Notes under the pieces: generated by a model | Database searches by the model: none | The model's input: the letters and a program-made list of their open reading frames with translations, nothing else | Told to the model about the DNA's origin: nothing | IMG/VR virus record: IMGVR_UViG_2935054407_000002 | Location: 37,578 to 101,577 of that record | DNA length: 64,000 nucleotides | Reading direction: 5' to 3' (one strand) | Source: a virus | Taxonomy: Duplodnaviria > Heunggongvirae > Uroviricota > Caudoviricetes | In this document: piece by piece, positions 1 to 64,000 of the stretch | Numbering within the stretch: the first letter of the stretch is position 1 | How the letters are laid out: every line of letters starts with the position of its first letter | Translations under genes and position numbers: made by a program

Positions 1-556
1 GGTCATGACGATCGACAACCCCAGGCCCGGCGTGTCGATGCGGTAGCTGTACGGGCCGATCGTTTCCGACGTGATACCGCCAGCGATGGCCGGCGAGGTG
101 AGGGTCCGCAGCGCCATGCCGCACACCACCATGACGACGTCCGCTGGGACTTCGGCGTAGCCGTGGGAGTAGGTGACCCGGAAAGTGCCGGGGTAGCCCT
201 CGTCTTCGTCCCACCAGATCTCCGGCAGGTTGATGACGAAGTTGCCCTCGCCGATCCGGATCTTGTCGAGGCCGTCCCACCAGTAGTCGACGACTCCGAT
301 GTCCGGGGTGCCGTTGATGCCGATCGCGGTCACGGACGTGATGCCGATGACGGGTCTTTGCGGTAGGACGATCATTCCGGCCTGCGCTCGCAACGTCACG
401 GTGGACGTCGAGGTACCGAAGTCCTGGCCGGTGTAGGAACGGACCATCGTGGACGCGTCGGAGAGCAGCGCCTCCAGTCGAGCGCCTTCGTCGCACGTTA
501 GGTCTCGGCCGAGGCGTGCTGCGAGGTCAGCTTTGGTCGCTAGGGGAGCCATATCG
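1..556 (-). CDS. Head-tail connector/adaptor protein (gp6/gp15-like), partial; C-terminus runs off the left edge
   Basis: ATG at 556-554 after GAGGAGG. Translation MAPLATKADLAARLGRDLTCDEGARLEALLSDASTMVRSYTGQDF... matches the usual N-terminus of phage head-tail connectors. Lies directly after the capsid/GT genes. Confidence 0.65.
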
Positions 557-561
557 CCTCC

Positions 562-1572
562 TCAGAGCCTTGCGAGAGCGCGGAGACGGCCCCGCTGGGC
601 AGCGAGAGCCTCGATGGCGTCACACCAGCGGGTGAGGTCTTCGGCAGGGTCGAGTTCTGCTGCTCGCGCGATAGCCCGCTTGGAGGCGGCGCCGTAGGCG
701 CGAGGAGCGAGGAGACGCCGGATTTCCTTCTCCCACCCGTCGAGGTCATTGCGATCAACGAACACGCCTGCGTCGCCGAGGGACTCCTGAAGGCCCGGCG
801 TGGGGTGCGCGATGACCGGGATACCGGACACCATGCCCTCCACCCCCACCCGACCCCACGACTCGTAATCGGATGGCATGAGCAGGAGTTTCGTGCGGGC
901 ATACACCTCGTCCCGCATCCGATCGCCGGGCAAGTTCGACAGCACTTCGACGTTCGGTAGGTCGCGAATGTCCTGGTCGCCGTAACCGCCGGTCACCGCG
1001 AGGAATTCCACGTCGGGCATGCGTTCCGCGAGCCGCCAGAACGTCTCCGAGCCCTTCGGCTTGAACAAGTTGATCAATGTGACGCGGTCGCCATGCTTGG
1101 TCCGGTACTCGTCGGCCAGCACCGGCGGATGAATCACGACCGAGTTCGGGCGTGGAGTGTTTACCGAGTTCAGCCACGTCTCGAAATCGGTGCGCATCCA
1201 CTGCGAGTTGTAGACCGCGAGCGAGCACGGCCCCTTTCGGAGCCAGTTCTTCGTCTGCGGGAACGTGTTGTGCAGCACATGCACCACCGGGATGCCGCGC
1301 ATCTGGCCGATCATCGACGCACGCTGGGTGTTCTCCAGGTGTGTGATGATCGCGTCCGCCCGGTCGGTGTAATCGAACGGATCGTGCTTGCTACGGAACG
1401 GGTGAACCCGCACCCCGTCCAGCTCATACGAGCCGCCGGCCACCGGGTTGGACAGGACCACGTCCACCTCGTGGTCGCGCTCTACCAGAGCGCGCAGCAT
1501 CGTGTGGACCATCCACTCCGCCCCAGCATTGTGCGCTGGCGGGTAGGCATGAAGCATCGCCATCAGGCGCAC
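562..1572 (-). CDS. GT-B fold glycosyltransferase (GT4/GT1-like) inside the head module
   Basis: C-terminal E-x7-E-like motif (DYESWGRVGVEGMVSGIPVIA). Overall GT4 retaining-transferase pattern. Confidence 0.75.
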   Translation of the reverse strand: MRLMAMLHAYPPAHNAGAEWMVHTMLRALVERDHEVDVVLSNPVAGGSYELDGVRVHPFRSKHDPFDYTDRADAIITHLENTQRASMIGQMRGIPVVHVLHNTFPQTKNWLRKGPCSLAVYNSQWMRTDFETWLNSVNTPRPNSVVIHPPVLADEYRTKHGDRVTLINLFKPKGSETFWRLAERMPDVEFLAVTGGYGDQDIRDLPNVEVLSNLPGDRMRDEVYARTKLLLMPSDYESWGRVGVEGMVSGIPVIAHPTPGLQESLGDAGVFVDRNDLDGWEKEIRRLLAPRAYGAASKRAIARAAELDPAEDLTRWCDAIEALAAQRGRLRALARL

Positions 1573-1595
1573 AACGTCTCCCTGGGGGTTGATGC

Positions 1596-1630
1596 CATGC
1601 GGGAGCCCGGGAGTAGTCGGACTCCCGCAC
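1596..1630 (-). terminator. Stem-loop between the capsid and GT4 genes; possible attenuator or weak terminator
   Basis: gcgggag-N-ctcccgc inverted repeat with an inner cccggg. No clear T-run follows. Confidence 0.25.
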
Positions 1631-1640
1631 AGCAGAGAGG

Positions 1641-2615
1641 TTAGGAACCGGCGGTCGCGGCCTGCAGCGTGCCGAACGGGTACCGGCTCGCACTGGTGGC
1701 GTTGAGCGTGGTGATCGGGTTGCTGGTCGCGTAAGCCAGCCGCATGGTGACTCGAAGCGCCACCGAGTCCTGCTGCATCAGGTTCAGGACGACCGCGCCG
1801 TTCGCGTCGCTGATGACGCCCTGGTCGAACATCTTCCAGGTGATGTCCTGTCGCAGCCCGATCACAGCCTTCGACCAGTCGCCGGCGATCATCTCCGCTT
1901 CGCTGGCGTCCCAGGCGCCGTTGATGACCTCCGACAGCGGGTAGCCGTACAGGTTGCCCGCGCTGACAGCGTCATGCATGTTCGACTGGTAGATCGGGAC
2001 GCCGTTGTCGTCCCTCATCCCAGCCAGCCGCCACTTCAGGCCGGGCCTCGACGCGAAGCCGTTGATCGCGAAGCCGTCCATGGCGACCTTCTCGCCGAGC
2101 AGCGTGACGTCCTCGGCGAGGTCACGGCCCGTGCCGGCGACCACGGTGTTGCCGGCCGCGACGGTGGACGGGTAGATGGCCGCGGGCCACGACGCGGGCT
2201 TGTCGGTCCCGAACAGAGCGGCAGCGTCGATCTTGGCTCCGAATGCTTCCACGATTCTCGGCCTGATTTCGTCCCAGATCGGCACCTGGGCGTCGTCGAG
2301 ATACGCCTCGGGGATCGGGATGATGACCGCGAGCTCCTCGGCGACCAGCGAAACGTTCTTCCAGTCGACGCTCGACGTCTGCTTCATCCCGGTATCGCCC
2401 GAAACCCAGTAGGCCATCGGCAGCACATCGAGGACGGGCTGCCTCTGAGTTTTGGTGCTCATCCTCACCTGGCCAGCCCGCTGGAGCATGAACGACTTGG
2501 TCGGCATCTCCTGGAGGATCTGCGAGGAAACCGGAGTCGGGATCAGCGGGTCGTCGGAGCCGTCGCGGGTGGTCATGGAGTTATAGGTAGGCACGGGGAT
2601 CTCGCTTTCAGACAT
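1641..2615 (-). CDS. Major capsid protein (HK97 fold)
   Basis: 324 aa, directly after the scaffold gene. Sequence pattern typical of HK97-like actinophage capsids; C-terminus is Ser/Thr/Ala-rich. Confidence 0.8.
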   Translation of the reverse strand: MSESEIPVPTYNSMTTRDGSDDPLIPTPVSSQILQEMPTKSFMLQRAGQVRMSTKTQRQPVLDVLPMAYWVSGDTGMKQTSSVDWKNVSLVAEELAVIIPIPEAYLDDAQVPIWDEIRPRIVEAFGAKIDAAALFGTDKPASWPAAIYPSTVAAGNTVVAGTGRDLAEDVTLLGEKVAMDGFAINGFASRPGLKWRLAGMRDDNGVPIYQSNMHDAVSAGNLYGYPLSEVINGAWDASEAEMIAGDWSKAVIGLRQDITWKMFDQGVISDANGAVVLNLMQQDSVALRVTMRLAYATSNPITTLNATSASRYPFGTLQAATAGS

Positions 2616-2666
2616 GCAGCGGCGCCGGGCCCCGTGCGAGGAATCCGGTAGCTGCGGGATAAGTGG

Positions 2667-3272
2667 TTAGCGGCCGAGGAAGCGGCGGAACGCCTCGTTG
2701 ACGTCCTCGGGCGCGTAGTCAGCAGGAAGAGCGCCAGGTGTCAGCGACTCAACAGGCCGGGTCCGGACGGGGTAGGAGTGCTCCTCCTCGTCCTTCTCAG
2801 AGGCAGCCGGAGGGGGCATCGCCGCGAGGCGCCGCTCCAACTCAGCTTCCAGTTCGCGACTGAGCTCCTGAGCTGCCTCGTTGATCTCGTCCTCGTTGCT
2901 GCCGCCGAGTCGATCCAGCAGAGACGTCGGGATGTTGTACGCCGCGGCGGCCATCAACTTGGCCCGCCCGATCTCGGCAGCAACGGCCCGCTGCTCGGCA
3001 GCGGCCAGACGATCTGCGATCCTCTGCTGCTCCGACTTCTGTGACTCTTCGAACTCGGCGTACTTCCGAGCTGCCTCGGCGTTCGCCTTGGCTGTCTGCT
3101 CGTGCTTCCTCGCCATAGCGCGCCACTTCGAGACTTCCGCTTCCCAGTCCTTCGCCTTGTCAGGCTCGTCCCGAGACTCAGAGTCCGCAGGTGGCTCCAT
3201 GGACTCCGAAGGGTCCGGCTCGATGCCGGTGGGCTCTTCGGTGACCTCTGGCTCAGTCGCGGTTTCGGACAT
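2667..3272 (-). CDS. Scaffolding protein
   Basis: Acidic, coiled-coil, Ala/Glu-rich protein between the MuF-like and capsid genes. The probable start is an internal ATG preceded by GGGAGA. Confidence 0.7.
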   Translation of the reverse strand: MSETATEPEVTEEPTGIEPDPSESMEPPADSESRDEPDKAKDWEAEVSKWRAMARKHEQTAKANAEAARKYAEFEESQKSEQQRIADRLAAAEQRAVAAEIGRAKLMAAAAYNIPTSLLDRLGGSNEDEINEAAQELSRELEAELERRLAAMPPPAASEKDEEEHSYPVRTRPVESLTPGALPADYAPEDVNEAFRRFLGR

Positions 3273-3378
3273 GGATGGGTCTCCCGTGTCGGGTAAGCGC
3301 TCGCCGTGTCGGCGGGCGAAAGGGGACATGCGAAAGCGCCGGGCCTGCCATGTCGGCTGGTCCGGTCAGGGAAAAAGA

Positions 3379-4176
3379 TCAGGAGGAGGGTTGATCGCGG
3401 GGCTCTACACCTGGCGGGAGAGACGCGGCACGGCCTTCCCACCACTGCCGCCACACCTTGCGCGCCTCGTCGCCGCCGGTACCGGCGGTAACGCGCTTCC
3501 AGGTGTCGAACAACTCGTCCGCTTTGTGAAGCAGCGGGGAATCGGCATCGAAGATCGGGACGGCTTGGCAACCATCGTGATCGTGGTACTTCGCTCCGCC
3601 GTACCGGCTATCACCAGCGGTTTCGGCGGACTCATACACGGCGCCGCGGGAAATCAGCATCGCGCACCATGAGCACGGGTCGCCGTCCCCGATGCGAGCC
3701 CAGCCGAGCGCGTCCTCGTCATCGTGAGAGGTGGCTTCCATGACATCCCGGCCGCCCTCAAGCGCAAGCCTGGTCGCGGTACCAGAGATCGTGACCGCCA
3801 TCCGGTCCCGCGCCTGCGCTGGCGTCGCACCAAGTCTCAAGGACTTCCGCATCACCGCCATGCCGGCGCTGTCCAGAGCCTCGGTCAACTGCTCCTGGGT
3901 GAGGGTCCGCGGCTCGGCCATCACGACCTCACCGGAGACACCCGCTGCGGTACGGAGTTGTCGGTAGTACGGGCCTGCGAGGCTCGCAGAGCGCTCCCGG
4001 CTGGTCATGACCATGGCAGCGAGCGCCATCTGTACACCCGGCCACGACTCCTCGGGCTGCTCCAGGTTGAACAGCAACCGGAGGAGCTTCACAACGTCGC
4101 GGACGAGGCTGGACGACACCACCCGCTGCTGTGCCTGGTAACGGGCAGCGGCGCGCTGCTGCTCAAGGTCTGACAT
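3379..4176 (-). CDS. MuF-like minor head / capsid morphogenesis protein
   Basis: Lies after the portal gene. CSWC...HDHDGC motif region typical of SPP1 gp7/MuF family. Confidence 0.65.
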   Translation of the reverse strand: MSDLEQQRAAARYQAQQRVVSSSLVRDVVKLLRLLFNLEQPEESWPGVQMALAAMVMTSRERSASLAGPYYRQLRTAAGVSGEVVMAEPRTLTQEQLTEALDSAGMAVMRKSLRLGATPAQARDRMAVTISGTATRLALEGGRDVMEATSHDDEDALGWARIGDGDPCSWCAMLISRGAVYESAETAGDSRYGGAKYHDHDGCQAVPIFDADSPLLHKADELFDTWKRVTAGTGGDEARKVWRQWWEGRAASLPPGVEPRDQPSS

Positions 4177-5575
4177 TCCCACCAGCCGAGTCCGGAGGCT
4201 GCGGCGGCGCTTCGAGAGCGTCAGCTTCGGCCTTCTGCTTGTCGACGATCGCGTTCAACTGAGCTTCCGCATCAGCCTTCGCCGCAGTGGCCTTCCACCT
4301 GGTGACATCCGTCTGCGTCACACCGGGAATGCGCTCCCAGAGCTCTTGCGCGGGCACGTCGAGCATCTGCTTCAGCTTCCCAAGCGCATCTACTGTCGAC
4401 GCCAGAGCGCGGGCTTCAGTGTCGCGCCATACGACCTGCGCGGCCATGTCGGACCAGCCCCGCTTGTCGCCGGCCGCGCGAGATGCCAGACGCAAGGTCT
4501 GCTCATGCGACTCACCGAAGCCAGACTTCCGCTCGGTGATCTTCCGCTGCAGGCCGCTCTCCGCTGCAGCGAGCGCTTCCGCCGACAGGTTGCTCATCTG
4601 ACCGAGCAGATGGTGGGGCGGCGTCTGGGAGACGGTCGCGATATGCCGGATCGTCTCCTCGGCGCTCTTTAAGTAGCCGCCCAAGTCCGTCTGGCCGAAC
4701 TCACCGAACTTGGTGTCTGAGTCCTCGGCCATCCACAAGCGGCTCACCGACGCGTTGAACGGCTGCATCGGGTTGCCGTTCTCATCGAAAGGTGGCGCCA
4801 TGCCCGTGACCCAACGCTGCCTGAAAGCGGCGTACTGCTGGGCCATCATCAGGCCAAACGTCGTCGAATTCAGCTGATCTTGCATCTCGAACAGAGGCTC
4901 AATCTCGCCGCGGATGCAGTCGTCGCCGTCCAAGTCATCGCCGTTGACGTACCTCACGACAGGGCACACGCCAAGGTTGTGCGCTTCGGTCTTGACGAGC
5001 CGCAACTTCCCGCCCGGCTTGACCTCCGCCTCCAGCACGTACCGGTTGACGTCGTCATACAGACGAATCGACCTGATCTGCTCCTTCACGCCGTTGTGAA
5101 TCGCCTCTTCGATGGCGTACAGCGGCCACTCATCGTCGATCGGGTCCTCGTAGAACGCCGTCATGCGCCGCGGCGACTTCGGGAGAATCACCGGCACAGG
5201 CTTGCCTGGCATGACCACCGTGTAGCCCACCCCGTACTTCAGGGCGGCCCGATGTACCCCGTGCTGGCGGGCATCCATACGGTTGGCCTGCCAAAACTCC
5301 CACGCCGCCGCGTTCTCATCCCCGCCGGCGGCCCGATACCCATCGACGTACAGCGCCTGCGCAACCACCGTGACCACAAGGGGCAAGACATTCACCCGGG
5401 CACGCTTGATCAGCCACTTGTACTCCTGCCGGGCCCCCTTCGGCACGTACACGCTGGACGCTTCGCCCCGCATGTACGCCGAGATCTTCTTCAGCCTCGG
5501 CTGCTCCTGCTCGCGCATCTGCAGCAGCCGCCGCGAGGTGTCGATGACATCCGACTCGGAGAGGGCCACAAGCAC
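4163..5575 (-). CDS. Portal protein
   Basis: 470 aa directly after the terminase large subunit gene. GTG start with a GAGGGG ribosome-binding site. Confidence 0.8.
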   Translation of the reverse strand: MLVALSESDVIDTSRRLLQMREQEQPRLKKISAYMRGEASSVYVPKGARQEYKWLIKRARVNVLPLVVTVVAQALYVDGYRAAGGDENAAAWEFWQANRMDARQHGVHRAALKYGVGYTVVMPGKPVPVILPKSPRRMTAFYEDPIDDEWPLYAIEEAIHNGVKEQIRSIRLYDDVNRYVLEAEVKPGGKLRLVKTEAHNLGVCPVVRYVNGDDLDGDDCIRGEIEPLFEMQDQLNSTTFGLMMAQQYAAFRQRWVTGMAPPFDENGNPMQPFNASVSRLWMAEDSDTKFGEFGQTDLGGYLKSAEETIRHIATVSQTPPHHLLGQMSNLSAEALAAAESGLQRKITERKSGFGESHEQTLRLASRAAGDKRGWSDMAAQVVWRDTEARALASTVDALGKLKQMLDVPAQELWERIPGVTQTDVTRWKATAAKADAEAQLNAIVDKQKAEADALEAPPQPPDSAGGNVRP

Positions 5576-5590
5576 CCCCTCGATTGATCG

Positions 5591-7240
5591 TCAGAATCCG
5601 TAAACGCGGCCCGTGCGGGTCCTCTTCTTGCGGTTCTTGTACTTCGGGGAAGCGAGCACCAGGCGGCGGACCATGCGAGCGCCGATCACACACACAGCGG
5701 CGTCGATCTTCTTCGGTGAGTCCGGAGACTCCTTACCGATCGACACACCCCATCGGTTGGGCCGGCGCCGAACATTCCCAACGTGCCGAGCAACCCGGGC
5801 GTCACCGTCGTGCCGGAATGCGCGCTCGTTGATCTCGGTCTCAGTGAGCTCGCAGGCGAGCGTGAAGTCGTAGGTGCGTGACCTCATGTCCCACGCGATC
5901 GGCTGCGGATCCTTACCGTCCGGCACGGAATGCACGAGCAGCTTCTCGGCGTACCGGCCTGGCCACGTGACCTTCGCGAACCCTTCCCACTCCTTGACGT
6001 CAGCGAAGAACGCCAACACGTCCCACCGGTCGAACATCTGCTCAACCGCGGCGTCCACCTCAGCAACCGGCACGACCGATTCCGTGCTGTGCGAGGTGTC
6101 CGGCTCCCACACGCCGATCGTGAAGACGTACCCGTCCGACATGCGGCACCCAAGCAGCGCAGTGGCGTCCCGCGACTTGGAGCCGTCGAAAAACGCGACG
6201 ATCTCCTCGCCGTCGGCAACCAGCTCGCTCGGATCCGCGATCAACGACCACGCTTGAGGCGTCATCCACGCATCCTGGGCTGCGGTAGGCCAGTTCAAGT
6301 ACTTCCGCTTGGAGTCGTCGGGCTTGCTCCGCGGATCCCAGATGCGTTCCATGATCGGACGTGTCTTCTGCCAGAAGCAGTCCTCGTACACGAACTCCAA
6401 GGCCCGGCGGAGTGAGTCCTCGTCCGTCATGTCCGTGTCCGGTGGAGCAACCCGTGCGTCGTACAGAATCCGTGACTCGCCGCGGGTCTTGCCTTCCTCC
6501 TGCGCCACCCACGCATCCCATGACGCCTCAGCTACCGATCCGATGCCGGGAATCCAGGAGTTGCAGGTCTCCAGCATCCGGCTACCGGACTTCGTGAGGT
6601 TGTCCTCCAAGGTCGCGGCTAGATCCGGGCCGCCGTTGGAGGGCTTCCAGTGCTCGGTCTCGTCAGCTATGACGCAACTCGACTCCGCGCCTTCAGCCGC
6701 AGTCGACGAAGCCGTGATCACCTCAAGGGTGCCCTCAGGAGCCTTGTAGTAGCGGGTCTTCGCCGGGTCGAGAGCGAACTCTGTGACGATCCGAGAGCCT
6801 TTCGGCGCGAACGCCCGCACCATCCGCATGGTGTTCGCCGTCTGTGACTCCGCAGTAGCGGCGATCTGCACCAACGGCATGTCCACAGGCTTGCCACGAA
6901 CCCCGCCAGGAGACTTCGAATCGAAGTCCAGCACCCGGACCGGAGCGCAAAGCTCAGCCAGGGCCATCAGAGCGGCGAACGGTGACTTACCCGACCCCTT
7001 CGCTAGCCGACGAACCCCGTGGTGGTAGAGCCAGTTGCCGTCCTCATCCACCGCGTACCAGTGAAGGAGGAACCGCACCTGCGACTCAACGAACTTCCAC
7101 GGCAACCCCGCGCGCGGCCCGTTCGGATGCCGCAGGTATTTGCTTGACCACCGGAGCACTTCCCAGCCGAGGGTGAACTGCGGAATCTCCTCAGGCAGGG
7201 TGATAAGCCGGTCAGCCGGAGAGACGACGACGCCACTCAT
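5591..7240 (-). CDS. Terminase large subunit
   Basis: About 550 aa with an N-terminal ATPase-like region and a C-terminal nuclease-like region. Start probably at MSGVVVSP; overlaps TerS. Confidence 0.85.
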   Translation of the reverse strand: MSGVVVSPADRLITLPEEIPQFTLGWEVLRWSSKYLRHPNGPRAGLPWKFVESQVRFLLHWYAVDEDGNWLYHHGVRRLAKGSGKSPFAALMALAELCAPVRVLDFDSKSPGGVRGKPVDMPLVQIAATAESQTANTMRMVRAFAPKGSRIVTEFALDPAKTRYYKAPEGTLEVITASSTAAEGAESSCVIADETEHWKPSNGGPDLAATLEDNLTKSGSRMLETCNSWIPGIGSVAEASWDAWVAQEEGKTRGESRILYDARVAPPDTDMTDEDSLRRALEFVYEDCFWQKTRPIMERIWDPRSKPDDSKRKYLNWPTAAQDAWMTPQAWSLIADPSELVADGEEIVAFFDGSKSRDATALLGCRMSDGYVFTIGVWEPDTSHSTESVVPVAEVDAAVEQMFDRWDVLAFFADVKEWEGFAKVTWPGRYAEKLLVHSVPDGKDPQPIAWDMRSRTYDFTLACELTETEINERAFRHDGDARVARHVGNVRRRPNRWGVSIGKESPDSPKKIDAAVCVIGARMVRRLVLASPKYKNRKKRTRTGRVYGF

Positions 7241-7646
7241 CGAGAGCCTCCACAGCCGCCTCCTCATCGGCATCCGTCTGCACCGCGCGCTCCAACTCCA
7301 CCCGCACCCGGCGCCGATCCCCTTCAGTCGTCAGCAGGCTCGACATGCCGGACATCACGGCAGCGAACATCTGGGCAGAGAACCGGCTCGCTTCCAAATT
7401 TCGGGACATGGCCTCCGCCACATACCGGGCCGTGGCCCAGTCGGACGCCTCGTAGAAAACCCGCTGCCCTGACAGCCCCAACGATCGGAACCAGTTCTGC
7501 GCAATCGGATGCCATGCCTCATCTGGCTCCTCAACAGGAAGCGGACCACCATCAACCTGAACCTTCGTGACCGCTTCCTGCTCCGCCTTCGTCCGATGCC
7601 CATGGCGCTGCCCTGAGCGCTTCCCTACGGGGCCACGAGAACCCAT
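7212..7646 (-). CDS. Terminase small subunit (putative)
   Basis: About 145 aa ORF directly upstream of and overlapping TerL. GGAGGTG ribosome-binding site before the internal ATG (MGSRGPVGKR...). Confidence 0.55.
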   Translation of the reverse strand: MGSRGPVGKRSGQRHGHRTKAEQEAVTKVQVDGGPLPVEEPDEAWHPIAQNWFRSLGLSGQRVFYEASDWATARYVAEAMSRNLEASRFSAQMFAAVMSGMSSLLTTEGDRRRVRVELERAVQTDADEEAAVEALDEWRRRLSG

Positions 7647-7805
7647 GACACCTCCAACGAAGGTCACGCCGCCAAACGGCTCACAGAGGCTCACGGGCTC
7701 TAAAACTTGGGAGGGATCTCCGGCGCAATACGTAGCCGATCTGGGGCCGGGAGGGAGGAGGGGACCCCGCCCACCCCCTCCTGCTAGGTCCATTTCACCT
7801 GGGGT

Positions 7806-8873
7806 TCAGAGGGTCGCCAGGAGGCGCTTCATGGCTTCTCGGTCACTCTTGATGGAGTTGCACATGAAGTGCGCACACTGCGTGTTAGCGGGTTCGTGTG
7901 TGCCTCCCTTGGCGAGAGGCACAATGTGATCGATGACTGGAGCTTTGGGGTGAGGCACTACCTGGTCTCTGTCTGTCTTGGTGTGGCAGAGCTGGCAGGT
8001 CCAGTCGTCTCGTTCAAAGATCCGCGACCTGTAGACGTGAGCTACATACGCGTTCTTCTGTACTGCTCGGCGCCTTGCTCTCTGGTCTGCCTTGGCGCAC
8101 TTCGCTGAGCAGTAGGAGGCGGGGCCTGTGGCTTGAACGCAGAAGGATGTGCCGCAGCGGATGCAGTCTCCTTGGACGAAGACGCGTGGCTTGGGGATGT
8201 GCTGCCTCGCGGGGTGCCTGTCGGGAAGTCTGGTCCATGCCCTGCCGTGTGGCCAGTCCAGTGGGGCCGGCAGCCATGCGGTTCTGCGTCGCTCCTGCTC
8301 CTTGGCTTCTCTCCACTGTGCTGTGCAGGCCGTAGAGCACCAGCGAGTACGCGTAGAGCTGGACGTGAATGCGGCTTGACAGTGATCGCAGGAGAGGCTG
8401 TATGCGCGGGTCTTGTTCGCGCATGGCCTGGAGCAGTATTTAGCTAGGCGTTGACGGGTTCTCCAAGCGGATCCGCATCCCTCGCAGGTGCGTTCGTAGA
8501 TGACGTCGTGGCTTGGCCAGCGGCCTGTTTCTTCTTTCCGCTGTCGCTGGTACGCCATCCCGCGTTCGACGTTGAATCGCTTCTCGCAGGAGGGTTTGCC
8601 GCACTGGACCCGGCGGGGATGCGTCATCTGATCGCCACAGTACGGACAAGGTCTGGTCTCGATGACCTTCTCTGCCTGACGCTTGATCTTGGCGTCCTCG
8701 GCCCATTGCTGTGCGCGGCCGTCGGCCTTGGCCCTGCGTGCACTTGCCTTGGCCCGACATCTGCCTGAGCAGTACGTAGGTAAAGGGCCGATCTTCTTCG
8801 GCGTCAGCGGGGTGGCGCACTCTTTGCAGGTGAGCGCGCTGGGGGTAGGGTCTGTCACGTCGTCCTGGTCCAA
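7806..8873 (-). CDS. HNH endonuclease with five N-terminal zinc-ribbon repeats
   Basis: C-terminal HNH motif DHIVPLAKGGTHEPANTQCAHFMCN. N-terminus carries five copies of C-x2-C-x10-14-(Y/W)CS-x2-C. Confidence 0.85.
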   Translation of the reverse strand: MDQDDVTDPTPSALTCKECATPLTPKKIGPLPTYCSGRCRAKASARRAKADGRAQQWAEDAKIKRQAEKVIETRPCPYCGDQMTHPRRVQCGKPSCEKRFNVERGMAYQRQRKEETGRWPSHDVIYERTCEGCGSAWRTRQRLAKYCSRPCANKTRAYSLSCDHCQAAFTSSSTRTRWCSTACTAQWREAKEQERRRTAWLPAPLDWPHGRAWTRLPDRHPARQHIPKPRVFVQGDCIRCGTSFCVQATGPASYCSAKCAKADQRARRRAVQKNAYVAHVYRSRIFERDDWTCQLCHTKTDRDQVVPHPKAPVIDHIVPLAKGGTHEPANTQCAHFMCNSIKSDREAMKRLLATL

Positions 8874-9022
8874 TCAGGTCGGCCGTGCCCGAGGAGTGTT
8901 AGCGCACTCGCTCGGGCTTCTTATTGGGTTGTGTCTCGATCATCCCAGATGTGCCTGACATTCCGTGGGAATCAGCCCGTCAGGTGCCAAGAATCTGCAG
9001 GTCGCATGTAGGTGACCTAGGG

Positions 9023-9167
9023 TTATCTGGCGAGGATTCCGCTGTCGGCCAGTGCGAGGAAGCAGAGGCCGGCGGCGAGGAGCGCGATGGGCCAGGCGCG
9101 TTGTATGGCGGCCCAGATGGCGGATGCGAGGAAGGCCACGATGGCGAGCAGGAGGATGACGTTCATG
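9023..9167 (-). CDS. Small hydrophobic membrane peptide (47 aa)
   Basis: Good AGGAGA ribosome-binding site. Translation MNVILLLAIVAFLASAIWAAIQRAWPIALLAAGLCFLALADSGILAR. Not in the ORF track because it is under 60 aa. Confidence 0.45.
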
Positions 9168-9175
9168 GGTGTCTC

Positions 9176-9508
9176 CTAGATGAGACCTGGGTGTTTTTCC
9201 TGTGGACGCTGCCTGGGGATGCGTTTGGCTTGTGCTGCTTGTCCACCTTCGCGGGAGGACTTGGTGCGGTGGCAGTAGGGAGCGACGTTGTGATGGATGG
9301 CGGCCAGGTTCTCAAGCGAGTGGTCGTCGCCAACCACGATGTGGTCGACGCCGTCTGCTCCGGGGCCGCAGCAGACGTGGCAGATGCGCTGGTCTCGTTT
9401 GAGTACCTGGTTGCGGCGTTTGGGCCAGTCTGCGGGGAGGCGGTCTCGGCGATCAGATCCCTTCCATCCGCCGGCCATTAGCTCTTGATGCCCTTCTCGG
9501 CTGGCCAT
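9176..9508 (-). CDS. HNH endonuclease
   Basis: CHVCCG...DHIV...N...H signature. Confidence 0.8.
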   Translation of the reverse strand: MASREGHQELMAGGWKGSDRRDRLPADWPKRRNQVLKRDQRICHVCCGPGADGVDHIVVGDDHSLENLAAIHHNVAPYCHRTKSSREGGQAAQAKRIPRQRPQEKHPGLI

Positions 9509-9702
9509 TCGCCAGTGGCCTGCTTGTGGAGGCGAGCGCAGAGTCCTTTGACGACGCCTGGCCCTACGTGCTTGGAGAGCTCTTCTACGCAGCGGTCGTA
9601 GGAGCCGTCGGTTCCCCAGCGCAGGCGCAGAGCTCCTGGACCGGTAGTCCAGTACCGCATGAGCTTCTCGGTTCCGTTGTCTCCGGGCTTGGCGTCTGCC
9701 AT
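9478..9702 (-). CDS. Hypothetical phage protein
   Basis: 74 aa ORF with good codon bias. Confidence 0.45.
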   Translation of the reverse strand: MADAKPGDNGTEKLMRYWTTGPGALRLRWGTDGSYDRCVEELSKHVGPGVVKGLCARLHKQATGEWPAEKGIKS

Positions 9703-9724
9703 GAGGGCCTCCGATCTCGGCCTG

Positions 9725-9865
9725 TTAGGAACCCTGTTGTGGGGTCTTCTTGCGCTTCTTCGGCGAGGTCAGGAAGTTGCGTATGGCTCGGTTGGCCATA
9801 GCTGCCTGGCCTGCTTTGTCTGTGGGGATCAGGTCGGTGGAGCCCCAGGAGAATCGGTCAGCCAT
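9725..9865 (-). CDS. Small basic ORF (46 aa)
   Basis: ATG overlaps the ART gene stop (TGATG). Lys-rich C-terminus. Confidence 0.25.
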   Translation of the reverse strand: MADRFSWGSTDLIPTDKAGQAAMANRAIRNFLTSPKKRKKTPQQGS

Positions 9866-10671
9866 CAGAGCATCAGCTCCATGTGGACGTGCGGGACGCC
9901 TTTTCTGGTGGTCACGGAGACGACGCGGAACTTACTCCCTGGGGGGAGGACCATTTCGCGGTTGGATCCTGCAGCGGCTTTGGTTCCCTTGGGGAGGGTG
10001 ATTTCGGCGGTGGCTTGCCTGGTGGCTCGGCCTACGGATCCAACGTCGTTGGTGAGGCTGGTGGAGACGAAGCCCTTGTCGGAGAGTTCCTGACCTGGCT
10101 TGAGCTCGCCGAACTGGTCAGCGGAGAAGCCCCGGTAGACGGTCATGGGTTCCGTCAGCGGTGGGGCTTTCTTGATCGCCGAGTTGAGGTCTTTGCTGGC
10201 TTTGCGTGCCCGGTCGAGGTCGGCGTCGTTGAAGCTGACGTCGGCCTTGATGTCCTTGGAATTCAGTCCTCTGAGCTGGCCGTTCATCAGAGCGAACCCT
10301 GGTGACTGGTAGAACCGCATGGCCTTGTCCTGGGCAGGGCTGAGGCTGTTGCGCCAGGATCCGTAGTGGTCGTCGAGGAACTTCTTGTCCCGGGGGGCAG
10401 CCTTGGTGGTTCCTGCTGAGGGAGGGGTTTTCGCGGCGGGCTTCGCGGCGGGGGCCTTGGCGGCGCTCGGTTTGGGTGAGGCGACCGCTTGGGCGGTGCG
10501 CTTCACCGGCGGGGAGGCGGCGCCACGTCCGCTGTTCGCCTTCTTGGTGGAGGGCGTCTCAGCGGTCTTGGTTGTGGCTGGCTTGCGGCCGTGGTTCTTC
10601 TCAACGGTCGCCGCTGGTGTGAGAGGAACCCACCCATGCTTCCACTGCTGACCCGGGTAAGGGTGAGGCAT
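9865..10671 (-). CDS. ADP-ribosyltransferase (R-S-E clade toxin-like domain). N-terminal leader motif and Ala/Lys/Pro-rich linker.
   Basis: Aromatic-R (TVYRG), STS (GFVSTSL) and ARTT-loop-like GSNREMVLPPGSKFRVV motifs. N-terminus PGQQWKHGWVPLTPAA is shared with the upstream gene. Confidence 0.7.
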   Translation of the reverse strand: MPHPYPGQQWKHGWVPLTPAATVEKNHGRKPATTKTAETPSTKKANSGRGAASPPVKRTAQAVASPKPSAAKAPAAKPAAKTPPSAGTTKAAPRDKKFLDDHYGSWRNSLSPAQDKAMRFYQSPGFALMNGQLRGLNSKDIKADVSFNDADLDRARKASKDLNSAIKKAPPLTEPMTVYRGFSADQFGELKPGQELSDKGFVSTSLTNDVGSVGRATRQATAEITLPKGTKAAAGSNREMVLPPGSKFRVVSVTTRKGVPHVHMELML

Positions 10672-10813
10672 AGCGTCCCTCGCTTTCATGCACGAGTGGG
10701 CGCCATGCGAGGCGTCCGGCTGATTCGGGTTAAGGGAGGAGGTTCACTTTCGGCCAGCGGCTGCGCAGATCGCGTCGTCAGCCTTGCGGGAGTCGACTCC
10801 GCCCTTCGCGCCC

Positions 10814-12055
10814 TTAGCGGTTGAGCCGGATCTGGTGGTTCGGCTTAGGGCCGACCATGATGGCGGCAGCACGGTCTTCCGGCTTCAGGTCGCGCTCAAT
10901 CGCGGCGGGCTCGGTGTCCACCTGGCCAGCCAGCATGAGATCCAGAATGACTCGGTCCTGTTGGTCGCGAGGTAGATCGCCGAGCTGCCGGCGGACGGCA
11001 GCCATCGTGGTCCACTTGCCCGGCCTGGGGCTGGCGGCAGCCACCGCGTCCAAGACGATCTTTTTTGCCTGGGTGTCGGGGACGTTGCCCCCGGCGCTGT
11101 TGGCGCGCTGTCTCTGCTCCTCGCGCTTCGGAGCCGCCGCGGGTTTCGGCTGAACCTGCGGCTTACGGGCGGCCTCTTGGCCTGACAGGCGGATCTGGTG
11201 GGTCGGCGTGTTGCCGACCATGAGTTCGGCCTTGCGGTCCTCGGGCTTCAGATCCCCGTAGATCGCGACGGGCTCGATATCCAGTCGACCAGCGAGCATA
11301 AGGTCCAACATGGCCCGGTCCTGCTGATCACGAGGTAGATCAGCGAGCTGACGGCGGACGGCGGTTATGGTGGTCCACTTACCCGACCTAGAGTTAGCGG
11401 CCACCGCGTCCAGGACGAGCTTTTCCGCTTGAGCGTCGGAGACTTTTCCTCCGCTCGGGGCGGGCTTGGGAGGTGCGGTCTTCGCAGGAGCGGAAGCCCT
11501 GGGTGCCGCCTTGGCCGGAGGCTTGGCGTCGGCTGCGCTTTTCTGGTTGACGTCGCCCGCGTTAACGGTGACGACCTTCCCGCCGAGGTCGACCTTGACT
11601 TCGCCGTCGCCGCCCTTGCCGACGACCCGGCCGGTTTTGCCGTCGTGGTCGCCTGCCGTCACCTCGACGACGTCTCCGGTGCGGAGCATCTTGTAGTTGC
11701 CCGACAAGCCATGGACTCCGGCGGGGAAGCTGGAATCGTCGTCGGTCGCCTTACGTCCGCCTGCCTTGCTGGGCCGGCCTGCCATGGTGCGGAGCGCGTC
11801 GTCGACCTTTGATGACTTCGATGGCGCCTTCCCGGCGTTGAGGCCGGTCCACTTCGGAGGCGGCGTCCCGTCCGGGCCAGCACCCTCCTGGGCGTTCTTG
11901 CGGAGTGTCTTCGCTGCCTCAGCGGCTTCTGCTACGACGCGAGAGAGCATCGAGTTCTTGCCGGGCTTCTTGCCGTGGTTCTTCTTCACCGCAGCAGCGG
12001 GGGTGATGGGGATCCAGCCGTGACGCCATTGCTGACCAGGCTTGGTGTCTGCCAC
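10814..12055 (-). CDS. Multidomain protein with a shared N-terminal leader, a KOW/SH3-like segment, AKP-rich linkers and a tandem-duplicated ~90-aa winged-helix-like domain
   Basis: GTG start after AGGAGG. N-terminus MADTKPGQQWRHGWIPITPAAAVKKNHGKKP. Two repeats: ...KWTTITAVRRQLADLPRDQQDRAMLDLMLAGRLD... and ...KWTTMAAVRRQLGDLPRDQQDRVILDLMLAGQVD... Confidence 0.6.
   Translation of the reverse strand: MADTKPGQQWRHGWIPITPAAAVKKNHGKKPGKNSMLSRVVAEAAEAAKTLRKNAQEGAGPDGTPPPKWTGLNAGKAPSKSSKVDDALRTMAGRPSKAGGRKATDDDSSFPAGVHGLSGNYKMLRTGDVVEVTAGDHDGKTGRVVGKGGDGEVKVDLGGKVVTVNAGDVNQKSAADAKPPAKAAPRASAPAKTAPPKPAPSGGKVSDAQAEKLVLDAVAANSRSGKWTTITAVRRQLADLPRDQQDRAMLDLMLAGRLDIEPVAIYGDLKPEDRKAELMVGNTPTHQIRLSGQEAARKPQVQPKPAAAPKREEQRQRANSAGGNVPDTQAKKIVLDAVAAASPRPGKWTTMAAVRRQLGDLPRDQQDRVILDLMLAGQVDTEPAAIERDLKPEDRAAAIMVGPKPNHQIRLNR
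10817..11086 (-). repeat. Intragenic tandem repeat, copy 2 (about 270 bp, about 75% nucleotide identity to copy 1)
   Basis: Direct nucleotide/protein repeat inside CDS 10814-12055. Confidence 0.7.
11176..11446 (-). repeat. Intragenic tandem repeat, copy 1
   Basis: Direct nucleotide/protein repeat inside CDS 10814-12055. Confidence 0.7.
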
Positions 12056-12100
12056 GGCGACCTCCTAATGAGTGTGAGTGGTGGGCGCCGCTACAGGTAG

Positions 12101-12316
12101 CTATTCAGGGGCGGCTACAGCGATCGCGGAGACGCCAGACAGGAAGGTGAAGTCCACGCCAGGGAAGGACTTGCGGAGACTCGTCACCACGGCGTGAGTG
12201 TCCTCGGGGGTCGGGTCGTCGGAGAGGGTTACGAGGACCTTGTCGCCAGGGCGGAGAACGATCATGGCGGGGGTGGTCACGGTGCCGCCTTGTCCCCATA
12301 GGGCGACCAGGCGCAT
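12101..12316 (-). CDS. Hypothetical protein
   Basis: 71 aa ORF with coding-like codon usage. Confidence 0.4.
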   Translation of the reverse strand: MRLVALWGQGGTVTTPAMIVLRPGDKVLVTLSDDPTPEDTHAVVTSLRKSFPGVDFTFLSGVSAIAVAAPE

Positions 12317-12468
12317 TCCTCACAAACTGCGTAGCCGCCAATGGTGTGGATACCTTCAGCGGTAATGGCGGTGATGGTCGCGGTCTGGAGCGTGCTCTTC
12401 AGGCAGTGGGGACACCACTCATGGCGAAGATCACTAATGATGGGGATTGCCTGTTCGGACTCCGTCAT
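12277..12468 (-). CDS. Small zinc-ribbon protein
   Basis: CPHC...CEEC pair of CxxC motifs. Confidence 0.45.
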   Translation of the reverse strand: MTESEQAIPIISDLRHEWCPHCLKSTLQTATITAITAEGIHTIGGYAVCEECAWSPYGDKAAP

Positions 12469-12623
12469 CCTGTGGCGCCCTTGATGCTGGCCTGGAGCAT
12501 CTGGCCAAGCAGGAACAGCGCCTGCGGCTCGGTGAATCCCGCGTTCAGGTAAGCGAGGAACAGCTCGTGGAGCTGGGCGGCGCCTTCAGCGAGGAGAGTG
12601 ATCGGATCCTCGGGATCAGGCAT
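12465..12623 (-). CDS. Small hypothetical protein (52 aa)
   Basis: ATGA overlaps with both neighbours. MPDPEDPITLLAEGAAQLHELFLAYLNAGFTEPQALFLLGQMLQASIKGATG. Confidence 0.4.
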   Translation of the reverse strand: MPDPEDPITLLAEGAAQLHELFLAYLNAGFTEPQALFLLGQMLQASIKGATG

Positions 12624-13077
12624 CGGTGGGCGCTCCGTCCTCGCTGATCAGACCGCTCCGAACCCACCCTGTCTGCTCGTTGTACAGATCCGAAGGAGGC
12701 GGCCAGGTACGGTAGATACTCCAGTTGGTGCCACCGTCTTCGGTGAACTCAACCTCTATCCGCTGACTGTCTGCTCGCATCTCCACACTGCTGTCCGCGT
12801 ACTCATCTTCGACGCGGAGGAGACCGCCGACGACGCTGATAGTGCGCTTGGTGAGGCGAGCGGCCCGCTGAGCGTTGGCCAGGGTGACCGCTTCTCTAAT
12901 GCCGGAGCCGCCGGATGGCTCGAAGACCACCAGTTGGGGTTGCGCCACTATGACGTCTTCGGTCAGCGACGGTGCAGCCTGCTCAACGAGTTGCCGCACC
13001 TCTTGATGGGTGAACCCTGCGGCGCGGAGTTCTTCCCGGTAGGTGGCGAGACGCTGGGCGGTTGTCAGTTCGGTCAC
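12616..13077 (-). CDS. Hypothetical protein
   Basis: 153 aa ORF with good codon bias. Confidence 0.5.
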   Translation of the reverse strand: MTELTTAQRLATYREELRAAGFTHQEVRQLVEQAAPSLTEDVIVAQPQLVVFEPSGGSGIREAVTLANAQRAARLTKRTISVVGGLLRVEDEYADSSVEMRADSQRIEVEFTEDGGTNWSIYRTWPPPSDLYNEQTGWVRSGLISEDGAPTDA

Positions 13078-13082
13078 GTGCT

Positions 13083-13129
13083 CTCCTCATGGGTGGGCGA
13101 GAGCCCCGACCCATGAGGAGGTCGGGGCT
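13083..13129. promoter_or_regulatory. Nested perfect inverted repeats in a divergent intergenic region
   Basis: ctcctcatggg/cccatgaggag and gagagccccgac/gtcggggctctc. Candidate operator or bidirectional terminator. Confidence 0.4.
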
Positions 13130-13265
13130 CTCTACCTCCGGTAGCTAGCCGGAGGGTTCTTGATGGGCTGAAAAGCGAAATACCAGCCGTCACTAATCGT
13201 GTCTGGGGTGAATCGCGGTGTAGTTCCCATAACGACCGCCTCGCTGGCCCCACCTGTTTCCTACG

Positions 13266-13922
13266 GTGTGCGTCATGGCCAACAACACCGCCACAGGATG
13301 TGGAACGCTCCTCGTTGTCGCTCTCCTCGTAGGCGGCTGCATGAGCCTGTTCAACGGCGACGACGAACCCGTAGCGGCGCAACCCGCACAGCCCGTGGCA
13401 GTTCCCGACTGGGCGAACAAACCGCTCGTTGAGGCAGAGAACGAAGCGAAGGCTCTCGGGCTGGACCTGTCGTCTTCCGGACTGACCGGTAGCTTCTGCA
13501 GCGACGAAACCGACTGCTTCATCTACAAGACGGTTCCGAAAGCCGGGACCGCGGTTACGGCGGGCGCGAAGGTCGCGGTGAAGTGGTGGGACAAGGAAGA
13601 ACGCACGTTCCACCGGAAGTACCGGAAGATGCCAAACGTCGTTGGCTGGTCCGAGGAGAAGGCCAACAAGCTGCTGGAACCGATCTACTGGTCCGTCGAA
13701 GAACGCCGCAAGGAGACGACAAGAATCCCGGTGGGCGCTCACCGTGTCCTGGCGCAGTCCCCCAGAGCGGGCCGGCCGTTGAGGGTGGGACAGAAGGTGA
13801 AGCTGGTGATCGGCTTCAACTTCGGCTCAACCTCAGGTGATGGCGGTGGGGGTGGGAGCTTCAGCAGCGGTGATGGCAACGATGGCGAGGGCCGGTTCTG
13901 TGGTCGCCGCTGGTGGTGCTGA
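13266..13922 (+). CDS. Lipoprotein with two PASTA-like domains and a Gly-rich C-terminus (opposite-strand moron)
   Basis: Signal peptide with a lipobox-like LVGGC. PASTA-like segments (KPLVEAENEAKALGLDL...; MPNVVGWSEEKANKLLEP...). Only sizeable + strand gene in the late region. Confidence 0.6.
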   Translation: MCVMANNTATGCGTLLVVALLVGGCMSLFNGDDEPVAAQPAQPVAVPDWANKPLVEAENEAKALGLDLSSSGLTGSFCSDETDCFIYKTVPKAGTAVTAGAKVAVKWWDKEERTFHRKYRKMPNVVGWSEEKANKLLEPIYWSVEERRKETTRIPVGAHRVLAQSPRAGRPLRVGQKVKLVIGFNFGSTSGDGGGGGSFSSGDGNDGEGRFCGRRWWC

Positions 13923-13927
13923 CGGGA

Positions 13928-14629
13928 TTACGGGTGGGCGCTGGAGGCGAGCACGCTTGGGTTGTGCTCCGCGACGAGAGGGCGGACCGCTTCGGGGTCG
14001 CCTTCGGCTTCAACGTAGCGGCCCATGAGCGCCATGTTCGCCTGGTAGAGCAGGCTGGATGGGTCGATTTCGCTGGGGTGCCAGAGGTGGAAGATCGTGC
14101 CCTCATGCTTGGCAGTCGGGCCGAGAAGCGCATCACAGGCAACCCTCGCGGCCGTGTCCTCGGCGCCCCAACCTTGGAACCGCTCGTCCATTCCGCCAGC
14201 CTGCCACCATGCGGAAGGTTGGATTACCAGAATGCCGCCGGTGGACCAGTCGGTTTCGAGCTCGGTCGCGCACAGGTAGGCGGGAGTCCCTGCGAGGTAG
14301 GCGTCCGTTCCCTGTGGGGAGAGTCCGCGGAAGTGCGTGTAGGGCAGGTGAAGGAGTCCGTCGTGGGCGCTCTCGACCGCCGCGAGGAGCGGTTCCCGCT
14401 CGGGCAGCGTGTCTGCGTCGCACAGGACGACCACGTCAGCGCCAACGTCCTGGGCGAGGCGAACACCGTGGTTGCGTGACCCCGCGCGGGAAAACGGTGT
14501 GTGGCCTGAGTCTGCGTCGATGTGCCACGCATCCGGCAGCAGGGTTCGCAGGTGGGCGCGCACCGTTTCGTGGTGGCGCTCCCGATCCGGCTGGCCGCCA
14601 CGCCAGGGGATTACGACTGCGACGCGCAC
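13928..14629 (-). CDS. GT-A fold glycosyltransferase (GT2-like)
   Basis: VVIPWRG...CDAD (DxD) motif. Confidence 0.65.
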   Translation of the reverse strand: MRVAVVIPWRGGQPDRERHHETVRAHLRTLLPDAWHIDADSGHTPFSRAGSRNHGVRLAQDVGADVVVLCDADTLPEREPLLAAVESAHDGLLHLPYTHFRGLSPQGTDAYLAGTPAYLCATELETDWSTGGILVIQPSAWWQAGGMDERFQGWGAEDTAARVACDALLGPTAKHEGTIFHLWHPSEIDPSSLLYQANMALMGRYVEAEGDPEAVRPLVAEHNPSVLASSAHP

Positions 14630-14639
14630 ATGACCTCCC

Positions 14640-15224
14640 TCAGGTCTTGCGGAACACAGCCCATGGGCGCTCCGGCTCGATGCGCTTCAGGCCGCGCTTC
14701 TCCGCTTCGGCCTTCTGCGCGTCGGGGTGCCAGGTGGTGACGTCGATCCAGATCTGAGCCTCTTCGGGGTTGTCCGAGGTGGGCCAGTCCACGACGATGA
14801 GTCCGCCCTTGCGGACGGCCTTGACGAGCCCGTCGAGGATGGCCAAGGCCGAAGATCGCGGGTGGTGGATCAGCACCGCCAGGCACACCACGGCGTCTAC
14901 CTTGTGGCCGATCTGCTCGTACAGGTCACTGCCGTCGGAGAGGACCTGCGGCATGTCGGGGTCGTTCTCGGCGAGGTGGGCGAGCATCTTCGGCGAGGCA
15001 TCCGCGCCGGTCACGTCGAACCCGAGACGCTTCAGCGGGATCGCTACCCGGCCATCGCCACAGCCGAAGTCCACAACGCGTGAACCTGGCTTGAGGACCT
15101 CGGCGAGCTGCAGGGCGGCCTGTTCACCAGATGCCCAGTACGCCTCTTCGGAGACGCCGCGCGACGGGTGAATATGAGCGGGGCCTGCCTGGTCCCAGGC
15201 GTCGATGACCTCTTGGCCTGTCAT
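14640..15224 (-). CDS. Class I SAM-dependent methyltransferase
   Basis: Motif I VVDFGCGDGRVAIPL. ATGA overlap with the upstream dehydrogenase gene. Confidence 0.75.
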   Translation of the reverse strand: MTGQEVIDAWDQAGPAHIHPSRGVSEEAYWASGEQAALQLAEVLKPGSRVVDFGCGDGRVAIPLKRLGFDVTGADASPKMLAHLAENDPDMPQVLSDGSDLYEQIGHKVDAVVCLAVLIHHPRSSALAILDGLVKAVRKGGLIVVDWPTSDNPEEAQIWIDVTTWHPDAQKAEAEKRGLKRIEPERPWAVFRKT

Positions 15225-16471
15225 GACTTCCGTCCGATCCGAATCACCGTCACGCCCGTCTGGTCAGGCATGTAGCCATGCGGGTCCAGCACCACCGAAC
15301 CAGCAGGGAACGCGTAGTCCACGAACTGCGGGTGCTTGGTGCCGATCACGTACACGTGGGGCTTGTCGAGTGGGCGATGACGCTTCGGCTCCACGAACGG
15401 GTCGTAGAGCCCCACCTGGCGTTGCCGGTCACGCAGCTGGTGGGCGAGGAGACGCGCTGGCGAGCCCGCGGTGAGCGCGCTGCTGGGCTTGTATGCCTCA
15501 CCGAGAATGTAGATGTCGAGGCCGGTCTGATCTGCCCACCGCTCTGCGAGGTCAGCCAGCCACCCTGACTGTGCTTCTCGGGCGTAGGCCATCTGGCCGA
15601 GCAGGTCGTAGGACAGTTCCAGGCGTTGAGCGAGCCATGACATGGCGATCAGGTCGCGGGGGTGGCAGGCGCCGCCGTCTCCCATGCCGCCCCGCAGGTA
15701 CTTCGGGGAGATCACCCGCTCGGTCGCGAGGGACAGGGCGTCGATGACCTGGTCGCAGTCAGCGCCGGTCTTCTCGCAGATCTCCATGAGGGTGTTGCCG
15801 ATGACGACCTTCGCGGAGATGACTGTGTTGTACGCGACCTTGATCAGTTCAGCGGACTCGATGGACGTCTTGAACACCGGCCGGTCATGAAGTTGCCCGT
15901 ACACCTCGACCACAGGGGTCAGGTGTTCGGGCCGGTCGGCGCCCATGAGGACGAACTCCGGCTCCAAGAAGTCCGCGATCGTCGTCCCCATCGCGATGAA
16001 CAGCGGGCTGTACACGAGGGTGACGTGGGCGTTCAGCAAGCCCCGCAGGTGCTTGTTGCACGTACCCGGCAGCGCCGTGGACACCACAACGAGCGTGATC
16101 GCCTTGGCCTGCTGGGCAGCGGCCCGGCACACATCCCGAACCGCCTGGGTGAGGAACCCGTACTCGAAGTCTCGGCGATCGTAGGGGGCAGGCGCCTCGC
16201 CGCCGTAGGCAGGAGCGTGCGGCGTCTGCACCGCGACAAACACCACATCGGCGTGGGCAACGACCTCGGCCACCGTGTGAGCGAGCTTCAACGGGCCAGA
16301 GTCGATCAGGTCCGCGAATCCCTGCTCGCCCTGGTCCCCACCTTCGGAGAACATGCGCTCGACTCGGGCTCGGTCGATGTCGTAGCCGATGACGTCGTGG
16401 CCAGCGAGGTGGTGCAGCGCCATGGCGCAGGGGGCGCCCAACTTGCCGAGGCCAATCCAGCCGACGTTCAT
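15221..16471 (-). CDS. Nucleotide-sugar dehydrogenase (UDP-glucose/GDP-mannose 6-dehydrogenase family)
   Basis: N-terminal NAD-binding MNVGWIGLGKLG. Family-typical central and C-terminal domains. Confidence 0.8.
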   Translation of the reverse strand: MNVGWIGLGKLGAPCAMALHHLAGHDVIGYDIDRARVERMFSEGGDQGEQGFADLIDSGPLKLAHTVAEVVAHADVVFVAVQTPHAPAYGGEAPAPYDRRDFEYGFLTQAVRDVCRAAAQQAKAITLVVVSTALPGTCNKHLRGLLNAHVTLVYSPLFIAMGTTIADFLEPEFVLMGADRPEHLTPVVEVYGQLHDRPVFKTSIESAELIKVAYNTVISAKVVIGNTLMEICEKTGADCDQVIDALSLATERVISPKYLRGGMGDGGACHPRDLIAMSWLAQRLELSYDLLGQMAYAREAQSGWLADLAERWADQTGLDIYILGEAYKPSSALTAGSPARLLAHQLRDRQRQVGLYDPFVEPKRHRPLDKPHVYVIGTKHPQFVDYAFPAGSVVLDPHGYMPDQTGVTVIRIGRKS

Positions 16472-17124
16472 GGGGTCCTTCCGGGGGTCCAAGCTGCCCG
16501 GAGCGCCTCAACATCGCGAGCTCTGGCGGCCTTCATGGGGGGTGAGTGGTAGTCCGCGGTCCGGTACCCGGCCTGGGCATCACGCCAGGTCTCGTCGTCG
16601 TGTCCGCCGGTCAGGTCGTGACGGTCGTGGAGGACGTTCACCACGATGCGGTGGTGGGCGCCTACCGCGGCCGCGACATCCTGGGCCCAAGAGTCACAGT
16701 GCGGGGACAGGCTGAAGTGACCGAGGACGTCCACCATGCTGCGGTGGACGATCGGGAAGATGTTCAGGGCTGGCGAGTCGTTGTGTGCCGGCCACAGCAC
16801 GCCGCAAGGCGCCTCAGCGACCCGGGAGTCCCAGCCGGGAGTGAGCATCCTCGCGTCGTCGTTCCACAGCAGCAGCCACTCCCCCGACGCCATGGCGGCG
16901 AGGTGGTTCACGTACTCGTGGAGCTGATGGTAGCCGTACCTGGTGGGCGCCACCCAGCAGGTGGCCCGGGACCGCTCAGCCGCTTCAACGGTGTCAGGGT
17001 CGTCGGGGTCCGCAGCAACCAGGATCTCCAGACGGTCCGGGTTGTCGGCCATGACGCGTAGGGAGCCGATCGAGTCCGCCAGCGAGGATGGGCGTCCACG
17101 GGAGGGCAGCAACACAGAGATCAT
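16468..17124 (-). CDS. GT-A fold glycosyltransferase (GT2)
   Basis: ISVLLPSRGRP N-terminal GT2 signature. 4-nt overlaps with neighbours. Confidence 0.7.
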   Translation of the reverse strand: MISVLLPSRGRPSSLADSIGSLRVMADNPDRLEILVAADPDDPDTVEAAERSRATCWVAPTRYGYHQLHEYVNHLAAMASGEWLLLWNDDARMLTPGWDSRVAEAPCGVLWPAHNDSPALNIFPIVHRSMVDVLGHFSLSPHCDSWAQDVAAAVGAHHRIVVNVLHDRHDLTGGHDDETWRDAQAGYRTADYHSPPMKAARARDVEALRAAWTPGRTP

Positions 17125-17420
17125 GTGATGCGGATCAATCCGCTGCGGAGAAGCGGCTCCTCAGGAGGAGCGACCGGTTTCACCCAGACGACGTAGCGGC
17201 CCTCGTCGAGCTCGCTGACGCCTTCGTCGCCGCCGTAGAAGACCATCGCCCGGCCGGTTCCGGTCTCCCACTGGGCGGCGTACCAATCATCGTCTCCGGG
17301 CTCGACGTCGTACGGCATGATCGCCATGAAGACTGGCGTCAAAGCGGTGTAGTCGCCTCCAACTACCCCTGAGCGGATGAACTCTTTCGTTCCGGACGGG
17401 TAGCAAGGGATGTCGCTCAC
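17121..17420 (-). CDS. Hypothetical protein
   Basis: 99 aa ORF. ATGA overlap with the GT2 gene. Confidence 0.45.
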   Translation of the reverse strand: MSDIPCYPSGTKEFIRSGVVGGDYTALTPVFMAIMPYDVEPGDDDWYAAQWETGTGRAMVFYGGDEGVSELDEGRYVVWVKPVAPPEEPLLRSGLIRIT

Positions 17421-17434
17421 GAGCTACCCGCCCT

Positions 17435-20400
17435 TCAACGTTGAGGTGAGCCGATAGACCAGGCCCTCGATGGAGCACCGACCGCCCATGCCCTTGAGGC
17501 TGGGGACCCTGCGGACCAGAGCCTTTCGGGAGGCCCGATCGTCCACGGGATTCCACCGCCAGGAACGCCAGTGGAAACGGTGGGCGTAGGAACGCTCGCC
17601 GTGGCCGCGACCCTGGATGGTCTCGCCGTGGCCGTGATGGCTGCGGCGGGGATCGTGGTCGTGGCCTGCACCGTCGCCGGGTTTACGGTGACGATGGTCG
17701 TCGCGGTGGTGGTCGGCGTCGGGATCGCCGCCGTGGCTGTGACCACCGTGATGGCGATCGAGGCGCTGGCCGAGGTGGTGGGAGATGGGATCGCTGCAGC
17801 CGCGGTGACAGTCGTCGGCGAAGCCGTGGTGTTGCCGTCGGCGGTGACCTCGGGCAGTGGGACCGACGCAGTGACCGACACGACTGAGGGAGCCGCGGTG
17901 GCGCCTGCGGTCGTCACTGGGCTCGGGACGAGCGCAGACGCCGCCACAACGCTCGGCGAGGCGGTGCCCTCTGTGGAGACTCCCGGAGCGCCTACCGACG
18001 CTGTAGAGGCGACCACAGCCGGGCTGGCGGTGGACCCCGTGGCAGTGGTGGGCGCTCCAACCGAGGCGATCGCAGCCACCGTGTTGGGGCTGGCCGTGAT
18101 CGACGACCCCGACTGCACCGACGGCGCCGGGATGGACGTCGTCGCGACTACAACCGCCGGCGTGGCGGTCGAGGCCGAGGCGATGGTGGGCGCCGGGATA
18201 GACGAGCTCGCGGAGACCGTTGCCGGACTCGCGGTGGAGCCTGCCGAAGCAGTCGCCGTAGGCACCGTCGCCGCGGCCTGGACCGTGGCTGGTGCCGTGG
18301 TCTGGCCTGCGGATGCGGTGGGCGCTGGGACGGTCGCTGAAGCGGACACGACCGCTGGGTTGGCGGTGGTGTTGCCTGCGGCCGATACCGATGGAGTCGG
18401 AACGGACGCTGCCGCGGAGACGACGCTCGCCGTGACCGTCGAACTGGTGGTCACCGTCGGGGAGCTGATGCTCGCCGACGCCTGCACGACTGCGGGAGCC
18501 ACGGAGGCGCCCGTGGTTGTCGACGGGGCCGGGACGATCGCGTTGGCGCCCACCGTGGCCGGGGCCGCAGTGGAGCCTGCCGCAGTCGACGGCGCCGGCA
18601 CGGAAGCTGCCGCACTGACAACCGCCGGGGAAGCGACCTTCTGCGCGACAACCGACGGAGCCGGGACCGCCGAGACTGCGGAGACCGTTGCTGGTGAGGC
18701 TGTAGAGCCCCCAGACGCGACAGGAGCGGGGATGGAGGCGGATGCCTGCACCGTGGCGGGTGCGGCGGTCTTGACCGCTGTGACCGCCGGGACGGGCACC
18801 GTAGCCGAAGCTGCCACCACTGCAGGGCTGGCTGAGGCTCCAGCCGACACCGTAGGTGCTGGGACGGAGCTGGTGGCCTGAACCCTGGCCGGAGAAGCCG
18901 AGGAACCCGTCCTCGTGGAAGGAGCGGGAACCGACGCTGTAGCCGAGACGACCGCAGGCGATGCTGACGAGCCCGTCCTCGTGGATGGGGTCGGGATGGT
19001 CGCCGTGGCAGAGACCGTGGTGGGTACGGACGTCGCGTCGGCCGAAGCAGTCGGGGACGCTACCGACGACGTTGCCGGCACAACCGCCGGGGTAGCGGTC
19101 GCGTCAACCGGAGCTGAACCGCCGCTGCCGGCGACGCCGACGGTGAAGCCGACCTCGAAACCCAAGGCGATGCTGGCGGTGAAGTCCTGAGCGGCCGTCG
19201 GTGTTGACGACGTCAGTTCTTTGATCGCAACCGCGGCCGAGGTGTAGCTCTGCGACTGAGTGTCGCCCACCTCGTCATACCCGGCCGGTGGAGTCCAGGT
19301 GATGAAGTCAGCGCCGTTTTCGGCTATAGCTGCGGCGAAACGGAACTCCAAGCTCAGGGCGCCGCCGGGGGTGATGCCTGGGGAGGTGGAGATGGTGCCG
19401 GTGCCCGCGGTGGACTGGTCAACCACCGGGGTGGCATCGTCCGCGCCTTGGACAGCAGCGACGAAAATTACGCCGTCCGCGCTGGCGTTCTGGGTGAACC
19501 CGTAACTGGCCGGCTCTGAGGCGCCCGCGACTTTCCACCACAGTTTGACTTGGATTGTGGACTGGCCGGCTGTGTACTCGTCCAGGAGAAGCCAGGTGGC
19601 GCCGCCCGTTGGGGTGGGCATGTCGGCCAGGAAGCCAACGTCAGCGGCTTGCAGGGCGAGGAGAACGTCGCCTTCGGTCACGCCGGTTGGTTTGTTGACG
19701 TTTCCGCTGGCGCCCACCAGTGTGGCGGCGACGATGTCTCCGCGCAGGGTGGGCGGGGTAGAGCCGTCGTCAACCCCCGGGGTGGGGATGGTGGTGGAGG
19801 CTGCGGCCACGGGCGGGGCAGCCCTCGCCGCCGCTGAGACCGTGGGTGCGGGGATGGATGCGGCGCACGCCACCACAGCGGGGTTGGCGATGAGGCCGGT
19901 CGTTGCTGACGGCGCTGGGACGGATGCCGTAGCAGACACCACGCTGGGCGAGACGGCACTACCCGCTGAAGTATCCGGGGCGGGAACACTGGCCGTAGCT
20001 GCAACCACATCAGGAGTAGCGGTCGCATCCACAGAGGTTGACGCCGTCGGAACACAGACAACGAACCCCAGGCGGGCGTCCATCGACGCGTTAGCCACCA
20101 CCGCGACCGTGCCCGTAGAGCCGCCGGTGGTGCGGTGCCGGGTAGACGACATGCCGGAGGTGCGGGTACCCGACTGGGCTTCGCCACGCTTGGTGTGCGG
20201 AGCCGACACACCCCACGGGGTGAGGGTTGCTCCAGCGGTGGCGTCACCGAAAGCGAACCGGACCTCGCAGTCATCGGTTCCGATCGCGGTGGTGGACGGT
20301 GTGGTGACGTTCGACCCGACACCTGAGGTGTTGTTCGCCGATGCGGTGGTGGTAGCGTCCGCGCCCTGCACAGCGATGATGATGACCACGCCGTTGGAGC

Positions 20401-20653
20401 CACTGGACTTACCGAAGCTATAGCTGCCCGGCTCAGACGGGCCCGCGACCTTCAACCACAAACGGCCAAGAACGGTCGCGGACCGCTCCTGAAGCTGAGT
20501 CCACCCCGACGCGGTCAGAGAAGAGATCCCGCCAGCGTTGGAGGCGCTGGCCGCAATCAGCACATCGCCTTCGACAACGCCGGACGGCTTCGCACACGAG
20601 ATGCTGGTGCCGGTACCAGTCGCTGTGGAGTGAGACCGGTACGTCGCAGCCAC
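17435..20653 (-). CDS. Giant Ser/Thr/Ala/Pro/Val-repeat protein: two paralogous globular domains, each followed by ~17-aa PAP-containing repeats, and a Trp-repeat C-terminus
   Basis: Domain 1 (about 1-205) and domain 2 (about 300-480) share GV(V/T)EGDVL...LW(L/W)KVAG(P/A)SEP(G/A)SY(S/G)F...GV(V/I)...AVQGAD. About 35 repeats of TASVPAPS...PAVV. C-terminus RLWSAGSP/RAWAVGAP/RAWSIGSP. No signal peptide. Confidence 0.7.
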   Translation of the reverse strand: MAATYRSHSTATGTGTSISCAKPSGVVEGDVLIAASASNAGGISSLTASGWTQLQERSATVLGRLWLKVAGPSEPGSYSFGKSSGSNGVVIIIAVQGADATTTASANNTSGVGSNVTTPSTTAIGTDDCEVRFAFGDATAGATLTPWGVSAPHTKRGEAQSGTRTSGMSSTRHRTTGGSTGTVAVVANASMDARLGFVVCVPTASTSVDATATPDVVAATASVPAPDTSAGSAVSPSVVSATASVPAPSATTGLIANPAVVACAASIPAPTVSAAARAAPPVAAASTTIPTPGVDDGSTPPTLRGDIVAATLVGASGNVNKPTGVTEGDVLLALQAADVGFLADMPTPTGGATWLLLDEYTAGQSTIQVKLWWKVAGASEPASYGFTQNASADGVIFVAAVQGADDATPVVDQSTAGTGTISTSPGITPGGALSLEFRFAAAIAENGADFITWTPPAGYDEVGDTQSQSYTSAAVAIKELTSSTPTAAQDFTASIALGFEVGFTVGVAGSGGSAPVDATATPAVVPATSSVASPTASADATSVPTTVSATATIPTPSTRTGSSASPAVVSATASVPAPSTRTGSSASPARVQATSSVPAPTVSAGASASPAVVAASATVPVPAVTAVKTAAPATVQASASIPAPVASGGSTASPATVSAVSAVPAPSVVAQKVASPAVVSAAASVPAPSTAAGSTAAPATVGANAIVPAPSTTTGASVAPAVVQASASISSPTVTTSSTVTASVVSAAASVPTPSVSAAGNTTANPAVVSASATVPAPTASAGQTTAPATVQAAATVPTATASAGSTASPATVSASSSIPAPTIASASTATPAVVVATTSIPAPSVQSGSSITASPNTVAAIASVGAPTTATGSTASPAVVASTASVGAPGVSTEGTASPSVVAASALVPSPVTTAGATAAPSVVSVTASVPLPEVTADGNTTASPTTVTAAAAIPSPTTSASASIAITVVTATAAIPTPTTTATTIVTVNPATVQATTTIPAAAITATARPSRVAATASVPTPTVSTGVPGGGIPWTIGPPERLWSAGSPASRAWAVGAPSRAWSIGSPQR
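17563..19111 (-). repeat. Long tandem array of ~51-bp (17-aa) repeats inside the giant gene
   Basis: Highly repetitive GC-rich DNA. All frames are open, which explains the spurious overlapping ORFs. Confidence 0.75.
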
Positions 20654-20654
20654 T

Positions 20655-20710
20655 CCCGGCCCCCTTCAGCTCAAGGGCCGGGCAACAAAAAACCGCCCGA
20701 AGGCGGCAAG
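20655..20710 (-). terminator. Rho-independent terminator (two tandem hairpins) downstream of the 148-aa gene
   Basis: On the - strand, GCCGCC-TTCG-GGCGG is followed by TTTTTTGTT. It is preceded by a CCGGCCC...GGGCCGG hairpin. Confidence 0.65.
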
Positions 20711-20732
20711 GGCTACAGCGCGTTTATGCAGG

Positions 20733-21179
20733 TCAGGCGAGCGTTAGGGCGAATATGCCTGCGGCGTTCCAGGTGATCGCCAGGGTCCCTGCGGAGGTGG
20801 AGTAGTCGCTTCCCAGGTGGACCATGACGATCGCGTTGTTGCCCGCCAGGGCATCCGCGTAGATGAGTGCTCCTCGGGCACCGGTGATGGTGGAGGTGGT
20901 CCACGACACGTCGTTGGCGTCGAAGGTGGCGACTCCGGCCGCGCCAGTGAAGGTCGTGCCGGTGAGCGTCGCGCCACCGTTGGTGTACCCCGTGCCTGAG
21001 ACCTCGTTGGCGTTGTACGGGGCGACTCCGTACGCAGTATCGGTGGTGTAGTTGGGGGTCAATGACGAGGTGAACAGGGCCACCTTGTGCGTTTCGAGGT
21101 CGAGGTCGAGCGCTAACTGAGTGGTGTCGAGGACGTCAACGAACGTGGCGACGTACAGGCCGCTCGCAGTAATTGCCAT
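20733..21179 (-). CDS. Thr/Gly/Ala-rich beta-type hypothetical protein (possible structural or decoration protein)
   Basis: 148 aa. A strong terminator lies immediately downstream. Confidence 0.5.
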   Translation of the reverse strand: MAITASGLYVATFVDVLDTTQLALDLDLETHKVALFTSSLTPNYTTDTAYGVAPYNANEVSGTGYTNGGATLTGTTFTGAAGVATFDANDVSWTTSTITGARGALIYADALAGNNAIVMVHLGSDYSTSAGTLAITWNAAGIFALTLA

Positions 21180-21182
21180 GGA

Positions 21183-21479
21183 TCAGCCCTCCTGAGGGGT
21201 CGGGGAGCCGACATGGACGGTGTTGACGCGGACGGTCGCCGATCCGGGCTCGGACGAGCCGACGATGACGTCATCGCGGGTCTCGGAGCGGGCGCCGGCG
21301 AGCGTCTTGGACGCCTCGTGGTGGCGGGCCTTCGCCTCGGCGATGCGGTCGGCGTCACCGGAGTCGAGAGCTTCGCGGTACGCCTCCTTCGCGGTGCGGG
21401 ACTCGTCTTCGTGGCCTGCGGTGGCATCGAGCTTGTCGGCGAGCGCGCGGAGTTCCGCCGCCCTGTCGGCGCTATTCAC
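21183..21479 (-). CDS. Coiled-coil hypothetical protein
   Basis: Internal start MNSADRAAELRALADKLD... Confidence 0.4.
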   Translation of the reverse strand: MNSADRAAELRALADKLDATAGHEDESRTAKEAYREALDSGDADRIAEAKARHHEASKTLAGARSETRDDVIVGSSEPGSATVRVNTVHVGSPTPQEG

Positions 21480-21751
21480 GTGCGCTCCTCCGTGGTGGTG
21501 ATCGCGGCCCGCACGAACGGGGCGCGGATATTGACGGACTGCTGCAGTTGGCCGTGTTCGATGACGTCGTTGCCGAGCTGGTCGGTGCGGACTTTCACCC
21601 GGCGGCCGTCTTTGTCGCTGCGGTACTCGCGGGTCTGGTCGTGGGTGGCGTTCGTCCAGCCTTGAGGGCGCGTCTGCGGGCTCTTGTCGCGCAGCCACTC
21701 GGCGTAGGTGAGGCCCGTCTCCGGGGTCCAGGCGGTGGGCGTCAAGGCCAC
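21476..21751 (-). CDS. Hypothetical protein
   Basis: 91 aa ORF. Confidence 0.4.
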   Translation of the reverse strand: MALTPTAWTPETGLTYAEWLRDKSPQTRPQGWTNATHDQTREYRSDKDGRRVKVRTDQLGNDVIEHGQLQQSVNIRAPFVRAAITTTEERT

Positions 21752-21813
21752 GGGAGACCTCCTCGGGCACGCAGAAAAGGCCGCCCAGTGGACGGCCTTT
21801 CAGGGGGATCGGG

Positions 21814-22038
21814 TCAGGTCAGGGTGCGGACGGCGGAGTAGTCCTCGCCGTCAACGCGGGCGATGTCCGCGAACGGAACCCACTGCTCTCGAACCAGCGG
21901 CTCACCGCCCACTGTGACGTCCCAGAAGATCAGCGCCAGCCAGGTTCCGGTGTCAGTCTTGCGGCGGGCTCTCAGCCACGCTCTGCGGTCCCTGAACACG
22001 ACGAGAGGCGGCCTCGGCGGCAAGCTGCTCTCGTCCAC
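21814..22038 (-). CDS. Hypothetical protein
   Basis: 74 aa ORF. Confidence 0.35.
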   Translation of the reverse strand: MDESSLPPRPPLVVFRDRRAWLRARRKTDTGTWLALIFWDVTVGGEPLVREQWVPFADIARVDGEDYSAVRTLT

Positions 22039-22076
22039 GAGCAGAGGCTACGGGCGGGCACCGACAAAAGCCGAGG

Positions 22077-22313
22077 TCAGATGGTGCCCTCGTAGAACAC
22101 GTCCACAGAGCCGTCCAGGTGACGGATGACCCGGTAGCGGCGCCCCTCATGGGCGAGGACCTGTACGCGGTCGGCGCTCTCGTCTCGGGTGAACTGGAGG
22201 CCATCGTCAACGACGACGCCCAGGAAGGTGCCCGCGGCGAGTTCTTCAACGGTGGGCGCTTCGGGGTCGCTGACCCGAGGCACGAAGTAAGCGCGGACGC
22301 TGCCATCGCCCAT
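22077..22313 (-). CDS. Hypothetical protein
   Basis: 78 aa ORF. Confidence 0.4.
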   Translation of the reverse strand: MGDGSVRAYFVPRVSDPEAPTVEELAAGTFLGVVVDDGLQFTRDESADRVQVLAHEGRRYRVIRHLDGSVDVFYEGTI

Positions 22314-22627
22314 CAGCCCTCCCCCGCGAGTGCCTGGATCGCGGAAGCGATGAGCTTCTGCCCCGTCGCGTCGTCGACCTCTAGCAGGTAGCCGTTCTCG
22401 TCGTACTCGCCACTGATATAGCCCGCCTTGATGAGGGCTCCGTACAGGTTCAATGTCCAGTCGGAGCTACCGAAGGGGCGTTTGCCGCTGAACCCTTCGC
22501 GCTGTCGCCACACAGTAGCCAAGAGCGTCACCAGGTACTCCCTGATGGTCGCTGCCTCAACGTCGTTGTCGTCGGGGTCCATCGGAGTGGCGAGGATCTG
22601 ACGACCCGTAGGTGTCTCGGCGGTCAT
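22313..22627 (-). CDS. Hypothetical protein
   Basis: 104 aa ORF. Confidence 0.45.
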   Translation of the reverse strand: MTAETPTGRQILATPMDPDDNDVEAATIREYLVTLLATVWRQREGFSGKRPFGSSDWTLNLYGALIKAGYISGEYDENGYLLEVDDATGQKLIASAIQALAGEG

Positions 22628-23088
22628 GTCGTCACCGTACCGACAGCAGCCGCGTAGTCCTCGTGGTCGTTCCAGATCGCAGCGAGGATCGACAGCGTCT
22701 CGATGGGCCAGTTCTCGTCATCCCCGGCGCCGTAGTAGCCAACGTGGGCGGCGAGGAGCTTCCGCAGGGACTCGACCTTACGGAGCGTGCGGTGCGGGTC
22801 CTGACGGGCGATGTGCGCGCCGTTCGTCACGGGCGCCATTCCGTGGAAGTCGTCGCAGACCGCCACGATCGCGTCGTCGCACATGTTGAGGACACCTGCG
22901 TCGTGCTCGCTGCACCGATCAGGCTTGTCGAGTCCGCCTGTCTGCCACACGACTGCGACTCCGTGATCAGAGTCGCTGGTTCCTTGCGCCCACCGGGTGC
23001 CTTCCTCGAAGGCAGCACGGGCCGTCGCCTCATCCTCATCGAGGCGCGCGGTAATGAACTCCACGATCGAACTGCTCTGATGGGTCAT
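22624..23088 (-). CDS. Hypothetical protein
   Basis: 154 aa ORF. ATGA coupling. Confidence 0.5.
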   Translation of the reverse strand: MTHQSSSIVEFITARLDEDEATARAAFEEGTRWAQGTSDSDHGVAVVWQTGGLDKPDRCSEHDAGVLNMCDDAIVAVCDDFHGMAPVTNGAHIARQDPHRTLRKVESLRKLLAAHVGYYGAGDDENWPIETLSILAAIWNDHEDYAAAVGTVTT

Positions 23089-23118
23089 GGTCGGACTCCC
23101 CGGGGGTTGGGAAAGGGG

Positions 23119-23370
23119 TCAGAGGTCCTTCTCGAAGAAGACTTGCGCCTGGCGGAGCAGGCCGAGCGCCACGTAGTGGGGTCCACGGCCGCCAGGCAGC
23201 GCCACGAACATGCGGGTTTCGCCCTCGCGTCCGTCCTGCCCTGACACCGCAACACCGGAGACGACGTACTCGGAGACGAGTTCGTGATCCGGGGCGAGGC
23301 GGAACGCGCGGACGAAGCCCTCGATCGCGGCGCGGAGCTTGTCGTCAGCGTCCCACTGCTCAGGAGTCAT
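23119..23370 (-). CDS. Hypothetical protein
   Basis: Internal start MTPEQWDADDKLRAAIEG... Confidence 0.35.
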   Translation of the reverse strand: MTPEQWDADDKLRAAIEGFVRAFRLAPDHELVSEYVVSGVAVSGQDGREGETRMFVALPGGRGPHYVALGLLRQAQVFFEKDL

Positions 23371-23512
23371 CAGCGTCGGCCCCTCTCGCAGGGTGGTCCA
23401 GGCGGGCGGCCCAGCGAAGGCCGCCGCTCGAATGAGGTTGGCCGAAGCCGCCCGCCCGGGTAGTACTCGGCCCGACCGACTGAAGGCGTGGACCTGCCAG
23501 ACGGGCCGAAGA

Positions 23513-23686
23513 TCATGAGGTGTTGGAGTCAGCCTCAGCGTGGGCGCGCTCGTAGTGCGCCTCGCCGAGATAGACGATCGGACACCCCTTGCCGTCCTGC
23601 CGGAAGCGGACGCCTTCACCGGTCTCGAAGGTGAACGAGAAGCCCGTGAACCTCGGCGCCCCCCGCTCGTCGAGGCGGTCAGCCAT
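23513..23686 (-). CDS. Hypothetical small protein
   Basis: Internal start MADRLDERGAPRFTGF... Confidence 0.3.
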   Translation of the reverse strand: MADRLDERGAPRFTGFSFTFETGEGVRFRQDGKGCPIVYLGEAHYERAHAEADSNTS

Positions 23687-23732
23687 CTTGCGTATCCACG
23701 CTGCTAGACGGGCCGAAGTGCTCATGAGGTGA

Positions 23733-24107
23733 TCACTTCCAACCGTCTCCGGTGCGCGCCATATGCCACTGCCCGCCGTGGCGGGCAGGCTTGGCGCAGG
23801 TGAACGTCTCGCCATACCGGATGCCCTGATCGTTGCACGCTGTCTCGCCAGGTGAGGCGAACTGCATGAACCATTCGAGATGCCCCAGGTCAGTCAGGCA
23901 GCCGTCGTGGGTTTCGCAGCAGGCGCACATGTCGCACTCGCGGCAACCCCACCAGTGGCGAAGTATCTGCTCGGCCATCTCGGCCGTTAGACCGCCCATC
24001 CTGAACTCGACCAGGAATTCCACGGCTCTCACGAAAGAGAGAAGCCCGTTGGCGTGCGCTTCCTTGAGTGCTGCGGCTTGCTCGACCAGTGATGAGGCGG
24101 GCATCAC
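23733..24107 (-). CDS. Cys-rich hypothetical protein
   Basis: WWGCRECDMCACCETHDGC cluster. Confidence 0.45.
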   Translation of the reverse strand: MMPASSLVEQAAALKEAHANGLLSFVRAVEFLVEFRMGGLTAEMAEQILRHWWGCRECDMCACCETHDGCLTDLGHLEWFMQFASPGETACNDQGIRYGETFTCAKPARHGGQWHMARTGDGWK

Positions 24108-25003
24108 GGGCGGATCACCTCAGGGTCCAGCGTGCCGAACTCGCCGATCGCCTGATGGATCCGCTTCCATGCGTGGTCCACGCCCGGCGGGGTGATCCTC
24201 GCCCACGTGGTGAGTACCGTTCCGCGCGTGCGGGTCTTGACGTCCTTGGTGGCGTTCTCGCACCAGCCCGACTTGATTGCCGTGGCGGTGGCCTGCCCGT
24301 AGTCGCTTCTCCCCTTGGATCGGATGAGCATCCCGATCTGGCCGAGGAAGTCGAAGACGTGTTCCTGCTTGACCTTGATCTTGCGCGCGGTCGCCCACTG
24401 CTGAACCGTTCGGGCGAACATCTGGACCGTCATGGTCCCGTTCGCCGCAGCGTACGTCTCGGCGAGTTCGTGACCGGGCAGCAGTTCCTTGATCTTCTCG
24501 TCGCGCGCCGCGATCTGCCGCTTCTGGTCGGCAGCGATCTGCGCAAGCTGGGCGACGTGGTCAAGGTCTGTAGGGTCGAACTGCTTGGGCACCAGCCCGT
24601 AGGAGCCCGTCTTGCGGATCGCGGGCAGAACGTCGTGGGTGATCCACCGCTTGAATGCCTTCGCGCCGGGTGCTCGGCTAGCGATGGCGAGGTCGTAGAA
24701 GCCCGCCTCAGTCAGGAACCACATCACCGGATTGATGATTTTGTCCATGTTTAGGTTAGGGATGTCCGTTTCGCGGGCGTCGAGCTGGACGCGATCTCCG
24801 GCCTCCACGAGCGCGAGGGCGACGGACGGGTTCGAGTGGTCGAGCCCCCGGCATACGTCGGCGTGGCAGAAGAGCGGGTTCTCGGCGGTCCCGATGACTC
24901 GGATCTGCTGACCCGTCTCCGGGAAGGTGAAGATCTCCACCTCGGAACGGGCGCCCGACTGTGAGTCTTCCGGGTCGAACAAGCTACCGTTGTGCACTGT
25001 CAA
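24104..25003 (-). CDS. Antirepressor (Bro-N domain plus C-terminal KilA-C/ANT-like domain)
   Basis: N-terminal Bro-N pattern (FTFPETGQQIRVIGTAENPLFCHADVCRGLD...GFYDLAIASRAPGAKAFKRWITHDVLP). Confidence 0.7.
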   Translation of the reverse strand: MTVHNGSLFDPEDSQSGARSEVEIFTFPETGQQIRVIGTAENPLFCHADVCRGLDHSNPSVALALVEAGDRVQLDARETDIPNLNMDKIINPVMWFLTEAGFYDLAIASRAPGAKAFKRWITHDVLPAIRKTGSYGLVPKQFDPTDLDHVAQLAQIAADQKRQIAARDEKIKELLPGHELAETYAAANGTMTVQMFARTVQQWATARKIKVKQEHVFDFLGQIGMLIRSKGRSDYGQATATAIKSGWCENATKDVKTRTRGTVLTTWARITPPGVDHAWKRIHQAIGEFGTLDPEVIRP

Positions 25004-25215
25004 CTCTCCTACGAAGGGTTGGCCACTCCCCGGGACGGTTACCGCCGTCGCCGGGGTTCTTCATTTTGAAGAACTGTCGTTCTAATTCTCCCATATCGGA
25101 CTGTCCGCTGCGGGCCAGGAAAGCGCTTGCCGCCACTTTGGGCTAGGCAATCTGTACAGCCGACCAGCCAATCGGTTGTCTGATTGCTCAGCGAAGCCGA
25201 ATCGCTAAGCCAATC
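25004..25215. promoter_or_regulatory. Lower-GC control region upstream of the antirepressor gene, with a palindrome and direct repeats
   Basis: TTCTTCA-TTT-TGAAGAA perfect inverted repeat (about 25058-25074). AGCCAATCG direct repeats about 50 bp apart. Confidence 0.5.
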
Positions 25216-25774
25216 GCGCACCCCTCGCACCCTCGGGGATCTGGGCGAGTTCCCGCATGCGGGTCAGGGTCTCTTCGGTGCGCCCGAACGTCCGGTAGCG
25301 CCCGCAGCGGGCACAGGGGCCGTACCCCTCGTGCTCGGTGACAGGGTTCTCGCACAGACACGTCCCGTGGGCGCTGAAGATGTACGAGCAGTCCGCGTGG
25401 TAGAGGCCGCGTTCGCCCTGCCACCAGCGGGAACGGAGGCCGTCCCACGAGTGGGAGAAGTTCACGGAGTCGCCCTTGCGGGACTTGCCGCCGCACCATG
25501 CGCAGCGGGTCAGCAGGCGGCGACGCAGCTTTTGAAGCGGTGGGATCTGGATCTTCCAGTGGTGGACGTGGAACCGCCACCAGCCGTTGGCCTTGGACGT
25601 CCACTCGCCTTGAGCGCTCTGGGTACGGACGTGGTGCTTGCACACCTCGCCGGAGTCCCGGCCGCCCGGCTCGCGATGCCAGACGGTCACCAGGGAAGGC
25701 CAGTAGAGGTATCCCTCTATGCGCTTCGGCCACGGTCGGCGGATCTCGAAAGCGACAACGAGAGGATCATGCAT
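25205..25774 (-). CDS. Cys/Trp-rich hypothetical protein
   Basis: 189 aa ORF with several Cys clusters. Confidence 0.5.
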   Translation of the reverse strand: MHDPLVVAFEIRRPWPKRIEGYLYWPSLVTVWHREPGGRDSGEVCKHHVRTQSAQGEWTSKANGWWRFHVHHWKIQIPPLQKLRRRLLTRCAWCGGKSRKGDSVNFSHSWDGLRSRWWQGERGLYHADCSYIFSAHGTCLCENPVTEHEGYGPCARCGRYRTFGRTEETLTRMRELAQIPEGARGARLA

Positions 25775-25860
25775 GTCGGCACTCCGGGGGGTTCACCAGC
25801 CTGCGGGGCGGGGTGCGGAAGGGGCGGCGAGGACCCGCCAAGCGCGACGAAGAATGCCCA

Positions 25861-26175
25861 TCAGGAGGGGTGCCGAGTCTTGAGGACCGCCGTGGCCGGG
25901 CACTTCCGGCACCGGTAGTTGGTCTCGGTGATCTCGTACCCCTCGCCGGGCTTGCCCTCCCACGTAGTGCGGGCATTGACGTACGGCATCGGCTCACCGC
26001 AGTGAGAGACCGTCGCCTCGAACTCGGGGGCCGTCTCGGTCTCCATCGCTCGGCGCCGCAGGATGAACTCCAGGTTCTCGGCGAACTCGTCCGGGGCCAT
26101 GTCCGGGGGGAGGATCGTCACGAAGCCCGTCCCCTGCGGGGTCTGGCTCCCCCGGTGACGGCGGAACAACCTCAT
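25861..26175 (-). CDS. Hypothetical protein
   Basis: Start MRLFRRHRGSQTPQG... C-terminal CRKC. Confidence 0.4.
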   Translation of the reverse strand: MRLFRRHRGSQTPQGTGFVTILPPDMAPDEFAENLEFILRRRAMETETAPEFEATVSHCGEPMPYVNARTTWEGKPGEGYEITETNYRCRKCPATAVLKTRHPS

Positions 26176-26179
26176 GTGA

Positions 26180-26808
26180 TCACCCGGCCAGCTTCGGTGC
26201 GACTGGTGGAGCACACACGGCGAACCCCTGGGCGTCGGTGAACGTCAGCGTCTCGACCGTGAACCACTGCCCGTGCAGCGTCGCGTCGGGCGCGAGTCCT
26301 GCCTGTTCGGTGATGCGCTCGCGAGGCACCGTGAAGTGGTCGGCAGTGGTGTGGACCGGCGTCTTCAGCACAGCCCGGCCGCCAACCTCGTACCAGACCT
26401 GCACCTCGATGCGGTCCAACCCGGCGGTGTACTTCGCGGCCAACCCGTCGCGCATCGCCATGTACTGGGCGCGCTCGTCAGCGAACGCGTCACGGGCGGC
26501 TTGCAGGTCCCACGCCCCTACGACGATCGCCGTAGGTCGCAGAGCGGGGCCTTCCCAAGTGGATCGGAACGTGCTGGTGTTGCCGTCGAAGTCGCGGCGC
26601 TCGGTGCGCTCTTGCGGCTCCTGGTGCTCGCCCAGATGCCACCGGATGGTGTGCCACGTCTGCACCTCGACAGGGCCCTCGGTGAGTTCGAACTCGGCGA
26701 TGTGAGCAGCGAGTTCGTATGCTTCGGCGTCCTCGCGGCGAGTGAAGATCCGCAGGTTCTCGTAGTTGTACTCGCCAGGCTCATCGCTGGCAGCCAGGTA
26801 GACCTTCA
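26180..26808 (-). CDS. Hypothetical protein
   Basis: Start MKVYLAASDEPGEYNY... Confidence 0.5.
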
Positions 26809-26810
26809 TC

Positions 26811-27059
26811 TCAGGCCACCGTCCCGTCAGACGCAGCCCGCCGACGAGCAACCCACATGCCAGCAGCGACAGGCCACAAGAGCCCAGCGAGCAGACACGT
26901 GACGAGGCAGTACGCCCACCCCAAGATGGTGTGCAGGCCCCCGTCTCGGTAGCCGAAAACGATGACGTTTTTGGTCCGATATCCGTAAGCGAGGTGGGCG
27001 ATGACGGCGCCGATGAGTGAGTAGCAGAGCAGAGCGACAGCTAGCCAGGGCCAGGTCAT
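26811..27059 (-). CDS. Small membrane protein
   Basis: Two predicted transmembrane segments (MTWPWLAVALLCYSLIGAVIAHL...). Confidence 0.4.
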   Translation of the reverse strand: MTWPWLAVALLCYSLIGAVIAHLAYGYRTKNVIVFGYRDGGLHTILGWAYCLVTCLLAGLLWPVAAGMWVARRRAASDGTVA

Positions 27060-27222
27060 AAGTGTTCTCCACGGGGGGGTTTCGGGGGGATGTTGTGTGG
27101 CCCGGCCTCTCCACCCCCCGGAGGAAGACCGGGCCACGTGCGCGGCGATCGTGTGCTGGGGGGCTCACAACCGGCGTCGCGCGGCGCACCCACCCATCAG
27201 GGAAGGTGCGCGTTTTGAGGGG

Positions 27223-27260
27223 GTTGGCCGGCGCCTCGCGCGCAGCCGACCAACCCCGAG
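27223..27260. other. Strong stem-loop (13-bp stem)
   Basis: gggttggccggc...gccgaccaaccc. No T-run. Confidence 0.3.
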
Positions 27261-27337
27261 GGCTCAACACGGCACGGGAAGCACCGCGGAACCCAGCCCC
27301 ACCCGCCAGAGGGGGCGATCGGGAAATCTAAGGGAAT

Positions 27338-27607
27338 CTAGGCTGCGGCGAAGCGGAGACCCTTACGAGCCCACCGCCACTCATCGCGCTCTTCCGGGGT
27401 CGGCAGAATCCTCAACCCGAGGTTCTTCATCGCGTCGATCGTCGACAGATCCCAGAAGTCGTAGAACACGACCCTGCCGACCTGGCCGAGCTTGCGCGCC
27501 TTGTACCGTGCCGGCCAGTCCCGCAGCGTCGACCACTCGCGGCCGAGCTCCTCGGCGGCTTTCTGCAGGGCGATCGGGTCGGGCTGCTCTTCGTCTGCGT
27601 GCACGGG
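27338..27607 (-). CDS. Hypothetical protein (start uncertain)
   Basis: ORF in the track. N-terminal part overlaps RRRR-rich low-complexity sequence. Confidence 0.3.
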   Translation of the reverse strand, partial: PVHADEEQPDPIALQKAAEELGREWSTLRDWPARYKARKLGQVGRVVFYDFWDLSTIDAMKNLGLRILPTPEERDEWRWARKGLRFAAA

Positions 27608-27923
27608 ATCACCTCCCGGGCAGCAAAAAGCCCTCGACGCGGGGGGCGTTCGAGGGCTGGCAAGGTCAATCTTCGAAACGAAGTGTCGCAAACATTCGTC
27701 GTTTAGACAAATAGCGGCGCGCCGAAACCTCAGGCGGTGGGCGCGGTGACGGCGAGCCACTCCGCGACCGTCAATGTCAGAGCCTCTTTCGGCACGTCAA
27801 TCGGTAGGACGAACGGGACGACGTAGAAGCCGCCGTCAGCGCGCGGCATGACGTCAGCGACATCAGCGAGGCAGGGAGGGGAAGTGACCACGATGGACCA
27901 TTCTCCCCTCCCCTGCAGGCGGC

Positions 27924-28775
27924 TCAAGCCCTGCGTGCTTCGGTGTCGTCGAGGCGCCCGGGGACAGCGAGGCTGCGCCGGCGGGCACCAGTGCGGCGGA
28001 TCATGTCGCCGGTGGCCGTGACGAGGTCCCGGTACTCCTGCGCCGTGTAGGTGGTGCCGCACTGGCGGCATTTGGCGCCGTCGAACTCGCCGTCCCCGTT
28101 GAGGACCTCGAACAACTGCTTGTACCCGCACGGGGTCTGACAGGGGGTCGGCAGGTGCCGGGCCGGGACGTCGGTCTCCCCTACCTGGCGTCGGCATCGG
28201 TAGTGCAGTTGGAGGACTTCGAGGCCGGCGCGGGCGCCGTCGAGGTCGAGGAGGACGTCGGCGTACTCGGCGGATCGGTGGACCAGGCCCGTGGTGCCAG
28301 CCGGTAGGTCGGATGCCTCGCGGAGGGAGATGGAGCGCATCATGGGCTGCGGCTCCAGCGCGAGCAGGGCGTCTACGTGGGCGGCGAGAACCGAGCAGGC
28401 GGATCGGACGACGTCGTAGGAGACGGCCCGCTGCGATCCGAACTCCGGGACGTTCAGCCGGGCGACCGCGGCGACACGCTCCCACCACGACACCATGACC
28501 GCGACCACGTCCCGCAGCAGCTCATCCGCAGCCAACGACACGGGGATGGGCGCGGACTTCGAGATCGAGACCTTCGGGCCGGCGGATTGGCCTCGCTGCC
28601 CCAAAGTGGCGTGGACGCGGAGCCAGTAGGCGGGGAGTTCGCGGATCGCGCGCTCGATGACTCCCCTACAGGAGTCGCAATAGGCCCTTGGAGTGAGCGC
28701 TCCGAGGCGGATGGTCTTGCCGTCCACGACTTCGAGGCGGGCGTCGGAGCATCGTTCGGCGCGGGCGCATTCCTC
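27924..28775 (-). CDS. Hypothetical protein with a C-terminal zinc ribbon
   Basis: CQTPCGYK...CRQCGTTY. Confidence 0.5.
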   Translation of the reverse strand, partial: EECARAERCSDARLEVVDGKTIRLGALTPRAYCDSCRGVIERAIRELPAYWLRVHATLGQRGQSAGPKVSISKSAPIPVSLAADELLRDVVAVMVSWWERVAAVARLNVPEFGSQRAVSYDVVRSACSVLAAHVDALLALEPQPMMRSISLREASDLPAGTTGLVHRSAEYADVLLDLDGARAGLEVLQLHYRCRRQVGETDVPARHLPTPCQTPCGYKQLFEVLNGDGEFDGAKCRQCGTTYTAQEYRDLVTATGDMIRRTGARRRSLAVPGRLDDTEARRA

Positions 28776-29080
28776 CATGCCCTCGTTGGGGTCGAAGTCA
28801 TCGGGGGCTGAGTGAACCCAGTAGGTCGGCAAGGCGGGCCTCCTCAAGGTCGTACGCTGAGAGGAGACCACTGGGGATCGGGGGTCTGACGAGGCGGTGC
28901 GGGCGGCTCTCCGAGTGGGATCGGGGAGCCGCTTTCGTGTGTCAGCAGCCCGGCCGGGTCATCTATTCCAGGCGCCCGCGGAGCGTCGTCCGCAACCGGA
29001 CACTTTCCCCTGGGGGTGGCGACAGCGCGATGCTGTGCTGCTTACGGTGTGGGCGTCCAGCTACAGCGAAGGAGGCTCCC

Positions 29081-29242
29081 ATGTCGTACCCCAACCAGTT
29101 CGCGGACTACGAGCGGAAAGCCCTTGAAGCGTTGAATAAGGGCAAGGTCGCCGAAGCTCAGGTGTGGGCGACCCTTAAACACGCTGAGGTCCTCTCGGTG
29201 ATCTCGGACAGGTTGGAAAGCCTCAGCATGAGGCTGACTTAG
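29081..29242 (+). CDS. Small + strand protein (53 aa)
   Basis: GAAGGAGG ribosome-binding site, then ATG. MSYPNQFADYERKALEALNKGKVAEAQVWATLKHAEV... Confidence 0.45.
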   Translation: MSYPNQFADYERKALEALNKGKVAEAQVWATLKHAEVLSVISDRLESLSMRLT

Positions 29243-29284
29243 CTTTCAGTCCCGCACTGCTTGAGCGGGCGGGCAGGTCCTTGC

Positions 29285-29545
29285 TCAACGGCCCTCCTGA
29301 GGATCAACACGCTCGAACACAACGCGTTCCGCAGTGAGGTTGGGTCTCGCGGTGTAGCCGACGTCCAGCCAGACAGCTTGCGTGTGCCCAGGGTCGGTCC
29401 CCCACCATGCGGGATGCTCGGAAGCGCTGGCAGGCAGGGGTTCGCCGATCATGCGGGACACTTCGGCGAACGTCATTTCGATGCGGGGGCGTCCGTCGTC
29501 GTGGAGGTGGCGGGCGAGACGCTCGTACTGCTCACGCGTGACCAT
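29285..29545 (-). CDS. Hypothetical protein
   Basis: 86 aa ORF. Confidence 0.45.
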   Translation of the reverse strand: MVTREQYERLARHLHDDGRPRIEMTFAEVSRMIGEPLPASASEHPAWWGTDPGHTQAVWLDVGYTARPNLTAERVVFERVDPQEGR

Positions 29546-29600
29546 TAGGTCTCCTCGGTGGCGGCGTTGACGGTTACGGGCATGGCGCTGGCGATCTCGA

Positions 29601-30038
29601 TTACGGCTGCTCCCCTGCGTGGAAGCGATCCAGGAAGATCGAGACCAGTTCCCGCAGGCGCTGACGGCTCAACACCTTGTGTACCTCTGAGGGGCACACG
29701 TTGGTCTGCAGGTGAAGGATGTCGTCCAGCGCCCGGAGGAGCCCGTCAACGACCTTCGCCATGTCGTGCTCATCCCACGCTTTGGTGGACACCTGGACCA
29801 GCCAGTCGAGGATGTGGGCGGAGTCAACACACCGCTCCAGGTCAACTTCGTAGGTGCGGTGGTTGGCGGAGTCGAAGAGTTCCAGCAGAAGGTGGTTCGG
29901 GTCGAGGCGCCAGCCATTCCATGCTGTGTCGGCGATGACGTTGTTGTCGTAGAAGCGTCGGCGGGCGAGGAATTCCGCGTCAACGCCCTCCGTGAATTCC
30001 TTGAACCCGTAGATGCGCGTTTCGGGGGTGTCGCTCAT
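29601..30038 (-). CDS. Hypothetical protein
   Basis: 145 aa ORF with good codon bias. Confidence 0.5.
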   Translation of the reverse strand: MSDTPETRIYGFKEFTEGVDAEFLARRRFYDNNVIADTAWNGWRLDPNHLLLELFDSANHRTYEVDLERCVDSAHILDWLVQVSTKAWDEHDMAKVVDGLLRALDDILHLQTNVCPSEVHKVLSRQRLRELVSIFLDRFHAGEQP

Positions 30039-30250
30039 CGGTTCTCCTCGGGGGTCGCGATGGTTCCGGGTAGGGCTCCGATGATCTCGAAGCCAAGAAG
30101 GCGCCCACCCTCGCTCAGGTCGACGTTGAGGATGGCGAGCACTTCGACTGTCTCAGCGACGGCGGTGGGCGGTGTGGAGGTGAGAGCCACGTACGACCTG
30201 CCAGCGGCGGGGATGGAGGTGAAGGTCGCGGGGACCTCGGCCGAACTCAA
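30035..30250 (-). CDS. Hypothetical protein
   Basis: 71 aa ORF. ATGA coupling. Confidence 0.4.
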   Translation of the reverse strand: MSSAEVPATFTSIPAAGRSYVALTSTPPTAVAETVEVLAILNVDLSEGGRLLGFEIIGALPGTIATPEENR

Positions 30251-30806
30251 CGGCGGTTCCTCCTGCGGCTGTACAGCGCCTCTTGGGCGTCGGTGTTCGG
30301 CAGCCTACGAGCGGGGCCGATGGAGCGTCGTGCGCCCTCCGAAAGGCTCACGGCGAGGACGTCATCCGGCGGCGGAAGCACCGGCGCGTACAGGATCGGC
30401 GGAGCAGGCGGGTCACCGGGAGCGACGCCATCCGGCTCGGGTAGCCCAGCAACAGAAACCGTCTTCGCCAGCAGTTTCGGGTAGTCGAGGAGGTACGCCT
30501 GCTCGATCCTCGCCCGCATCTCGGTCTGAAAGTCCGGCTCCGAAGGTGCGGGGAGGCGTGACCCGGAATCCACGAGGAGGGCTTCCATGCTCGCCGCCCA
30601 ACCAAGCTGCAAGCTGCCGAGAGTTCGACTGAAGGCCCGACTGAGTTGCTCGAAGCACTCGATGAGCGGCGTCATGTCGAGCCTGAACTCGATCCGCAGT
30701 TCGGGCTCGGGTTCGTCTGGCGCCCACCTCATGGCGTCGTCGCTGACGTAGTAGTCGTCGAGGCAGGCGTCGATCGCGGCGAGGACGCCGTCGGGGTTGC
30801 TCACAT
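30247..30806 (-). CDS. Hypothetical protein
   Basis: Start MSNPDGVLAAIDACLDDYY... Confidence 0.45.
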
Positions 30807-31322
30807 CGCCTCCAGGGCGGCTTCTACGGTCGGGCAAGCACTGAGGTAGGAGCACTTGCCGCACAGCTCTACACAGCGGCACAGCTCCGTTTTAGCGTGG
30901 TTCGCGGCGTGCTGGAGGATCCCCCGAGCCGCACACCACAGATCATCCGCCATCATCGGTTGCCCGCAGAGGGTGACGCCGATGTAGGAGCCCGGCCCCG
31001 CCTCCCGAACGGCTCCGGACGTGTACCGTCCTCGGCGGGTCGTGGGCGGCTCCAGGTGCGGCGGCACAGCGGGGTCGCGGACGTGCAGCGTCCCGAACGC
31101 TGGCCCGTCGTCGGGGGCGAGGTGGTTCGTCGGCCCCATCCACAAGGTGCCCGCCGGCGGGTGCGCGGACCGTCGCAGCCAGTTGGTCATGGTCTGGGCT
31201 CGGGCCGCCGACACCTGCTCGTCGGCCTCCCGGCGGAGACGGTCCACCTCCACGCGCAGGAACAGCGCCTCGCGGCGAAGCGTCTCCTCGGACGCCTTGT
31301 CGAGCTGGGCGACGGTCAGCAT
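30801..31322 (-). CDS. Hypothetical protein with a C-terminal Cys cluster
   Basis: CRCVELCGKCSYLSACP. Confidence 0.5.
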   Translation of the reverse strand: MLTVAQLDKASEETLRREALFLRVEVDRLRREADEQVSAARAQTMTNWLRRSAHPPAGTLWMGPTNHLAPDDGPAFGTLHVRDPAVPPHLEPPTTRRGRYTSGAVREAGPGSYIGVTLCGQPMMADDLWCAARGILQHAANHAKTELCRCVELCGKCSYLSACPTVEAALEAM

Positions 31323-32128
31323 CGAATCTCCTCGGCGCTAACGCGGTTCAGGCTCGGCAGAGGCGGGATGATCTCGGCCAGCCATCCGTCAGGGGCCGCG
31401 GTGAAGTGCGGCGCCGCCTCCGAGACCCACCGGGAGCGGACAGCCCTGGTGGTTGTCTCCTCCTGGGTGCGCTTGTCCACGTACGTGATGTCCTCCTCCG
31501 CCGTGTGGCGGACACACACCCTGCCGCGCTTCACACCGGCCGGGTAGTCGTTCCAGTTGATGCCGTGCTCGGTCCACAGCATGTCCTGCATCTTCCCGGC
31601 GGAGACGCCGTTGAGCTGCTTGTGGGAGAACTTCGCCTGCGCCGCCATCGTGACGCTGTTGCGGACGCAGTCGCGTTGCCGCCACAGGAAGTAGTTCGCG
31701 ACTTCGACGGGGTCGGGGATGGTGAAGACGCGGGCGTCGAACGTGGCGTGGGCGTCGTCGTAGCTGATGCCGTAGACGCGATTGAACGCAACGGTGGCGG
31801 TGGACGCGGCGATCGAGGCGATCTTCTGCACGACCCCGCCGAACCACGGCTGCGTGCCGTGGGCGTCGAAGTCCGTCAGCAGGATCGAGCACTCATCCGA
31901 CTGGGTGAACGCAAACACGCTGCCGGACATCTCCGCGCACAGGGCTTCGGCGACGGCGTCCATGGCGGCGACCACGGCGAAGTCGTACGGCTTGTCCGCG
32001 TGCCTCAGGAGGCTGTGAAAGGCCCTGCCATCGACCCGGGCGACGGTGAACGTGCGGCGCGGCAGAACCATGCGGGTCGGCTGCTCATACGCCTTGATGC
32101 GGTCTCCGAGAGCCGTCTTGTCGGTCAT
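31316..32128 (-). CDS. Thg1-like protein (tRNA-His guanylyltransferase / 3'-5' polymerase family)
   Basis: Thg1 motifs TVARVDGRAFHSL (cf. VVRLDGRNFH), FTQSDECSILL (cf. GQSDEYSFVF), YFLWRQRDCVRNS (cf. YLSWRQADCHINN). Confidence 0.7.
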   Translation of the reverse strand: MTDKTALGDRIKAYEQPTRMVLPRRTFTVARVDGRAFHSLLRHADKPYDFAVVAAMDAVAEALCAEMSGSVFAFTQSDECSILLTDFDAHGTQPWFGGVVQKIASIAASTATVAFNRVYGISYDDAHATFDARVFTIPDPVEVANYFLWRQRDCVRNSVTMAAQAKFSHKQLNGVSAGKMQDMLWTEHGINWNDYPAGVKRGRVCVRHTAEEDITYVDKRTQEETTTRAVRSRWVSEAAPHFTAAPDGWLAEIIPPLPSLNRVSAEEIRC

Positions 32129-32207
32129 GTGATCTCTTCCAGGGGTGGGGGAGATGGGTTCAGTTTGCCTGTGCCGGCCCGTAGGAGGCGGGCCGACAAC
32201 GGCAGAG

Positions 32208-32507
32208 TTAGGGCGCCTCGTGGTTGCACGTGACGACGGGAACGTTCCCTGTGGCATCCAAGACGGCCCACGCCTCGTTGAGGGTGTCGAACTGGCCGAG
32301 CGGTTCGATGTCCAGGCCGAGACGGCGGTGCGCGGAGACGTCCTTGGTGTTCGGGTGCGTTTCGCGGTGCTCCGCCATCCACTCGTGCAGGTGGTGCTCG
32401 ACGATAGCCGGGCGGGGGCTCTCGCCGTCGGGGTGAGTTGCAACGCGGTACACGTGGGCGTGGTAGCCGTCTGACTCGCAGACACAGCGGGCAGAGGGGT
32501 CGTCCAT
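32208..32507 (-). CDS. His-rich hypothetical protein
   Basis: Start MDDPSARCVCESDGYHAHVY... Confidence 0.4.
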   Translation of the reverse strand: MDDPSARCVCESDGYHAHVYRVATHPDGESPRPAIVEHHLHEWMAEHRETHPNTKDVSAHRRLGLDIEPLGQFDTLNEAWAVLDATGNVPVVTCNHEAP

Positions 32508-32511
32508 CGGC

Positions 32512-32769
32512 TCAGCCCTTCTCGGTGTTGGTGGGGAACACGGCCCCCAGCTCGGCGACGAACGTGGCGAGGACCTCATCTGCCTGAACGTGAAGCCTCT
32601 CCGAACTGGTGGCCCTCCAGGAGCGGACCCCGGCGACGGGCAGGTTCGTGCGGAGACGGTAGGACGGCTTCCCCGTCGTTGAGTTGTCCTCGATGGTGAA
32701 CAGCGTGTGGGAGCCAACCTGCCCGTTCTCACTGCCGTAGTTGGTTGTGTTCCAGACGATGCGGGACAT
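32512..32769 (-). CDS. Hypothetical protein
   Basis: 85 aa ORF. Confidence 0.4.
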   Translation of the reverse strand: MSRIVWNTTNYGSENGQVGSHTLFTIEDNSTTGKPSYRLRTNLPVAGVRSWRATSSERLHVQADEVLATFVAELGAVFPTNTEKG

Positions 32770-32920
32770 ACTCAGCTCTCCTCGGGGTCAGGGGCGGGTG
32801 CGGAGGGCGGCGACGAGCGCCAAGACGATGACGCCGGCGCAGAACGCGCGGGCGAACTGGCGAGGCGAGCAGGGGATCAGGTACACGGCGGGCTCCGATC
32901 GGGTCAGGTGGGGTTGAGCG

Positions 32921-33328
32921 TCACTTGATGAACGGCCTAGCCCATGCGCTCACCTGGTCACGGAATACCAGCACAAGCACCAGCACCACGAACGGGACCG
33001 CCAGGATCCGGGCCACGCCGCCCCAGGTGCGGGCTTGCGCGTTGAACCACTTCTCAAAGGCGGGAAACAGGCGGACGGTGGGCGCCTCGTCGATCCGCTC
33101 CGCCCAGTCCGGGGTGTCGGCGTACCAGCGGGCGCGTGCCGCCCATCGGCGGGCACCGAGCCGGGCGACGGCAGCACCGGCCAGCGCTGCCGTTGCCGCT
33201 GCAAGTAGGCGCGGTTCGTGTGTCGTGAACCACGTGATCAGTAATGTGATCGCCGCGCTGATCTGGATGTACACCGCGCCCTTCCGGAAGCGCGACATGC
33301 GGTCGGCTTCTCGCTCCAACCTGTGCAT
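32921..33328 (-). CDS. Membrane protein
   Basis: Two or three hydrophobic helices. Confidence 0.5.
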   Translation of the reverse strand: MHRLEREADRMSRFRKGAVYIQISAAITLLITWFTTHEPRLLAAATAALAGAAVARLGARRWAARARWYADTPDWAERIDEAPTVRLFPAFEKWFNAQARTWGGVARILAVPFVVLVLVLVFRDQVSAWARPFIK

Positions 33329-33360
33329 CAGGAGGTGCTCCTTTCCGGGGAGGGCTGGGG

Positions 33361-33615
33361 CTAGTTGTTGCGGCGGAGGAACGCCTGCCGCCGCTCGTAG
33401 CGCAGGTACTCATGAGCGGTCTCGACGAAGTCCGTGATCTCCTCGTCGGAGAGGTCCGGGTCGTCCAGGCTGGCCATCAGCTCGGGGTCGTTGCTGCCGC
33501 AGGTGAGGCACTGACGGATGTGGGCGATCGTCTTCGCGCGCTGCTCGGCGGTGGTGAGGGGGGTGGGCTCCTCGTCGATCTCGGCGGGGACGGGGCGGGC
33601 GGTGGTGGCGTTCAA
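33361..33615 (-). CDS. Hypothetical protein
   Basis: Start MNATTARPVPAEIDEEP... Contains CLTCGS. Confidence 0.4.
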   Translation of the reverse strand: MNATTARPVPAEIDEEPTPLTTAEQRAKTIAHIRQCLTCGSNDPELMASLDDPDLSDEEITDFVETAHEYLRYERRQAFLRRNN

Positions 33616-33653
33616 GGCGGGTCTCCGATCGGTCAGACGGGCGGGCTGGTCTG

Positions 33654-33850
33654 TCAGTTGTCCGGGGTCACGACCTCGTACAGGCCCCAGCCGCCGCTGT
33701 CCCACTGGTGGACGATGACCTTCGCCGTTCCGGCCGCGATCTGCTCACGCACGTACACGTAAGCCTTGTTCTCGCTGCGGAAGCTCTTGTGCTCTCCCTC
33801 GGTCACCTGGTCGAGGTACACGCGCCACTTGCTGCTCGGCGGGTTCGTCA
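33654..33850 (-). CDS. Hypothetical small protein
   Basis: Start MTNPPSSKWRVYLDQV... Confidence 0.4.
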
Positions 33851-33948
33851 TCACGTTTCTCCGGTTCGTTCGCGGGGGTGGGGTGGTCGGTCTGGTCGGG
33901 TGGTCTGTCCGCTGCTCCGGGCCCTGGAGCAGCAGGCGGGCCAACCGA

Positions 33949-34371
33949 TCAGGCGGCGGAGTTCGGCAGGGCGGCGAGGGTGGCGAAGAAGCCGGACGGG
34001 CGAGTCTCGGCGTAGATCGTTGCGAAGCGGGAGGTCTGCGCGGTCTCGATGGCGGCGGCGATGGAGTTCTGCACCGTCTGAGCTGCGGTCTGCGCGTTGG
34101 CCAGGTTGCGGGCGGTGATGCTGAGCAGGGCGGCGGAGCGGTCAGTTTCGTAGACGACGGTGCCCCAGTCGTCGTCTTCCATCTCCATGTCGGAGATGAC
34201 GTTGAGGGCGGCGCCCTGGTTGCGCTGCGCGGTGGCGAAGTGGCCGAGGAGAGCAGCGATGTCGCCGTCCCAGGTGGCGTCCTCGTTGCCTTTGGTGATG
34301 GCGTCGGACAGGAGGGCGGAGAGGCGGGCGATCTCGGCGACGATCTCCGTGGGGGTAAAGGTGGCTGTCAC
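33949..34371 (-). CDS. Hypothetical protein
   Basis: 140 aa ORF. Confidence 0.5.
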   Translation of the reverse strand: MTATFTPTEIVAEIARLSALLSDAITKGNEDATWDGDIAALLGHFATAQRNQGAALNVISDMEMEDDDWGTVVYETDRSAALLSITARNLANAQTAAQTVQNSIAAAIETAQTSRFATIYAETRPSGFFATLAALPNSAA

Positions 34372-34450
34372 GTCGTTCTCCCTGTTCGTGCGGGGGCGGG
34401 TCGGCCAGGCGGAGTGGAGGGGACTCCTCGTGGAAGCCCCCTCCGCCCCG

Positions 34451-35093
34451 TCAGAGCGAGGCGTGGTTAGCGATCAGCCATCCGTCGCAGATGCCGCCGA
34501 TCGTGGTCTCCTCACACTCCTTGGCGATGCGGGCGACCAGGCGGCACAACTGGTACGGGGTGTAGGCGGCGATCCGGTTTTCGGATGCGGCGTTCATGCG
34601 GCCGGAGACCATGCACTTGCGCAGGGCGTAGGCAACGGTGTGGATCCGGGCGGTGAGGTTGGACTTGTCGCTGCGGGCCAGGGCTGCGAGGACGTGGTCG
34701 TAGCGGCGGCCTTCGCTGATGGCGATGCCGTACTCGTCGGTGAGGGAGAACTTACGGGTGCGAGTGCCAACCTTGATGGCCTTGGCGATCTCGCGGGCGG
34801 TCATGTTCTCGCTGGTCTTGATCGCGGCGGTCATGTCGCTGAGGAGCGCGAGAGCCTGGTCGAAGGTTAAGGTGCGGGATTCTTCGTAGGCCAGCCCCTT
34901 CTCTGCCTCGACGAGCATCCGCAGGATCTGCGTTGGGATGTTCGCCTTCGCGATGTCCCGCCGGCGGTTGTAGGCGCCCTCGCCGCGGAGCCTGACGTCC
35001 CAGCAGTCGCCGCTCTGCTTCTTGATTTCGATCTCGTAGCCGTACTTCTCGGCGATGTCGCTGGCCTGGGGCTGAAGGTCTGCGGTGGCGGTC
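34451..35093 (-). CDS. Hypothetical protein
   Basis: Start MTATADLQPQASDIAEKYGYEIEIKK... Confidence 0.5.
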
Positions 35094-35170
35094 ATGTCGT
35101 TCTCCTCGGCTCGTTGCTGTTGACACAACTGTACCGACTCTCGGTACGGCTGTCCATAGTGTCGGGACAC

Positions 35171-35686
35171 TCACTGTCGGGACGTACCGTCTTCGCCTAC
35201 ACTCATCCCATGGACCACCCCACCGAGCGCCGCCCTGTCGCCGTCAGCGACGTCGCCACCCTCCTCGGCGTCAGCGTCCACACCGTCAACCAGTGGCGAA
35301 AACGAGCCGCTTCCGCCACGAGGGTCGAGCCCTTCCCTCCCCCCGTCGGCAAGGTCGCCGGAGTCGACTACTGGTGGAACGACCAGATCAGCGAGTGGGC
35401 CCGACGGACCGGACGAATCAAGGACGAGCCCGCCAGCGAGTAGGTCTCCCTGCCCCTCGACGGACCCGCCGGCCCGCGCGGGAATCCACAGGCGAGCCGG
35501 CGTGATGATGCCGAGGATCTCCGCGCAGTCGTCGCCGAAGCCGAGCTCACGCGACTCGCGGCGGGTCAACGGTTGGTGGCACCTGCCGCACAGAACCTCA
35601 CGCCGTGCGACAGGAGACTCCTCGGCGGGGAACAGGCTCACCGGGGCTCCGGTAGGGCAGAGCGGAGACGAGCCGGGAGATGGCAC
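35171..35686 (-). CDS. Zinc-ribbon protein (LCGRCH...GFGDDCAEILG motif) whose C-terminal part is antisense to the HTH gene
   Basis: N-terminal 80 aa carry a phage-typical C-x2-C...G-x-G-x-x-C motif. There is no in-frame stop until 35171. Confidence 0.4.
   Translation of the reverse strand: MPSPGSSPLCPTGAPVSLFPAEESPVARREVLCGRCHQPLTRRESRELGFGDDCAEILGIITPARLWIPARAGGSVEGQGDLLAGGLVLDSSGPSGPLADLVVPPVVDSGDLADGGREGLDPRGGSGSFSPLVDGVDADAEEGGDVADGDRAALGGVVHGMSVGEDGTSRQ
35209..35443 (+). CDS. HTH DNA-binding protein (excisionase/MerR-like HTH_17)
   Basis: VSDVATLLGVSVHTVNQWRKR...PPVGKVAGVDYWWNDQISEWA. Confidence 0.55.
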
Positions 35687-35919
35687 TCCTCCCGCCAGCA
35701 GGCAGCGTCCGTACAGATGTCATCCGCTGCGGCCAGAGTGGTGATGGCTGCGACGAGATCCGACACGTCCACGATGGCCTTGCCGTGCTCGGTGAGCTCG
35801 GTCAGCACCGCCTCCGTGATGGCGCTCCGGCCGCTGAGCGGAATCCAGTGGCCGGACGCTGACAGGGCCCGGGAGGCGGCGTTGTGGACGATCGCGCGGG
35901 TGCGCTGCTCAGGCGTCAC
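35638..35919 (-). CDS. Hypothetical protein
   Basis: 93 aa ORF. Confidence 0.4.
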   Translation of the reverse strand: MTPEQRTRAIVHNAASRALSASGHWIPLSGRSAITEAVLTELTEHGKAIVDVSDLVAAITTLAAADDICTDAACWREECHLPARLRSALPEPR

Positions 35920-36178
35920 GGCCGGCCTCCTGCTGGGCGATCTGCTCGGTCATCGCGGCGAGCGCCGCTTCGGCTTTCTCTGCGCGCTCCCGCCAGTGCT
36001 TCGCGTACTCCCTCCAAGCGTCCACAGTCTTCTCCGCGTAGCCGCGCCGGAGTTCGTTCGCCCCTCCCGGAGCGAAAACGCACGAGGCGGGATCGGCGCC
36101 GTGGCAGTGGTCGCAAGAGTGCGGGCGGAGGTCGTCGGGGAGGGTGGGCTCAGGCATCGGGCGCCTCCAGCCCAGCAA
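35909..36178 (-). CDS. Hypothetical protein
   Basis: 89 aa ORF containing CDHCH. Confidence 0.4.
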   Translation of the reverse strand: MLGWRRPMPEPTLPDDLRPHSCDHCHGADPASCVFAPGGANELRRGYAEKTVDAWREYAKHWRERAEKAEAALAAMTEQIAQQEAGRDA

Positions 36179-36491
36179 CCCGCTCGGCGATCGCCTGCAG
36201 CTTCGCCTCGAACACCGTCCGCGGGTCGTCCGTCACGGAGGCGAGGGCGACCATCGCGGTCACGATGACGTCCACCAGCTCGTCCGTGAGGTCAGCGCTG
36301 GCGTGGGTGGCGCCTTTGCGGGGGTTCTGGCCGAGCATGCCGATGCGCGCCTGAGTGGCTTCACCGACCTCTTCGGCGATCTTCAGGATGCGTAGCGTCA
36401 CCTCGTGGTCGTCACGGCCGTTGCTGCGGTCCAGCCACGACACCAGGCCGGCGATCGTCGACCACATCGAGTCGGCGGGGAGCTCAGGCAT
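36150..36491 (-). CDS. mazG: MazG-like nucleotide pyrophosphohydrolase
   Basis: Small all-alpha protein. EEVGEATQA...TDELVDVIVTAM pattern typical of phage MazG. Confidence 0.6.
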   Translation of the reverse strand: MPELPADSMWSTIAGLVSWLDRSNGRDDHEVTLRILKIAEEVGEATQARIGMLGQNPRKGATHASADLTDELVDVIVTAMVALASVTDDPRTVFEAKLQAIAERVAGLEAPDA

Positions 36492-36825
36492 CGGCCATCT
36501 CCTCGTTGGCGACGGCCAGGAGTACGTCTGCGTGGCACGGGTCTTCGGGCTTGCACCAGCAGCACAGGTCTCGGCCCGCCAACTCGGCGCGGATCATGTC
36601 GCGCAGGTCCGGGCGGGCGGCGAGGTAGCGGCGGAAGAGGTCCACGGCCTGCTCGTGGTTGCGGACGACGCCCATGATGAGTTCGTCGTTCTCGGCAAAG
36701 CGGAACACCTCGCCGATCTTGAACGGGTTGCCCCACCGGGACGGGCGGGACACGACGACCGCCCCCTCAGGTTTCCGCCAGTCCTTCGTTCGGCGGAGTT
36801 GGACACGCTTCGGCTCAGCGGGCAT
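36484..36825 (-). CDS. DUF4326 family protein
   Basis: RPSRWGNPF motif near the N-terminus. Confidence 0.6.
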   Translation of the reverse strand: MPAEPKRVQLRRTKDWRKPEGAVVVSRPSRWGNPFKIGEVFRFAENDELIMGVVRNHEQAVDLFRRYLAARPDLRDMIRAELAGRDLCCWCKPEDPCHADVLLAVANEEMADA

Positions 36826-36948
36826 CGGGCTTCTCCTCTTCGGGTGGTGCGGAGGCGGCTGCCAGGACGTCAGGCGGCGGGTCTACGGGTTCGAAGCGGG
36901 GCGTGGTGTCCGGGGCCCGCCAGCGGGTCAGGCGCTCCCAGAGGCGCC

Positions 36949-37386
36949 TCACAGCGCCTCCCCGTCCTGCTTGGAGGCGAGGGCGAACAGGTCAATCTCG
37001 TCTGAGCGGACCATGTCGAGGACGGCGTCGACGGCGATGGATGCGGCGCGGGTCACGTCTACTTCGGTGTCGCCCTGCGTGTGTGCCTTGAGGCGGGAGG
37101 CGATGCGCTCGTACATCAGGTCCTCCGGGCCGAGGTCCTCGCCTGTGCGGCGTAGCCACTCCGGGGACATGCGGGGCGCAGGCGCGGACATGGGCTTCTC
37201 CGGGAGCTCGCCTGGTTTGCCGTGGGTGATGAGGATCAACGCCCAGTGCTTGAAGCCGACGACGGGCCACCAGTAGGAGCGGCGTTCCATCTCGGGTTGG
37301 GCGAGGAGCGCGGCGAACTTGGCCAGCTCGCCGATCGGGCTACGGCTCATGCGGGTTCTTGTCCTTTCGGTGCCCCGCCCAGACAC
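36949..37386 (-). CDS. Hypothetical protein
   Basis: 145 aa ORF. Probable internal start MSRSPIGE. Confidence 0.45.
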   Translation of the reverse strand: MSGRGTERTRTRMSRSPIGELAKFAALLAQPEMERRSYWWPVVGFKHWALILITHGKPGELPEKPMSAPAPRMSPEWLRRTGEDLGPEDLMYERIASRLKAHTQGDTEVDVTRAASIAVDAVLDMVRSDEIDLFALASKQDGEAL

Positions 37387-37404
37387 GAAGGGGCGGGAGG
37401 TGGG

Positions 37405-37680
37405 TCAGAGTGCGCGGTGAGGTCGAGCAGCGCGAGCAGCAGCCGTGATCGACTCCGCATCGTCAGCGGACAGGTACACCTCGACGACCGAGGCGTCTCG
37501 GATGCTGGCCAGCGCCACGAGGGTGGTGTCATCGGCGTGACTGTTGGCGTTCTCAGCTGCGGTGATGAAGCGGCGGGAGTCTTGCCACCGGATGGTGACG
37601 GTGGTGACGGCGCCGGTTCGGAAGTCGATGATCGTGAGCTTGTCGAGGTCGTTCAGATCGAGTGCGGCGGTCACGTCGAG
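37405..37680 (-). CDS. Hypothetical protein
   Basis: Start MDVTAALDLNDLDKL... Confidence 0.4.
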   Translation of the reverse strand, partial: LDVTAALDLNDLDKLTIIDFRTGAVTTVTIRWQDSRRFITAAENANSHADDTTLVALASIRDASVVEVYLSADDAESITAAARAARPHRAL

Positions 37681-37744
37681 CCCCTTTCGATGATCTTGTC
37701 GCGGGGGTGGTGCTTGTCCGGCAAGACACCGGACAGGGCGGGGG

Positions 37745-38104
37745 TCAGCGGGTGGTGGCGCGGATGCGCTCAGGCTCGACACGCTCGGTGTCGTCCACCG
37801 CGCCCAGGCCGTTGAGGATGTCCACGAGTTCAGCGAGCGTGGTCGGCTTCACCTCGCCGATCGTCTTGAAGAACCCTGGGAGCTGCTCGAACGCGGCGAA
37901 CGCGTCGTCGAAAATGTCGAGGCGGATCGAGGGCGTCCGCTGGCCAAGCTCGATCTCTTTGGCTACGAACTCCCAGGCGCAGCCTCCGCCTCGGGAACTG
38001 GCCACGATGCTCAGTTGCGGCACGTCGACCGTTCCGGGGACCTTCGCGTACCAGGCTTCGTGGGCGATGACGTAGGTCAGGTAGCAGTCGTCGGGCAGGT
38101 TCAT
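37745..38104 (-). CDS. Hypothetical protein
   Basis: Start MNLPDDCYLTYVIAHEAW... Confidence 0.45.
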   Translation of the reverse strand: MNLPDDCYLTYVIAHEAWYAKVPGTVDVPQLSIVASSRGGGCAWEFVAKEIELGQRTPSIRLDIFDDAFAAFEQLPGFFKTIGEVKPTTLAELVDILNGLGAVDDTERVEPERIRATTR

Positions 38105-38263
38105 CGGGGTCCTTTCATGGCTGTTGATCAAACTGGAGTGCGATTTACGGCTGAAAGTGGATCTAGGGTTCGGGATCACGAGCCGATTACGGCCCTGTAG
38201 GCGATCTAGAGGCGTTGAGTTGTGGAGCCCCAAGTCGGAGTCGCGTGGGCCGTGCGGGCGGCT

Positions 38264-38509
38264 CTACGGCGTTGCTAGGGGCCCTCTCGGAGCCACTGAG
38301 GCAGACGGGGCGGGAGCGTCGTCGGGCTTCTTCTCGGGCTCGCCGGTTCCCGCGCACCGCTCGCCGGAGCTGAACCCCGACGAAGTGATCCCGTCGTGCC
38401 GGAACAAGCGGCCCGCCTTGGTGAGCGCGTAAGGCCCCACCCCGCAGACAGGGCAGCGCCCGTATCGGCGGATCACGCGAACCCCAGCCCGCGGAACGTC
38501 AACACCCAC
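38264..38509 (-). CDS. Small zinc-ribbon protein
   Basis: CPVCG...CAG. Confidence 0.4.
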   Translation of the reverse strand: MGVDVPRAGVRVIRRYGRCPVCGVGPYALTKAGRLFRHDGITSSGFSSGERCAGTGEPEKKPDDAPAPSASVAPRGPLATP

Positions 38510-38991
38510 CGGGCATCTCCCTGCCGCTGATACAGAACCTCGGACATGGCGGACTCGAACCGGATCCGCCAGTCGCCCGGCAGCTCCCGGGCACGCAACT
38601 CGAAGTGAGCGAGCCGCTTCTTCTCGCTGTCTCCCGACCAGACCCGCTCACCGTCTCGGGTGACCGTGACCGCTCCGCAGCCGACGGCGCAGACGCGCGT
38701 CAGTGGAAGCACCGCAGGTTTGGGCGGGCAGCTCAAGCAGCCGCCCGGCACCGGGGTCGTGGAGAACGGGGGCAGGTCGCTTCCGGGGCCTTCATGTCCG
38801 CAGTACATCCACCGGGACCCGCGGGCGAACCTGCTCGCCAGCATCCGGGTGCGCTTCCCCTGCCGGCTGACGGCGTACACGTACGGGTAAGCCAGCTCAG
38901 TCACGGCGAGGTAGCGGTGCTCACCCCAGCGGGTGTCGTTGTAGGCCCACGTCTGCCCGACCTCGACAGCGATCCGATCTGGGCGGGTCAC
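38473..38991 (-). CDS. Hypothetical protein
   Basis: 172 aa ORF. Confidence 0.5.
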   Translation of the reverse strand: MTRPDRIAVEVGQTWAYNDTRWGEHRYLAVTELAYPYVYAVSRQGKRTRMLASRFARGSRWMYCGHEGPGSDLPPFSTTPVPGGCLSCPPKPAVLPLTRVCAVGCGAVTVTRDGERVWSGDSEKKRLAHFELRARELPGDWRIRFESAMSEVLYQRQGDARWVLTFRGLGFA

Positions 38992-39174
38992 GCGATCTTC
39001 CTCTCGTCGGCCAGAACGGCAGCCCTGATGGTGGGGTCAGTGCTCATCCAGTTCGCGAGGTTGGCGATCAGCGCTTCGATGTCGCGCTCCTCGACGGCCT
39101 GGAGGTAGCCGTGCCTCAGGGCGCGGGCGGCGCGGACAGCGCCGGCGAAGTTGGTCATGAGGGGTCCTCTCGGG

Positions 39175-40557
39175 TCAGACGGCGCGGAGATGTCCGCCGG
39201 GGGCGGGCGGGTTCTGGCCTGGCGTGTTGGGTGCCATGTCGACGAAGCGGCTGTAGTGGAGCTGGCTTGCGACGGTGATCGTGGCGCGGGGCCCGTTGCG
39301 GTTCTTGGCGACGATCAGGTCGGCCTCGCCGGCCCGCGCACAGGTGGGTTCGTAGTAGTCGTCGCGGTGAAGGAGGATCACGATGTCGCTGTCCTGCTCA
39401 ATGGCGCCGCTTTCGCGCAGGTCAGAGGCGACGGGTCTCTTGTCGGCGCGCTTCTCGGACTCGCGGCTGAGCTGAGACAGCAGCATGATCGGCACCCGGA
39501 ACTCCATCGCGAGGAGCTTCATCCCGCGGGTGAGAGCGGCGATCTCCTGCTCTCGGCTGGCGGCCTTCGGTGCTGTCAACAGCTGCAGGTAGTCGACGAC
39601 GACCATGCCGATCGGGCCGGTTCGCAGGAGCGTTCGCAGGACCGAGCGGATTCGCTCCAGGGAGCATCCCGGCTGGTCGTCGATCGAAAGCGGGGCGCCG
39701 GACACGCGGGCCGCGGTTTGTGAGAGCCGCGCAAGCTGTTCGCCGGTGACGTCGTAGTCACGGATCGCCTTCAGCGACACCTTCGCCTCGGCCGAGGAGA
39801 TCCGCTGCAGCACCTCGCGGCGAGACATCTCCAGGGTGAACATCACGACGCGCTGGTTGTCCCGCAGAGCCGCAGAGCGGACCACGTCAACGGCGAACGT
39901 TGACTTACCCACCGAAGGGCGAGCGCCCACCACGATGAGCTGACCCGCCTGAAATGACGTGACGAGCGACGCCAAGTCAACGTACGGCGGGACGATCCCC
40001 TCTGCCTTCGGCGGCGGGTTCTCCAGGTCGTTCAGCAGGTCGATCATGTCTTGGGAGACGTCCTGCGGCTGATCGCCGAGTCGGTGGGCGGCGGCGTCGT
40101 CGACTAGCTTGCGGATCATGTCGACGTCGGCTTCCGGATCCCAGCCCGCGTTCTCCGTCATCTGGAGACTGCGGCGAAGCGCCGTGTTGATCCGGCGGCG
40201 GAGTCCATCGTTGGCGACCCGCCGGGCGTGGTACGACAGCGAGCCGGCCGCGGCGGCGTGCTCCATCAGCGTCGCCAGGTACGGGCCTCCGCCGACGCGA
40301 TCGGTATCGCCGCGGGCATGCAGTTCGCCGAACACGGAGGCGGGGTCGATGGGCTTGCCCGCGTGCAGCAGCGACAGTGCCGCGGCGAACACCGCGCCAG
40401 CGGCGGAGAAGAAGTCGTCGACGGCCAGCAGGTCAGCGGCTTCGCCCATCGCTTCCTTCGACTGGATCACCGCGCCGGCCACCGCGACCTCTGCGGCGAT
40501 GACCGCGTCGCTGGGGGCCCAGCCGTCGAAGCTGCTCAGGTCGATTTCTGCGGTCAC
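39175..40557 (-). CDS. dnaB: Replicative DNA helicase DnaB
   Basis: Walker A GARPSVGKST, Walker B VVVDYLQL. N-terminal DnaB domain. Confidence 0.85.
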   Translation of the reverse strand: MTAEIDLSSFDGWAPSDAVIAAEVAVAGAVIQSKEAMGEAADLLAVDDFFSAAGAVFAAALSLLHAGKPIDPASVFGELHARGDTDRVGGGPYLATLMEHAAAAGSLSYHARRVANDGLRRRINTALRRSLQMTENAGWDPEADVDMIRKLVDDAAAHRLGDQPQDVSQDMIDLLNDLENPPPKAEGIVPPYVDLASLVTSFQAGQLIVVGARPSVGKSTFAVDVVRSAALRDNQRVVMFTLEMSRREVLQRISSAEAKVSLKAIRDYDVTGEQLARLSQTAARVSGAPLSIDDQPGCSLERIRSVLRTLLRTGPIGMVVVDYLQLLTAPKAASREQEIAALTRGMKLLAMEFRVPIMLLSQLSRESEKRADKRPVASDLRESGAIEQDSDIVILLHRDDYYEPTCARAGEADLIVAKNRNGPRATITVASQLHYSRFVDMAPNTPGQNPPAPGGHLRAV

Positions 40558-41156
40558 TTCGACCTCCGCCGGTCCGCGCCGATCATCTTCACTACGTGGG
40601 CGCCGTCCTGGATGCGGGAAGAGACCCGCTCGCCGAGGAGGTCGCGCAGTTTCGGGTTGTTGGAGGCGACCAGCGTGGGCCTCTGGAAAGCCCAGCGGGT
40701 GTCGAGCAGCCCCATGAGGTGGTCGGCGTCCCAGTCGGAGACGCGAATGGATCCGAGATCATCGAGCGCGAGGATGTCGACCGTCGCCAGGTCGTTGAAC
40801 GCGACATCGTTCACGGGCGGGGTGAGGAGCTGCTTCAGGTCGTATCCGGTCTTGATCTCCATGCCGCCGCGAAACCCGGCCTTGATGAGGGTTTCTTTGA
40901 TCTTCCACAGGGACCAGGACTTGCCGACGCCGACGTTGCCGATCAGCAGCATCCCGGCCGCATCGTGGGCGAGGAACCTGCGGACCCACGTCGTGATCTC
41001 CGGCAGCAGCTCACCATCGGCGGCGAACACCGCCGGGCGCTCGGCGTAGAAGTGCTTCAGCCGGAACTGAACCTGCTCTTCCAGCCAGGACGCGCTGGCC
41101 TCAGCGCGAGCGGCCTCGTAGTCGTAGTCGTCCGGGTCGGACTCGTTGAGGTTCAT
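40554..41156 (-). CDS. DnaC/IstB-like helicase loader ATPase
   Basis: Walker A LLIGNVGVGKSW, Walker B ILALDDLG. ATGA overlap with dnaB. Confidence 0.75.
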   Translation of the reverse strand: MNLNESDPDDYDYEAARAEASASWLEEQVQFRLKHFYAERPAVFAADGELLPEITTWVRRFLAHDAAGMLLIGNVGVGKSWSLWKIKETLIKAGFRGGMEIKTGYDLKQLLTPPVNDVAFNDLATVDILALDDLGSIRVSDWDADHLMGLLDTRWAFQRPTLVASNNPKLRDLLGERVSSRIQDGAHVVKMIGADRRRSK

Positions 41157-42217
41157 ACCTCGATCTCCATGTCAGCGAGTTCTTCAGCAGTTGGGGTGTG
41201 AGAGCGGGCACCGGAGTTCGCGGCGAAGCGGGAGTCTCTAGAGTCCTTGGGCTTCTTGGCCGCGGCGTCGCGCTGAAGCTGCGTGGCGAGGTCCTGCCAT
41301 CCGCCAGCGCCCATGTTGCGGGCTGCGATGAGGAGCGCTTCGTGATCGGTGTTCTTGTCGCCGAGGAGCGCACGGGCTTGCTTGCCCACCCGATTGCGGA
41401 GCGTCTCGGCAGGAGCGGGCTGCCCGGCTGCCTTCGCGCCTTCCATGTAGGCGGCGATGACGGTCCCGGCATTGATCGGCTTGGCCGAATCGCGGCGCGG
41501 CGGAGCCGTGCTGCCCGAAGGGAAAGATCCTAGATCCAAGGTCCTAGGTCCTAGATCCAGAGTCGAGGGCTCGCGAGGGTCTCGCGAATCCTCGCGGGAG
41601 TCTCGCGAGGATTTACCTTTTTGCTGGTCAGGCTGAGTCTCGAATTTCTCGGGAGCCTTCGCCGAGCCCTCGGGAGTGTTCGTGGAGGGCTCGCGAGGGC
41701 TCCCGGAGGTCAGATCCTCACCATGTCCGCTTTGATGCGATTCAGCCGGAATCGAGGGCTCGCGAGAGTCTCGCGAGGGTTCGCTGAGGTTTCGAGGGGG
41801 AGACGCGGAAGGGGGGCACTCCTCGCTTCCGTGGATCGAGCACTCGTCCTTCTCTCGCCAATGGTCGGCGAGGGGACACCGAGGGAGTCGCGACTTGCCG
41901 GCCTTGTCGACCTTCTGGTGGTCGTCCCACGTCACGAAGTGGAGGTAGCGCTTACCGTCGCAGCCGACATACCGGCAGATGGCGCCCACCTGCTGCAGCT
42001 CGGCCAACTCGTTGTCCAAGTCGGCGGCTGTGTGGAGCTTCTGCTCTGACCGGACCGCCCACAGTGCGCCGTTGATGACGGCGGGCTTGTCGGGGTGGCG
42101 ACCTCGGTCGTCAGCCTGAGTGGTCAGGCCGTAAAACGTGCGCTCAGCTTCGAGCGACACTTCCGCAAGTGTTTCCGACTGGAACGCTTCCGGCTTGAGA
42201 CTGCGAATCCGCGCCAC
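41153..42217 (-). CDS. Putative replication initiator with an internal repeat-encoded low-complexity region (lambda O-like role)
   Basis: Sits upstream of and coupled to the loader and helicase genes. The central part encodes SRDSREPS-type repeats from iteron-like DNA. Confidence 0.5.
   Translation of the reverse strand: MARIRSLKPEAFQSETLAEVSLEAERTFYGLTTQADDRGRHPDKPAVINGALWAVRSEQKLHTAADLDNELAELQQVGAICRYVGCDGKRYLHFVTWDDHQKVDKAGKSRLPRCPLADHWREKDECSIHGSEECPPSASPPRNLSEPSRDSREPSIPAESHQSGHGEDLTSGSPREPSTNTPEGSAKAPEKFETQPDQQKGKSSRDSREDSRDPREPSTLDLGPRTLDLGSFPSGSTAPPRRDSAKPINAGTVIAAYMEGAKAAGQPAPAETLRNRVGKQARALLGDKNTDHEALLIAARNMGAGGWQDLATQLQRDAAAKKPKDSRDSRFAANSGARSHTPTAEELADMEIEV
41515..41800. repeat. 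Iteron-like repeats inside the initiator gene; candidate phage origin of replication
   Basis: Multiple (G)CTCGCGAG(G/A)G / TCTCGCGAG copies and tcctagatcca/ggtcctaggtcctagatcc repeats. Confidence 0.5.
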
Positions 42218-42366
42218 TGGTGGCGTCTCCCTTAGTGCTGGTGAGGGTCTTACCGGGCAAGCGAAAGCTGGCCCCGTCTTCGTGTTGACGTGCTGCTAAA
42301 ACCGGCGCGCATTGGCGTACCTCGTCAGTTGCTTGAGGGGCTTGCCGTCTCCGACCCGGACCACGT

Positions 42367-42847
42367 TCATCCGGTGGGGGCCGTACGACCGATAGAGCTG
42401 CCACCAGGTCCGGGGGTGCCATGGGTGGCCGTGTATGACTCGCTCCCACCCCGCTTGGTGCGCATCCGCTGGGGTTGGCGCCCGCCGAAGTCAACAACCG
42501 ATCCGATGGGCGGCTCGTCAGGCAGGTCAACGCCAACGCCGTAAGTGGTGAGCATCCCGATGAACCACGAGTTCTCCAGGTAGGCGGCGAATGCCGCGTC
42601 TCTCGGGACTTCGAGGTCCTTGCCGAGGATGGTGTTGCAGGTATTGCAGAGCAGGCCCCTCACGGCCCAATTGCCTCGGCCTGCGTCGTGGTCGATGAAC
42701 AGCATCCGCTTGGAGTTCTGCCAGCCCGGCAAGCGGCAGACCTGGCAGGAGTTATCCGCTTCATCGAGGAGGCGATCGAATTGCTCGCACGTCATCCGGT
42801 AGTGCTTGTGCCGGCAGGTCTCGTGGGCGGGGAAATCGCGGTTCATC
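42367..42847 (-). CDS. Recombination endonuclease VII family (Holliday junction resolvase)
   Basis: CQVCRLPGW...LFIDHDAGRGNWAVRGLLCNTCNTILG is the classic EndoVII signature. Confidence 0.75.
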
Positions 42848-42910
42848 TGGCCTCTTAGCGTTTCGGGGGGTGCCAAATAACACCGGTGGCCAAGGTTCCC
42901 CTTGATCCGG

Positions 42911-42981
42911 GTGTACGTACACCTTACACTTTGGTGTACGTACACCGCCAGGAGGTCACTTTGAAATCCGTACGTACACCC
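42911..42981. promoter_or_regulatory. Operator cluster: three copies of the palindrome GTGTACGTACAC
   Basis: Perfect 12-bp palindromes at 42911-42922 and 42935-42946. A third, partial copy overlaps the TTG start of the RHH gene. Confidence 0.6.
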
Positions 42982-43227
42982 CGCACACTGGGGAGCGTGC
43001 CCAACAAGCCCCGCACCCAGCACCGGTCGGTTCGCGTCGATGACGCCGACTGGGGAGACCTCGACGCGGTCGCGGAGATGAGCGGCACCGACCGAGCGAA
43101 GATCATCAACGCGTACATCCAGTACCACCTGCACCGGGCAGGAGCGAGCCTCCCCGAACGACCGACACGCGAGCAGGTGGCTAAGGCCATCGCGCACCGC
43201 GTGCTCGGCTCTCCTGCTTCTGACTGA
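42961..43227 (+). CDS. Ribbon-helix-helix (CopG/Arc-like) DNA-binding protein
   Basis: AGGAGG, six bases, then a TTG start. RSVRVDDADWGDLDAVAEMSGTDRAKIINAYIQ fits the RHH beta-alpha-alpha pattern. Confidence 0.55.
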   Translation: MKSVRTPRTLGSVPNKPRTQHRSVRVDDADWGDLDAVAEMSGTDRAKIINAYIQYHLHRAGASLPERPTREQVAKAIAHRVLGSPASD

Positions 43228-43253
43228 CCCGCTCACCCCTCCACCCCAGGCGA

Positions 43254-43622
43254 TCATGAGGTCACTTCCACGACTTCGATCCCCGCGGCCTTCGCTCTCC
43301 GCATGCAATCCCTGGTCCCGGTAGCGGCCCCAGCGGGGAACGCGAGACATAGGTGGGCGCCGAGGGTGACCATGTGCTGGTTGCGGATGTGGCCAGCGGC
43401 GCGGCCGTGGGTGTCCCAGTCGGCGGGGTGCCGCTCCACCTCGATGTGGTTGCGGCGGGCCCACGCGTCAGCGAACCGGTCAGCTCCGCGGGCGTGCCCG
43501 TGGACCACGAGCATCATTCCGTCGAGCTGCGTGACGTCATGCCACGCCGCGGTGAGCGCGGCTTCGAGCGCTTCGACGTTGGTCCAACGGCGGCTGCCGG
43601 TCACGAGAATCCGGTAGATCAC
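43254..43622 (-). CDS. SLOG/DUF2493-like Rossmann protein
   Basis: ILVTGSRRW...VVHGHARGADRFADAW pattern. Confidence 0.45.
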   Translation of the reverse strand: MIYRILVTGSRRWTNVEALEAALTAAWHDVTQLDGMMLVVHGHARGADRFADAWARRNHIEVERHPADWDTHGRAAGHIRNQHMVTLGAHLCLAFPAGAATGTRDCMRRAKAAGIEVVEVTS

Positions 43623-43698
43623 GTGCGTTCACCTCCTCGTTCGGGTGGGTGGGGTGGGCGGTGAAGCCCACCCCAGAGGGACGTCAGGGCAGGTCGAG

Positions 43699-44616
43699 CT
43701 ACTTAGGGGTGGGGAACTTCTCGTTCTCGGCGAACTTCAGCAGCGTGATCTCGCGGCCCTCGCGGTAGGCGTTCCACGACTTGATGGTCAGCGCGGTGGG
43801 GTGGATCTCAGGGACGCGGCCAGGCTGGGAGTTCAGGTCCACTAGCCGGTTGCGTAACGTCAGGATCGGGTTGCCCTTAGCGAGCATCGCGCCGTCACTG
43901 AGCCGGTCGAAGAACTCCGCGCACTGGGCCTCGCACTGTCCTTCGTCGAGGCGGGAGAACAGCCACCAGCACAATCCGATCGTGGACGGCGCCAGCAGCT
44001 TCGCGCGGCGGTGGTGGCTGGCGGCCTGGGATGCTTCCCGCAACTCCGGGTGCTGGTCGAGGAATTCCAGCGACTCCAGGGCGCTCGGCTGGTACCTCGC
44101 CGTTCCGCTTCGGAGTCCTCGCTCCCACAGCAGCGCTCGCCGAACAACCGCTGCCAGCGTGCCGGGGTCGGACTCGCCGCGGAACCCGAACCTGTCGCGC
44201 ATGGTGCGCTTGGCGCCGTCGTCGACCGTGTCCCGGGCGGTGTCGGGCAGGTTGGACACCACGAGCATCCACCCGGACGTTCCGGACGCCACACGGGCCT
44301 CCAGGCGGTGCTGGCCGTCCATGAGGTCCCCGGAGGCCGACACCCGGATGGCGTCGCCGTTCTCACTGAACCGGCCGGCGGCCATGTCGCGGGCGATCTT
44401 GTCGCGGGCGTCCAAGCGCATCGGCCGGTTGTTGTTGTTCCGGTACAGCCACCTCTCCGCGATGGCCGGCGTCACCCACACCAGCTCGTACATGACGCCG
44501 TCTGGGGAGGTGAACGAGCGAGGGTTGTGCTTGCCCGCCACGACCGAGGCGGGAAGGACAGAGCCGTTCGGGGTCGGCTCGTCTGGGGAGATGAACGCTA
44601 CGGTTGTCGCTGACAT
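43699..44616 (-). CDS. ParB-like nuclease / DGQHR-domain protein
   Basis: MDGQHRLEA motif. Confidence 0.65.
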   Translation of the reverse strand: MSATTVAFISPDEPTPNGSVLPASVVAGKHNPRSFTSPDGVMYELVWVTPAIAERWLYRNNNNRPMRLDARDKIARDMAAGRFSENGDAIRVSASGDLMDGQHRLEARVASGTSGWMLVVSNLPDTARDTVDDGAKRTMRDRFGFRGESDPGTLAAVVRRALLWERGLRSGTARYQPSALESLEFLDQHPELREASQAASHHRRAKLLAPSTIGLCWWLFSRLDEGQCEAQCAEFFDRLSDGAMLAKGNPILTLRNRLVDLNSQPGRVPEIHPTALTIKSWNAYREGREITLLKFAENEKFPTPK

Positions 44617-44673
44617 CAGGTTCTCCTAGGTCTGGTGGGGTAAGGGGGCCGCCCGCGCACCGGGCGGCCCTTT

Positions 44674-44943
44674 TCATGCAGGGCTCTGACTGGTGGCATC
44701 TCGCGGTTCGAGGCGCTGGCGGGCTTGCCGGTCCCAGCGGCGGATCCGGTCGCGTTCAGGCTTCGACATGCCGGCCTGGATGCCGATGGTCGGCTGGCGA
44801 AGCGCGTCGAACGTGCAGGGAATAAGCGACTCACACGCTCGACAGAGGTTCACCAGGGCGGGCGGCGGGCGGCCTTTGGTACTGAAGAACCGGTCAGGGT
44901 CACCGGTGCGGCAAGCGCCTCGCTGGCGCCAGTCCACGCTCAT
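44674..44943 (-). CDS. WhiB-family transcription factor
   Basis: ACRTGDPDRFF...LCRACESLIPC four-Cys pattern. Confidence 0.7.
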   Translation of the reverse strand: MSVDWRQRGACRTGDPDRFFSTKGRPPPALVNLCRACESLIPCTFDALRQPTIGIQAGMSKPERDRIRRWDRQARQRLEPRDATSQSPA

Positions 44944-45710
44944 GCCGTCACCCGCTGCTTCTGCCGGCGGACCTTGTACCGCTCGTACTCCGCGGACGCC
45001 GCGACGATCAGCGGAGAACGGTCCCCCTCCTCGCGGTGGGCCCGCTGGCAGCGACCCAACTCCAACGGGGTCATCCGCTGCACCCGGCGACGGATCTCGT
45101 CCTTGAGCTCAGCGTCGGTGAGGTCAAGCAGTTCGTCGTCCCAGTCCTGCGGACGAGGCCAGCGGTTACGTGTGGCCATCGCATGAGCGTGGGAAGCGGA
45201 GATGCGCTCCCCCGTGGACGCGGTCGGCGCCGGTTGATTCCACAACTCGTCGTACAGATCACGAACCAGGCGAGCTGTCACCGCGAGGATCCGCTGCCGA
45301 CCGAGAACACGAATGAACTCGTTCTCAGGCTTGCCGCAGCGCAATGCCAGCGCCCGAGCAGACCAGCCCAAAGCGATCAACGCCTGCAGTCGCCGCTTCG
45401 TACCGGCCGCGTCCACCGCGACCATGTCCGGCATCTGCTCCAGCGTCGGCCAGAACTCCAGCAGCTTGCTCGCGTTCGCCGCGGACATCATGACCGCGGG
45501 CGCCTTCCCTGCTGCCGGTTCCCCGTACATCAGGTACATAAGGGACCTGAGAGTGACGCCCGCTAGATCAGCGATGACCGCCAAGCTCAGTCCGTACTCG
45601 CGAAGCTCGCGGACGTGGGCACGCGCTGGCTCCGCCTCGACGTGAGGCTTCCACAGGCCCCGCTCGCGCATCAGAGCGCGGTGTTTCATGTAAGCGCGCC
45701 GGCTCGTCAT
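44940..45710 (-). CDS. HTH-containing hypothetical protein
   Basis: 256 aa. LREYGLSLAVIADLAGVTLRSL HTH-like segment. Confidence 0.5.
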   Translation of the reverse strand: MTSRRAYMKHRALMRERGLWKPHVEAEPARAHVRELREYGLSLAVIADLAGVTLRSLMYLMYGEPAAGKAPAVMMSAANASKLLEFWPTLEQMPDMVAVDAAGTKRRLQALIALGWSARALALRCGKPENEFIRVLGRQRILAVTARLVRDLYDELWNQPAPTASTGERISASHAHAMATRNRWPRPQDWDDELLDLTDAELKDEIRRRVQRMTPLELGRCQRAHREEGDRSPLIVAASAEYERYKVRRQKQRVTA

Positions 45711-46486
45711 GACGCCTCCGCTAGCCGGGCTTGAGCGCGTTCCCGCGCCACCCTCAGCGACGTGTACGGCACCCCCATGGCGCGGGCAGCGGCTTTCACC
45801 GTCTGTCCCCTCGCCACGATGCGGTCGGAGCGGCGCAGCAGATCCAAGTCCCGGGCCTGAGCGGCGGGATCCTGCTCCTTCGTCACTTCAGTGCGGGAAC
45901 CCTGCTTACGCGACCGCCGACGCCGCTCACTGGCGCGCTCGTCCGGAGTCATGCCACCCCAAGTGCCGTACCGCTCCGGCTGCTCAAGGGCGTAATCGAG
46001 GCATTCGGAGCGCACCGGGCACCAGCCGCACAGCCGCTTCGCATACCGCTCGCGATCATCACGATCCGGCGGCCGTTCCCCCTCCCCAGGGAAGAACAAC
46101 ATCAGGTCCTCGTCGCGGCACGCAGCCCGACTCATCCACTCAACGTCCAGCACCCGCTGAACCGGCTTCGGCGCAGGCTCAGCAACCACCTCTGCGGGCG
46201 GCTCCGACGCGTCAGGGATCAGCCCGAACCACTCCAGCCACTCCCGCGCCTCAGCAACATCACGGGCATGCTCAGGCTTCGTACAGCGGCGCCGCGGCGT
46301 CCGGGTGCACCCGTGAGAGGCAGCGAAGTAGTCCGCCACCCACAACGCCGCCCGCCGGCGCTCTTCATCACTCGCGATCGGAGCGGCCACGTACACCGTC
46401 AGCAGGGCATCATCAGCGAACCTGGGAGTGGCCGGCTTCGAGTCGAAGGTGCGGTCTGCTTGCTCGATCCTCCACGCGGTCGCCAT
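45707..46486 (-). CDS. WhiB-like domain fused to a C-terminal HTH
   Basis: CRDEDLMLFFP...CGWCPVRSECLDYALEQPERYGTWGGMTPDER. C-terminal GQTVKAAARAMGVPYTSLRVARER. Confidence 0.65.
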   Translation of the reverse strand: MATAWRIEQADRTFDSKPATPRFADDALLTVYVAAPIASDEERRRAALWVADYFAASHGCTRTPRRRCTKPEHARDVAEAREWLEWFGLIPDASEPPAEVVAEPAPKPVQRVLDVEWMSRAACRDEDLMLFFPGEGERPPDRDDRERYAKRLCGWCPVRSECLDYALEQPERYGTWGGMTPDERASERRRRSRKQGSRTEVTKEQDPAAQARDLDLLRRSDRIVARGQTVKAAARAMGVPYTSLRVARERAQARLAEAS

Positions 46487-46680
46487 CAGGTTGCCTCCGT
46501 TCGGTGCTGTTCGGCAGTGTTCAAAACCGTCCACTCGTGTCCAGCGGTCTCCAGTGCTGTCCGGGTGAGAGCGGCCATCGCGGCGACCCGGGCCCGCGCC
46601 GCCGCCGCCGCGGTCTCGTCCGCGGCGGCACGTTCCAGGCACGGCAAGTGCGCAGCCAGGCGAGCAAGCGTGGCCTCAGG
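46486..46680 (-). CDS. Small hypothetical protein
   Basis: Start MPEATLARLAAHLPCLER... Confidence 0.3.
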   Translation of the reverse strand, partial: PEATLARLAAHLPCLERAAADETAAAAARARVAAMAALTRTALETAGHEWTVLNTAEQHRTEAT

Positions 46681-46761
46681 CATCCGTGACCTCCTCCGTG
46701 TGTGGTCCGGTACAGGGGTGGCCCTCCCACTCGGCAAGGGCGCAGCAGTAAGGGCGAGGCA

Positions 46762-47832
46762 TCACGCCGGCACCGGCTCTCCGCTACGGCACCCGTGAGG
46801 CGAGCAGCTCCCTGGCGCACCCAGCTCAAGCCGCTCCTCGCTGATCGCGTCGAAAATCGTGTCCTGTCGAGACAGCCACTCAGCGGCCGTGACCCGGTCG
46901 ATTGGCGCCTTGTCCAGGGGGAGACGAGAAGCGTGCAGGTATTCCTCGATGCCGTCTGGCCTGGCCTGTGCGCGGAGTGCGTAGTCGAAGGCGACCGCGT
47001 CGGCGAATTCCGCGGGATGGTTGTCGCGCATGTCGCGCCACTGGGCGTTGCCATGAAAAGGACACCCGATGCACGCGGATTTCGGAACGTTCCGGTATCC
47101 GTGGGCGCGCAGATACCGCTTACAGTCCTCGACGGTCCAACCCTTGCGCCCGTCCGCGGCATCAGTCATATCGAGCAGCGGATGAACAGACCGCAGATAC
47201 TTCACGCCGGAGTCTCTGGCCCGGTCGATCTCGTCTCTGCTGATTCCAATCCACTGCTCAGCGAACACGCCGCGAGGAACTTGAGTGGGGTGCGGGTAGC
47301 CGAGCAGTTCCCGAGCTTTGACTTTGATGACGCGCAGCTTGTACTCGTTGGTGCACTGCCGGCGGCCCATGCCGCGTGAGCGGACGATGCGGGGCTCTCC
47401 CCAGCGCACAACGAGGACACCGGTGTTTGAGCACGTGGAACAGTTGGCCGGCGCGAGAGGTGTTCCGTCGGCCTCCACGGTGTCGGCGTCGAGGTCAGCC
47501 CAGCCGCAGGTGCAGGGCGCAGTTTCGATCGGGTCACGAACTTCGACCGGCGGTCCGAGCGTGAACGTCGGCATCGACACGAAACGATGCGCCGGGTCTA
47601 AAGCGTCATCGCGAATGTTGCCCGCCGAGACCTGGTACAGGGGAATCCCGGCGGGGGCGAGAATCTCACGCTCAAGCCGATTCAAGTGGGCATAGACCGA
47701 CCTCGGCTCCCAGCCGGTGTCAGCGAAAATCGCCGCATCCGGCTTCGGCAGTAAGCCTTCCTTGACGGCAAGCGCTATTGCCGAAGTCTGCCGACCGGCA
47801 CCCATGCTGATGTAGACCAAAGTGGGCTTCAT
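46762..47832 (-). CDS. Phosphoadenosine-phosphosulfate reductase family protein (IbrA/DndC-like PP-loop ATPase)
   Basis: PP-loop-like SMGAGRQTS. C-terminal CIGCPFHG. Confidence 0.65.
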   Translation of the reverse strand: MKPTLVYISMGAGRQTSAIALAVKEGLLPKPDAAIFADTGWEPRSVYAHLNRLEREILAPAGIPLYQVSAGNIRDDALDPAHRFVSMPTFTLGPPVEVRDPIETAPCTCGWADLDADTVEADGTPLAPANCSTCSNTGVLVVRWGEPRIVRSRGMGRRQCTNEYKLRVIKVKARELLGYPHPTQVPRGVFAEQWIGISRDEIDRARDSGVKYLRSVHPLLDMTDAADGRKGWTVEDCKRYLRAHGYRNVPKSACIGCPFHGNAQWRDMRDNHPAEFADAVAFDYALRAQARPDGIEEYLHASRLPLDKAPIDRVTAAEWLSRQDTIFDAISEERLELGAPGSCSPHGCRSGEPVPA

Positions 47833-48011
47833 TCGCTCTCCTTGCGTGGGTTGTGGTTGGCGAGACGGTCGGCTTCTTCGTGGAGCGCGGCAGTCAGCCG
47901 GAAGCCGAGAACCGGGTCGTCCGGCATGTCGAGGGTGAAGCGGCGGTGCTGGTGGGCGACGACGGCCGCACCCGCCAGCACCACCGCGGCAAAGGGGAGG
48001 AGGCCGCTCAC
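47829..48011 (-). CDS. Small hypothetical protein
   Basis: 60 aa ORF. ATGA coupling. Confidence 0.3.
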   Translation of the reverse strand: MSGLLPFAAVVLAGAAVVAHQHRRFTLDMPDDPVLGFRLTAALHEEADRLANHNPRKESE

Positions 48012-48232
48012 CGGCGTCTCCGCTTGGAGCCCTTGATGACCGCGCTCAGCGGGTGGTCAAGGTCGGGATTGGACATCACTCGAAGCGCGGGCTGAAGCGT
48101 TTCGGTCTGGCGCTTGCGTCGCCAGTCGAGGCGGAAGTCGTCGGCCGCCATCCACGCGATGAACGCCACGACGATGAAACCGATGAACGCCAACGCCGCA
48201 CCGGGAATCAGCAGCCACAGGGGAACGTTCAT
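48008..48232 (-). CDS. Small membrane protein
   Basis: MNVPLWLLIPGAALAFIGFIVVAFIAWM... Confidence 0.4.
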   Translation of the reverse strand: MNVPLWLLIPGAALAFIGFIVVAFIAWMAADDFRLDWRRKRQTETLQPALRVMSNPDLDHPLSAVIKGSKRRRR

Positions 48233-48420
48233 CGACGCCCCCGCCGCACCTGGATGAGATGCCATGCGCCGGCCGCAGCCGCAAGCACGAGGCTCACGGC
48301 GGCGGCGTACAGGAACGGCGAGAAGTCCAACGTGGCGGGCTGCTTCAGGATCAGCGTCAGCACGCCGAGGCCCGCTGTGATGCCAGCGGCCAAACCGATC
48401 ACGTACGGGCGGAGCCTCAC
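48229..48420 (-). CDS. Small membrane protein
   Basis: MRLRPYVIGLAAGITAGLGVLTLIL... Confidence 0.4.
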   Translation of the reverse strand: MRLRPYVIGLAAGITAGLGVLTLILKQPATLDFSPFLYAAAVSLVLAAAAGAWHLIQVRRGRR

Positions 48421-48720
48421 GCCTCCCCCTCCCCTGTGGTGGAGGGGTGGGCAGCGGCCTGGACGTCCCCATCGGGCGTCCGGAGGTAGTTGACGACCTC
48501 GTCCAGCACCTCCGGAGAGATGTCCCTGCGCGCTTCCTCGGGGAAGGCTGCTGCGAGGACGTCGGCGGGCACCAGGTCCTCGTAGTAGTCGGGCATCTGG
48601 TCCTCACCCACCTTGCGAACCAGGGTCACGAGGGAGGCGTACAGACGCTCTCGCTCGGCTTGAAGGAACGTCACCGACGACAGGAGCTGCCGGGCGGTCA
48701 TGTCCTCCGCGGCCATGTTG
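48417..48720 (-). CDS. Hypothetical protein
   Basis: Start MAAEDMTARQLLSSV... Confidence 0.4.
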
Positions 48721-48795
48721 AGCGCGATCCGCTCCCCCACCGGCGGGCCGTACTCGGCGCGGAACAAGGCATCGAGAGCGTCGATACCGGAGCGC

Positions 48796-49200
48796 TCAGC
48801 CACGGCTCTCCGCCTCTCCGGTGTCGGACTGGGCAGCAGCGGCAGCGCGGAGTTCGACAGCCACCACGGCGACATCAGCGACACGGTCATTCCAGGCGCC
48901 GACGATCGCCAGCGCTGACTCGTAGTCGGGAATCCACCCCAAGTGGGCAGCCAAAAGGTCAGAGGCTTCCGCAGCAGCCGCTTCCGCCGGGGAGCCCTCG
49001 TCGTCCCAGTCGTCCCACCCGTCCGGCTTGAGTCCGGCAGCAACGGCGATCGCTCCCATCGCGCACACCTTGCAGTCGCGCGGGTCCTGCTCTTCGGCGT
49101 ACTCGTAGAACTCCTTCAGGGCGAGCCCGTTGCGTTCGATGACGTCGGCCGCCCGGTTGAGGATCGCGGCCGGGGACAGGTCCAAGTGCTCTGCGGTCAT
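48796..49200 (-). CDS. Hypothetical protein
   Basis: 134 aa ORF. Confidence 0.5.
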   Translation of the reverse strand: MTAEHLDLSPAAILNRAADVIERNGLALKEFYEYAEEQDPRDCKVCAMGAIAVAAGLKPDGWDDWDDEGSPAEAAAAEASDLLAAHLGWIPDYESALAIVGAWNDRVADVAVVAVELRAAAAAQSDTGEAESRG

Positions 49201-49440
49201 CGGCTCTCCGCCTCTCCAGAGGAGACAGACAGAGCAGCGGGCGGGGTGAGCTTTCCGGACTCCAGGAGCTGCGCAGCGCGGCCCATGGACGCGGCGAAGC
49301 GGACTCCCCCGAACCCCTCGTCCTTGCCAGCAGACACCTGGCTAACAGATGCGGACATGAGCTCCTCCGAGTAGGTGCGGAGCTCAGCTACGCAGCGGGC
49401 GCGCTCGTCGGCGCGGATCTGCTCGGGTGTCTCGGTGCTC
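49197..49440 (-). CDS. Hypothetical protein
   Basis: Start MSTETPEQIRADERARC... Confidence 0.4.
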
Positions 49441-49605
49441 ATGCTGTGGGCTCCTGCGGGTACGGGTAGGCGGGAGAGGTCGAAGCGGGGTCCGTGACCG
49501 GCGGCGGTGAGATGGGATGCATCACCGGGGCAGGGCGGGGACGGCGGCGACCGCGACGCCCCTTGTGCGGGGCGACCATGCGGCACACCAGCTCTAAAGC
49601 GCTCA

Positions 49606-50110
49606 TCAGCGACGACCACCCTCCGCGCTGTTGAACTCGTCGTGAGCGGCCTTGAAATTCGCGATCAGCGCTTCCGGGTCCGCCGACAGCTCCCCCGGTG
49701 CTGCGGGCTTCGCCATCGGGGAGTCCGCCCGGTCCGGGTTGCACAGGTGACCGCCGTCCTTCAGTTCGCGGCCGGCGTGAACCCAGCCGATGTCGCCGTA
49801 CACGATGAGAGCCCCACAGGCGCCGCACTTGGCGGGGGCGATAGGCGGGACGGGCTTCGAGTTCGTCTCGACGTCACGGACCGCCTGACGGATACCAGCG
49901 GCGTGCTCCTGCCACGCGGCGATCTCGCCCTGCAGCTTCGCGATGGCCGCCTCACGCTCAGCGATGGCGATGTCGGCCTTGTTCAGCTCGGGTTCGGCTG
50001 CCGCCCTGAACATGGCGACGATGGCGGGGCTGTAGACGATGCGCTCGGGCGCTTCGGCAACGAGGGTCTGGACGGGGGTCTGGGGCTTACCCATGTTGGT
50101 GATCTCCATG
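49606..50110 (-). CDS. Hypothetical protein with a zinc ribbon
   Basis: Start MEITNMGKPQ... CGACGALIVYGDIGWVH...C. Confidence 0.45.
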
Positions 50111-50179
50111 GTTCGGGGTGGTTGGATTGGTGAGCGGTCCCGGATCTCCTCGGCTGAATCGAGGAGATCCGGGCCGCTT

Positions 50180-50449
50180 CTACGCAGAGGTGAGGACGTT
50201 CGCCGGGGCAAGCGGATCGGTCTCCGGTCTCAGGCCGTGCTCACGCATCACGTCGTAGGCGGTATCGACCATCGCCTCAGGGACCGCCTGCTTGATCTCG
50301 GCGAGGACCTCAGGGTGATCGGCGGGGTCGTAGCCCGCGCTCACGAGGAAGCCGGCCGCCTCGAACCGGAAGTGGCCGCCCAGCGTGCCGCAGGCAACGC
50401 CGCAGTGTCCGCGCTCGGCCAGAATCCACTTGGGGCCGCGGGGGCTCAC
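50180..50449 (-). CDS. Hypothetical protein
   Basis: 89 aa ORF. Confidence 0.4.
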   Translation of the reverse strand: MSPRGPKWILAERGHCGVACGTLGGHFRFEAAGFLVSAGYDPADHPEVLAEIKQAVPEAMVDTAYDVMREHGLRPETDPLAPANVLTSA

Positions 50450-50928
50450 TCGGCACCGCCAACCGGAGTGACGAGAGTGCCGTTAGACAGGTGGCGAACC
50501 TCCACCAAGCCGGGCATGTGAGGGTCCTCGAACATGACCCTGCGGTGGCCATCGAAGTGCTCACTGACGCTGATACCAGTGATGCGGACCTCCTGCCCGC
50601 CATTCAGCTCGGGGTGGCAGATCAGCGCGTTGACCGACATCTGGTCGACGCGGACGCCAGCGGGTTCGGGCTCTACCTGACCCGGCTCCGACGATGGCTC
50701 GGGCTCAGGTGCTCCGCCAGCGACCTCCTGCCACGCGATCAGGTCTTGGTCCGGCGGGGCGTCGCGGAACATGGCGGGGCTGCACACGGCGGTCGCAGCA
50801 GCCAGGGCGAGGGTCGCATGCACCTGAGCGGCGCCGAGGAAGTAGAGCCCCACGCTGGCGCCTTGGGGAGCGTCCTCAGCTTCTGTGAGCAGCCGCTCGG
50901 CCTCGCGGTAATGATCAGGACCGTTCAT
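50446..50928 (-). CDS. Hypothetical protein
   Basis: 160 aa ORF. Confidence 0.5.
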   Translation of the reverse strand: MNGPDHYREAERLLTEAEDAPQGASVGLYFLGAAQVHATLALAAATAVCSPAMFRDAPPDQDLIAWQEVAGGAPEPEPSSEPGQVEPEPAGVRVDQMSVNALICHPELNGGQEVRITGISVSEHFDGHRRVMFEDPHMPGLVEVRHLSNGTLVTPVGGAE

Positions 50929-50960
50929 GGGTGGTCTCCGTTCAGGTGGTCAGGGGGTGG

Positions 50961-51305
50961 TCAGGAAGCCATCTCGGACTGCTGGGTGGTCATGGCGCGC
51001 TCGTACCGCCATGCGGTCGTCGAAGAGATGCCGAGCCGCTTGGCGGCGTTCTCGGCGCTCTCACCACACGAGCGGAGGAACGCGTACTCCTCGGCCCGCT
51101 CGGCAGCGAGGCGGCTGTACGCCTCCCTGGCACGGTCAGCTCCCGCCCGGTATGCCGGAAGCGACTTCGCCTTATCGAGAGGGAAAGCGTCGAGGCGCCC
51201 GTTGTAGCGGTGACGCAGGTAACAGGCCCGGCGTAGACGGCGCGGCCATGCAGGACCCTCGACGCCGCAGCAGACACACACGATGCGCCGGCCGGAGTCG
51301 CTCAC
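50961..51305 (-). CDS. HTH DNA-binding protein with an N-terminal Cys cluster
   Basis: CVCCG. AENAAKRLGISSTTAWRYE. Confidence 0.5.
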   Translation of the reverse strand: MSDSGRRIVCVCCGVEGPAWPRRLRRACYLRHRYNGRLDAFPLDKAKSLPAYRAGADRAREAYSRLAAERAEEYAFLRSCGESAENAAKRLGISSTTAWRYERAMTTQQSEMAS

Positions 51306-51814
51306 TTCTCCTCCCCGGTGGGAGGAGAAGCCGAGGAGGAGGAGGAGGCGGACTTCGCGATGAGGTCAGCGGCGATCTCGTTGACCTTCTCCGGGGCGAC
51401 GCCGTACTCGTCGCGCAGCCACTCCCAGATCTCGCCGCCAAGACCGGACCCGGCGTCCCAGTCCTCCCACAGAGTTCGAGCGACCTCGTCCGCCTGATGC
51501 GAACCGGCGCGCTCCTCCAACTCCCGCAGCAGGAACGTGATGCCGTAGTAGGAGACGACGGTTTTCATCGACTCCATCGCCTCGTCACGGACGTGGTGAT
51601 CCATGGCGACGCGGAAGTGAAGCTGCGTGAACGCCGCGAAGTGCTTCGCCATCGCCTCCGCAGTGACGTCGTTCACGGATGTCGGGTACGGGGCGATGTC
51701 GTCCAGGGACAGCGGCTTGCCGGCCTGCTTGACTTCAGGGCACGTCTTCAGGTGGCCGAGGAACACCAGATTGCCGTCTTCCGGGCACGTGCATCGCGCG
51801 GTCTTGTGGGCCAT
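51302..51814 (-). CDS. Hypothetical protein
   Basis: Start MAHKTARCTCPEDG... Confidence 0.45.
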   Translation of the reverse strand: MAHKTARCTCPEDGNLVFLGHLKTCPEVKQAGKPLSLDDIAPYPTSVNDVTAEAMAKHFAAFTQLHFRVAMDHHVRDEAMESMKTVVSYYGITFLLRELEERAGSHQADEVARTLWEDWDAGSGLGGEIWEWLRDEYGVAPEKVNEIAADLIAKSASSSSSASPPTGEEK

Positions 51815-51827
51815 CGGGGGTCTCCAT

Positions 51828-52568
51828 TCAGGAGGAAGGGGGAAGCGGGGGCAGGAAGTCACCGCGAGGACCCCGACGGGCCTTCTGGCGCGCTTCCTCC
51901 TCAGTGAGGTCGGTGTGGAACATGTCGGCCGCCGTCGCCGGCGTGCCATCAGCGCGGTACGCGGGCAGGTCCTTGATGTCGTCGCCGAAGAACTTCTTCA
52001 TCCCGTGAGCGAAGAGGTCGCTCATGTTGGTCATGAACTCCTTTGACCACGGGCTGTCGGCGATGAAGGCCAGCAGCCGGTCATGGCTGATGAGCCAGTC
52101 GCCATAGAAGTCCCACTTCTTGCCGTTGGCGTCGGGCTCGGCGCCGGGGTAGTCGTCGGCGTGGTGGACGACGAACGACAGGTTCAGGTCGCAGTAGCCG
52201 CGAAGGCACTCCCAGCCCAGACGCCCGTCGCCGCGCTCCTCGTCCAGTCCCCGCTGGTCCTGGAGAGCGTGAAGCTGCTGCTTGTCAGCCCAGTCGCACG
52301 CCTCCCACACCGGAACGCCAAGCGCCTCGGCAACCTCGCTCAGGAGGAGGTAGCGGTCCTCGGTGCCTTCGAAGTGGACGGGCGCCGCCCCGAAACCGGC
52401 GAGGTCGATCATGTGGCCCGGCAGGGCGAGCGCGATCGGGGTGGTCTTGGAGAACTTCTCCAGCGCTTCCACAGCCTTAGCGATCTGCTCTTCGGGGCCG
52501 TAGTCGAGGAGGTGGTCGTCGTTGCGGGCGACGATGTCCGCCGCAAACTTCTCGAATACCGCCCTCAT
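51828..52568 (-). CDS. Hypothetical protein
   Basis: Start MRAVFEKFAADIVARN... ATGA overlap with the DinD-like gene. Confidence 0.5.
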   Translation of the reverse strand: MRAVFEKFAADIVARNDDHLLDYGPEEQIAKAVEALEKFSKTTPIALALPGHMIDLAGFGAAPVHFEGTEDRYLLLSEVAEALGVPVWEACDWADKQQLHALQDQRGLDEERGDGRLGWECLRGYCDLNLSFVVHHADDYPGAEPDANGKKWDFYGDWLISHDRLLAFIADSPWSKEFMTNMSDLFAHGMKKFFGDDIKDLPAYRADGTPATAADMFHTDLTEEEARQKARRGPRGDFLPPLPPSS

Positions 52569-53305
52569 GAGGCACCGCCTTCGATCGCGAACAGGTCGCC
52601 CTGTCGCGGGCTCCGGTCGAGCGACTGCCGAGCATCGGGAACGAAGACCTGGATCTTCCGCTTGGCCTCCCGGTAGTGGAACCACAGCGCCGGAACGCAA
52701 TGCCGGAACACCAGGTAGGCGGTGCCGGTCCACCAGAAGCAGTCAGCGAAGTCGGCCTTCGGCTCGAACTGCTGGTTCAGGACTCCGGCAGCCATGAGGG
52801 TGCGGCGCAGGTCCACCACGCCGACCCGGACCCGGTACTCCTGGCGGATGACCGTGCAGGTCTCCTTCCAGGTGTAGGCGTCTGGCTTGAACGGGTCGTC
52901 CTGAACTACGGGGGGCGGGGTGGCGCGTTCGGCTGCGCGGATCTCGGCCTCGCGGGTCTTGACCGCGAAGTAGGTCTGCGCTTCGGCGACGGCGGCCTTG
53001 CGCGGGTCGCAGTTCATCGCGACGAGGTAGGCGCCGTAGCGGGTCAGGTGGAAGTCGTCTACCTCGCGGCGGTGGCCTCGGCTGTTCTTAGTGATCTTGC
53101 GGGCGTCCGCAAAGTGATCTTGAACGTTCGCTCCGCTGTTCTCCGCAGCAGCCATGGCCCGGCCGATCGCGTCTTCGAACTGACGCCACTGCTCGTAGTC
53201 GAGCTTCGGCGACATCTCACGAGCAGACCAGTACTCGCCTCGCTCACCCACGTGCTTGATCGCGTCGAACGGCGAAGCGCCCCCCGAGGGCTGAATCTCG
53301 TTCAC
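52565..53305 (-). CDS. dinD: DinD-like DNA-damage-inducible protein (Bro-N-related)
   Basis: N-terminus MNEIQP...SPFDAIKHVGERGEYWSAREMSPKLDYEQWRQFEDAIGRA closely follows the E. coli DinD N-terminal pattern. Confidence 0.65.
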   Translation of the reverse strand: MNEIQPSGGASPFDAIKHVGERGEYWSAREMSPKLDYEQWRQFEDAIGRAMAAAENSGANVQDHFADARKITKNSRGHRREVDDFHLTRYGAYLVAMNCDPRKAAVAEAQTYFAVKTREAEIRAAERATPPPVVQDDPFKPDAYTWKETCTVIRQEYRVRVGVVDLRRTLMAAGVLNQQFEPKADFADCFWWTGTAYLVFRHCVPALWFHYREAKRKIQVFVPDARQSLDRSPRQGDLFAIEGGAS

Positions 53306-53514
53306 GCCGCCGACTCCTCGGCCACACCGATGCGGTTGCGCTTCAGGTAGGCGTTGATGGACTCCTCGGAGACCTTCACGTGCGAGTTGCGGGCGGTGCC
53401 CTTGATGGCTTCCAGTTCGCCTTCGCGGATCAGCTTGGCCAGCGTGGCGCGGCCGATGTCCAACCGTCCGCAGGCTTGCGCTGTGGACAGATACACGTCA
53501 CCAACTCCATTCAC
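53302..53514 (-). CDS. Excisionase/MerR-like HTH protein
   Basis: YLSTAQACGRLDIGRATLAKLIREGELEA. Confidence 0.55.
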   Translation of the reverse strand: MNGVGDVYLSTAQACGRLDIGRATLAKLIREGELEAIKGTARNSHVKVSEESINAYLKRNRIGVAEESAA

Positions 53515-53607
53515 TCTTGGCGTCTTTGAGCAAGTCTATGCAACTCTTGGCGCACTATGGAAGGGGAAACGCTCCACAAACTCTGAGCAGGTCTGTACAC
53601 ATGAGGG
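53515..53607. promoter_or_regulatory. Divergent promoter region with direct repeats ACTCTTGGCG x2
   Basis: Lies between the divergent HTH genes. Confidence 0.4.
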
Positions 53608-53952
53608 GTGAGTGATCAGCCCCCCGCCGCGCCCTTCCACGCCCTCGTCGTCAGCACCCTGAAACGACAGGGCAAGAACATGACGTGGCTTGGCCAGCGC
53701 AGCGGGGTCTCCCGTAACACCATCGGCAACTGGGCGAAGCAACCCCGCCCCCCACAGCCGGGGACCGTCCTGCAAGTTGCCGACGCGCTGGGCATTGAGC
53801 ACGACCGAGCACTCCAGCTCTCCGGGCTGACCGACGCCCCTCCGCCTCCTCTGGGCGAGGACTTGGCAGACCTGTCCACGGTCCCTACCGATGCGCTCGT
53901 GGATCAGCTCCGCCTCATCGGCGACGAGCTGCGCCGGCGTATCCCTGACTGA
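53608..53952 (+). CDS. XRE-family HTH regulator
   Basis: LKRQGKNMTWLGQRSGVSRNTIGNWAKQ. Confidence 0.6.
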   Translation: MSDQPPAAPFHALVVSTLKRQGKNMTWLGQRSGVSRNTIGNWAKQPRPPQPGTVLQVADALGIEHDRALQLSGLTDAPPPPLGEDLADLSTVPTDALVDQLRLIGDELRRRIPD

Positions 53953-54202
53953 CACGTCCCCTCCTCTCCTCGCGTGTGGTGGTTGGTTGGGTCTGCTGGC
54001 TCCCGTTCAGCAGAGAGACCCGGAAGGTCCCGTACGTCCCGCCCTCTCAAAGAGGGCGGGACCGACGGGTTAGGGGTGCGGCTGTGCTTGAGCGGGGTCG
54101 GGGCGATCGACGGCGAACAGGCCGTCGTCCTCATCGGGATCGACTCGCGGGTCCTCGGCGGGCTCTTCGGGCTTCAGGCACACGGGCAGATCAGCCACCG
54201 CG

Positions 54203-54343
54203 ATCAACCGCCCGTCACGTGGTTGACGAGCGCGATAACGGCCCAGATCACGACGCCGATCAACGCCAGCGACACCAGGGAAGAAGCGACGCAGACAGCG
54301 ATGAAGCAGCCAGCGCCCAGCTCTTCGGGCCCGCGCCTGGCCA
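54203..54343 (-). CDS. Small membrane peptide (46 aa)
   Basis: TGATG coupling to the lipoprotein gene. MARRGPEELGAGCFIAVCVASSLVSLALIGVVIWAVIALVNHVTGG. Confidence 0.4.
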
Positions 54344-55177
54344 TCAGTTGCCTGCCTTCGGCGGGACCGCGACGGAGTTGCCCTGCGGCAGAACGAACTG
54401 GACCCGGCCGTCACGGATCGCCTGCAGTTGGATGTAGCCCTGCCAGCCGAGGACGTCGACGAGTTCCTTGATGGACTGGATTTCGGTGCGGATCTGCTCG
54501 TTCTTGTTCTTCTGGGCGACGTTGCGCTCGATCGCCTCCTGAGCTGAGGCCAGCGCGTCACGCACGCCCTGAGGCGGCTGAGGCTGCTGCAGCGTTACGG
54601 AGAACCCGGTGAAGTAGCCTTCGCCGCCCTGCTCCTTCACGAACTGCGGGATCAGCTGACGGACCCGCTCTTCCCACGCCTGCTTGTCGACGCCCGTGTA
54701 CAGGCGCTTCCACTCGAACTCCTTCGACGCGGCGTCCAAGGCGCGGTCAAGGGGCTGGCGGACGTAGACGCCGAGGAGCTTCAACCAGCCGGCGTCCTCA
54801 TACGCCCGGAACTTCAGGCCGAGCTGCTCGTGGAAGCGCTGCAGCGTCTTGCAGTCCACCGTCAGCGTGAACGTCGCCACCCCCGGCACGGTGAGTTCGA
54901 TGTTGTCCTTGCTGACCACGGTCAACGGAGTCGTCTCCGCGTCCTTGGCGGTGGAGAACTCGTAGCTGCGCTGACCGGCCGGGTAGACGTAGCCGGTATC
55001 GAACGGCCCGGACACGTCCCTGACGCCGGGGTTGATGCACCCCTGGAACTTCGTGTTGGAGAACGGTCCGGCGTCGTAGGAGATGCCGACCTGGTCCGGC
55101 TCCGGCGTCGTGACTGAACAGCCCGTCAGGACGACCAGCGCGAGGCCAGCGGCGGGGATCAGGAGCTTGCGGTTCAA
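54344..55177 (-). CDS. Lipoprotein; full-length paralog of the host gene disrupted at the attachment site
   Basis: Signal peptide with lipobox LTGC. Aligns with host remnant 63671-64000 (CINP..., YP.GQR, PL(S/T)VVSK). Confidence 0.7.
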   Translation of the reverse strand: MNRKLLIPAAGLALVVLTGCSVTTPEPDQVGISYDAGPFSNTKFQGCINPGVRDVSGPFDTGYVYPAGQRSYEFSTAKDAETTPLTVVSKDNIELTVPGVATFTLTVDCKTLQRFHEQLGLKFRAYEDAGWLKLLGVYVRQPLDRALDAASKEFEWKRLYTGVDKQAWEERVRQLIPQFVKEQGGEGYFTGFSVTLQQPQPPQGVRDALASAQEAIERNVAQKNKNEQIRTEIQSIKELVDVLGWQGYIQLQAIRDGRVQFVLPQGNSVAVPPKAGN

Positions 55178-55437
55178 CGAACAGCCCTCTTTCGGGGGGT
55201 AGGCGGGTTGAGGTGGTTACGGATCTCGTCGGCCAGGACGTCGGCGTACTTCTCGACGTCGCGGGCGTCGATCGCCGCCTTGTGGAGGTGGTCGAGGAAC
55301 TCCTCGTGACGGCGGCGTTCACGCCGGTCCTCGCGGGCCCGGCGGGAGCGGGTCAGGATCGCGACGACCAGCACCACGGCCAGGGCGATCACCGCCACGG
55401 CTCCGAGGATGATCAGGGCTCTCATCAGTTCCTTCAC
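55174..55437 (-). CDS. Membrane-anchored small protein
   Basis: N-terminal transmembrane helix followed by a charged region. Confidence 0.5.
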   Translation of the reverse strand: MKELMRALIILGAVAVIALAVVLVVAILTRSRRAREDRRERRRHEEFLDHLHKAAIDARDVEKYADVLADEIRNHLNPPTPRKRAVR

Positions 55438-55503
55438 GTCGGGGGTCGGTCGGGGTGTCGGCTCTGAGCACCCCCGAAGGAGCCCAGAGCCGACACCGGG
55501 GTC

Positions 55504-55575
55504 AGAGGATGAGCAGCAGCACCATGAGCGCGATCAGCACCCACGTGAGGACCAAGGCCGGGTTGTCGTTCATGC
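55504..55575 (-). CDS. Tiny hydrophobic peptide (23 aa)
   Basis: MNDNPALVLTWVLIALMVLLLIL. Confidence 0.3.
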
Positions 55576-55709
55576 GGGGACCTCCAGGTCTGAAGGAGAC
55601 CCGCCGCACTTGAGGTCCGCGGCCTGTAGAGCAAGGCAGTGCTCGCAGCAGCCACACGGGGCGCCGGCCGCAGTCGGGCACTCGACGGCCTCGACGCCGG
55701 GAAGCTCGT

Positions 55710-56210
55710 TCACGGCGCCTCGATCCGCTGCCACTCGCCCGCCGAAGTCGGCAAGCACCAACCCAGCCACGCCACCAGCACCGGCACCAGCGCCGGGTCA
55801 GCGATCGAGTTACGGCCGATGATCCAGCCGTGCTTCTCGGCGTCCAGCTCCCACGGCCGCTCGGTCAGCAGGCCATGACACCCGCTTGTCCCGTCGCCGC
55901 ACGCAACGACGAGGTTCGTGACGTCGTTGATCCGCGGGTCCGACGACCCGCCCATGCCGCGGTTGCGGCGGTGGTGGATAGACCGGACCCGGTCGGTGAC
56001 GATGACCCCGCACACAACACAGGTCTCCTGGTCACGAAGCATCACGGCCTTGCGGACCGCAGCCGACGGCCCGGTGCCCGCCGGCCGCTTTGGCTTCTTC
56101 GCCGCGGCTCGCTTGAGACCGCTCCCGCCCGCCTGCAGCCCCTTACCGCGGTTCATGAGCGTCTTCGCCGTCAGCGGCGTCTTCCGCTGCAGCGGCTTGC
56201 CGGCCTTCAC
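55710..56210 (-). CDS. HNH endonuclease
   Basis: GTG start overlaps the upstream stop. CVVCG...HHRRNRGMGGS...NLVVACGDGTSGCHG. Confidence 0.7.
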   Translation of the reverse strand: MKAGKPLQRKTPLTAKTLMNRGKGLQAGGSGLKRAAAKKPKRPAGTGPSAAVRKAVMLRDQETCVVCGVIVTDRVRSIHHRRNRGMGGSSDPRINDVTNLVVACGDGTSGCHGLLTERPWELDAEKHGWIIGRNSIADPALVPVLVAWLGWCLPTSAGEWQRIEAP

Positions 56211-56572
56211 AGCTGGCCTCCGGCGAGCTGCATCTCCGCGCGGGCGGTGGACTGGATTGTGCGACCAACGTCGATGCGGGCGTGGAGAGCCCGCAGGTGC
56301 TCCTTCTGGAGCCGAACCGCTGCGGCGGCCTTGCCGTGGATGCGCCATAGGTGATCGGTCTGAGTGATCGCGATCTGCTTGCGGTCTTCGATCGACCCCT
56401 CAGCGGCGCGAAACGCTCCGGCGAACGCCACCTTGAAGTCGCCCTCAGCCTCGACCGCGATGAACTCCAGGTCGGCCATCTTCGTGACGGCGTCATCAAG
56501 GTCGCGGGAGAGCTGGCCAAGCTGCTTGATGATCGTGAGCATCTCCGTCACGCCGAACCGCCCTTGACCCAC
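56207..56572 (-). CDS. Hypothetical protein
   Basis: 121 aa ORF coupled to its neighbours. Confidence 0.45.
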   Translation of the reverse strand: MGQGRFGVTEMLTIIKQLGQLSRDLDDAVTKMADLEFIAVEAEGDFKVAFAGAFRAAEGSIEDRKQIAITQTDHLWRIHGKAAAAVRLQKEHLRALHARIDVGRTIQSTARAEMQLAGGQL

Positions 56573-57495
56573 GGGTCCTCAGGCAGAGGGCCGCGCTCGG
56601 CGATTTGCGGGTTGGAAGTGACGTCCTTGACGAGCTTGTTGTGGGCGCTCTTCTCCGAACCGGTCATCGTGCCGACCTCGGCGAGCTGCTCGTCGGTCAC
56701 CTGACGGCGGGCGATCGTGCCGTCCTGGTTCCGCGGCAGCCCATCCGCCGGCCCGTTCAGGATCTTCTGTCGCTCCTGCACCAACGTCATGAGCCGGTTC
56801 GCGGTCTCGCTGTTGATGCGCCGGGTCTGCATCGCCTCGGTCACGTCCCGGCGGAAGCCGGCCACGGTGTCAAGGCTGCTCTCGGCCAGGCGCTTCTCGA
56901 ATACGTCGACCCAGTCGGTGTCCACGACGATCTGCGCCTGCGCCGCCTGATGCTTCGGCGCCGCACGCTGCCCAGGATCAGCAACCGGGTTCTCCGCCGC
57001 AGGGTTGTCCCGGTCGCCCTTCTGCCACTGCGCCAGCGCCACACCGAACCGCTGGGCGGCGTTCCTCAGAGCGTCACCGATGAGGACCTTGACCGCGTCG
57101 TGTTGGTTCGAGGGCACCGAGCCGTAGCCGGGCCGGGTGACGCCGCACACGGTGAGGCGGATCCACATGCCGACCGGGTTGCCGTACTTGTCGGTGTCCA
57201 GTGCCGGCAGGCCGGTCTCGTCCAGCGCGAACGGCTCCCACGACCAGTACGGATCTACCTTCAGCAGCCGCGCGGTCACGTCTGCGTGGCCGACGTAGTC
57301 GATGTGGATGTGCTTGGTGGAGACGTACGCCTTGCAGATCTCGCACTTCTGCTTGACGTGCCCTGCCTTGGTGCAGTTCTTGTTCTTGTCGGAGCAGTCG
57401 GAACACGTGACCCTCGGCAGTAGGCCGATCTGGTCCGCGTTGAACGGCTCCATCAGCTTGAGCAGGGATTCCCGCTCAAGGTCGGTCGTGGTCAC
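56548..57495 (-). CDS. Rad52/Sak-like single-strand annealing protein (putative)
   Basis: N-terminal Cys pairs and YVGHADVTARLLKVDPYWSWE...GNPVGMWIRLTVCGVTRPGYG resemble phage Rad52-family recombinases. Confidence 0.5.
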   Translation of the reverse strand: MTTTDLERESLLKLMEPFNADQIGLLPRVTCSDCSDKNKNCTKAGHVKQKCEICKAYVSTKHIHIDYVGHADVTARLLKVDPYWSWEPFALDETGLPALDTDKYGNPVGMWIRLTVCGVTRPGYGSVPSNQHDAVKVLIGDALRNAAQRFGVALAQWQKGDRDNPAAENPVADPGQRAAPKHQAAQAQIVVDTDWVDVFEKRLAESSLDTVAGFRRDVTEAMQTRRINSETANRLMTLVQERQKILNGPADGLPRNQDGTIARRQVTDEQLAEVGTMTGSEKSAHNKLVKDVTSNPQIAERGPLPEDPWVKGGSA

Positions 57496-57652
57496 TGCTC
57501 GTCGTCTCCTCGGTCATCGTCGTGGCGGTCGTCGGCCCACTCCAGGAGCCGCTCGTAGCGCTCCACGGGGTCCGTGATCGGGTCAGGTGCCGCGAGTATC
57601 CGCAGCTCACCGCAGTCGAGGTAGGCGCTGACCGCGTCCTGATAGCGGGTCA
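57492..57652 (-). CDS. Small acidic protein (53 aa)
   Basis: GTGA overlaps at both ends. Confidence 0.3.
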
Positions 57653-57880
57653 CGGCTCCCCCTCGCCGGCGTCGTGCTCGGCCAGGACGTCACCCTTGGG
57701 GGTGGCCAGCTCCGAGGACGCGAGGCGCTTGAGCAGCTCGCACTGGCCGCACATCTCGTAGTGGTCGTGAGCCCGAACAGCGCTCCACCGGGCCCGCCGA
57801 CCGCACAGAGAGCGGCCTTCCCGGGTGGGGTCCTTGATGTGGCGGGACGCGCCGGCTTCGGTGACGCACCGGTCACTCAT
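57650..57880 (-). CDS. Small Cys-containing protein (76 aa)
   Basis: MSDRCVTEAG...LCGRRARW...MCGQCELL. ATGA coupling. Confidence 0.4.
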   Translation of the reverse strand: MSDRCVTEAGASRHIKDPTREGRSLCGRRARWSAVRAHDHYEMCGQCELLKRLASSELATPKGDVLAEHDAGEGEP

Positions 57881-58293
57881 GCGGCCTCCTGGTGGAGGCG
57901 GCGAACGAGGCGGTTGTGACCCACCAGGACGTCCATGGCGTGAGCTCGAACCGCGACGTCCTGCCAACGGATGTACAGGCCGTCCCGCCCGACTGGGGTG
58001 GCGTGCAGTACCCGCACTGGGCGGCCGTCGTTCCACGCCCTGCAGGCAACGATGTCCCGGCAATGGAGGTAGCGGGCGAAGGTCGTCTCGCGAAGGAACG
58101 CCTGCACGTCATCGGCGAGGAAGAGGTAACGTCCCGCGCCGGTCACAGCAGAAGCGGTGATCAGGCCGAGCTTCTGCCAGCCCGTCACCCGCCGCGTCTG
58201 AACGCCCAGCAGGGCAGCGACGTCGCTGGACGGCAGGTGCGCCGCTCCCTGCGGCCAGGTGACCGTGTTAGGAAGAACGGTGAGGATGCTCAT
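57877..58293 (-). CDS. HTH protein (MerR/excisionase-like)
   Basis: SSDVAALLGVQTRRVTGWQKLGLI. Confidence 0.5.
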   Translation of the reverse strand: MSILTVLPNTVTWPQGAAHLPSSDVAALLGVQTRRVTGWQKLGLITASAVTGAGRYLFLADDVQAFLRETTFARYLHCRDIVACRAWNDGRPVRVLHATPVGRDGLYIRWQDVAVRAHAMDVLVGHNRLVRRLHQEAA

Positions 58294-58592
58294 TTGCCCT
58301 CACCGCCGACGTAGCGGGCGTACACCCGGCACTCACCGTCCACCGTGCGAGCGACCGCTTTGAACTGGCCAAGGGGGTAGAGCGCCTTGATGCGCCCCGT
58401 CTTGATCCGGTGCGCGGTCTGGGCTGCGACAGCTCGGTCCTGCTCGACCTGGACGATCGCCCACTTGTCCGGGTTCGCGCGCAGCTTTCCAGCGATCGTG
58501 GGCCAGTCCAGTGCGGGCGGGCGCGGTCCCGTACGGCGAAGCGCGGGCGGGTCCTCCCAGCGGAGCTCTGGGGCAGCGGTAAGGACGCTCAT
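58290..58592 (-). CDS. Hypothetical protein
   Basis: 100 aa ORF. Confidence 0.45.
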   Translation of the reverse strand: MSVLTAAPELRWEDPPALRRTGPRPPALDWPTIAGKLRANPDKWAIVQVEQDRAVAAQTAHRIKTGRIKALYPLGQFKAVARTVDGECRVYARYVGGEGK

Positions 58593-58985
58593 GCGCTCTC
58601 ACCGCCCTGCGGGGAGACGTCGGCCAGGTTCCGGACGGCCTGAGCCGCGCTCTCGGCGTCCCGGCCGACCACTAGGGCAACCAGCCCGCCGTCTCGCTCC
58701 AAACGAGCCACCGTCAACCCGGTCGCCGTTAGTGCTCTCTCGCACGGGGCGAGACGCTGGGCGTTCATGTGCCGCCAGCCGCCCGCGCCGCGCAGGATTC
58801 CGTTCCGGACGTCCTTCACGAGCACGTGGACCGTTTCGGCCGTCTCTCCGTAAGGGTGGTAGACGTCGAACCCGTCGCCTGTGCGGTGGTAGGACTCCAG
58901 ACCAGCGTCGAGAAGGGTGTCCCACACAGTGGTGCCCAGGTCGGCGATAGCGTCGACGACCTCGCTCGGCATCATCACCTCAGAC
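58589..58985 (-). CDS. Hypothetical protein
   Basis: Start MSEVMMPSEVVDAIADLG... Confidence 0.45.
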
Positions 58986-59399
58986 ATGGGCCACCTCGAT
59001 CTGCTCAGGAAGGGAGAGGGCGCCCTCGACGCGGACGCTTGTAGCGGTCCACCGGGACTCGCGGTAGTAGGTGATCGCCTCGTACTGCACGTAGACGACG
59101 GAGGCCGAGCGCAGTGCTTTCGCGGCCTCGTGCCAAGCGGCCCGGTCAAGGCGGTGACGCCCGTTCCGGATTCCAGTCAGGGACCCGATCCAGCCGACGT
59201 TCCAACCCCACCCGATCGCGGAGTTGTCGCCCGGGACGACCACGTACCAGGAGACGTCAGGCAGCTCAGGCGCGTACTCCTGCGTCCCGCTCGGGTGATG
59301 CACGCGGGCCAGCGACCCTTTCGGGAGGTGGATCACAGCCACCTCAACCGCGCTGGGGCGGGCCTCGATGATCGTTCCGGCTACAGCCAGGGTCCTCAT
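58980..59399 (-). CDS. Hypothetical protein
   Basis: Start MRTLAVAGTIIEARP... ATGA coupling. Confidence 0.45.
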   Translation of the reverse strand: MRTLAVAGTIIEARPSAVEVAVIHLPKGSLARVHHPSGTQEYAPELPDVSWYVVVPGDNSAIGWGWNVGWIGSLTGIRNGRHRLDRAAWHEAAKALRSASVVYVQYEAITYYRESRWTATSVRVEGALSLPEQIEVAHV

Positions 59400-59689
59400 G
59401 CGATCACCTCGGCAGCGGCTCGCAGGTAGGCGGCGGCCTCGTCTCGTCCGCAGCGGGGCGTCCACCGCAGCAACCAGCCGGTGTCGACGCCCTCGGCGCG
59501 CAGGTAGGTGACGAGGAGGTCCCAGGCGGCCTGCGCCACATCAGAGGCTGGCGCTACCTCACGCAGCGCCACACACAGGTCCACCTGCCCCACACGGGTG
59601 TGAGGGAGGGCCGCGATCCGGTCCGCGACGGCGACCAGCACGACGCCAGCGGGGGTCAGAGTGGGCCGTTCGACGGCGGGGGCGGTCAC
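59396..59689 (-). CDS. Hypothetical protein
   Basis: 97 aa ORF. Confidence 0.45.
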   Translation of the reverse strand: MTAPAVERPTLTPAGVVLVAVADRIAALPHTRVGQVDLCVALREVAPASDVAQAAWDLLVTYLRAEGVDTGWLLRWTPRCGRDEAAAYLRAAAEVIA

Positions 59690-59967
59690 AGAGCACCCGC
59701 CACGGTCGCGCCATACGCGGCCAGCCGCTCCACACCCAGCCGGTCCGCGACCGCCTTGATCACGTCATGCAGATGCAGATCCGTCTCCCGGAACGCCTCC
59801 GGCTCCTCACCATCGAACCCGTACGCCGACACCATGTACCGACCCGACGGGCTCGTCTTCGGAGACTGAATCGTCACGGTGAACCCGTGATGATGCAGCG
59901 CTTCCAGGTAGTAGCGGGTCGACCTGTCACTGACAACGGCCGGCGCTTCCTGGGCGATACTGGTCAT
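59686..59967 (-). CDS. Hypothetical protein
   Basis: 93 aa ORF. Confidence 0.45.
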   Translation of the reverse strand: MTSIAQEAPAVVSDRSTRYYLEALHHHGFTVTIQSPKTSPSGRYMVSAYGFDGEEPEAFRETDLHLHDVIKAVADRLGVERLAAYGATVAGAL

Positions 59968-60058
59968 GAGTTCCTGCTCCTCTAGTTGATCTCTGTGTGA
60001 TCTCTGAGCGGGGATTCAGCGGGTCCCGGTCGGTCGCACGGCCGGGCCCGCACAAGGT

Positions 60059-60208
60059 CAGGCGACGAGGACGTACTCAGTTGGCTCGTCAGCAAGGTCC
60101 GCCGCAGCGCACAGCGAGAGCTGTCGCATGAAGCCGGCGGAGGCGTAGGACTCGGCATCCAGCAGATGCCGGCCCGGGACCAGGACGACGGGTTCGTTCG
60201 ACTGGCTC
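60059..60208 (-). CDS. Small hypothetical protein (49 aa)
   Basis: GTG overlaps the stop of the upstream gene. Confidence 0.25.
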
Positions 60209-60410
60209 ACGCCGCGTTCTCCTCAGCGGCTCGGTGGTCTGCGGCCTGCTGTTCAACGACCCGTCGCATCGCAGGCGAGAGGATGCGAGCCATGAACGCG
60301 AGAGCCTCCGGGCTCGGGTCGGGCCACTTCGCGACGATCGCTTGTATGTGCGGCTCCTGGGATTTGGCGAGGAGCATCGCGGCGCGTGTGGGGTAGTCGT
60401 CGGCGGCCAT
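60207..60410 (-). CDS. Hypothetical protein
   Basis: 67 aa ORF. Confidence 0.4.
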   Translation of the reverse strand: MAADDYPTRAAMLLAKSQEPHIQAIVAKWPDPSPEALAFMARILSPAMRRVVEQQAADHRAAEENAA

Positions 60411-60679
60411 CAGGGGGCGGTCCGCTCGGTGTCGGGTACGACCTCGAAGAGGTCCTCGAACTTGAGGCCCGGCAGGTGCCAGATGGCGGCAGCGACGAAC
60501 TTGGGGCCAGGCTCGACCTCGTTGTTCCTGGCGCGACTGATGATGGAGGTGCTGAGGCCGAGGAGTTCAGCGCAGGCCGCGTCGCTTGAAAGACCGCGGG
60601 CGCGGGTGTGACGCACCCATTCGGTCGTCCTCAACCGCAGTCGCAGGGGGGGCCGTTGTGCCCATTCTGTTGTGCGCAT
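60410..60679 (-). CDS. Cro-like XRE HTH regulator (first gene of the early leftward operon)
   Basis: GLSSDAACAELLGLSTSIISRARNNEVEPGPKFVAAAIW. The start abuts the operator cluster. Confidence 0.6.
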   Translation of the reverse strand: MRTTEWAQRPPLRLRLRTTEWVRHTRARGLSSDAACAELLGLSTSIISRARNNEVEPGPKFVAAAIWHLPGLKFEDLFEVVPDTERTAP

Positions 60680-60680
60680 A

Positions 60681-60877
60681 CATGCACAGTAGACCTTGTG
60701 TGTGCATGCGTGCAACCAAATGACGAGGAAGTTTAAGCAGCTAGGGCCGCCCGGGGCGAAAATTGGACCGCGCCAGACCTCATCTGACGCACGCATGCAC
60801 AGTAAGAATTTCAGTCAACGCCTGCCCACCTGCATGGATGTCTGATCCATCGAGTGCTACTGTGCATGCGTGCGCAC
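60681..60877. promoter_or_regulatory. Immunity-switch operators between the divergent cro-like and cI-like genes
   Basis: Copies of (T)GTGCATGCGTGC / GCATGCACAGTA at 60681-60714, 60787-60804 and 60858-60877, the last inverted. Confidence 0.6.
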
Positions 60878-61379
60878 ACCAAAGTGGGATCGGGAGCGCT
60901 TCGGTGAACTTCTCAAAGAGATCGGCGACCGTGCACACCTAGATCAAGGTGGCCTCGCTGAACTCGCAGGCCGAAGCCGCTCACAGATCAACCGATGGAC
61001 TCGGTCAGAAAACCAGCCGGCCTACGATGCGGTCGCTCGCTTAGCGACTGCGATCACTGGTCGATATCCGCATCTCGCAGACCTCGCCCGCGAGTTCATG
61101 ATCGCCGCTGGGTACCAAGACGGCCCGCCGGCCCAGGATGCGACGACCTCTTCCGGCAACGCAGCTTCCGACCTAGTGGCTCAACTACGAGCTCAAGCTG
61201 CAGCGCAAGGCAAAACTCTCCGGGAAGTTCTAGAGGATGGCGGCGCCCACCCCGACGAACTAGATCCTGAGGCTCAGGCGCGGCTAGATCGACTCAACGA
61301 GATCTTCCAGATGGGCATGCAAGAAATCGTGGAAGCAACTCGGCGAGGACGGATGACCGGGGAAGCAGAGGCGTCGTGA
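60870..61379 (+). CDS. cI-like repressor candidate (XRE HTH N-terminus plus C-terminal domain)
   Basis: GELLKEIGDRAHLDQGGLAELAGRSRSQINRWTRSENQP. Divergent from the cro-like gene. Start may be a downstream ATG. Confidence 0.6.
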   Translation: MRTPKWDRERFGELLKEIGDRAHLDQGGLAELAGRSRSQINRWTRSENQPAYDAVARLATAITGRYPHLADLAREFMIAAGYQDGPPAQDATTSSGNAASDLVAQLRAQAAAQGKTLREVLEDGGAHPDELDPEAQARLDRLNEIFQMGMQEIVEATRRGRMTGEAEAS

Positions 61380-61412
61380 ACCCCCCGATACTCACGACGT
61401 CCCCGCCTTCTC

Positions 61413-61880
61413 TTACCTGACGACCCGGATGGGTTGCGTGCTGTTCCCGTCCCGTGCCGCGTTCAGGTATCCCTGAACCACGGCCAGCCCCGCCCCTACG
61501 GCAGCTCGTTCAGCGACTCGTTCGGCGTTCACAACCTTGTCTCCGAGTGCGCTGACGTGTGCTTCTGTTGCCTGCTTGATCGTCTCGCGGTGCTGTAGGC
61601 CGTTAGCTTCGACTACCGCCGCATGCCGCTTGATCGCCTCCTCGATGCGGGCGGCGTAACGATCGATGACGGCGGACAGCCATGTTTTGAGATTGCAGCT
61701 CACGTCGTAGAGGGCCAGGACTAGGGCTGCGCCCACCAGTCCGATGGTCAGCTTCGTCGGAGCGATGTTTACGGCTATCTCAATCGCAGCGATGACGTAC
61801 GCCGTACGGGCAAGGTACGTCAGGGTCCGGTGCTGAGAATCCATGCGCAGGTGAACCATGATCCTGCCTTTCGACCACAC
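61413..61880 (-). CDS. Membrane protein
   Basis: Several hydrophobic helices. Confidence 0.5.
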   Translation of the reverse strand: MWSKGRIMVHLRMDSQHRTLTYLARTAYVIAAIEIAVNIAPTKLTIGLVGAALVLALYDVSCNLKTWLSAVIDRYAARIEEAIKRHAAVVEANGLQHRETIKQATEAHVSALGDKVVNAERVAERAAVGAGLAVVQGYLNAARDGNSTQPIRVVR

Positions 61881-62149
61881 ACGCAGATGCGGCCTACGCG
61901 AGCTTGCTGTCTCCCACGGCGAGCGCGATAAGACGTCACTCTAGGACGGGGGCAGGGGTTAAGGGAACACCAAAATGCGTGCGTATTTTCGACTTGTAAA
62001 AACGTTTACGGCTCTTCTGGTCGATGGTCACCCACGGTGATTGAAATATCAATGACTCGTACCGTAATGGGCCAAACGCGTAGTTCGCGGAACGCTCTAA
62101 GGTAAGCCTGTTATCACCCTTGAGACAGCCTGGTCACCAGGTCAATCTC

Positions 62150-63643
62150 TCAAGCATGGGAGCGAACCACCACGTCAACTGACTCCTCGTCCGGAATATT
62201 CTTCCGCCCCGGCCCGACCGGCATGATCGCGATCTTCTCAAACAGCCACACCAGCAACTCCCGTTTCTGAGGCAACTCCAGTGCATCCCACGCAGCAGGA
62301 ACAGCTTCCGGGCTGACCATAACGAGACTCGCAACATGCGCAGGGAAATGAATTCTTTTCATTTTCTGCTCAGCCGCTTCGATCTCCGCCGTCAAAACAC
62401 CCTCTACGCGAGCCAAGCCCGTAGCCGACAACTTCCCCTGAGCGGCCTGCACATAGAACTCCTCCAGCCGCGCACGCTTCTCCTCCACCTCCGCAAGCAC
62501 ACCCCCCACCTCATCACCCACGTCGCCCGTCACCGCTAGAGCCGCCAAGGTCGGCCTCGACATCAAAAGCGCTACAGCCAGCGACTCCACATACGTATCC
62601 ACCCGCTCCTTGTGCCGGCCCACATGGAACGACTTCTCCTTGACGGGGTACTTCCGCACGCACGAGTAGTAGTTGATGCCCCGCCTAAGCCGCGGCCGGC
62701 ACGGAGACCCGCAGACCCCACAGACCGCGATACCGCTGAGAAGGTGCCGGATCGCAGACGGGCGGGCTCCACCACGGGCCGGATCGGTGAGTTTCGCCAC
62801 GATCAGGTAGTAGGTGTGGTCGTCGAGGATGCGCGGGAACCACTGCTCAGTACTTTTGATTTTCACGCCGAGATGAACCCGGTACCCCACGTAGGAGGGG
62901 TTGATCACCAGCCGTTTGATCGGGGTCGACGTCCACTTCGCGCCGCGTGGTGACGGGGTCCCGCGGTCGTTGAGGATCCGCGCGATCGTGTTCAGCGGGG
63001 TCCCCTGCTTGATCATGTCCGCGATGTCGCGAATCACCGCAGCCTCGTCCTGGTCGATGTCCTGCCCGACCAGATCCCCAGTGTCCGGGTCATACCGCCG
63101 GCGGTAGCCGTACAGGCGGCGGCCGTGCGGAGCCCCTGCCGCAGCACGGGATCTCGTGGTGCGGCGAAGCCGTCCGCTGAGGCGCTCGGACTCGAACGCC
63201 GAATCAACGCCGTCATCAGCCAGGACCTTCCAGTCGCGGGCCCGCTGCATGTTGTACGTCCGGTCATGCGATGTCACATGAATCAGGACGCCCTGCTCAC
63301 GGCACGTCTGCAGCAGGCTCATCCACTCGACGGGCTTGCGGTCGCCGCGGGAGCTCTCCCACAGGACGAGGACGTCGAAGGTGCCGGCTTCGAGCTGGGC
63401 GAGGAGGCGGTCCCATTCGGGGCGGCCCTTGCGGGCGAAGCGTGAGGCGGAACGGTCCAGTTCTGCGAAGACCTCTTTGATGTGCCAGCCGTTCTCGCGG
63501 CAGGCGTCGGTGTTCGCGGTGTTCTGCTCTGGAACGGATCTTGTTTCAGCTGATCTCTGACCAGCCTTGATCTTGCTGACGCGGCCGTAGATCGCGGCCT
63601 GTAGGGCGTCGTCCGGGGCGGGGCGGCGAGAGGCGGGGGGCAT
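62150..63643 (-). CDS. Large serine recombinase (integrase)
   Basis: Resolvase-type N-terminus with AAIYGRVS (catalytic Ser). Recombinase domain and Cys-rich zinc ribbon (CGVCGSPC...YYSC). Confidence 0.85.
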   Translation of the reverse strand: MPPASRRPAPDDALQAAIYGRVSKIKAGQRSAETRSVPEQNTANTDACRENGWHIKEVFAELDRSASRFARKGRPEWDRLLAQLEAGTFDVLVLWESSRGDRKPVEWMSLLQTCREQGVLIHVTSHDRTYNMQRARDWKVLADDGVDSAFESERLSGRLRRTTRSRAAAGAPHGRRLYGYRRRYDPDTGDLVGQDIDQDEAAVIRDIADMIKQGTPLNTIARILNDRGTPSPRGAKWTSTPIKRLVINPSYVGYRVHLGVKIKSTEQWFPRILDDHTYYLIVAKLTDPARGGARPSAIRHLLSGIAVCGVCGSPCRPRLRRGINYYSCVRKYPVKEKSFHVGRHKERVDTYVESLAVALLMSRPTLAALAVTGDVGDEVGGVLAEVEEKRARLEEFYVQAAQGKLSATGLARVEGVLTAEIEAAEQKMKRIHFPAHVASLVMVSPEAVPAAWDALELPQKRELLVWLFEKIAIMPVGPGRKNIPDEESVDVVVRSHA

Positions 63644-63700
63644 GCACTCACGGTAGAACGAAAGCAGTGCCTAAGCGACTGTTTCCTTGGAGACCACGGA
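63644..63700. other. Prophage/host junction (attR-type site of the serine integrase)
   Basis: Homology between the host lipoprotein gene and the phage paralog breaks at ...GTGGTC(TCC/AGC)AAGGA. The host ORF ends ...VVSKETVA* at 63671. Confidence 0.45.
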
Positions 63701-64000
63701 CAGCGGCTTGGACTCGGCGTCGTCGGCCCCGGAGAAGTCGAAGGTCCGCTGGCCGAACGGGTAGGAGAAGCCCCGGTCGCCGGGGCCGAGCAGCGTGGCG
63801 CCGCTGGAGGGGTTGATGCACTTCTCGAACTTGATGGCCTCGAACGTGCCGCCGGCGTAGTGCAGGACGACCTCGTCGGGCTGGGTGCTCACCCGGGAGC
63901 ACGAGCTGAGGAGGAACGCGGAGATCACCAGCAGGACGACCACGAGGATCGACCCCTTCAGCAGCGGCCTCCGGTTGCCCGCGGCCTTCTGAGCACTCAT
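63671..64000 (-). pseudogene. Host lipoprotein gene truncated at its 3' end by prophage insertion
   Basis: N-terminal signal peptide and lipobox (LLSSC). 109 aa instead of about 277. Ends where the phage paralog continues. Confidence 0.55.

Follow-up and report, generated by a model that had tools for sequence, protein, structure and literature searches.

A 1,072-residue repeat protein of a Streptosporangium prophage, a candidate accessory fibre with two beta-sandwich heads

The window (the whole stretch of 64,000 nucleotides of DNA that was analysed) is a prophage of Streptosporangium sp. NPDC050855. It contains a 3.2-kb open reading frame for a giant protein rich in Ser and Thr. In the public record this gene is uncalled, and three antisense PGAP genes (213, 61 and 426 aa) stand in its place. 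Two questions are raised by this locus: is the giant frame a real gene, and what might its product do for the phage?

The giant gene and its parts

The giant frame is uninterrupted over its whole length, and it has full-length colinear orthologs in L011 and L012 (65-66% amino acid identity). The window and L011 proteins are colinear over aa 1-1029, with a length difference of 2 aa. In addition, the frame is colinearly conserved in L014, whose protein is 38% identical to that of the window. Between the window gene and its L011 ortholog, substitutions at the three codon positions of the sense frame numbered 260/204/440. This pattern (pos2 < pos1 << pos3) was likewise found for the neighbouring partner gene, which was used as a control. 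Judged by its sequence and conservation, the 1,072-aa ORF is a genuine prophage gene, as the original prediction had assumed; the worry raised there about a frameshift or an assembly artefact found no support. It is highly improbable that the giant ORF is a non-coding shadow and that the three antisense genes are the real ones. PGAP placed genes on that strand, and coordinate arithmetic indicates that they have a GC-rich third codon position in common with the sense frame. However, the antisense frames are fragmented, while the sense ORF is single, colinear in three other loci and substituted in the same manner as the control. Furthermore, its translation holds a domain with a confident structural model and a very large family (see below), and NCBI gene calls for related Nonomuraea (P0002, P0004) contain the sense protein.

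The protein consists of 21% Ala, 15% Thr, 14% Ser, 12% Val and 9.5% Pro (Ser + Thr, 29%), which agrees with the richness in Ser, Thr, Ala, Pro and Val noticed originally. No signal peptide or membrane segment was found, the former in line with the original prediction: a hydrophobic N-terminal segment is absent, and the Kyte-Doolittle(15) profile peaks at 1.1 within the first 65 aa. Searches of Pfam, NCBIfam and PADLOC with the giant protein gave no matches (in Pfam, no family at E <= 1), and the only family-level match was phrog_3329 ("unknown function"). Exact-sequence look-ups with the giant ORF and the antisense ORFs, and a near-identity DNA search of 10 kb against a phage collection, also gave no match. 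The parts of the gene and its neighbours are listed in Table 1.

Table 1. Positions of the giant gene, its parts and the neighbouring genes in the window
Feature	Position	Strand	Remarks
Conserved 148-aa partner gene (phrog_644), candidate fibre adaptor or "arm"	20733..21179	(-)	
Giant 1,072-aa gene	17435..20653	(-)	whole ORF including stop; start GTG
Head domain 1 (aa 1-205), uncharacterised beta-sandwich	20039..20653	(-)	matches family profile A1; paralog of head 2
Repeat array 1 (aa 206-300), four 22-aa units	19754..20038	(-)	units at aa 211, 234, 256, 277
Head domain 2 (aa 301-512), uncharacterised beta-sandwich	19118..19753	(-)	paralog of head 1
Repeat array 2 (aa 519-1030), 23 units; proposed stalk	17564..19099	(-)	consensus TASPAVVSATASVPAPSVSAGS
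C-terminal tail (aa 1031-1072), three R.W(S/A).G(S/A)P motifs; proposed anchor/docking element	17438..17563	(-)	
99-aa gene co-varying with R.W-type tail	17121..17420	(-)	only 5 clusters known
Sugar-modification operon	13928..17124	(-)	PHROG and Pfam matches; putative link to fibre
GT2-like gene	16468-17124	(-)	sugar operon
UDP-glucose dehydrogenase	15221-16492	(-)	sugar operon
Methyltransferase	14640-15224	(-)	sugar operon
Glycosyltransferase	13928-14629	(-)	sugar operon

The two globular domains had been taken for paralogs, and the alignment of aa 10-201 with aa 301-512 (36% identity, E = 3e-36) bears this out. However, the second domain extends to about aa 512 and not to aa 480 as first thought. 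All four of the motifs quoted as common to both domains occur once per head, at aa 25/324, 65/371, 77/383 and 94/400. Structure prediction, which had been recommended for these domains, gave a confident all-beta fold (pLDDT 93), to which no solved structure is closely related. No relative of the head domain was found by sequence and profile searches of the PDB, and Pfam-A and NCBIfam have no curated model for it. Nevertheless, its family comprises more than 26,000 clusters. Named members in phages are minor tail proteins, and the BFVD matches to the fold that carry names are either minor tail proteins or tail proteins active on carbohydrates. In addition, T9SS-sorted surface proteins and an RHS toxin belong to the family, and these are extracellular contexts. 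The heads are likely to be the ligand-binding parts of the protein; they probably bind sugars, and a cell-envelope glycan is the likely ligand.

The repeats had been described as 17-aa units with about 35 copies in the second array, and neither figure holds. Autocorrelation in array 2 is 0.42 at lag 22 (z = 16.5 against shuffles; z = 6.4 for array 1), whereas lag 17 is at background (z = -0.8). The unit of array 2 is 22 aa long, occasionally 24. There are 23 units in this array and 4 in array 1 (aa 211-299), 27 overall. Six unit positions are tightly conserved, namely P4 (25/27), V7 (26/27), A9 (24/27), V/I13 (27/27), P14 (23/27) and P16 (25/27). Ser or Thr is conserved at positions 1, 10, 12, 17 and 19, and apolar and polar positions alternate as in a strand. 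The array composition is 25.5% Ala, 17.9% Thr, 16.5% Ser, 14.3% Val and 12.4% Pro, and only 12 of 526 residues are charged. Against L011, codon-position substitutions in array 2 numbered 119/74/234, which indicates purifying selection. The strict length, the invariant Pro, Val and Ala and the purifying selection point to a folded repeat rather than a disordered acceptor linker. Thus, the likeness to O-glycosylated Pro/Thr linkers that had been noticed stands for composition and low charge, but not for the conserved unit length and the six conserved positions. Sequence and profile searches of the PDB with the repeat array gave no match, and there was no significant profile match to the repeats among the curated families (Pfam-A, NCBIfam, PDB by sequence).

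Nucleotide identity between units averages 0.53 (maximum 0.67), the longest exact direct DNA repeat in the array is 14 nt, and TRF reported nothing relevant over the region, only a 15-bp match. The units are old, and their DNA has diverged. The L011 ortholog, at 66% identity, carries the same 4 + 23 units with positions matching one for one, and L012 has the same units too. (For L011 the HMM counted 29, but two of these matches lie within head 1 and are spurious.) Thus, the copy-number hypervariability proposed for the array is contradicted by the comparison of repeat counts that had been suggested along with it. Across the relatives, genuine unit counts range from 3 to 27, and the numbers differ only in distant ones with other architectures.

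A conserved partner and a proposed exchangeable fibre

The structure of the 148-aa partner was predicted using database homologs. Its predicted fold matches the tail wing arm of Bxb1 as well as further proteins associated with fibres in phage tails of solved structure, and the strongest fold matches are baseplate or tail-tip components. However, no sequence homology between the partner and Bxb1 gp31 was detected (hmmsearch E = 0.087; hhalign probability 0.1%), and sequence and profile searches of the PDB with the partner gave no match. Conservation of the partner far exceeds that of the fibre: the partner has many homologs at 70-95% identity, whereas the window fibre and its full-length orthologs are 38-66% identical. 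Moreover, the partner is found ahead of many unrelated proteins as well, and its occurrence is therefore not confined to this fibre. In WIVsmall, the partner homolog is gp58, and gp56, two genes after it, looks similar to the Bxb1 brush gp33 when the sequences are compared by eye.

The integrase, replication, terminase, portal and capsid genes of the window all lie on the same strand. The two-gene cassette is outside the tail module, upstream of the HNH, terminase and portal genes, and adjoins the sugar genes. Meanwhile, in L003, prophi79-1, GMA1 and WIVsmall the cassette comes after the tape measure and minor tail genes. Some relatives are fused to tail proteins. P0004 joins head and repeats to Dit (phrog_5577, 2e-34; phrog_33, 4e-12), and P0014 joins the head to Tal-like phrog_1885 (1e-51), a minor tail protein. 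In addition, other heads sit on the same stalk: Laminin_G_3 in P0003, P0009 and MiniFlayer gp8, an apiosidase-like glycoside hydrolase in P0005, and an unclassified domain in L010 and L014. For this last domain a LamG-like label was considered and dropped, because Pfam gives it no support. Head swapping goes together with conserved last repeats. The locus is one instance of a recurrent cassette, which pairs a conserved arm-like candidate adaptor with a proposed exchangeable beads-on-a-string fibre and is found in Streptosporangiaceae prophages and many viral contigs.

The C-terminal tail and the sugar genes

The triple Trp motif noticed at the C-terminus was confirmed as RLWSAGSP (aa 1044), RAWAVGAP (aa 1054) and RAWSIGSP (aa 1063). 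This R.W-type tail is also present in L014, L074, L075, P0003, P0023, P0046 and P0056, and an LGGS-type tail replaces it in L011, L010 and P0002. Every R.W-type tail examined is followed by the 99-aa gene (62% identity in L014, 68% in L074 and 80% in L075). At the LGGS-type loci an unrelated phrog_1084 gene takes its place, and a profile comparison of the two types detected no homology. A locus search with the 99-aa protein had a locus already known as its sole match. Small downstream genes of other loci were considered as homologs of the 99-aa gene and rejected, since they align weakly (18-30% identity).

The original prediction had placed the giant gene next to a glycosylation operon, and indeed genes for glycosyltransferases (GT), a UDP-glucose dehydrogenase (UGDH) and a methyltransferase (MT) follow immediately, with the operon beginning 300 bp downstream. 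Past the 99-aa gene, L014 has GT2-like, NAD epimerase/dehydratase and GT genes, and L074 has GT2-like, MT, UGDH, MT and GT genes. The R.W tail, the 99-aa gene and the GT2-like gene occur together at all four loci (window, L014, L074, L075), and R.W loci carry a full sugar operon wherever the contig reaches far enough. In contrast, none of the three LGGS-type loci has this linkage. At seven other repeat-protein loci (L002, L003, L004, L005, L006, L010, L011) there are no sugar genes within 10 kb. The window phage has a further GT4 gene directly after its capsid gene.

We tentatively suggest, at rather low probability, that a single functional module could comprise the R.W triple motif, the GT2-led operon and the rare 99-aa protein. 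This module would be a cytoplasmic phage-encoded glycosylation system that serves the fibre. Either the C-terminal Trp motif or the 99-aa protein attached to it would recruit the system, which would add methylated or uronic-acid-containing glycans to the 22-aa repeat stalk. This would account for the module boundary with the LGGS-type relatives, which coincides exactly with the end of the repeats.

A possible accessory fibre and its alternatives

The reading that we favour, with moderate confidence, is that the giant protein is an accessory fibre carried on the virions of a siphophage-like temperate prophage of Streptosporangium. Its most probable site is the periphery of the tail tip or baseplate. 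The fibre would be a familiar kind of phage protein, assembled from uncharacterised parts. A structural fibre had been proposed originally, and support for it is indirect: the partner fold, the Dit and Tal fusions, the head fold in minor tail proteins and the position at the end of the tail module elsewhere. We infer that the heads are distal and the C-terminus proximal. The protein would form a beads-on-a-string chain in which the two N-terminal heads contact the ligand, and the 4 + 23 repeats would serve as a long, uncharged and constrained stalk that keeps the heads at a distance from the particle. The anchor end would consist of the conserved last repeats and the short C-terminal triple motif, and the 148-aa partner may connect or organise the fibre on the virion. 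With such a fibre, the first contact with the host surface could be both multivalent and reversible. The fibre may be a non-essential adsorption enhancer, as the Bxb1 wing is, with heads exchanged by recombination and tracking host surface variation.

Another possibility, which is compatible with a fibre and which we hold to be doubtful though not negligible, is that the adjacent operon acts on the Ser/Thr-rich array as its substrate. In that case glycosylation would be the defining property of a heavily O-glycosylated fibre or glycan shield. The high Ser + Thr content, the five unit positions at which these residues are kept, the neighbouring operon and the GT4 gene after the capsid gene are consistent with this, and so is the gene linkage at four of four R.W loci, which holds although the fibres of the window and L014 share no more than 38% identity. 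Work by Freeman et al. in 2023 reportedly described phage-encoded glycosylation of virion proteins in mycobacteriophages. PMC13313380 and PMC11256854 refer to that study. However, the same stalk is found with an LGGS-type tail or other architectures at the seven loci that have no sugar genes within 10 kb, so the stalk works without such an operon. The features that point to a folded repeat also argue against an acceptor linker. Furthermore, the known substrates of such glycosylation are C-terminal extensions of capsid and tail-tube subunits, with GT genes at the genome end by the terminase; the position of the operon may follow this placement instead. The four-of-four linkage could also reflect block inheritance among related Streptosporangiaceae prophages.

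It is also unlikely that the protein is mounted as a fibre on the head or neck, in the manner of a capsid decoration or a whisker, rather than being a tail accessory. This reading keeps a small probability because of the gene order elsewhere: the MiniFlayer partner comes after the capsid gene, and the L004 cassette is placed between the genes for the head and those for the tail. However, the strongest fold matches of the partner come from the baseplate or tail tip, the covalent fusions join Dit and Tal and no head proteins, and those structural relatives of the head domain that carry a name are annotated as minor tail proteins. In addition, the MiniFlayer genes were proposed by their authors as an adsorption module (PMC10690885). 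Very unlikely is a non-virion moron protein of the prophage, such as one that is expressed in lysogens and acts in defence or at the host surface. The gene does lie outside the canonical tail module, beside auxiliary metabolic-type genes and an ADP-ribosyltransferase, and the family of the head domain extends to toxins and surface proteins outside phages. Nevertheless, the protein lacks a signal peptide, a membrane segment and PADLOC matches, its gene shares strand and tight spacing with genes running into the terminase, and relatives are found in viral contigs and lytic-looking phages. Moreover, the partner fold and the Dit and Tal fusions indicate virions.

The proposed fibre can be compared with several known systems. 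The Bxb1 tail wing (PDB 9D93) consists of the gp30 base, the gp31 arm and the gp33 brush, and our partner shares only the arm fold, a small beta domain. The distal part of the wing is a 267-aa polyglycine brush, whereas here it would be a 1,072-aa protein of heads and 22-aa A/S/T/P/V repeats. No gp30-like base (DD-carboxypeptidase) or brush gene was seen within the window. In Bxb1 the wing genes end the tail module, while the window cassette is upstream of the terminase. Adaptor and wedge domains of unrelated phage lineages, namely GP4 "Fiber I and fiber-tail-adaptor" (8JOU), KP1 gp7 (9F4A) and the 7-7-1 tail-fibre protein (9RKV), resemble the partner at the fold level only.

Siphophage baseplate decorations (evolved Dit insertions, BppA/BppU-type) are beta-sandwich modules around Dit and Tal, and homologs of our protein are literal N-terminal fusions to Dit or Tal. 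Among such decorations, the baseplate accessory proteins of mycobacteriophages bind cell-wall glycans (PMC13252515). The heads are interchangeable here too, with LamG lectin-like and glycoside-hydrolase domains among them. However, the heads of the window protein belong to a distinct unmodelled family and sit on a very long repeat stalk in a free-standing protein. As in the virion glycosylation of Che8, Corndog and similar phages, the window has GT and methyltransferase genes near the terminase end and a GT gene by the capsid gene; the known substrates there are capsid and tail-tube extensions and not a dedicated fibre. The Pro/Thr linkers of actinobacterial secreted enzymes are alike in their A/S/T/P-rich and nearly uncharged composition, but the window protein differs from them by its lack of a signal peptide, its strict 22-aa unit, its conserved length between orthologs and purifying selection.

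The annotation of this locus is instructive in itself. A standard pipeline swapped a 3.2-kb gene for three antisense shadow ORFs, and similar miscalls are likely in other high-GC genomes with Ala/Ser/Thr/Val-rich repeat genes. Receptor-binding and accessory fibres set the host range of phages, and those of actinophages outside Mycobacterium are almost unknown. The head domain, which is common to phage tails, T9SS surface proteins and an RHS toxin, is a good target for structure and ligand studies. The association of the R.W tail with the sugar operon is concrete and testable, and if the module suggested above is true, both its class of substrate and its targeting signal would be new to phage protein glycosylation. 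Finally, this locus contributes a conserved 22-residue repeat that probably forms a stalk.

The probable fibre gene and its prophage setting

The best explanation for the 1,072-aa protein is a modular fibre on the virion, probably an accessory of the tail, which works with an arm-like adaptor encoded by the conserved partner gene upstream. The ORF lies on the minus strand where the original prediction had placed it, and its start codon is GTG. In agreement with the same prediction, a signal peptide is absent (the N-terminus has no hydrophobic segment), and the two globular domains, hereafter head 1 and head 2, are paralogous (aa 10-201 against aa 301-512, 36% identity over 198 aa, E = 3e-36). 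Each of the four motifs quoted for these domains was found once in either head, and a tryptophan triple repeat (RLWSAGSP, RAWAVGAP, RAWSIGSP) closes the protein.

The window represents a Streptosporangium sp. NPDC050855 prophage, and NCBI proteins identical (100%) to the products of both flanking genes were found (ACIBCT_21090 and ACIBCT_21110). The public record has three antisense genes of 213, 61 and 426 aa in the 3.3 kb between the flanking genes; by the numbering of the latter, they are presumably ACIBCT_21095 to 21105. The 1,072-aa ORF is unannotated there, and exact-sequence look-ups for it were negative. Coordinate arithmetic showed that all three antisense calls and the sense ORF have their third codon position in common, and these calls are textbook shadow ORFs on a gene with high GC content. 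In the related metagenome locus L075, gene calling likewise produced a minus-strand gene that overlaps the 3′ end of the fibre homolog.

The sense frame is uninterrupted, and it runs in the same direction as its neighbours with tight spacing. Its colinear orthologs encode 1,074 and at least 955 aa (65-66% identity), and a further relative encodes 1,241 aa (38%). In comparison with the ortholog of the related locus L011, substitutions at codon positions 1/2/3 numbered 260/204/440 in the whole gene, with 119/74/234 for the repeats. The control, the partner gene, showed the same order (14/4/40; position 2 < position 1 << position 3). In addition, a domain within the sense translation models at pLDDT 93. 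On these grounds, the sense ORF is the real gene, and the public annotation is wrong at this locus.

Nearly all genes of the window are carried by the minus strand, and the tail genes lie outside the window. The early part has, in this order, genes for a serine integrase, an annealing protein, WhiB, a replication initiator, DnaB, a Thg1-like enzyme and an antirepressor; a Thg1 homolog was also found in the related prophage L010. The partner, the fibre gene and the 99-aa gene come next, and then genes for a GT2-like protein, UDP-glucose dehydrogenase, a methyltransferase and another glycosyltransferase. Beyond some unknown genes are an ADP-ribosyltransferase, HNH, the large terminase, portal, the major capsid protein and a GT4 glycosyltransferase. 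Beyond the integrase, an ORF with GC3 of 0.95 reaches the window edge, and this end of the window is probably the prophage-host junction.

Coordinates of the features in the window and in related records
Feature	Record	Position	Strand	Annotation
GT4-family glycosyltransferase	window	562-1572	-	Glyco_trans_1_4, Glycos_transf_1, Glyco_transf_4; phrog_26352
Major capsid gene	window	1641-2615
ADP-ribosyltransferase, exoenzyme-type	window	9865-10689	-	PF03496, E = 4e-16; just upstream of HNH and terminase
413-aa ORF adjoining ADP-ribosyltransferase	window	10814-12055	-	no match in PHROGs, Pfam or PADLOC
Sugar operon	window	13928-17124	-
99-aa gene	window	17121-17420	-
Fibre gene	window	17435-20653	-	1,072 aa
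Recombination junction	window	17438-17563
Recombination junction	L011	about 11005-11139
Partner gene	window	20733-21179	-	148 aa; phrog_644
Thg1-like tRNA-His guanylyltransferase	window	31316-32485	-	early region; phrog_4717, E = 3e-74
PAPS-reductase-like gene	window	46762-47832	-	early region; phrog_424, E = 2e-40
Large serine integrase	window	62150-63643		phrog_95, E = 3e-74
Integrase and ORF at window edge	window	62150-64000
Fibre locus in public assembly	L073; GCA_044456585.1, contig JBITFY010000010.1	6527-9745
WIVsmall gp56-gp58 region	L009	6929-8759
Bxb1 region compared with WIVsmall	L013	13614-14935
MiniFlayer region	L007	5186-9997

The proposed repeat stalk and the head domains

The original prediction had described 17-aa repeats, with about 35 copies in the second array. 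However, autocorrelation at lag 17 was at background (z = -0.8), and the signal was at lag 22 (0.42, z = 16.5, composition-matched shuffles), with 4 units between the heads and 23 after head 2. The consensus of the 22-aa unit is TASPAVVSATASVPAPSVSAGS, in which P4, V7, A9, V/I13, P14 and P16 are near-invariant, and only 12 of 526 residues are charged. The mean unit-to-unit identity is 47% for amino acids and 53% for nucleotides (maximum 67%), no exact DNA repeat is longer than 14 nt, and TRF did not detect the array in this region. In the L011 ortholog, the 4 + 23 units recur at corresponding positions. Since the units are diverged in DNA and kept in L011, the proposed hypervariability of copy number is not supported; the array is ancient, length-fixed in this lineage and under purifying selection. 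It behaves as a folded repeat, neither a disordered linker nor a slippage-prone locus. At unit positions 5-13, apolar residues (V7, A9, A11, V/I13) alternate with polar ones (S/T), and position 13 is followed by a P-x-P kink, then by a second, short segment and Gly. From this residue pattern, we infer that the stalk may be beta-rich, either a solenoid or a multi-chain fibre.

The head family was represented by head 2 (aa 301-512), the alignment A1 and the related proteins P0020-P0166. A profile search against 1.84 billion representatives returned 26,372 clusters at E <= 1e-3, of which 11,417 also pass E <= 1e-10. Proteins with this domain have as many as six copies of it and lengths reaching 3,280 aa, and D29, G50, W54 and an AG.SEP motif are conserved in the family. 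Searches for a Pfam or NCBIfam model and for a close PDB relative found none. Besides phage tail proteins, the family contains a metallophosphatase fusion, an RHS-type toxin and proteins that combine a signal peptide with a T9SS sorting domain. Furthermore, the head model gave 80 matches among predicted viral structures at E <= 1e-3 (TM-score <=0.82); those with names comprise minor tail proteins from Mycobacterium and Gordonia phages, along with a tail glycerophosphodiesterase and a CenC-like carbohydrate-binding protein. Thus, the head is an extracellular module much used on phage tails, and the context of its relatives suggests that it binds a ligand.

In relatives, the 22-aa repeat carries different globular modules. 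Two related proteins have Laminin_G_3 (P0003 and P0009, precomputed annotation). In P0005, a metagenome protein of 901 aa, an apiosidase-like glycoside hydrolase domain (PF13204, E = 7e-29) has 22-aa repeats on both sides; therefore, the stalk can carry an enzymatic head too. In the fibres of L010 and L014, an unclassified domain is inserted mid-stalk.

The C-terminal tail and the genes that follow it

Up to aa 1029, the proteins of the window and L011 share 66% identity; beyond this point their tails differ. The window protein ends in three R.W motifs, whereas three or four LGGS motifs occur in the proteins of L011, L010 and P0002. The change marks a recombination junction inside the fibre gene. 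In all four R.W-type loci (window, L014, L074, L075), the next gene is a homolog of the 99-aa gene (62-80% identity), followed by a GT2-like gene, and a full sugar operon is present wherever the contig is long enough: GT2-like, NAD epimerase/dehydratase and GT in L014, and GT2-like, MT, UGDH, MT and GT in L074. The 99-aa protein is rare, with only 5 clusters known. The three LGGS-type loci all have a phrog_1084 gene downstream, and no homology was detectable between its product and the 99-aa protein. No sugar genes were found near these three loci or the other repeat-protein loci. Thus, the adjacency to a glycosylation operon holds within the R.W-type subfamily, among fibres down to 38% identity, but it is not general among repeat-protein loci.

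The association of tail type with the operon comes from seven loci in related hosts. The R.W tail, the 99-aa protein and the operon may form a functional module, in which the 99-aa protein or a transferase would dock on the Trp motif; block inheritance among related prophages may equally account for the linkage. In addition, work on actinophages by Freeman et al. in 2023 is said to have found that GT genes near the genome end modify capsid and tail-tube subunits, which would also explain the position of the sugar operon. Glycosylation of the stalk in general would be possible, though less likely than not, and a glycosylation system dedicated to the fibre and targeted to its motif would be unlikely. 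The GT4 gene lies directly downstream of the major capsid gene, which suggests capsid glycosylation apart from the operon beside the fibre gene. Ser/Thr enrichment at the capsid C-terminus is only mild (...TLNATSASRYPFGTLQAATAGS).

The partner gene and the probable place of the fibre on the virion

All repeat-protein loci examined (window, L002, L003, L005, L006, L010, L011, L012 and L014) have a partner of about 150 aa upstream of the repeat protein, and that of L004 lies 800 bp upstream. The partner has 1,733 homologs, many of them 70-95% identical; the window fibre is 38-66% identical to its full-length orthologs. Of the 65 loci anchored on the partner, 24 (about 20 non-redundant) encode, downstream, a protein in which the HMM of the 22-aa unit matches 3-29 times, the 29 matches of L011 including two spurious ones within head 1. 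The remaining loci have different downstream proteins. The partner stays constant from locus to locus, and the distal protein can be exchanged.

The partner is likened to the Bxb1 wing arm by fold alone. In Bxb1, the wing base gp30 attaches to the tail spike and is itself bound by the arm (gp31) and the brush (gp33); the phage can dispense with genes 30-35, and its growth is modestly impaired when gp30 is lost (PMC12646305). In WIVsmall, gp56 is encoded two genes after the partner homolog gp58 (phrog_644), and it is a polyglycine protein resembling Bxb1 gp33, as judged by eye from the sequences, without alignment. Cluster F phages may have a wing-like accessory with a phrog_644-type arm.

The tail tip is indicated by several observations. 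In P0004, a head and repeats are fused N-terminally to Dit (phrog_5577 2e-34, phrog_33 4e-12), and in P0014 a head is joined to a Tal-like minor tail protein (phrog_1885 1e-51). Furthermore, the cassette comes after the tape measure in L003, and in prophi79-1, GMA1 and WIVsmall it is the last part of the tail or late operon. However, other positions disagree. In the satellite MiniFlayer, the partner homolog gp6 (phrog_644) comes right after the capsid gene, in a region that its authors regard as a putative adsorption module (PMC10690885). Its gp8 (1,376 aa) has Laminin_G_3 (E = 1.6e-18) and dispersed (S/E)P(M/L).GSG repeats, a related repeat style; gp6 and gp8 may be appendages fixing the satellite to the neck of its helper. 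The cassette lies between head genes and tail genes in L004, and upstream of the terminase in the window, L002, L005 and L010. Taking both sets of positions together, the 1,072-aa protein is probably a virion fibre and somewhat more likely than not a tail accessory. In all free-standing versions, the N-terminal heads vary and the protein is conserved over its last two repeats and tail, and the fusion proteins have the Dit or Tal part at the C-terminal end. Thus, the heads would be distal and the C-terminus proximal.

The head domain, the 22-aa stalk and the C-terminal motifs are uncharacterised pieces, and the logic of their assembly is a familiar one, a conserved attachment part with exchangeable binding heads.

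Follow-up and report, generated by a model that had tools for sequence, protein, structure and literature searches.

The window, i.e., the whole stretch of 64,000 nucleotides analysed here, belongs to a siphovirus-like temperate prophage that encodes a serine integrase and resides in Streptosporangium sp. NPDC050855. Its minus strand carries a gene for a protein of the Thg1-like (TLP) type, which is organized together with its flanking elements as follows:

31316-32128, minus strand: TLP coding sequence, 270 amino acids plus stop, with matches in Pfam, PHROG, PDB, NCBI and AlphaFold/Foldseek
31715-32104, minus strand: palm-like catalytic Thg1 domain (residues 9-138; PF04446)
31448-31702, minus strand: Thg1 C-terminal domain (residues 143-227; PF14413)
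31349-31447, minus strand: clade-specific conserved C-terminal tail (residues 228-260)
32134-32140, minus strand: putative Shine-Dalgarno-like GGAAGAG read from the sequence, 5 nt upstream of the TLP ATG
32166-32204, minus strand: strong GC-rich RNA hairpin devoid of a U-tract, between the upstream gene and the TLP start
30801-31322, minus strand: 173-aa open reading frame (ORF) downstream of the TLP, with a Cys-rich C-terminus

The ATG start codon of the TLP gene occupies positions 32128-32126 and its TGA stop codon positions 31318-31316, both on the minus strand; an earlier sequence-only reading of this DNA had given the ORF (31316-32128, 270 amino acids) exactly, leaving the strand to be supplied. 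A longer stop-to-stop frame, with a GTG at 32485, was rejected as the gene because the public annotation contains the same 270-aa product and the upstream gene ends at 32208. The TLP gene is preceded by a putative ribosome-binding site of its own. The gap between the upstream stop (32208) and the TLP start measures 79 nt, and the 87-nt intergenic stretch containing the hairpin folds with -34.2 kcal/mol (z = -4.4; none of 200 shuffled sequences reaches this stability). This hairpin was not called by the intrinsic terminator scan, and neither a sigma-70 promoter nor an intrinsic terminator was found flanking the TLP gene. On the downstream side, the ATG of the 173-aa ORF overlaps the TLP stop codon (ATGCTGA, a 7-nt overlap), and this ORF is probably translationally coupled to the TLP. 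It belongs to no family recognized by Pfam, PHROG or PADLOC, and it is not conserved beside TLPs at other loci. A WhiB-like identity, considered for its Cys-rich end, was dropped since Pfam returned nothing at E<=0.5.

The strand encoding the TLP also encodes the serine integrase, a single-strand annealing protein, a DnaC-like loader, DnaB, an anti-repressor, the terminase, the portal and the capsid proteins. In this co-oriented block, the TLP gene has the replication genes on one side and the anti-repressor plus late genes on the other, so that the gene content bears out both the phage origin and the early, replication-side location ascribed to it by the sequence-only reading. Just past the integrase, the host flank comprises CheB/CheR, a two-component system and a sigma factor. 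No tRNA gene occurs in the approximately 83 kb of prophage, and scanning the entire window against Rfam at gathering thresholds gave no match, Y RNA included. Similarly, the genes called in the 83-kb prophage are devoid of Pfam domains for RNA ligase, polynucleotide kinase/phosphatase or CCA-adding enzymes, and no homolog of HAD_PNKP or TROVE/Ro60 is detectable in the window by similarity. The search for co-occurring tRNA or RNA-ligase genes that had been proposed earlier is negative across these 83 kb, and the TLP does not form part of a multi-gene tRNA repair or supplementation module. A defence-system component was also considered and rejected, as neither the TLP nor any of nine proteins encoded nearby matched a PADLOC model.

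Family membership, catalytic residues and predicted fold

Members of the Thg1/TLP superfamily are 3'-5' nucleotidyltransferases organized as homotetramers (dimers of dimers). The Thg1-like identity first suggested from the letters alone is borne out by the profile search: PF04446 (Thg1) matches with 86.5 bits against a gathering threshold of 29.2 bits (E 1.9e-24; profile positions 2-130 of 130), PF14413 (Thg1C) with 35.4 bits against a gathering threshold of 26.3 bits, and PHROG 4717 at 9.2e-75 (residues 4-238 versus profile positions 2-223 of 250), no unrelated family being returned in their place. NCBIfam has no model for the 270-aa TLP. Judged by these profiles, the assignment to the Thg1 family is far beyond chance. 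All three family motifs proposed for the protein are readily found, VARVDGRAFH at residues 29-38, SDECS at 77-81 and WRQRDC at 149-154; the alternative letters listed with them are, in the alignment, those of human THG1 (vvvrLdgrNfh, sdeYs and wrqAdc).

The Thg1 domain (residues 9-138) contains E15, R31, D33, K46, S77, D78, E79, K102 and R133, and the C-terminal domain carries the WRQRDCVRNS segment with R150, D153, N157 and S158, which is conserved across relatives. In 42 relatives, E15, R31, D33, S77, D78, E79, K102, R133, R150 and N157 are invariant, the catalytic Asp/Glu residues D33, D78 and E79 being retained throughout, and position 46 is occupied by Lys in 26 and by Arg in 16. These three carboxylates align with D30, D75 and E76 of the Bacillus thuringiensis TLP (BtTLP) and with D29, D76 and E77 of hTHG1, and E15 and R31 with E12 and R28 of BtTLP; metal or NTP binding was shown for the five BtTLP residues (PMC3701042). 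The gene encodes an intact bacterial-type TLP with all catalytic residues present. Its C-terminal tail, which extends beyond the end of the Pfam Thg1C match (residue 227) and of the BtTLP sequence alignment (residue 211), has R231, W234, A239, P240 and P255 as invariant residues among the 42 relatives.

The AlphaFold model of the monomer (pLDDT 88.6, pTM 0.85) displays a long β-hairpin at residues 203-238, and the pLDDT along the C-terminal part is 93-96 for residues 201-250, 85 for residues 251-260 and 55 for residues 261-270. A Foldseek search of the PDB with this model gave Thg1/TLP structures as all of the top 32 matches, the best one being BtTLP (E 1e-24, target TM 0.85-0.91), and the predicted structure consequently has a Thg1 polymerase-palm-like fold.

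With respect to the distinction between TLPs and true Thg1, sequence comparison gives an E-value of 4.6e-52 for BtTLP (4KGK) versus 1e-9 to 1e-16 for eukaryotic Thg1 (best 7.5e-16), and the fold ranking agrees in placing characterised TLPs nearer than eukaryotic Thg1. In the alignment, the prophage protein has no HINNLYN motif after the WRQxDC segment: the sequence here reads WRQRDCVRNSVTM in the prophage protein, WRQQDASKNSISM in BtTLP and ...DCHINNLYN in the human and Candida enzymes, the aligned C-terminal segments being 'wrqrdcvrnsvtm', 'wrqqdasknsism' and 'dchinnlyn', respectively. HINNLYN is a eukaryotic motif, and its lack after WRQxDC is a mark of bacterial/archaeal-type TLPs. The Thg1-like assignment accordingly stands with a qualification, since by its residues the protein is a bacterial-type TLP and not a true G-1-adding Thg1, despite its database name; owing to the missing HINNLYN and to the weak similarity to eukaryotic Thg1, it should not be filed as a tRNA-His guanylyltransferase.

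BtTLP (PDB 4KGK/4KGM; PMC3701042) is the nearest solved structure by sequence, with a gap-free alignment over residues 6-126. It possesses the same three carboxylates and the E12/R28 equivalents, and likewise lacks HINNLYN, but it is only 34-40% identical to the prophage TLP in structural alignments, and consists of a chromosomally encoded chain of 245 residues whereas the prophage TLP has 270, with the conserved clade tail at residues 228-260. Eukaryotic Thg1 (human 3OTB, Candida 3WBZ and yeast 5XOX), 21-25% identical to the prophage TLP, has the fold and the catalytic carboxylates in common with it, and the same two-step chemistry, activation followed by nucleotidyl transfer, is predicted for the prophage enzyme. 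Once it has recognised the GUG anticodon, Thg1 places one G-1 opposite A73 without using a template, whereas TLPs are strictly templated by Watson-Crick pairing and anticodon-independent (PMC6471195). The Methanosarcina acetivorans TLP in complex with tRNA (PDB 5AXK-5AXN; PMC4820378) belongs to the same TLP class and offers a structural model for templated addition on 5'-truncated tRNA, although this archaeal protein is more distant from the prophage TLP (sequence E 7e-9).

Relatives in phages and actinobacterial chromosomes

The exact 270-aa product is deposited at NCBI as 'tRNA(His) guanylyltransferase Thg1 family protein [Streptosporangium sp. NPDC050855]', a label already correct at the family level. 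The annotation is not new, the Thg1 family and its carriage by phages have already been catalogued, and the prophage gene adds one more member; with the label already public, identification of the family by itself brings nothing new. Homologs occur in 160 deposited phage genomes, all less than 60% identical (best about 45% among the matches listed), and relatives with 60-84% identity are confined to prophages, IMG/VR contigs and the chromosomes of actinobacteria. Megablast with a 4-kb segment surrounding the gene gave no hit among 50,697 phage records, so that this collection contains no close cultured relative. Members of PHROG 4717 include gp143 of Bacillus phage Bc431v3, the Mycobacterium phages Pound and Kalah2, the Rhodococcus phage Weasels2 and jumbo phages. 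A survey of jumbo phages counted phage tRNA-His guanylyltransferase among the phage RNA-repair genes (PMC7824862), and the phage copy may modify phage or host tRNAs (PMC3601020). Phage Bc431v3 possesses 20 tRNA genes (PMC3601020) whereas the Streptosporangium prophage has none, and in L112 and L117, the two most remote of the IMG/VR loci inspected, the TLP gene lies inside tRNA arrays of 31 and 11 genes, respectively.

The clade of the prophage TLP is actinobacterial, with members in both temperate phages and chromosomes, and is under purifying selection (dN/dS 0.13-0.33 among TLPs, 0.15-0.19 for phage-phage pairs). The closest relatives (67-79% identity), from Nonomuraea, Actinomadura and Actinoallomurus, have ordinary chromosomal surroundings, and Microbispora species share a syntenic chromosomal locus. 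Clusters in the tree match host taxonomy, phage and chromosomal copies being interleaved. The TLP copies of Nonomuraea occupy a different locus in each species, one of them an island with the phage-type genes HAD_PNKP and DUF6011; the grouping of the query with Nonomuraea has a bootstrap of 32%, and dS to the closest relatives amounts to 0.6-0.7. A recent host-to-phage capture from Nonomuraea-like chromosomes was considered and could not be sustained in view of this bootstrap, these dS values, the varying Nonomuraea loci and the phage-type genes of the island, and transfer between phage and chromosome may have run in either direction.

In the related prophage of S. jomthongense, the TLP copy has been destroyed by a homing-endonuclease-like insertion, and the gene is therefore dispensable at least for lysogeny. 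No TLP neighbour is conserved across 40 phage-like loci, the most frequent one recurring in 6. A HAD_PNKP phosphatase gene overlaps the TLP stop in Nonomuraea (TLP 79% identical), and in a phage contig whose TLP is 74% identical, a TROVE/Ro60 gene follows 2.5 kb downstream of the TLP. Each pairing recurs sporadically at other loci; the four related loci with TROVE/Ro60 near the TLP are L124, L084, L092 and L097.

Substrates and possible roles of the prophage TLP

TLPs are two-metal-ion 3'-5' polymerases adding to RNA 5' ends: a 5'-monophosphate RNA end reacts with ATP or GTP to yield a 5'-adenylylated intermediate, the activated phosphate is then attacked by the 3'-OH of an incoming NTP that is Watson-Crick paired with the opposite 3' strand of the acceptor stem, and cycles of addition rebuild the missing 5' nucleotides up to the full stem (PMC3701042, PMC6471195, PMC4820378). 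The preferred substrates of bacterial and archaeal TLPs are tRNAs truncated at the 5' end, whatever their identity, rather than full-length tRNA-His; which RNAs the bacterial enzymes serve in the cell has yet to be identified, model species included (PMC6471195). The literature consulted contains no biochemical work on a TLP encoded by a phage.

With tRNA genes absent from the prophage, a tRNA substrate could only come from the host, and host tRNAs represent the most likely substrate. The explanation we favour, with moderate confidence, is that the intact TLP repairs the 5' ends of host tRNAs during lytic growth. It would then act on host tRNAs that are 5'-truncated or mis-processed, restore them by templated 5'-end repair and, by so doing, sustain the translation capacity of the cell during lytic growth. 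The TLP would work as a stand-alone accessory module, which some related phages or islands may supplement with a PNKP-type 3'-phosphatase or with the Ro60 RNA quality-control protein.

The Pnkp/Rnl pathway of phage T4 resembles this proposal in that damaged tRNA of the host is restored by an enzyme of the phage, which for the TLP would apply by inference, and the PNKP-type HAD phosphatase adjoining some TLP relatives is a T4-like element. The chemistry differs, however, since the T4 pathway heals the ends and ligates nicks of the anticodon loop, and it includes a ligase and a kinase whereas the Streptosporangium prophage has neither. Against repair of host tRNAs may be set the lack of any kinase, ligase, CCA-adding enzyme or phosphatase partner in the window, together with the lack of a conserved neighbour in the 40 phage-like loci and the loss of the gene from the S. 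jomthongense prophage. A further point against it is that the tRNA-immunity literature consulted describes no bacterial enzyme that strips nucleotides from the 5' acceptor strand.

Other roles have to be weighed against repair of host tRNAs. The gene might be a cargo of benefit to the lysogen or a neutral passenger, circulating between actinobacterial chromosomes and temperate phages and serving host tRNA housekeeping or nothing instead of phage replication. The chromosomal setting of the 67-79% identical relatives, the syntenic Microbispora locus, the interleaving of phage and chromosomal copies in a tree clustered by host taxonomy, the destroyed S. jomthongense copy and the lack of a conserved partner gene all fit this idea. 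It is nevertheless unlikely given that the TLP is located within the co-oriented lytic block and overlaps the next gene, exhibits no promoter/terminator signature of an independent moron, retains all catalytic residues and is kept under purifying selection in about 40 phage-like loci (phage-phage dN/dS 0.15-0.19). Maintenance of tRNA-His identity, by adding G-1 opposite C73 to host tRNA-His molecules lacking the 5' guanosine and hence sustaining histidine decoding in infection, is distinctly improbable. Bacterial and archaeal TLPs do add G-1 opposite C73 in vitro, but they favour 5'-truncated tRNAs of any type, and bacterial G-1 is genome-encoded and kept by RNase P, which renders this activity redundant (PMC6471195). 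The public annotation is named after the G-1 activity, and in the distant large phage L117 the TLP gene belongs to a tRNA array that includes tRNA-His; yet the eukaryotic HINNLYN motif is absent here, and no tRNA-His occurs in the prophage or within 10 kb of the TLP in 37 related high-GC phage-like loci.

The substrate might also be a structured RNA other than tRNA, e.g., a transcript of the phage, an RNA that resembles Y RNA or is bound by Ro60, or a primer-like RNA, the 5' end of which would be extended or activated (App-/Gpp-RNA) in RNA quality control. TLPs display a broad RNA specificity, and some eukaryotic ones have been proposed to act on non-tRNA substrates, but all biochemically characterised bacterial and archaeal TLPs use tRNA acceptor stems (PMC6471195). 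In favour of such a substrate, a cap-like nature of the adenylylated 5' end has been discussed (PMC8131947), the clade possesses a conserved extra C-terminal tail, and TROVE/Ro60 is found near the TLP at the four loci listed above. This association is sporadic, however, and the window contains neither a Ro60 detectable by similarity nor any Rfam family, Y RNA included, which makes a non-tRNA substrate improbable.

A counter-defence role had been raised in the sequence-only reading. In the tRNA-immunity literature consulted, the effectors listed as attacking tRNA in bacteria target the anticodon loop or arm, cleave the CCA tail at the 3' end or, like MenT and CapRel, modify the acceptor stem; a nuclease or effector that takes nucleotides off the 5' acceptor strand is not among them. 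Since no effector of this kind is described there, such a role is speculative. In its specific form, a stand-alone TLP of temperate actinophages, sometimes accompanied by a PNKP-type phosphatase or Ro60, would counter an undescribed host response that damages the 5' strand of tRNA acceptor stems or another structured RNA, which we regard as quite unlikely. If true, it would identify what bacterial TLPs act on physiologically and, moreover, uncover a previously undescribed class of immunity or stress response acting on tRNA in Actinobacteria.

A lone TLP without tRNA genes, carried by a small temperate prophage in an inducible and culturable actinomycete, represents a clean genetic setting, well suited to the question of TLP function in vivo. 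That close relatives now and then combine the TLP with a PNKP-type phosphatase or with Ro60 points to a theme of RNA end-repair or quality control; this theme (HAD_PNKP, TROVE/Ro60) was counted in favour of the repair explanation.

The gene and its product

The open reading frame assigned to a Thg1-like nucleotidyltransferase by the sequence-only reading is genuine and is encoded on the minus strand; the three family motifs quoted for it all occur in its product, as VARVDGRAFH (residues 29-38), SDECS (77-81) and WRQRDC (149-154). The gene and its immediate surroundings consist of the following elements:

31316-32128, minus: coding sequence of the Thg1-like protein (TLP), 270 aa, ATG at 32128, TGA ending at 31316
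5 nt upstream of the TLP ATG, minus: GGAAGAG, a Shine-Dalgarno-like motif read from the sequence
32166-32204, minus: GC-rich hairpin without a U-tract, in the gap directly upstream of the TLP
30801-31322, minus: 173-aa ORF 3' of the TLP, with a 7-nt overlap at the TLP stop (ATGCTGA)

A longer frame opening at GTG 32485 was rejected as a gene, since the upstream gene, which uses a different frame, stops at 32208, and public annotation gives exactly the 270-aa product. NCBI lists an identical protein, named [quoted passage not shown] and encoded by the 315-kb contig JBITFY010000010.1. The 87-nt intergenic stretch containing the hairpin folds at -34.2 kcal/mol (z = -4.4), a value equalled by none of 200 shuffles, and the hairpin could serve as a processing or stability element, or as a factor-dependent terminator; a scan for promoter-like and terminator-like sites flanking the TLP returned none. 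On the 3' side, the overlap between the TLP stop and the ATG of the 173-aa ORF suggests that the two are translationally coupled. The product of this ORF combines a coiled-coil-like N-terminus with a Cys-rich C-terminus (C-x2-C-x5-C), has no match in Pfam, PHROG or PADLOC, and is not conserved beside the TLPs of other loci.

The family assignment is supported by PF04446 (Thg1; 86.5 bits, cutoff 29.2, full model covered), PF14413 (Thg1C; 35.4 bits, cutoff 26.3) and PHROG 4717, "tRNA-His guanylyltransferase" (9.2e-75), while NCBIfam yielded no model for the protein. Among solved structures, by far the best sequence match is the TLP of Bacillus thuringiensis (BtTLP, PDB 4KGK; 4.6e-52, gap-free across residues 6-126), followed by eukaryotic Thg1 enzymes and the archaeal TLP 5AXK (7.5e-16 to 7e-9). 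The structure predicted by AlphaFold with 42 relatives as input (pLDDT 88.6, pTM 0.85) gave the same order in Foldseek, with the BtTLP chains on top (E 1e-24, target TM 0.85-0.91) and the human, Candida and yeast Thg1 together with the Methanosarcina TLP behind them.

In BtTLP, the conserved carboxylates D30, D75 and E76 correspond to D29, D76 and E77 of hTHG1, and the NTP is positioned by E12, R28, R131 and R147 (PMC3701042). Sequence alignment places D33, D78, E79, E15 and R31 of the phage protein on D30, D75, E76, E12 and R28 with a constant offset of +3, and R133 and R150 align with the later BtTLP arginines. None of these seven residues varies among 42 clade members, nor does any of S77, K102, D153, N157 and S158; position 46 is either Lys or Arg. 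Immediately after WRQxDC, the phage protein reads VRNSVTM, resembling ASKNSISM of BtTLP, whereas the human and Candida enzymes read HINNLYN. The protein thus belongs to the bacterial type of TLP and, despite its database name, is no true Thg1 adding the extra 5' guanosine (G-1) of tRNA-His. Beyond the Pfam domain, a C-terminal tail (residues 228-260) is also conserved in the clade, with R231, W234, A239, P240 and P255 invariant, and is modelled at pLDDT 93-96 up to residue 250 and 85 at residues 251-260.

The prophage and its gene layout

Nearly all genes of the window (GC 66%) are carried by the minus strand. In transcription order, the main groups are:

62150-63643, minus: large serine integrase, then HTH regulators and a Bro-N protein
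56548-57495, minus: single-strand annealing protein, then two WhiB genes and endonuclease VII
39175-41156, minus: DnaC-like loader and DnaB helicase, then a run of small ORFs including the TLP
24104-25003, minus: Bro-N/ANT anti-repressor with a DNA-binding protein, after the TLP-bearing run
after the anti-repressor: glycosylation cluster, ADP-ribosyltransferase-domain protein, HNH protein
last, minus: terminase, SPP1-type portal, capsid and tail genes

Host genes (chemotaxis-type CheB/CheR, a histidine kinase with its response regulator, and an ECF-type sigma factor) start just outside the integrase, at 63671-64000 and in contig L119:1-9973, which identifies an integrated temperate phage and places its boundary at the window's high-coordinate end. 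Expression timing aside, the earlier placement of the TLP in an "early region" is a fair description of its position. The same TLP and neighbours are carried by an independent sequencing-run assembly, Logan SRR35531633 contig 396 (65,253 bp; L002).

An ADP-ribosyltransferase exotoxin domain (PF03496) marks a 213-aa protein (9865-10506, minus) that is encoded just upstream of the HNH, small and large terminase genes and is possibly a phage-borne toxin or a host-modifying enzyme; it has no PADLOC match. Glycosylation genes occur in and beside the structural module (562-1563 and 13928-16471 (-), plus L121:11644-12618 past window position 1), and comprise a UDP-glucose dehydrogenase, a SAM methyltransferase, a GT2-like glycosyltransferase and two GT4 glycosyltransferases flanking capsid-proximal genes. 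This set may be devoted to virion glycosylation or host-envelope modification.

Distribution, mobility and selection

The literature found on Thg1, Thg1-like proteins or tRNA-His guanylyltransferase in phages consists of genome-annotation mentions, e.g., a jumbo-phage survey listing Thg1 among RNA-repair genes (PMC7824862) and the Bc431v3 paper, in which the gene is described as "highly unusual" (PMC3601020). It includes no biochemical or genetic work on a phage TLP, and the 2019 superfamily review (PMC6471195) never mentions phages. Proteins of this kind are known, and public annotation already assigns this one to its family; the modest added value lies in a temperate phage context lacking tRNA genes, in an actinobacterial clade that moves between phages and chromosomes, and in PNKP and Ro60 as occasional partners.

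TLP homologs occur in 160 deposited phage genomes, mostly annotated as tRNA-His guanylyltransferase, with identity always below 60% (about 45% at best). All close relatives, at 60-84% identity, are actinobacterial. These relatives number 2,875 proteins at E<=1e-10, together with 65 loci in genomes that represent species and 45 IMG/VR contigs. Calibrated on the window locus and on three Pfam-annotated chromosomal loci, a heuristic based on gene architecture labelled 40 of the high-GC loci phage-like and 29 chromosomal. In a neighbour-joining tree, the clusters match host taxonomy (Streptosporangiales, Streptomycetaceae, Micromonosporaceae), and phage-like copies are intermingled with chromosomal ones; the placement of the query is weakly supported (32% with Nonomuraea, 43% for the Streptosporangiales cluster). 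The TLP locus is syntenic among Microbispora species, with 5-8 flanking genes in common, and Nonomuraea species have the TLP alone in common, one island containing the phage-type families HAD_PNKP and DUF6011. Taken together, the interleaved tree, the synteny and the Nonomuraea loci indicate that the gene moves between temperate phages and chromosomes, in one direction or both.

The dN/dS ratios (0.13-0.33 in 13/13 pairs; 0.15-0.19 in phage-phage pairs) argue that the TLP is kept by selection in phages. It is dispensable in a related prophage, that of Streptosporangium jomthongense (L072:9992-10870, NZ_JBHSBC010000056.1), where a remnant keeps residues 1-37 and 243-267 in frame and residues 38-242 are replaced by a 223-aa ORF (10117-10788). 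With its LAGLIDADG-like motifs (FLAADG..., IIDGDG...) and a Pfam LAGLIDADG_3 score of 20.6 bits, just below the cutoff of 22.5, this ORF resembles a free-standing homing endonuclease that took the place of the TLP, and not an intein.

Genomic partners and possible role

Enzymes of the Thg1/TLP family use two metal ions: ATP or GTP activates the 5'-monophosphate of the RNA, the 3'-OH of an NTP paired to the 3' strand of the acceptor stem attacks the activated phosphate, and further rounds follow until the stem is whole again; the favoured substrates of bacterial and archaeal TLPs are 5'-truncated tRNAs, whatever their identity, G-1 addition opposite C73 also being possible (PMC3701042, PMC4820378, PMC6471195). 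The co-occurring tRNA or RNA-ligase genes suggested as a check by the sequence-only reading are missing from this phage according to ARAGORN, Rfam and domain calls. ARAGORN detected no tRNA gene, either in the window or across 83 kb of the host record (host flank, whole window and 9.4 kb of tail genes), Rfam returned nothing for the window, RNA-ligase, kinase, phosphatase and CCA-adding domains are absent from all called genes, and PADLOC matched neither the TLP nor nine nearby proteins. Of the 37 related high-GC phage-like loci, just 5 carry tRNA genes (one or two) at a distance of up to 10 kb from the TLP, none of them for tRNA-His; TLPs inside tRNA arrays occur exclusively in L112 and L117, the two most distant IMG/VR loci.

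Since the phage has no tRNAs of its own, the most likely substrate would be host tRNA, which the prophage TLP would repair during lytic growth. This reading has two weak points, namely that bacterial TLPs have no known in vivo substrate according to the review (PMC6471195), and that the bacterial tRNA-directed immune effectors named in two recent papers target anticodon loops or arms, cleave 3' CCA tails or modify the acceptor stem, none being described there to remove 5'-strand nucleotides.

No neighbour is conserved across the 40 phage-like loci, and two RNA-related partners recur sporadically, neither of them found in the window. In Nonomuraea spp., the gene for a 142-aa HAD_PNKP phosphatase with a DIDGT motif overlaps the stop codon of a TLP that is 79% identical (L122:8804-9232, L123:8804-9232, L008:10834-11232), with weaker homologs near the TLP in L027/L081, L028 and L103. 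A TROVE/Ro60-like RNA quality-control protein (L124:11375-12961) lies 2.5 kb downstream of a 74% identical TLP, on a phage contig sharing the layout DnaB ... DUF4326 ... TLP with the window, and further homologs occur near the TLP in the IMG/VR contigs L084, L092 and L097. These associations leave room for a broader role in RNA quality control.

The Nonomuraea TLP, HAD_PNKP and DUF6011 genes, in that order, form a three-gene islet amid ordinary chromosomal genes, which may be phage-derived, since DUF6011 is also called in this prophage (on L002, at a position equivalent to about 35171-35641 of the window).

HIT (histidine triad) enzymes can strip 5'-AMP from adenylylated nucleic-acid ends, i.e., the intermediate of the TLP reaction. 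Three phage-like loci (L011, L051 and L075) have, at most 4 kb from the TLP, an ORF that resembles HIT-family hydrolases by its HxHxHxx motif alone; the one in L075 (9589-10005) ends at the TLP start.

What the first reader, a model, noticed from the sequence alone, without database searches (positions are those of the whole stretch)
41153..42217. Iteron-like TCGCGAG repeats inside the replication initiator gene; candidate origin
The central part of the putative initiator gene (about 41515-41800) contains many copies of (G)CTCGCGAG(G/A)G / TCTCGCGAG. It also contains tcctagatcca/ggtcctagg repeats. On translation these give SRDSREPS-type low-complexity repeats. The gene is coupled to the DnaC-like loader and DnaB genes downstream. 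This resembles the lambda O gene with its embedded origin.
Basis: seen in the sequence. Interest (0 to 1): 0.55.

Follow-up and report, generated by a model that had tools for sequence, protein, structure and literature searches.

The report
Replication origin inside phage initiator gene
The middle of a prophage replication-initiator gene carries arrays of short DNA repeats, kept at the DNA level in relatives from both high-GC actinomycete and much lower-GC contigs, that most likely form the phage's replication origin, as in phage lambda but in an unstudied protein family.

Summary

**What is there.** Gene 41153-42217 (-) encodes a 354-aa PHROG "replication initiation protein". It overlaps the DnaC/IstB-like loader gene by 4 nt, and the loader overlaps dnaB by 4 nt. 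Its predicted disordered linker is encoded by:
- 13 CTCGCGAG-type 8-9-bp palindromic sites in three arrays, spaced 10-11 bp;
- five tandem 7-bp GGAYCTW units;
- two of the least stable 40-bp stretches in the 64-kb window, one on each side of array C.

**Why the repeats are DNA-level.**
- The periods (7, 10, 11) are not multiples of 3.
- The same word is read in two frames, using rare codons.
- Resampling synonymous codons never reproduced the counts.

**Family evidence.** The same layout recurs in over 100 of 190 non-redundant homologues, including Mycobacterium phage Redi gp61. Site runs are about 400-fold, and GGAYC arrays about 700-fold, denser in the gene than in its flanks. The sites fall in all three frames, and the tandem units give different peptides in different homologues. 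In 57 Streptomyces prophages synonymous variation is halved over the second array and the tandem units.

**Verdict.** This is a lambda O / pSK41 RepA_N-style origin within the initiator gene, in an uncharacterised winged-helix family with no Pfam model. Protein binding and the replication start remain untested.

The parts
41153..42217 (-). Replication initiator gene (354 aa, GTG start). It has an N-terminal winged-helix domain, a disordered linker and a C-terminal helical domain.
   Evidence: ORF. PHROG 2149 and 1408 'replication initiation protein', E about 1e-27 over aa 1-~200. No Pfam, NCBIfam or PDB-sequence hit. The identical protein is annotated as hypothetical in Streptosporangium sp. 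NPDC050855. AF2 model.
41903..42217 (-). Coding region for the N-terminal winged-helix domain (aa 1-~105), the presumed origin-binding domain.
41813..41890 (-). Coding region for a conserved Cys/His-rich segment (aa 110-135: C114, H117, C126, C134). It may be a zinc knuckle between the WH domain and the linker.
   Evidence: These columns are nearly invariant in alignment A1. The model confidence is low here. The function is inferred only.
41759..41797 (.). Iteron array A. Sites: CTCGCGAG (41759), CTCGCGAG (41770), TTCGCTGAG (41780) and a degenerate TTTCGAGG (41790). Spacing is 10-11 bp.
   Evidence: TRF reports period 11, 4.0 copies, at 41753-41794. The array is a 76%-identical direct repeat of array C, 189 bp away (family D2).
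41648..41708 (.). Iteron array B: six sites at 10-11 bp. They are CTCGGGAG, TTCGCCGAG, CTCGGGAG, TTCGTGGAG, CTCGCGAG and CTCCCGGAG.
41610..41647 (.). A/T-enriched patch between arrays B and C (GATTTACCTTTTTGCTGGTCAGGCTGAGTCTCGAATTT). It is a candidate unwinding region and contains a CTGACCAG word that recurs upstream of array 2 in one inspected relative (L163).
   Evidence: The 40-bp window starting at 41610 is the 8th least stable in the 64 kb by nearest-neighbour free energy. GC is 0.57. A related conserved element, GAAAA..CAGGTCAG, sits upstream of array 2 in the Streptomyces homologues.
41570..41609 (.). Iteron array C: CTCGCGAG (41570), CTCGCGAA (41581), CTCGCGGG (41591), CTCGCGAG (41602). 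Spacings are 11, 10 and 11 bp.
   Evidence: TRF reports period 11, 4.5 copies. The sites are read alternately in two frames, as C-TCG-CGA-G and NCT-CGC-GAG.
41525..41560 (-). Five tandem 7-bp GGAYCTW units on the coding strand (GGATCTA GGACCTA GGACCTT GGATCTA GGATCT). It is a candidate DNA-unwinding or helicase-loading element, or a second class of binding site.
   Evidence: TRF reports period 7, 4.9 copies. The 40-bp window at 41522 is the 3rd least stable in the 64 kb. Five GGAYCTW units were seen against 0.49 expected under synonymous resampling, reached in 0 of 5000 draws. In the family, 104 of 190 genes carry such an array, always downstream of the iterons and on the coding strand.
41243..41485 (-). 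Coding region for the C-terminal four-helix domain (aa 245-325), the presumed contact with the loader or helicase.
   Evidence: pLDDT is 87-97 over aa 251-320. This domain is swapped among homologues and found in only 3 fetched loci.
40554..41156 (-). DnaC/IstB-like helicase loader gene. It overlaps the initiator stop by 4 nt.
   Evidence: PHROG 50 'DnaC-like helicase loader', E 6e-19. NCBIfam DnaI, DnaC and IstB relatives match, but below their cut-offs. Pfam IstB_IS21 at E 0.002.
39175..40557 (-). DnaB-type replicative helicase gene. It overlaps the loader stop by 4 nt.
   Evidence: Pfam DnaB_C at 7e-81 and DnaB N-domain at 1e-16. PHROG 19.

Best explanation
Window 41525-41797 is most likely the prophage's origin of replication, embedded in the linker-coding part of its own initiator gene.

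**Proposed mechanism** (all steps are inferred; none was tested here)
1. The initiator's N-terminal winged-helix domain binds the 13 short palindromic CTCGCGAG-type sites.
2. The sites sit one per helical turn, in three arrays, so bound protein lines up on one face of the DNA and bends or wraps it.
3. This stress opens the two easily melted stretches on either side of array C: the 7-bp GGAYCTW tandem array (41525-41560) and the A/T patch (41610-41647).
4. The C-terminal helical domain brings in the DnaC-like loader and DnaB encoded immediately downstream.
5. Transcription and translation of the gene run through the origin, as in lambda.

**Still open:** which repeat class the initiator actually contacts.
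For: **DNA-level constraint in the window**
- The periods, 7, 10 and 11 bp, are not multiples of 3.
- The palindrome is read in two frames, using the rare CGA codon and rare NCT codons.
- I kept the protein sequence and redrew codons from neighbouring genes 5000 times. Exact sites: 0.25 expected, 5 observed, never reached. GGAYCTW units: 0.49 expected, 5 observed, never reached. Sites with one mismatch allowed: P = 0.0012.

**Origin-like anatomy**
- The arrays lie in a predicted disordered linker (pLDDT <50 over most of aa 109-237) between a winged-helix N-domain and a helical C-domain.
- Array C is flanked by the 3rd and 8th least stable 40-bp windows of the 64 kb.
- The initiator, loader and dnaB genes overlap by 4 nt each.

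**Conservation in the family**
- The 240 homologue loci were retrieved with N-domain peptide patterns only, so retrieval was not biased towards the repeats.
- Exact CTCGCGAG occurs at 0.80 per kb in the genes and 0.015 per kb in the flanks.
- Of 256 neighbour spacings in the genes, 100 are 10-11 bp and 24 are 20-22 bp. In the flanks, 1 of 500 is 10-11 bp. Frame use is 140/139/106.
- Runs of at least 3 generalised sites occur in 119 of 190 genes, at 1.07 against 0.0027 per kb.
- Tandem GGAYC arrays occur in 104 of 190 genes, at 0.63 against 0.0009 per kb. All but one are on the coding strand.
- Subfamilies keep the layout but change the centre of the site word, for example CTCCCGGAG, CTCACCGAA and CTCGNCGAG.
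- The tandem unit has period 6, 7 or 8 in different homologues and gives different peptides.
- In 57 Streptomyces prophage genes, synonymous entropy is 0.31 over array 2 plus the tandem units, against about 0.61 in the folded domains (P = 1.7e-4). The rare codons GGA, TCT, AGG, TTG, GAT and CCT are nearly invariant.
- Homologues are followed by a loader gene (75 of 76 Streptomyces loci) or by dnaB (24 of 69 viral contigs).

**Precedent**
- The pSK41 origin lies centrally within rep and encodes a dispensable linker (PMC5703833).
Against: - No binding or replication data exist for any member of this family in the literature searched.
- The sites are only 8-9 bp long and 10-11 bp apart. This is unlike lambda's 19-bp iterons and leaves little room for one dimer per site.
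- The helix in the recognition position of the model (aa 64-77) is acidic, so the DNA-binding surface is unclear.
- Two different repeat classes are conserved, and I cannot say which one the initiator reads.
- The repeats also give the mRNA strand an unusually stable fold, z = -4.7.
- The low-stability patches are still 43-48% GC.
- Many homologue counts are not phylogenetically independent.
Confidence: 0.72

Rival explanations
1. The repeats are cis-acting protein-binding DNA, but for a job other than starting replication. Candidates are autoregulation or a transcriptional roadblock of the replication operon, a parC-like centromere, or a packaging (pac) site.
For: - Two to three clusters of about 11-bp-spaced short repeats resemble the R1 parC / ParR layout (own knowledge).
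- The winged-helix centromere-binding protein TubR is among the Foldseek matches.
- P1 pac is built from clustered GATC-containing hexamers (own knowledge), and the 7-mer array carries 3 GATC sites.
Against: - No partition NTPase or terminase gene is adjacent.
- The prophage has a serine integrase, and terL and portal lie about 35 kb away.
- Across the family the arrays travel with the initiator gene and with loader or dnaB genes, not with partition or packaging genes.
- Low-stability DNA next to the sites fits unwinding.
Confidence: 0.12
2. The repeats act at the RNA level. Hairpins in the initiator mRNA would control its translation, stability or coupling to the loader gene. An antisense terminator is another possibility.
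For: - The mRNA-strand fold of 41515-41805 is -125 kcal/mol against -100 for shuffles, z = -4.7.
- A 13-pair terminator-like hairpin followed by a T-run lies on the antisense strand at 41586-41614.
Against: - Any array of palindromes folds well.
- Helical-turn spacing, polar 6-8-bp tandem units and changes of site word with the layout kept are hallmarks of protein-DNA sites, not of a conserved RNA fold.
- No Rfam family matches.
Confidence: 0.05
3. The conserved DNA is mainly a recombination junction. Shared sequence at the N-domain / C-domain boundary would promote module shuffling between phages and have no direct role in initiation.
For: C-terminal domains and downstream genes are swapped immediately after the tandem array. 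DNA identity to the closest homologue peaks (0.82-0.87) over the end of array C and the 7-mers.
Against: This does not explain helical phasing, palindromy, multiple arrays, a fixed strand or adjacent low-stability DNA. Shuffling at an embedded origin is a known by-product in lambdoid O genes (own knowledge).
Confidence: 0.06
4. The repeats only encode a low-complexity disordered linker. Any conservation would be at the peptide level, in the SRDSRE and LDLGPRT motifs.
For: The region is predicted disordered, and similar peptide motifs align among close homologues.
Against: - The periods, 7, 10 and 11 bp, cannot arise from peptide repeats.
- The same DNA word is translated in two or three frames.
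- Rare codons are fixed.
- The synonymous-resampling null is rejected.
- Synonymous variation is suppressed.
- Tandem units of period 6, 7 or 8 give unrelated peptides in different homologues.
Confidence: 0.03

Closest known systems
Phage lambda O protein and ori-lambda (lambdoid phages, including Stx phages)
   Same: - The origin lies in the middle of the initiator gene (PMC7466680).
- Repeated sites with dyad symmetry sit next to an easily melted tract (PMC7466680).
- Site number varies between relatives: 4 or 6 in the lambdoid phages (PMC7466680), 13 here against a shorter single array in the closest homologue.
- The origin-encoded protein segment is a linker between the DNA-binding N-domain and the C-domain that contacts the loader, and the next gene is the loader (own knowledge).
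   Different: - There is no sequence relationship: no Pfam Phage_rep_O hit.
- Sites are 8-9 bp at one per helical turn, in two or three arrays. Lambda has four 19-bp iterons (iteron length from own knowledge).
- There is an extra polar 6-8-bp tandem GGANC array.
- The phage brings its own DnaB as well as a DnaC-like loader.
RepA_N plasmid initiators (pSK41 Rep and relatives)
   Same: - A winged-helix N-terminal domain of about 120 aa binds boxes located centrally within its own gene.
- The central, origin-encoded segment is a linker.
- The C-terminal domain is variable and host- or partner-specific (PMC5703833).
- The RepA_N NTD structures 4pql and 4pta are among the fold matches.
   Different: - No RepA_N (PF06970) sequence match; the fold similarity is generic winged helix.
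- These are phage or prophage genes rather than plasmid genes. Only 20 of 72,556 plasmid records carry a relative.
- The site word, spacing and the tandem 7-mer array differ.
- The partner here is probably a loader or helicase, not DnaG.
Mycobacterium phage Redi gp61 and other cluster N 'replication initiation proteins'; Streptomyces phage Austintatious gp39; Micromonospora phage pMLP1
   Same: - They are members of the same protein family, at about 31-41% identity over the N-domain.
- Redi gp61 has four (C/G)TCGCGAG sites at 11 bp followed by four GGAACAG(G) units.
- Austintatious and pMLP1 have 4-6 GGAACAG units.
   Different: - Their tandem unit word differs (GGAACAG against GGAYCTW).
- Their C-domains and downstream genes differ.
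- None has a described origin in the literature searched.
Iteron plasmids with Rep_3 initiators (pPS10, F, R6K, P1, RK2)
   Same: Repeated initiator-binding sites next to an unwinding element whose single strand can be bound sequence-specifically by Rep (PMC4081077). The initiators are winged-helix proteins (own knowledge).
   Different: No Rep_3 match. The following plasmid details are from my own knowledge: their iterons are 17-22 bp direct repeats and lie outside the rep gene.

Membership tests
PHROG 2149 / 1408 'replication initiation protein' (annotation-level family) | Significant match to the family profile | tested here: met
   E 7e-28 and 9e-28 over aa 1-~200. The name is an annotation, not a tested function.
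Lambda O / lambdoid origin-in-O-gene system | Initiator homologous to lambda O (Pfam Phage_rep_O) | tested here: not met
   No Pfam family at E<=0.01 for the window protein, and none relevant at E<=1 for 26 family members.
Lambda O / lambdoid origin-in-O-gene system | Cluster of repeated sites in the middle of the initiator gene, encoding an interdomain linker | tested here: met
   13 sites in 41570-41788, within codons 144-216, inside the pLDDT<50 segment aa 109-237.
Lambda O / lambdoid origin-in-O-gene system | About 19-bp iterons, 4-6 copies, each bound by an O dimer | tested here: not met
   The sites here are 8-9 bp and spaced 10-11 bp centre to centre. Binding stoichiometry cannot be tested with these tools.
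Lambda O / lambdoid origin-in-O-gene system | Easily melted (AT-rich) tract adjacent to the iterons | tested here: met
   The 40-bp windows at 41522 and 41610 rank 3rd and 8th least stable of the 64 kb. The family-wide GC profile dips to 0.45-0.52 over the tandem units.
Lambda O / lambdoid origin-in-O-gene system | Helicase-loader gene immediately downstream | tested here: met
   The DnaC/IstB-like gene overlaps the initiator stop, and dnaB follows.
Lambda O / lambdoid origin-in-O-gene system | Initiator binds the repeats and replication starts there | not testable with these tools
   Needs EMSA or footprinting, plasmid replication assays, or marker-frequency analysis.
RepA_N plasmid initiators (pSK41 type) | RepA_N domain (PF06970) | tested here: not met
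   No hit at E<=1 in 26 members.
RepA_N plasmid initiators (pSK41 type) | Winged-helix NTD, origin boxes central in own gene, variable CTD | tested here: met
   Predicted fold, central repeats, swapped C-domains. This is met at the level of architecture only.
Rep_3 iteron plasmids | Rep_3 domain, and 17-22-bp direct-repeat iterons outside the rep gene | tested here: not met
   No Rep_3 hit. The sites are 8-9-bp palindromes inside the gene.
ParR/parC-type or TubR/tubC-type centromere | Arrays of short repeats phased about 10-12 bp apart | tested here: met
   Spacings are 10-11 bp in three arrays.
ParR/parC-type or TubR/tubC-type centromere | Adjacent partition NTPase gene (ParM, ParA or TubZ), on an extrachromosomal element | tested here: not met
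   The neighbours are a loader, DnaB, Endo VII, SLOG and WhiB genes. A serine integrase shows an integrating prophage.

The most novel reading that the evidence does not exclude
The polar tandem array of 6-8-bp GGANC units is a previously undescribed origin element. It is conserved downstream of the iterons in contigs spanning about 48-74% GC, even where the iteron word has changed. It could be a sequence-specific unwinding or helicase-loading track, read as single-stranded DNA by the initiator or loader, comparable in role to DnaA-trios or to Rep-bound DUE repeats. In this reading, the one-per-turn 8-9-bp palindromes would nucleate a continuous one-face initiator filament rather than a lambda-type O-some. 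Together these would define a third, very large class of origin-within-initiator-gene replicons.
Probability: 0.3. Interest if true: 0.7.

Novelty: new variant of a known kind. Interest (0 to 1): 0.58.

Why it matters
**Unknown origins.** Replication origins are unknown for nearly all actinobacteriophages and for most prophages.

**A sequence-readable signature.** This analysis gives one for a large family: two or three arrays of one-per-turn CTC..GAG palindromes, followed by a polar GGANC tandem array, inside the initiator gene. The family has no Pfam model. The N-domain alone matches 9,191 representative clusters at E<=1e-3.

**Directly testable.** The signature is present in isolated, genetically tractable phages such as Mycobacterium phage Redi. 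It could yield new replicons for Mycobacterium, Streptomyces and related hosts.

**A caution for annotation.** Low-complexity peptide repeats can be shadows of DNA elements, and fixed rare codons give them away.

Tried and rejected
- **Close phage relatives.** Megablast of 39000-43500 against 50,697 phage records found nothing. There is no close sequenced phage, so I turned to protein-level relatives.
- **Known protein families.** Pfam, NCBIfam and PDB-sequence searches for the initiator returned nothing useful. The two PDB hits, plant NLRs at E about 0.4, are noise.
- **Literature.** A search for CTCGCGAG returned only eukaryotic BANP/ZBED-type motif papers. Searches for iterons in actinobacteriophages returned only Wetzel et al. 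2020 (PMC7157519). Its RepA belongs to other plasmid-type families, and the authors found no repeats.
- **Known RNA families.** Rfam gave nothing near threshold.
- **Host DnaA boxes.** None within one mismatch of TTGTCCACA or TTATCCACA lies in 40500-42600.
- **Promoters.** The promoter scan found no sigma-70-like site in 38900-43600. The scan does not cover actinomycete promoters.
- **Codon test on the first loci.** A test on the first 160 loci was diluted by the Streptomyces subgroup, which uses another site word. I replaced it with resampling within the window gene and synonymous entropy within the subgroup.
- **Pac site and centromere.** Both were considered and rejected on gene context.
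- **Co-variation.** I did not test co-variation between N-domain residues and site word, because shared descent would confound it.
Full report
**1. What is in the window**

The window is a prophage.
- It carries a serine integrase (62150-63643), an Ant-like gene, and terminase large subunit and portal genes (4163-7273), all on the minus strand.
- The initiator protein is identical to a hypothetical protein of Streptosporangium sp. NPDC050855.

The finding's gene is ORF 41153-42217 (-), 354 aa, with a GTG start that matches the MARIRS N-terminus of its homologues.
- It matches PHROG 2149 and 1408, 'replication initiation protein', at E about 1e-27.
- It matches no Pfam, NCBIfam or PDB sequence.
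- Its stop overlaps by 4 nt the start of a DnaC/IstB-like loader gene (40554-41156). That gene overlaps dnaB (39175-40557) in the same way.
- Two WhiB genes, a SLOG-family gene and an Endo VII-domain gene lie upstream.

**2. The repeats are real and local**

- Exact CTCGCGAG starts at 41570, 41602, 41690, 41759 and 41770, and only once more in the 64 kb.
- With one mismatch allowed, 9 of the window's 44 sites fall in about 210 bp.
- The generalised pattern YTC-N2-3-GAR, plus the site at 41591, gives 13 sites in three arrays. Each array has 10-11-bp spacing:

| Array | Window coordinates | Sites |
|---|---|---|
| A | 41759-41788, with a degenerate fourth unit to 41797 | 3 (+1) |
| B | 41648-41708 | 6 |
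| C | 41570-41609 | 4 |

- Arrays A and C are 76%-identical 54-nt direct repeats, 189 bp apart.
- Next to array C lie five tandem 7-bp GGAYCTW units on the coding strand (41525-41560).
- Tandem Repeats Finder picks out exactly these three features as the only arrays in the window with at least 4 copies and a period that is not a multiple of 3.
- The 7-mer TCGCGAG is not enriched window-wide, at 23 matches against 29 expected. The signal is its clustering.

**3. The repeats are constrained as DNA, not as peptide**

- Periods of 7, 10 and 11 bp cannot come from amino-acid repeats.
- The palindrome is read in two frames. One is C-TCG-CGA-G, giving Ser-Arg-Asp with the rare CGA codon. The other is NCT-CGC-GAG, giving x-Arg-Glu with rare NCT codons. 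'SRDSRE' is simply two sites 11 bp apart.
- 'LDLGPRT' is three 7-bp units, 21 bp in all.
- I kept the protein fixed and resampled codons from neighbouring genes 5000 times:

| Feature | Expected | Observed | Draws reaching observed |
|---|---|---|---|
| Exact CTCGCGAG | 0.25 | 5 | 0 of 5000 |
| Sites with one mismatch allowed | 3.3 | 9 | P = 0.0012 |
| GGAYCTW units | 0.49 | 5 | 0 of 5000 |

**4. Protein architecture**

- The AlphaFold2 model has three parts: a confident N-domain (pLDDT 74-90 over aa 11-100), a disordered stretch (pLDDT <50 over most of aa 109-237) and a confident four-helix C-domain (pLDDT 87-97 over aa 251-320).
- All the repeats lie in the DNA that encodes the disordered stretch.
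- The N-domain is a winged helix.
  - Foldseek gives weak matches (E 0.1-0.6, none <=0.001) to CodY-C, Fur, PerR, MecI, TubR and the RepA_N NTD 4pql.
- A conserved Cys/His segment (aa 110-135) follows the N-domain.

**5. Unwinding candidates**

- By nearest-neighbour free energy, the 40-bp windows at 41522 (the 7-mer array) and 41610 (an A/T patch) are the 3rd and 8th least stable in the 64 kb.
- They flank array C on either side.

**6. Family-wide test**

I fetched 240 homologue loci from genomes, IMG/VR and metagenomes, using N-domain peptide patterns only, so retrieval was not biased towards the repeats. The gene was recognisable in 217 sequences including the window's own; 190 are non-redundant.

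| Measure | In the gene | In the flanks |
|---|---|---|
| Exact CTCGCGAG per kb | 0.80 | 0.015 |
| Neighbour spacings of 10-11 bp | 100 of 256 | 1 of 500 |
| Neighbour spacings of 20-22 bp | 24 of 256 | 2 of 500 |
| Runs of at least 3 generalised sites, per kb | 1.07 (119 of 190 genes) | 0.0027 |
| Tandem GGAYC arrays, per kb | 0.63 (104 of 190 genes) | 0.0009 |

- Sites use the three reading frames 140, 139 and 106 times.
- The tandem arrays are mostly of period 7. All but one are on the coding strand, and they lie downstream of the site arrays.
- The layout holds from contigs of 48% GC to 72% GC.
- The centre of the site word changes between subfamilies: CTCCCGGAG, CTCACCGAA/CTCGGTGAG, CTCG-N-CGAG. 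The outer CTC..GAG, the 10-11-bp phasing and the two-array layout are kept.
- The tandem unit keeps a GGANC core but has period 6, 7 or 8. It therefore translates into unrelated peptides, such as DLGPRTK, GSKDLRIEG, QGSGIRD and DQDQDQG.
- In 57 distinct Streptomyces prophage genes (median 78% protein identity), synonymous codon entropy is 0.31 over array 2 plus the tandem units. It is 0.60-0.62 in the folded domains (Mann-Whitney P = 1.7e-4).
- In those genes the codons GGA-TCT-AGG-ATC-TTG-GAT-CCT-GGA-TCT are each the same in 50-57 of 57, although most are rare in Streptomyces.
- The closest homologue has 60% identity and the same WhiB-initiator-loader-DnaB order. It has a single shorter array and the same 7-mers. 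DNA identity between the two peaks over the end of array C and the 7-mers. Site number therefore varies between relatives, as in lambdoid phages.
- C-domains and downstream genes are swapped. A loader follows in 75 of 76 Streptomyces loci, and dnaB in 24 of 69 viral contigs. Some Klebsiella plasmid relatives lie under 'DnaT-like' annotations.
- Isolated phages share the design. Mycobacterium phage Redi gp61 has four (C/G)TCGCGAG sites at 11 bp and then four GGAACAG(G) units. Streptomyces phage Austintatious and Micromonospora pMLP1 carry GGAACAG arrays. Ralstonia RSK1 has other internal repeats.
- The N-domain family is large: 9,191 representative clusters at E<=1e-3.

**7. Interpretation**

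The best explanation is an origin of replication embedded in the initiator gene.
- *Shown here:* DNA-level constraint, helical phasing, location in linker-coding DNA, adjacent low-stability DNA, linkage to helicase and loader genes, and deep conservation of the layout.
- *Inferred:* that the winged-helix domain binds the palindromes, that the 7-mer array or the A/T patch melts, and that the C-domain recruits the loader and DnaB.
- *Open:* which repeat class is the true initiator site. Both classes have conserved cores.
- The tight packing, one 8-9-bp palindrome per turn, suggests a continuous one-face protein array rather than one dimer per 19-bp iteron.

**8. Rivals**

- Another cis function (operator or roadblock, parC-like centromere, pac site) is disfavoured by gene context.
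- An RNA-level role is possible, since the mRNA-strand fold has z = -4.7 and an antisense terminator-like hairpin lies at 41586-41614. It does not explain the phasing, the polarity or the changes of site word. Rfam finds nothing.
- A pure recombination junction does not explain the anatomy.
- A purely peptide-level linker is contradicted by sections 3 and 6.

**9. Comparison with known systems**

- It is equally close to pSK41-type RepA_N initiators. These have a winged-helix NTD, Rep boxes central in rep, a dispensable origin-encoded linker and a partner-specific CTD (PMC5703833).
- It is not a sequence member of either family, nor of Rep_3.
- No description of an origin for this family was found. 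The search library does not cover subscription-only literature.

**10. Verdict**

- It is a new variant of a known kind, with moderate-to-good interest. The signature is general, can be read from sequence alone, and can be tested at once in tractable phages.

Noticed in passing
window 41586-41614 (+ strand): A terminator-like hairpin of 13 pairs followed by ACCTTTTTGC lies antisense to the initiator gene. It is formed by inverted iterons of array C and abuts the A/T patch. It could stop antisense transcription or extrude as a cruciform.
   Followed up: partly
window 41813-41890 (-), initiator aa 110-135: A nearly invariant Cys/His pattern (C114, H117, C126, C134) sits between the winged-helix domain and the linker in the actinobacterial homologues. 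It may be a zinc knuckle. The model confidence is low there.
   Followed up: no
window 41557-41610 and 41746-41799: Arrays C and A are 54-nt direct repeats, 76% identical and 189 bp start-to-start. That is 18.0 turns at 10.5 bp per turn, so the two arrays would face the same side of the helix. In distant homologues the two arrays are about 194-215 bp apart.
   Followed up: partly
loci L003-L080 (Streptomyces prophages), about 60-85 nt upstream of the tandem GGATC array: A further conserved element, GAAAA-N2-3-GCAGGTCAG, sits just upstream of array 2. The 7-mer CAGGTCA occurs there in 52 of 104 genes. The window has CCTGACCAGCAAAAAGG at the equivalent place, which reads like the element in the opposite orientation.
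   Followed up: partly
IMG/VR and metagenome loci such as L138, L239 and L122 (gene nt 121-148): In the distant subfamily with the N-terminus MARIRTIKPEFPQSE, a first array of three CTCGCGAG-type sites at 10 bp lies inside the coding region of the folded N-domain, encoding R-A-A-S-R-M-L-A-S. There the DNA sites appear to constrain a structured part of the protein.
   Followed up: no
window 31316-32485 (-): A prophage-encoded Thg1-like tRNA-His guanylyltransferase (Pfam Thg1 at 4e-24 plus Thg1C at 4e-8), which is an unusual phage gene.
   Followed up: no
window 44674-44943 (-) and 45707-46642 (-): Two WhiB-family genes lie upstream of the replication module. The second has a 170-aa N-terminal extension. 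The closest homologue contig also has WhiB upstream of the initiator (L245).
   Followed up: no
window 42367-43464 (-): The listed 365-aa ORF has its Endonuclease VII domain only at aa 218-297. The upstream part is Pro/Arg/Gly-rich and is probably not coding. The true gene is therefore likely shorter, and there may be a sizeable non-coding stretch upstream of the initiator gene.
   Followed up: no
Klebsiella pneumoniae plasmids, e.g. NZ_CP097708.1 59492-59824 (H133): Enterobacterial relatives of the N-domain lie under genes annotated 'DnaT-like ssDNA-binding domain-containing protein / Primosomal protein 1'. This suggests that another C-terminal module is fused to the same origin-binding domain.
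   Followed up: no
L242, Ralstonia phage RSK1 ORF49 (gene nt ~315-480): This family member lacks CTCGCGAG and GGANC arrays. Its linker region instead carries a 33-bp direct repeat (2 copies) and a 21-bp repeat (about 3 copies). This may be an alternative origin design on the same protein scaffold.
   Followed up: no
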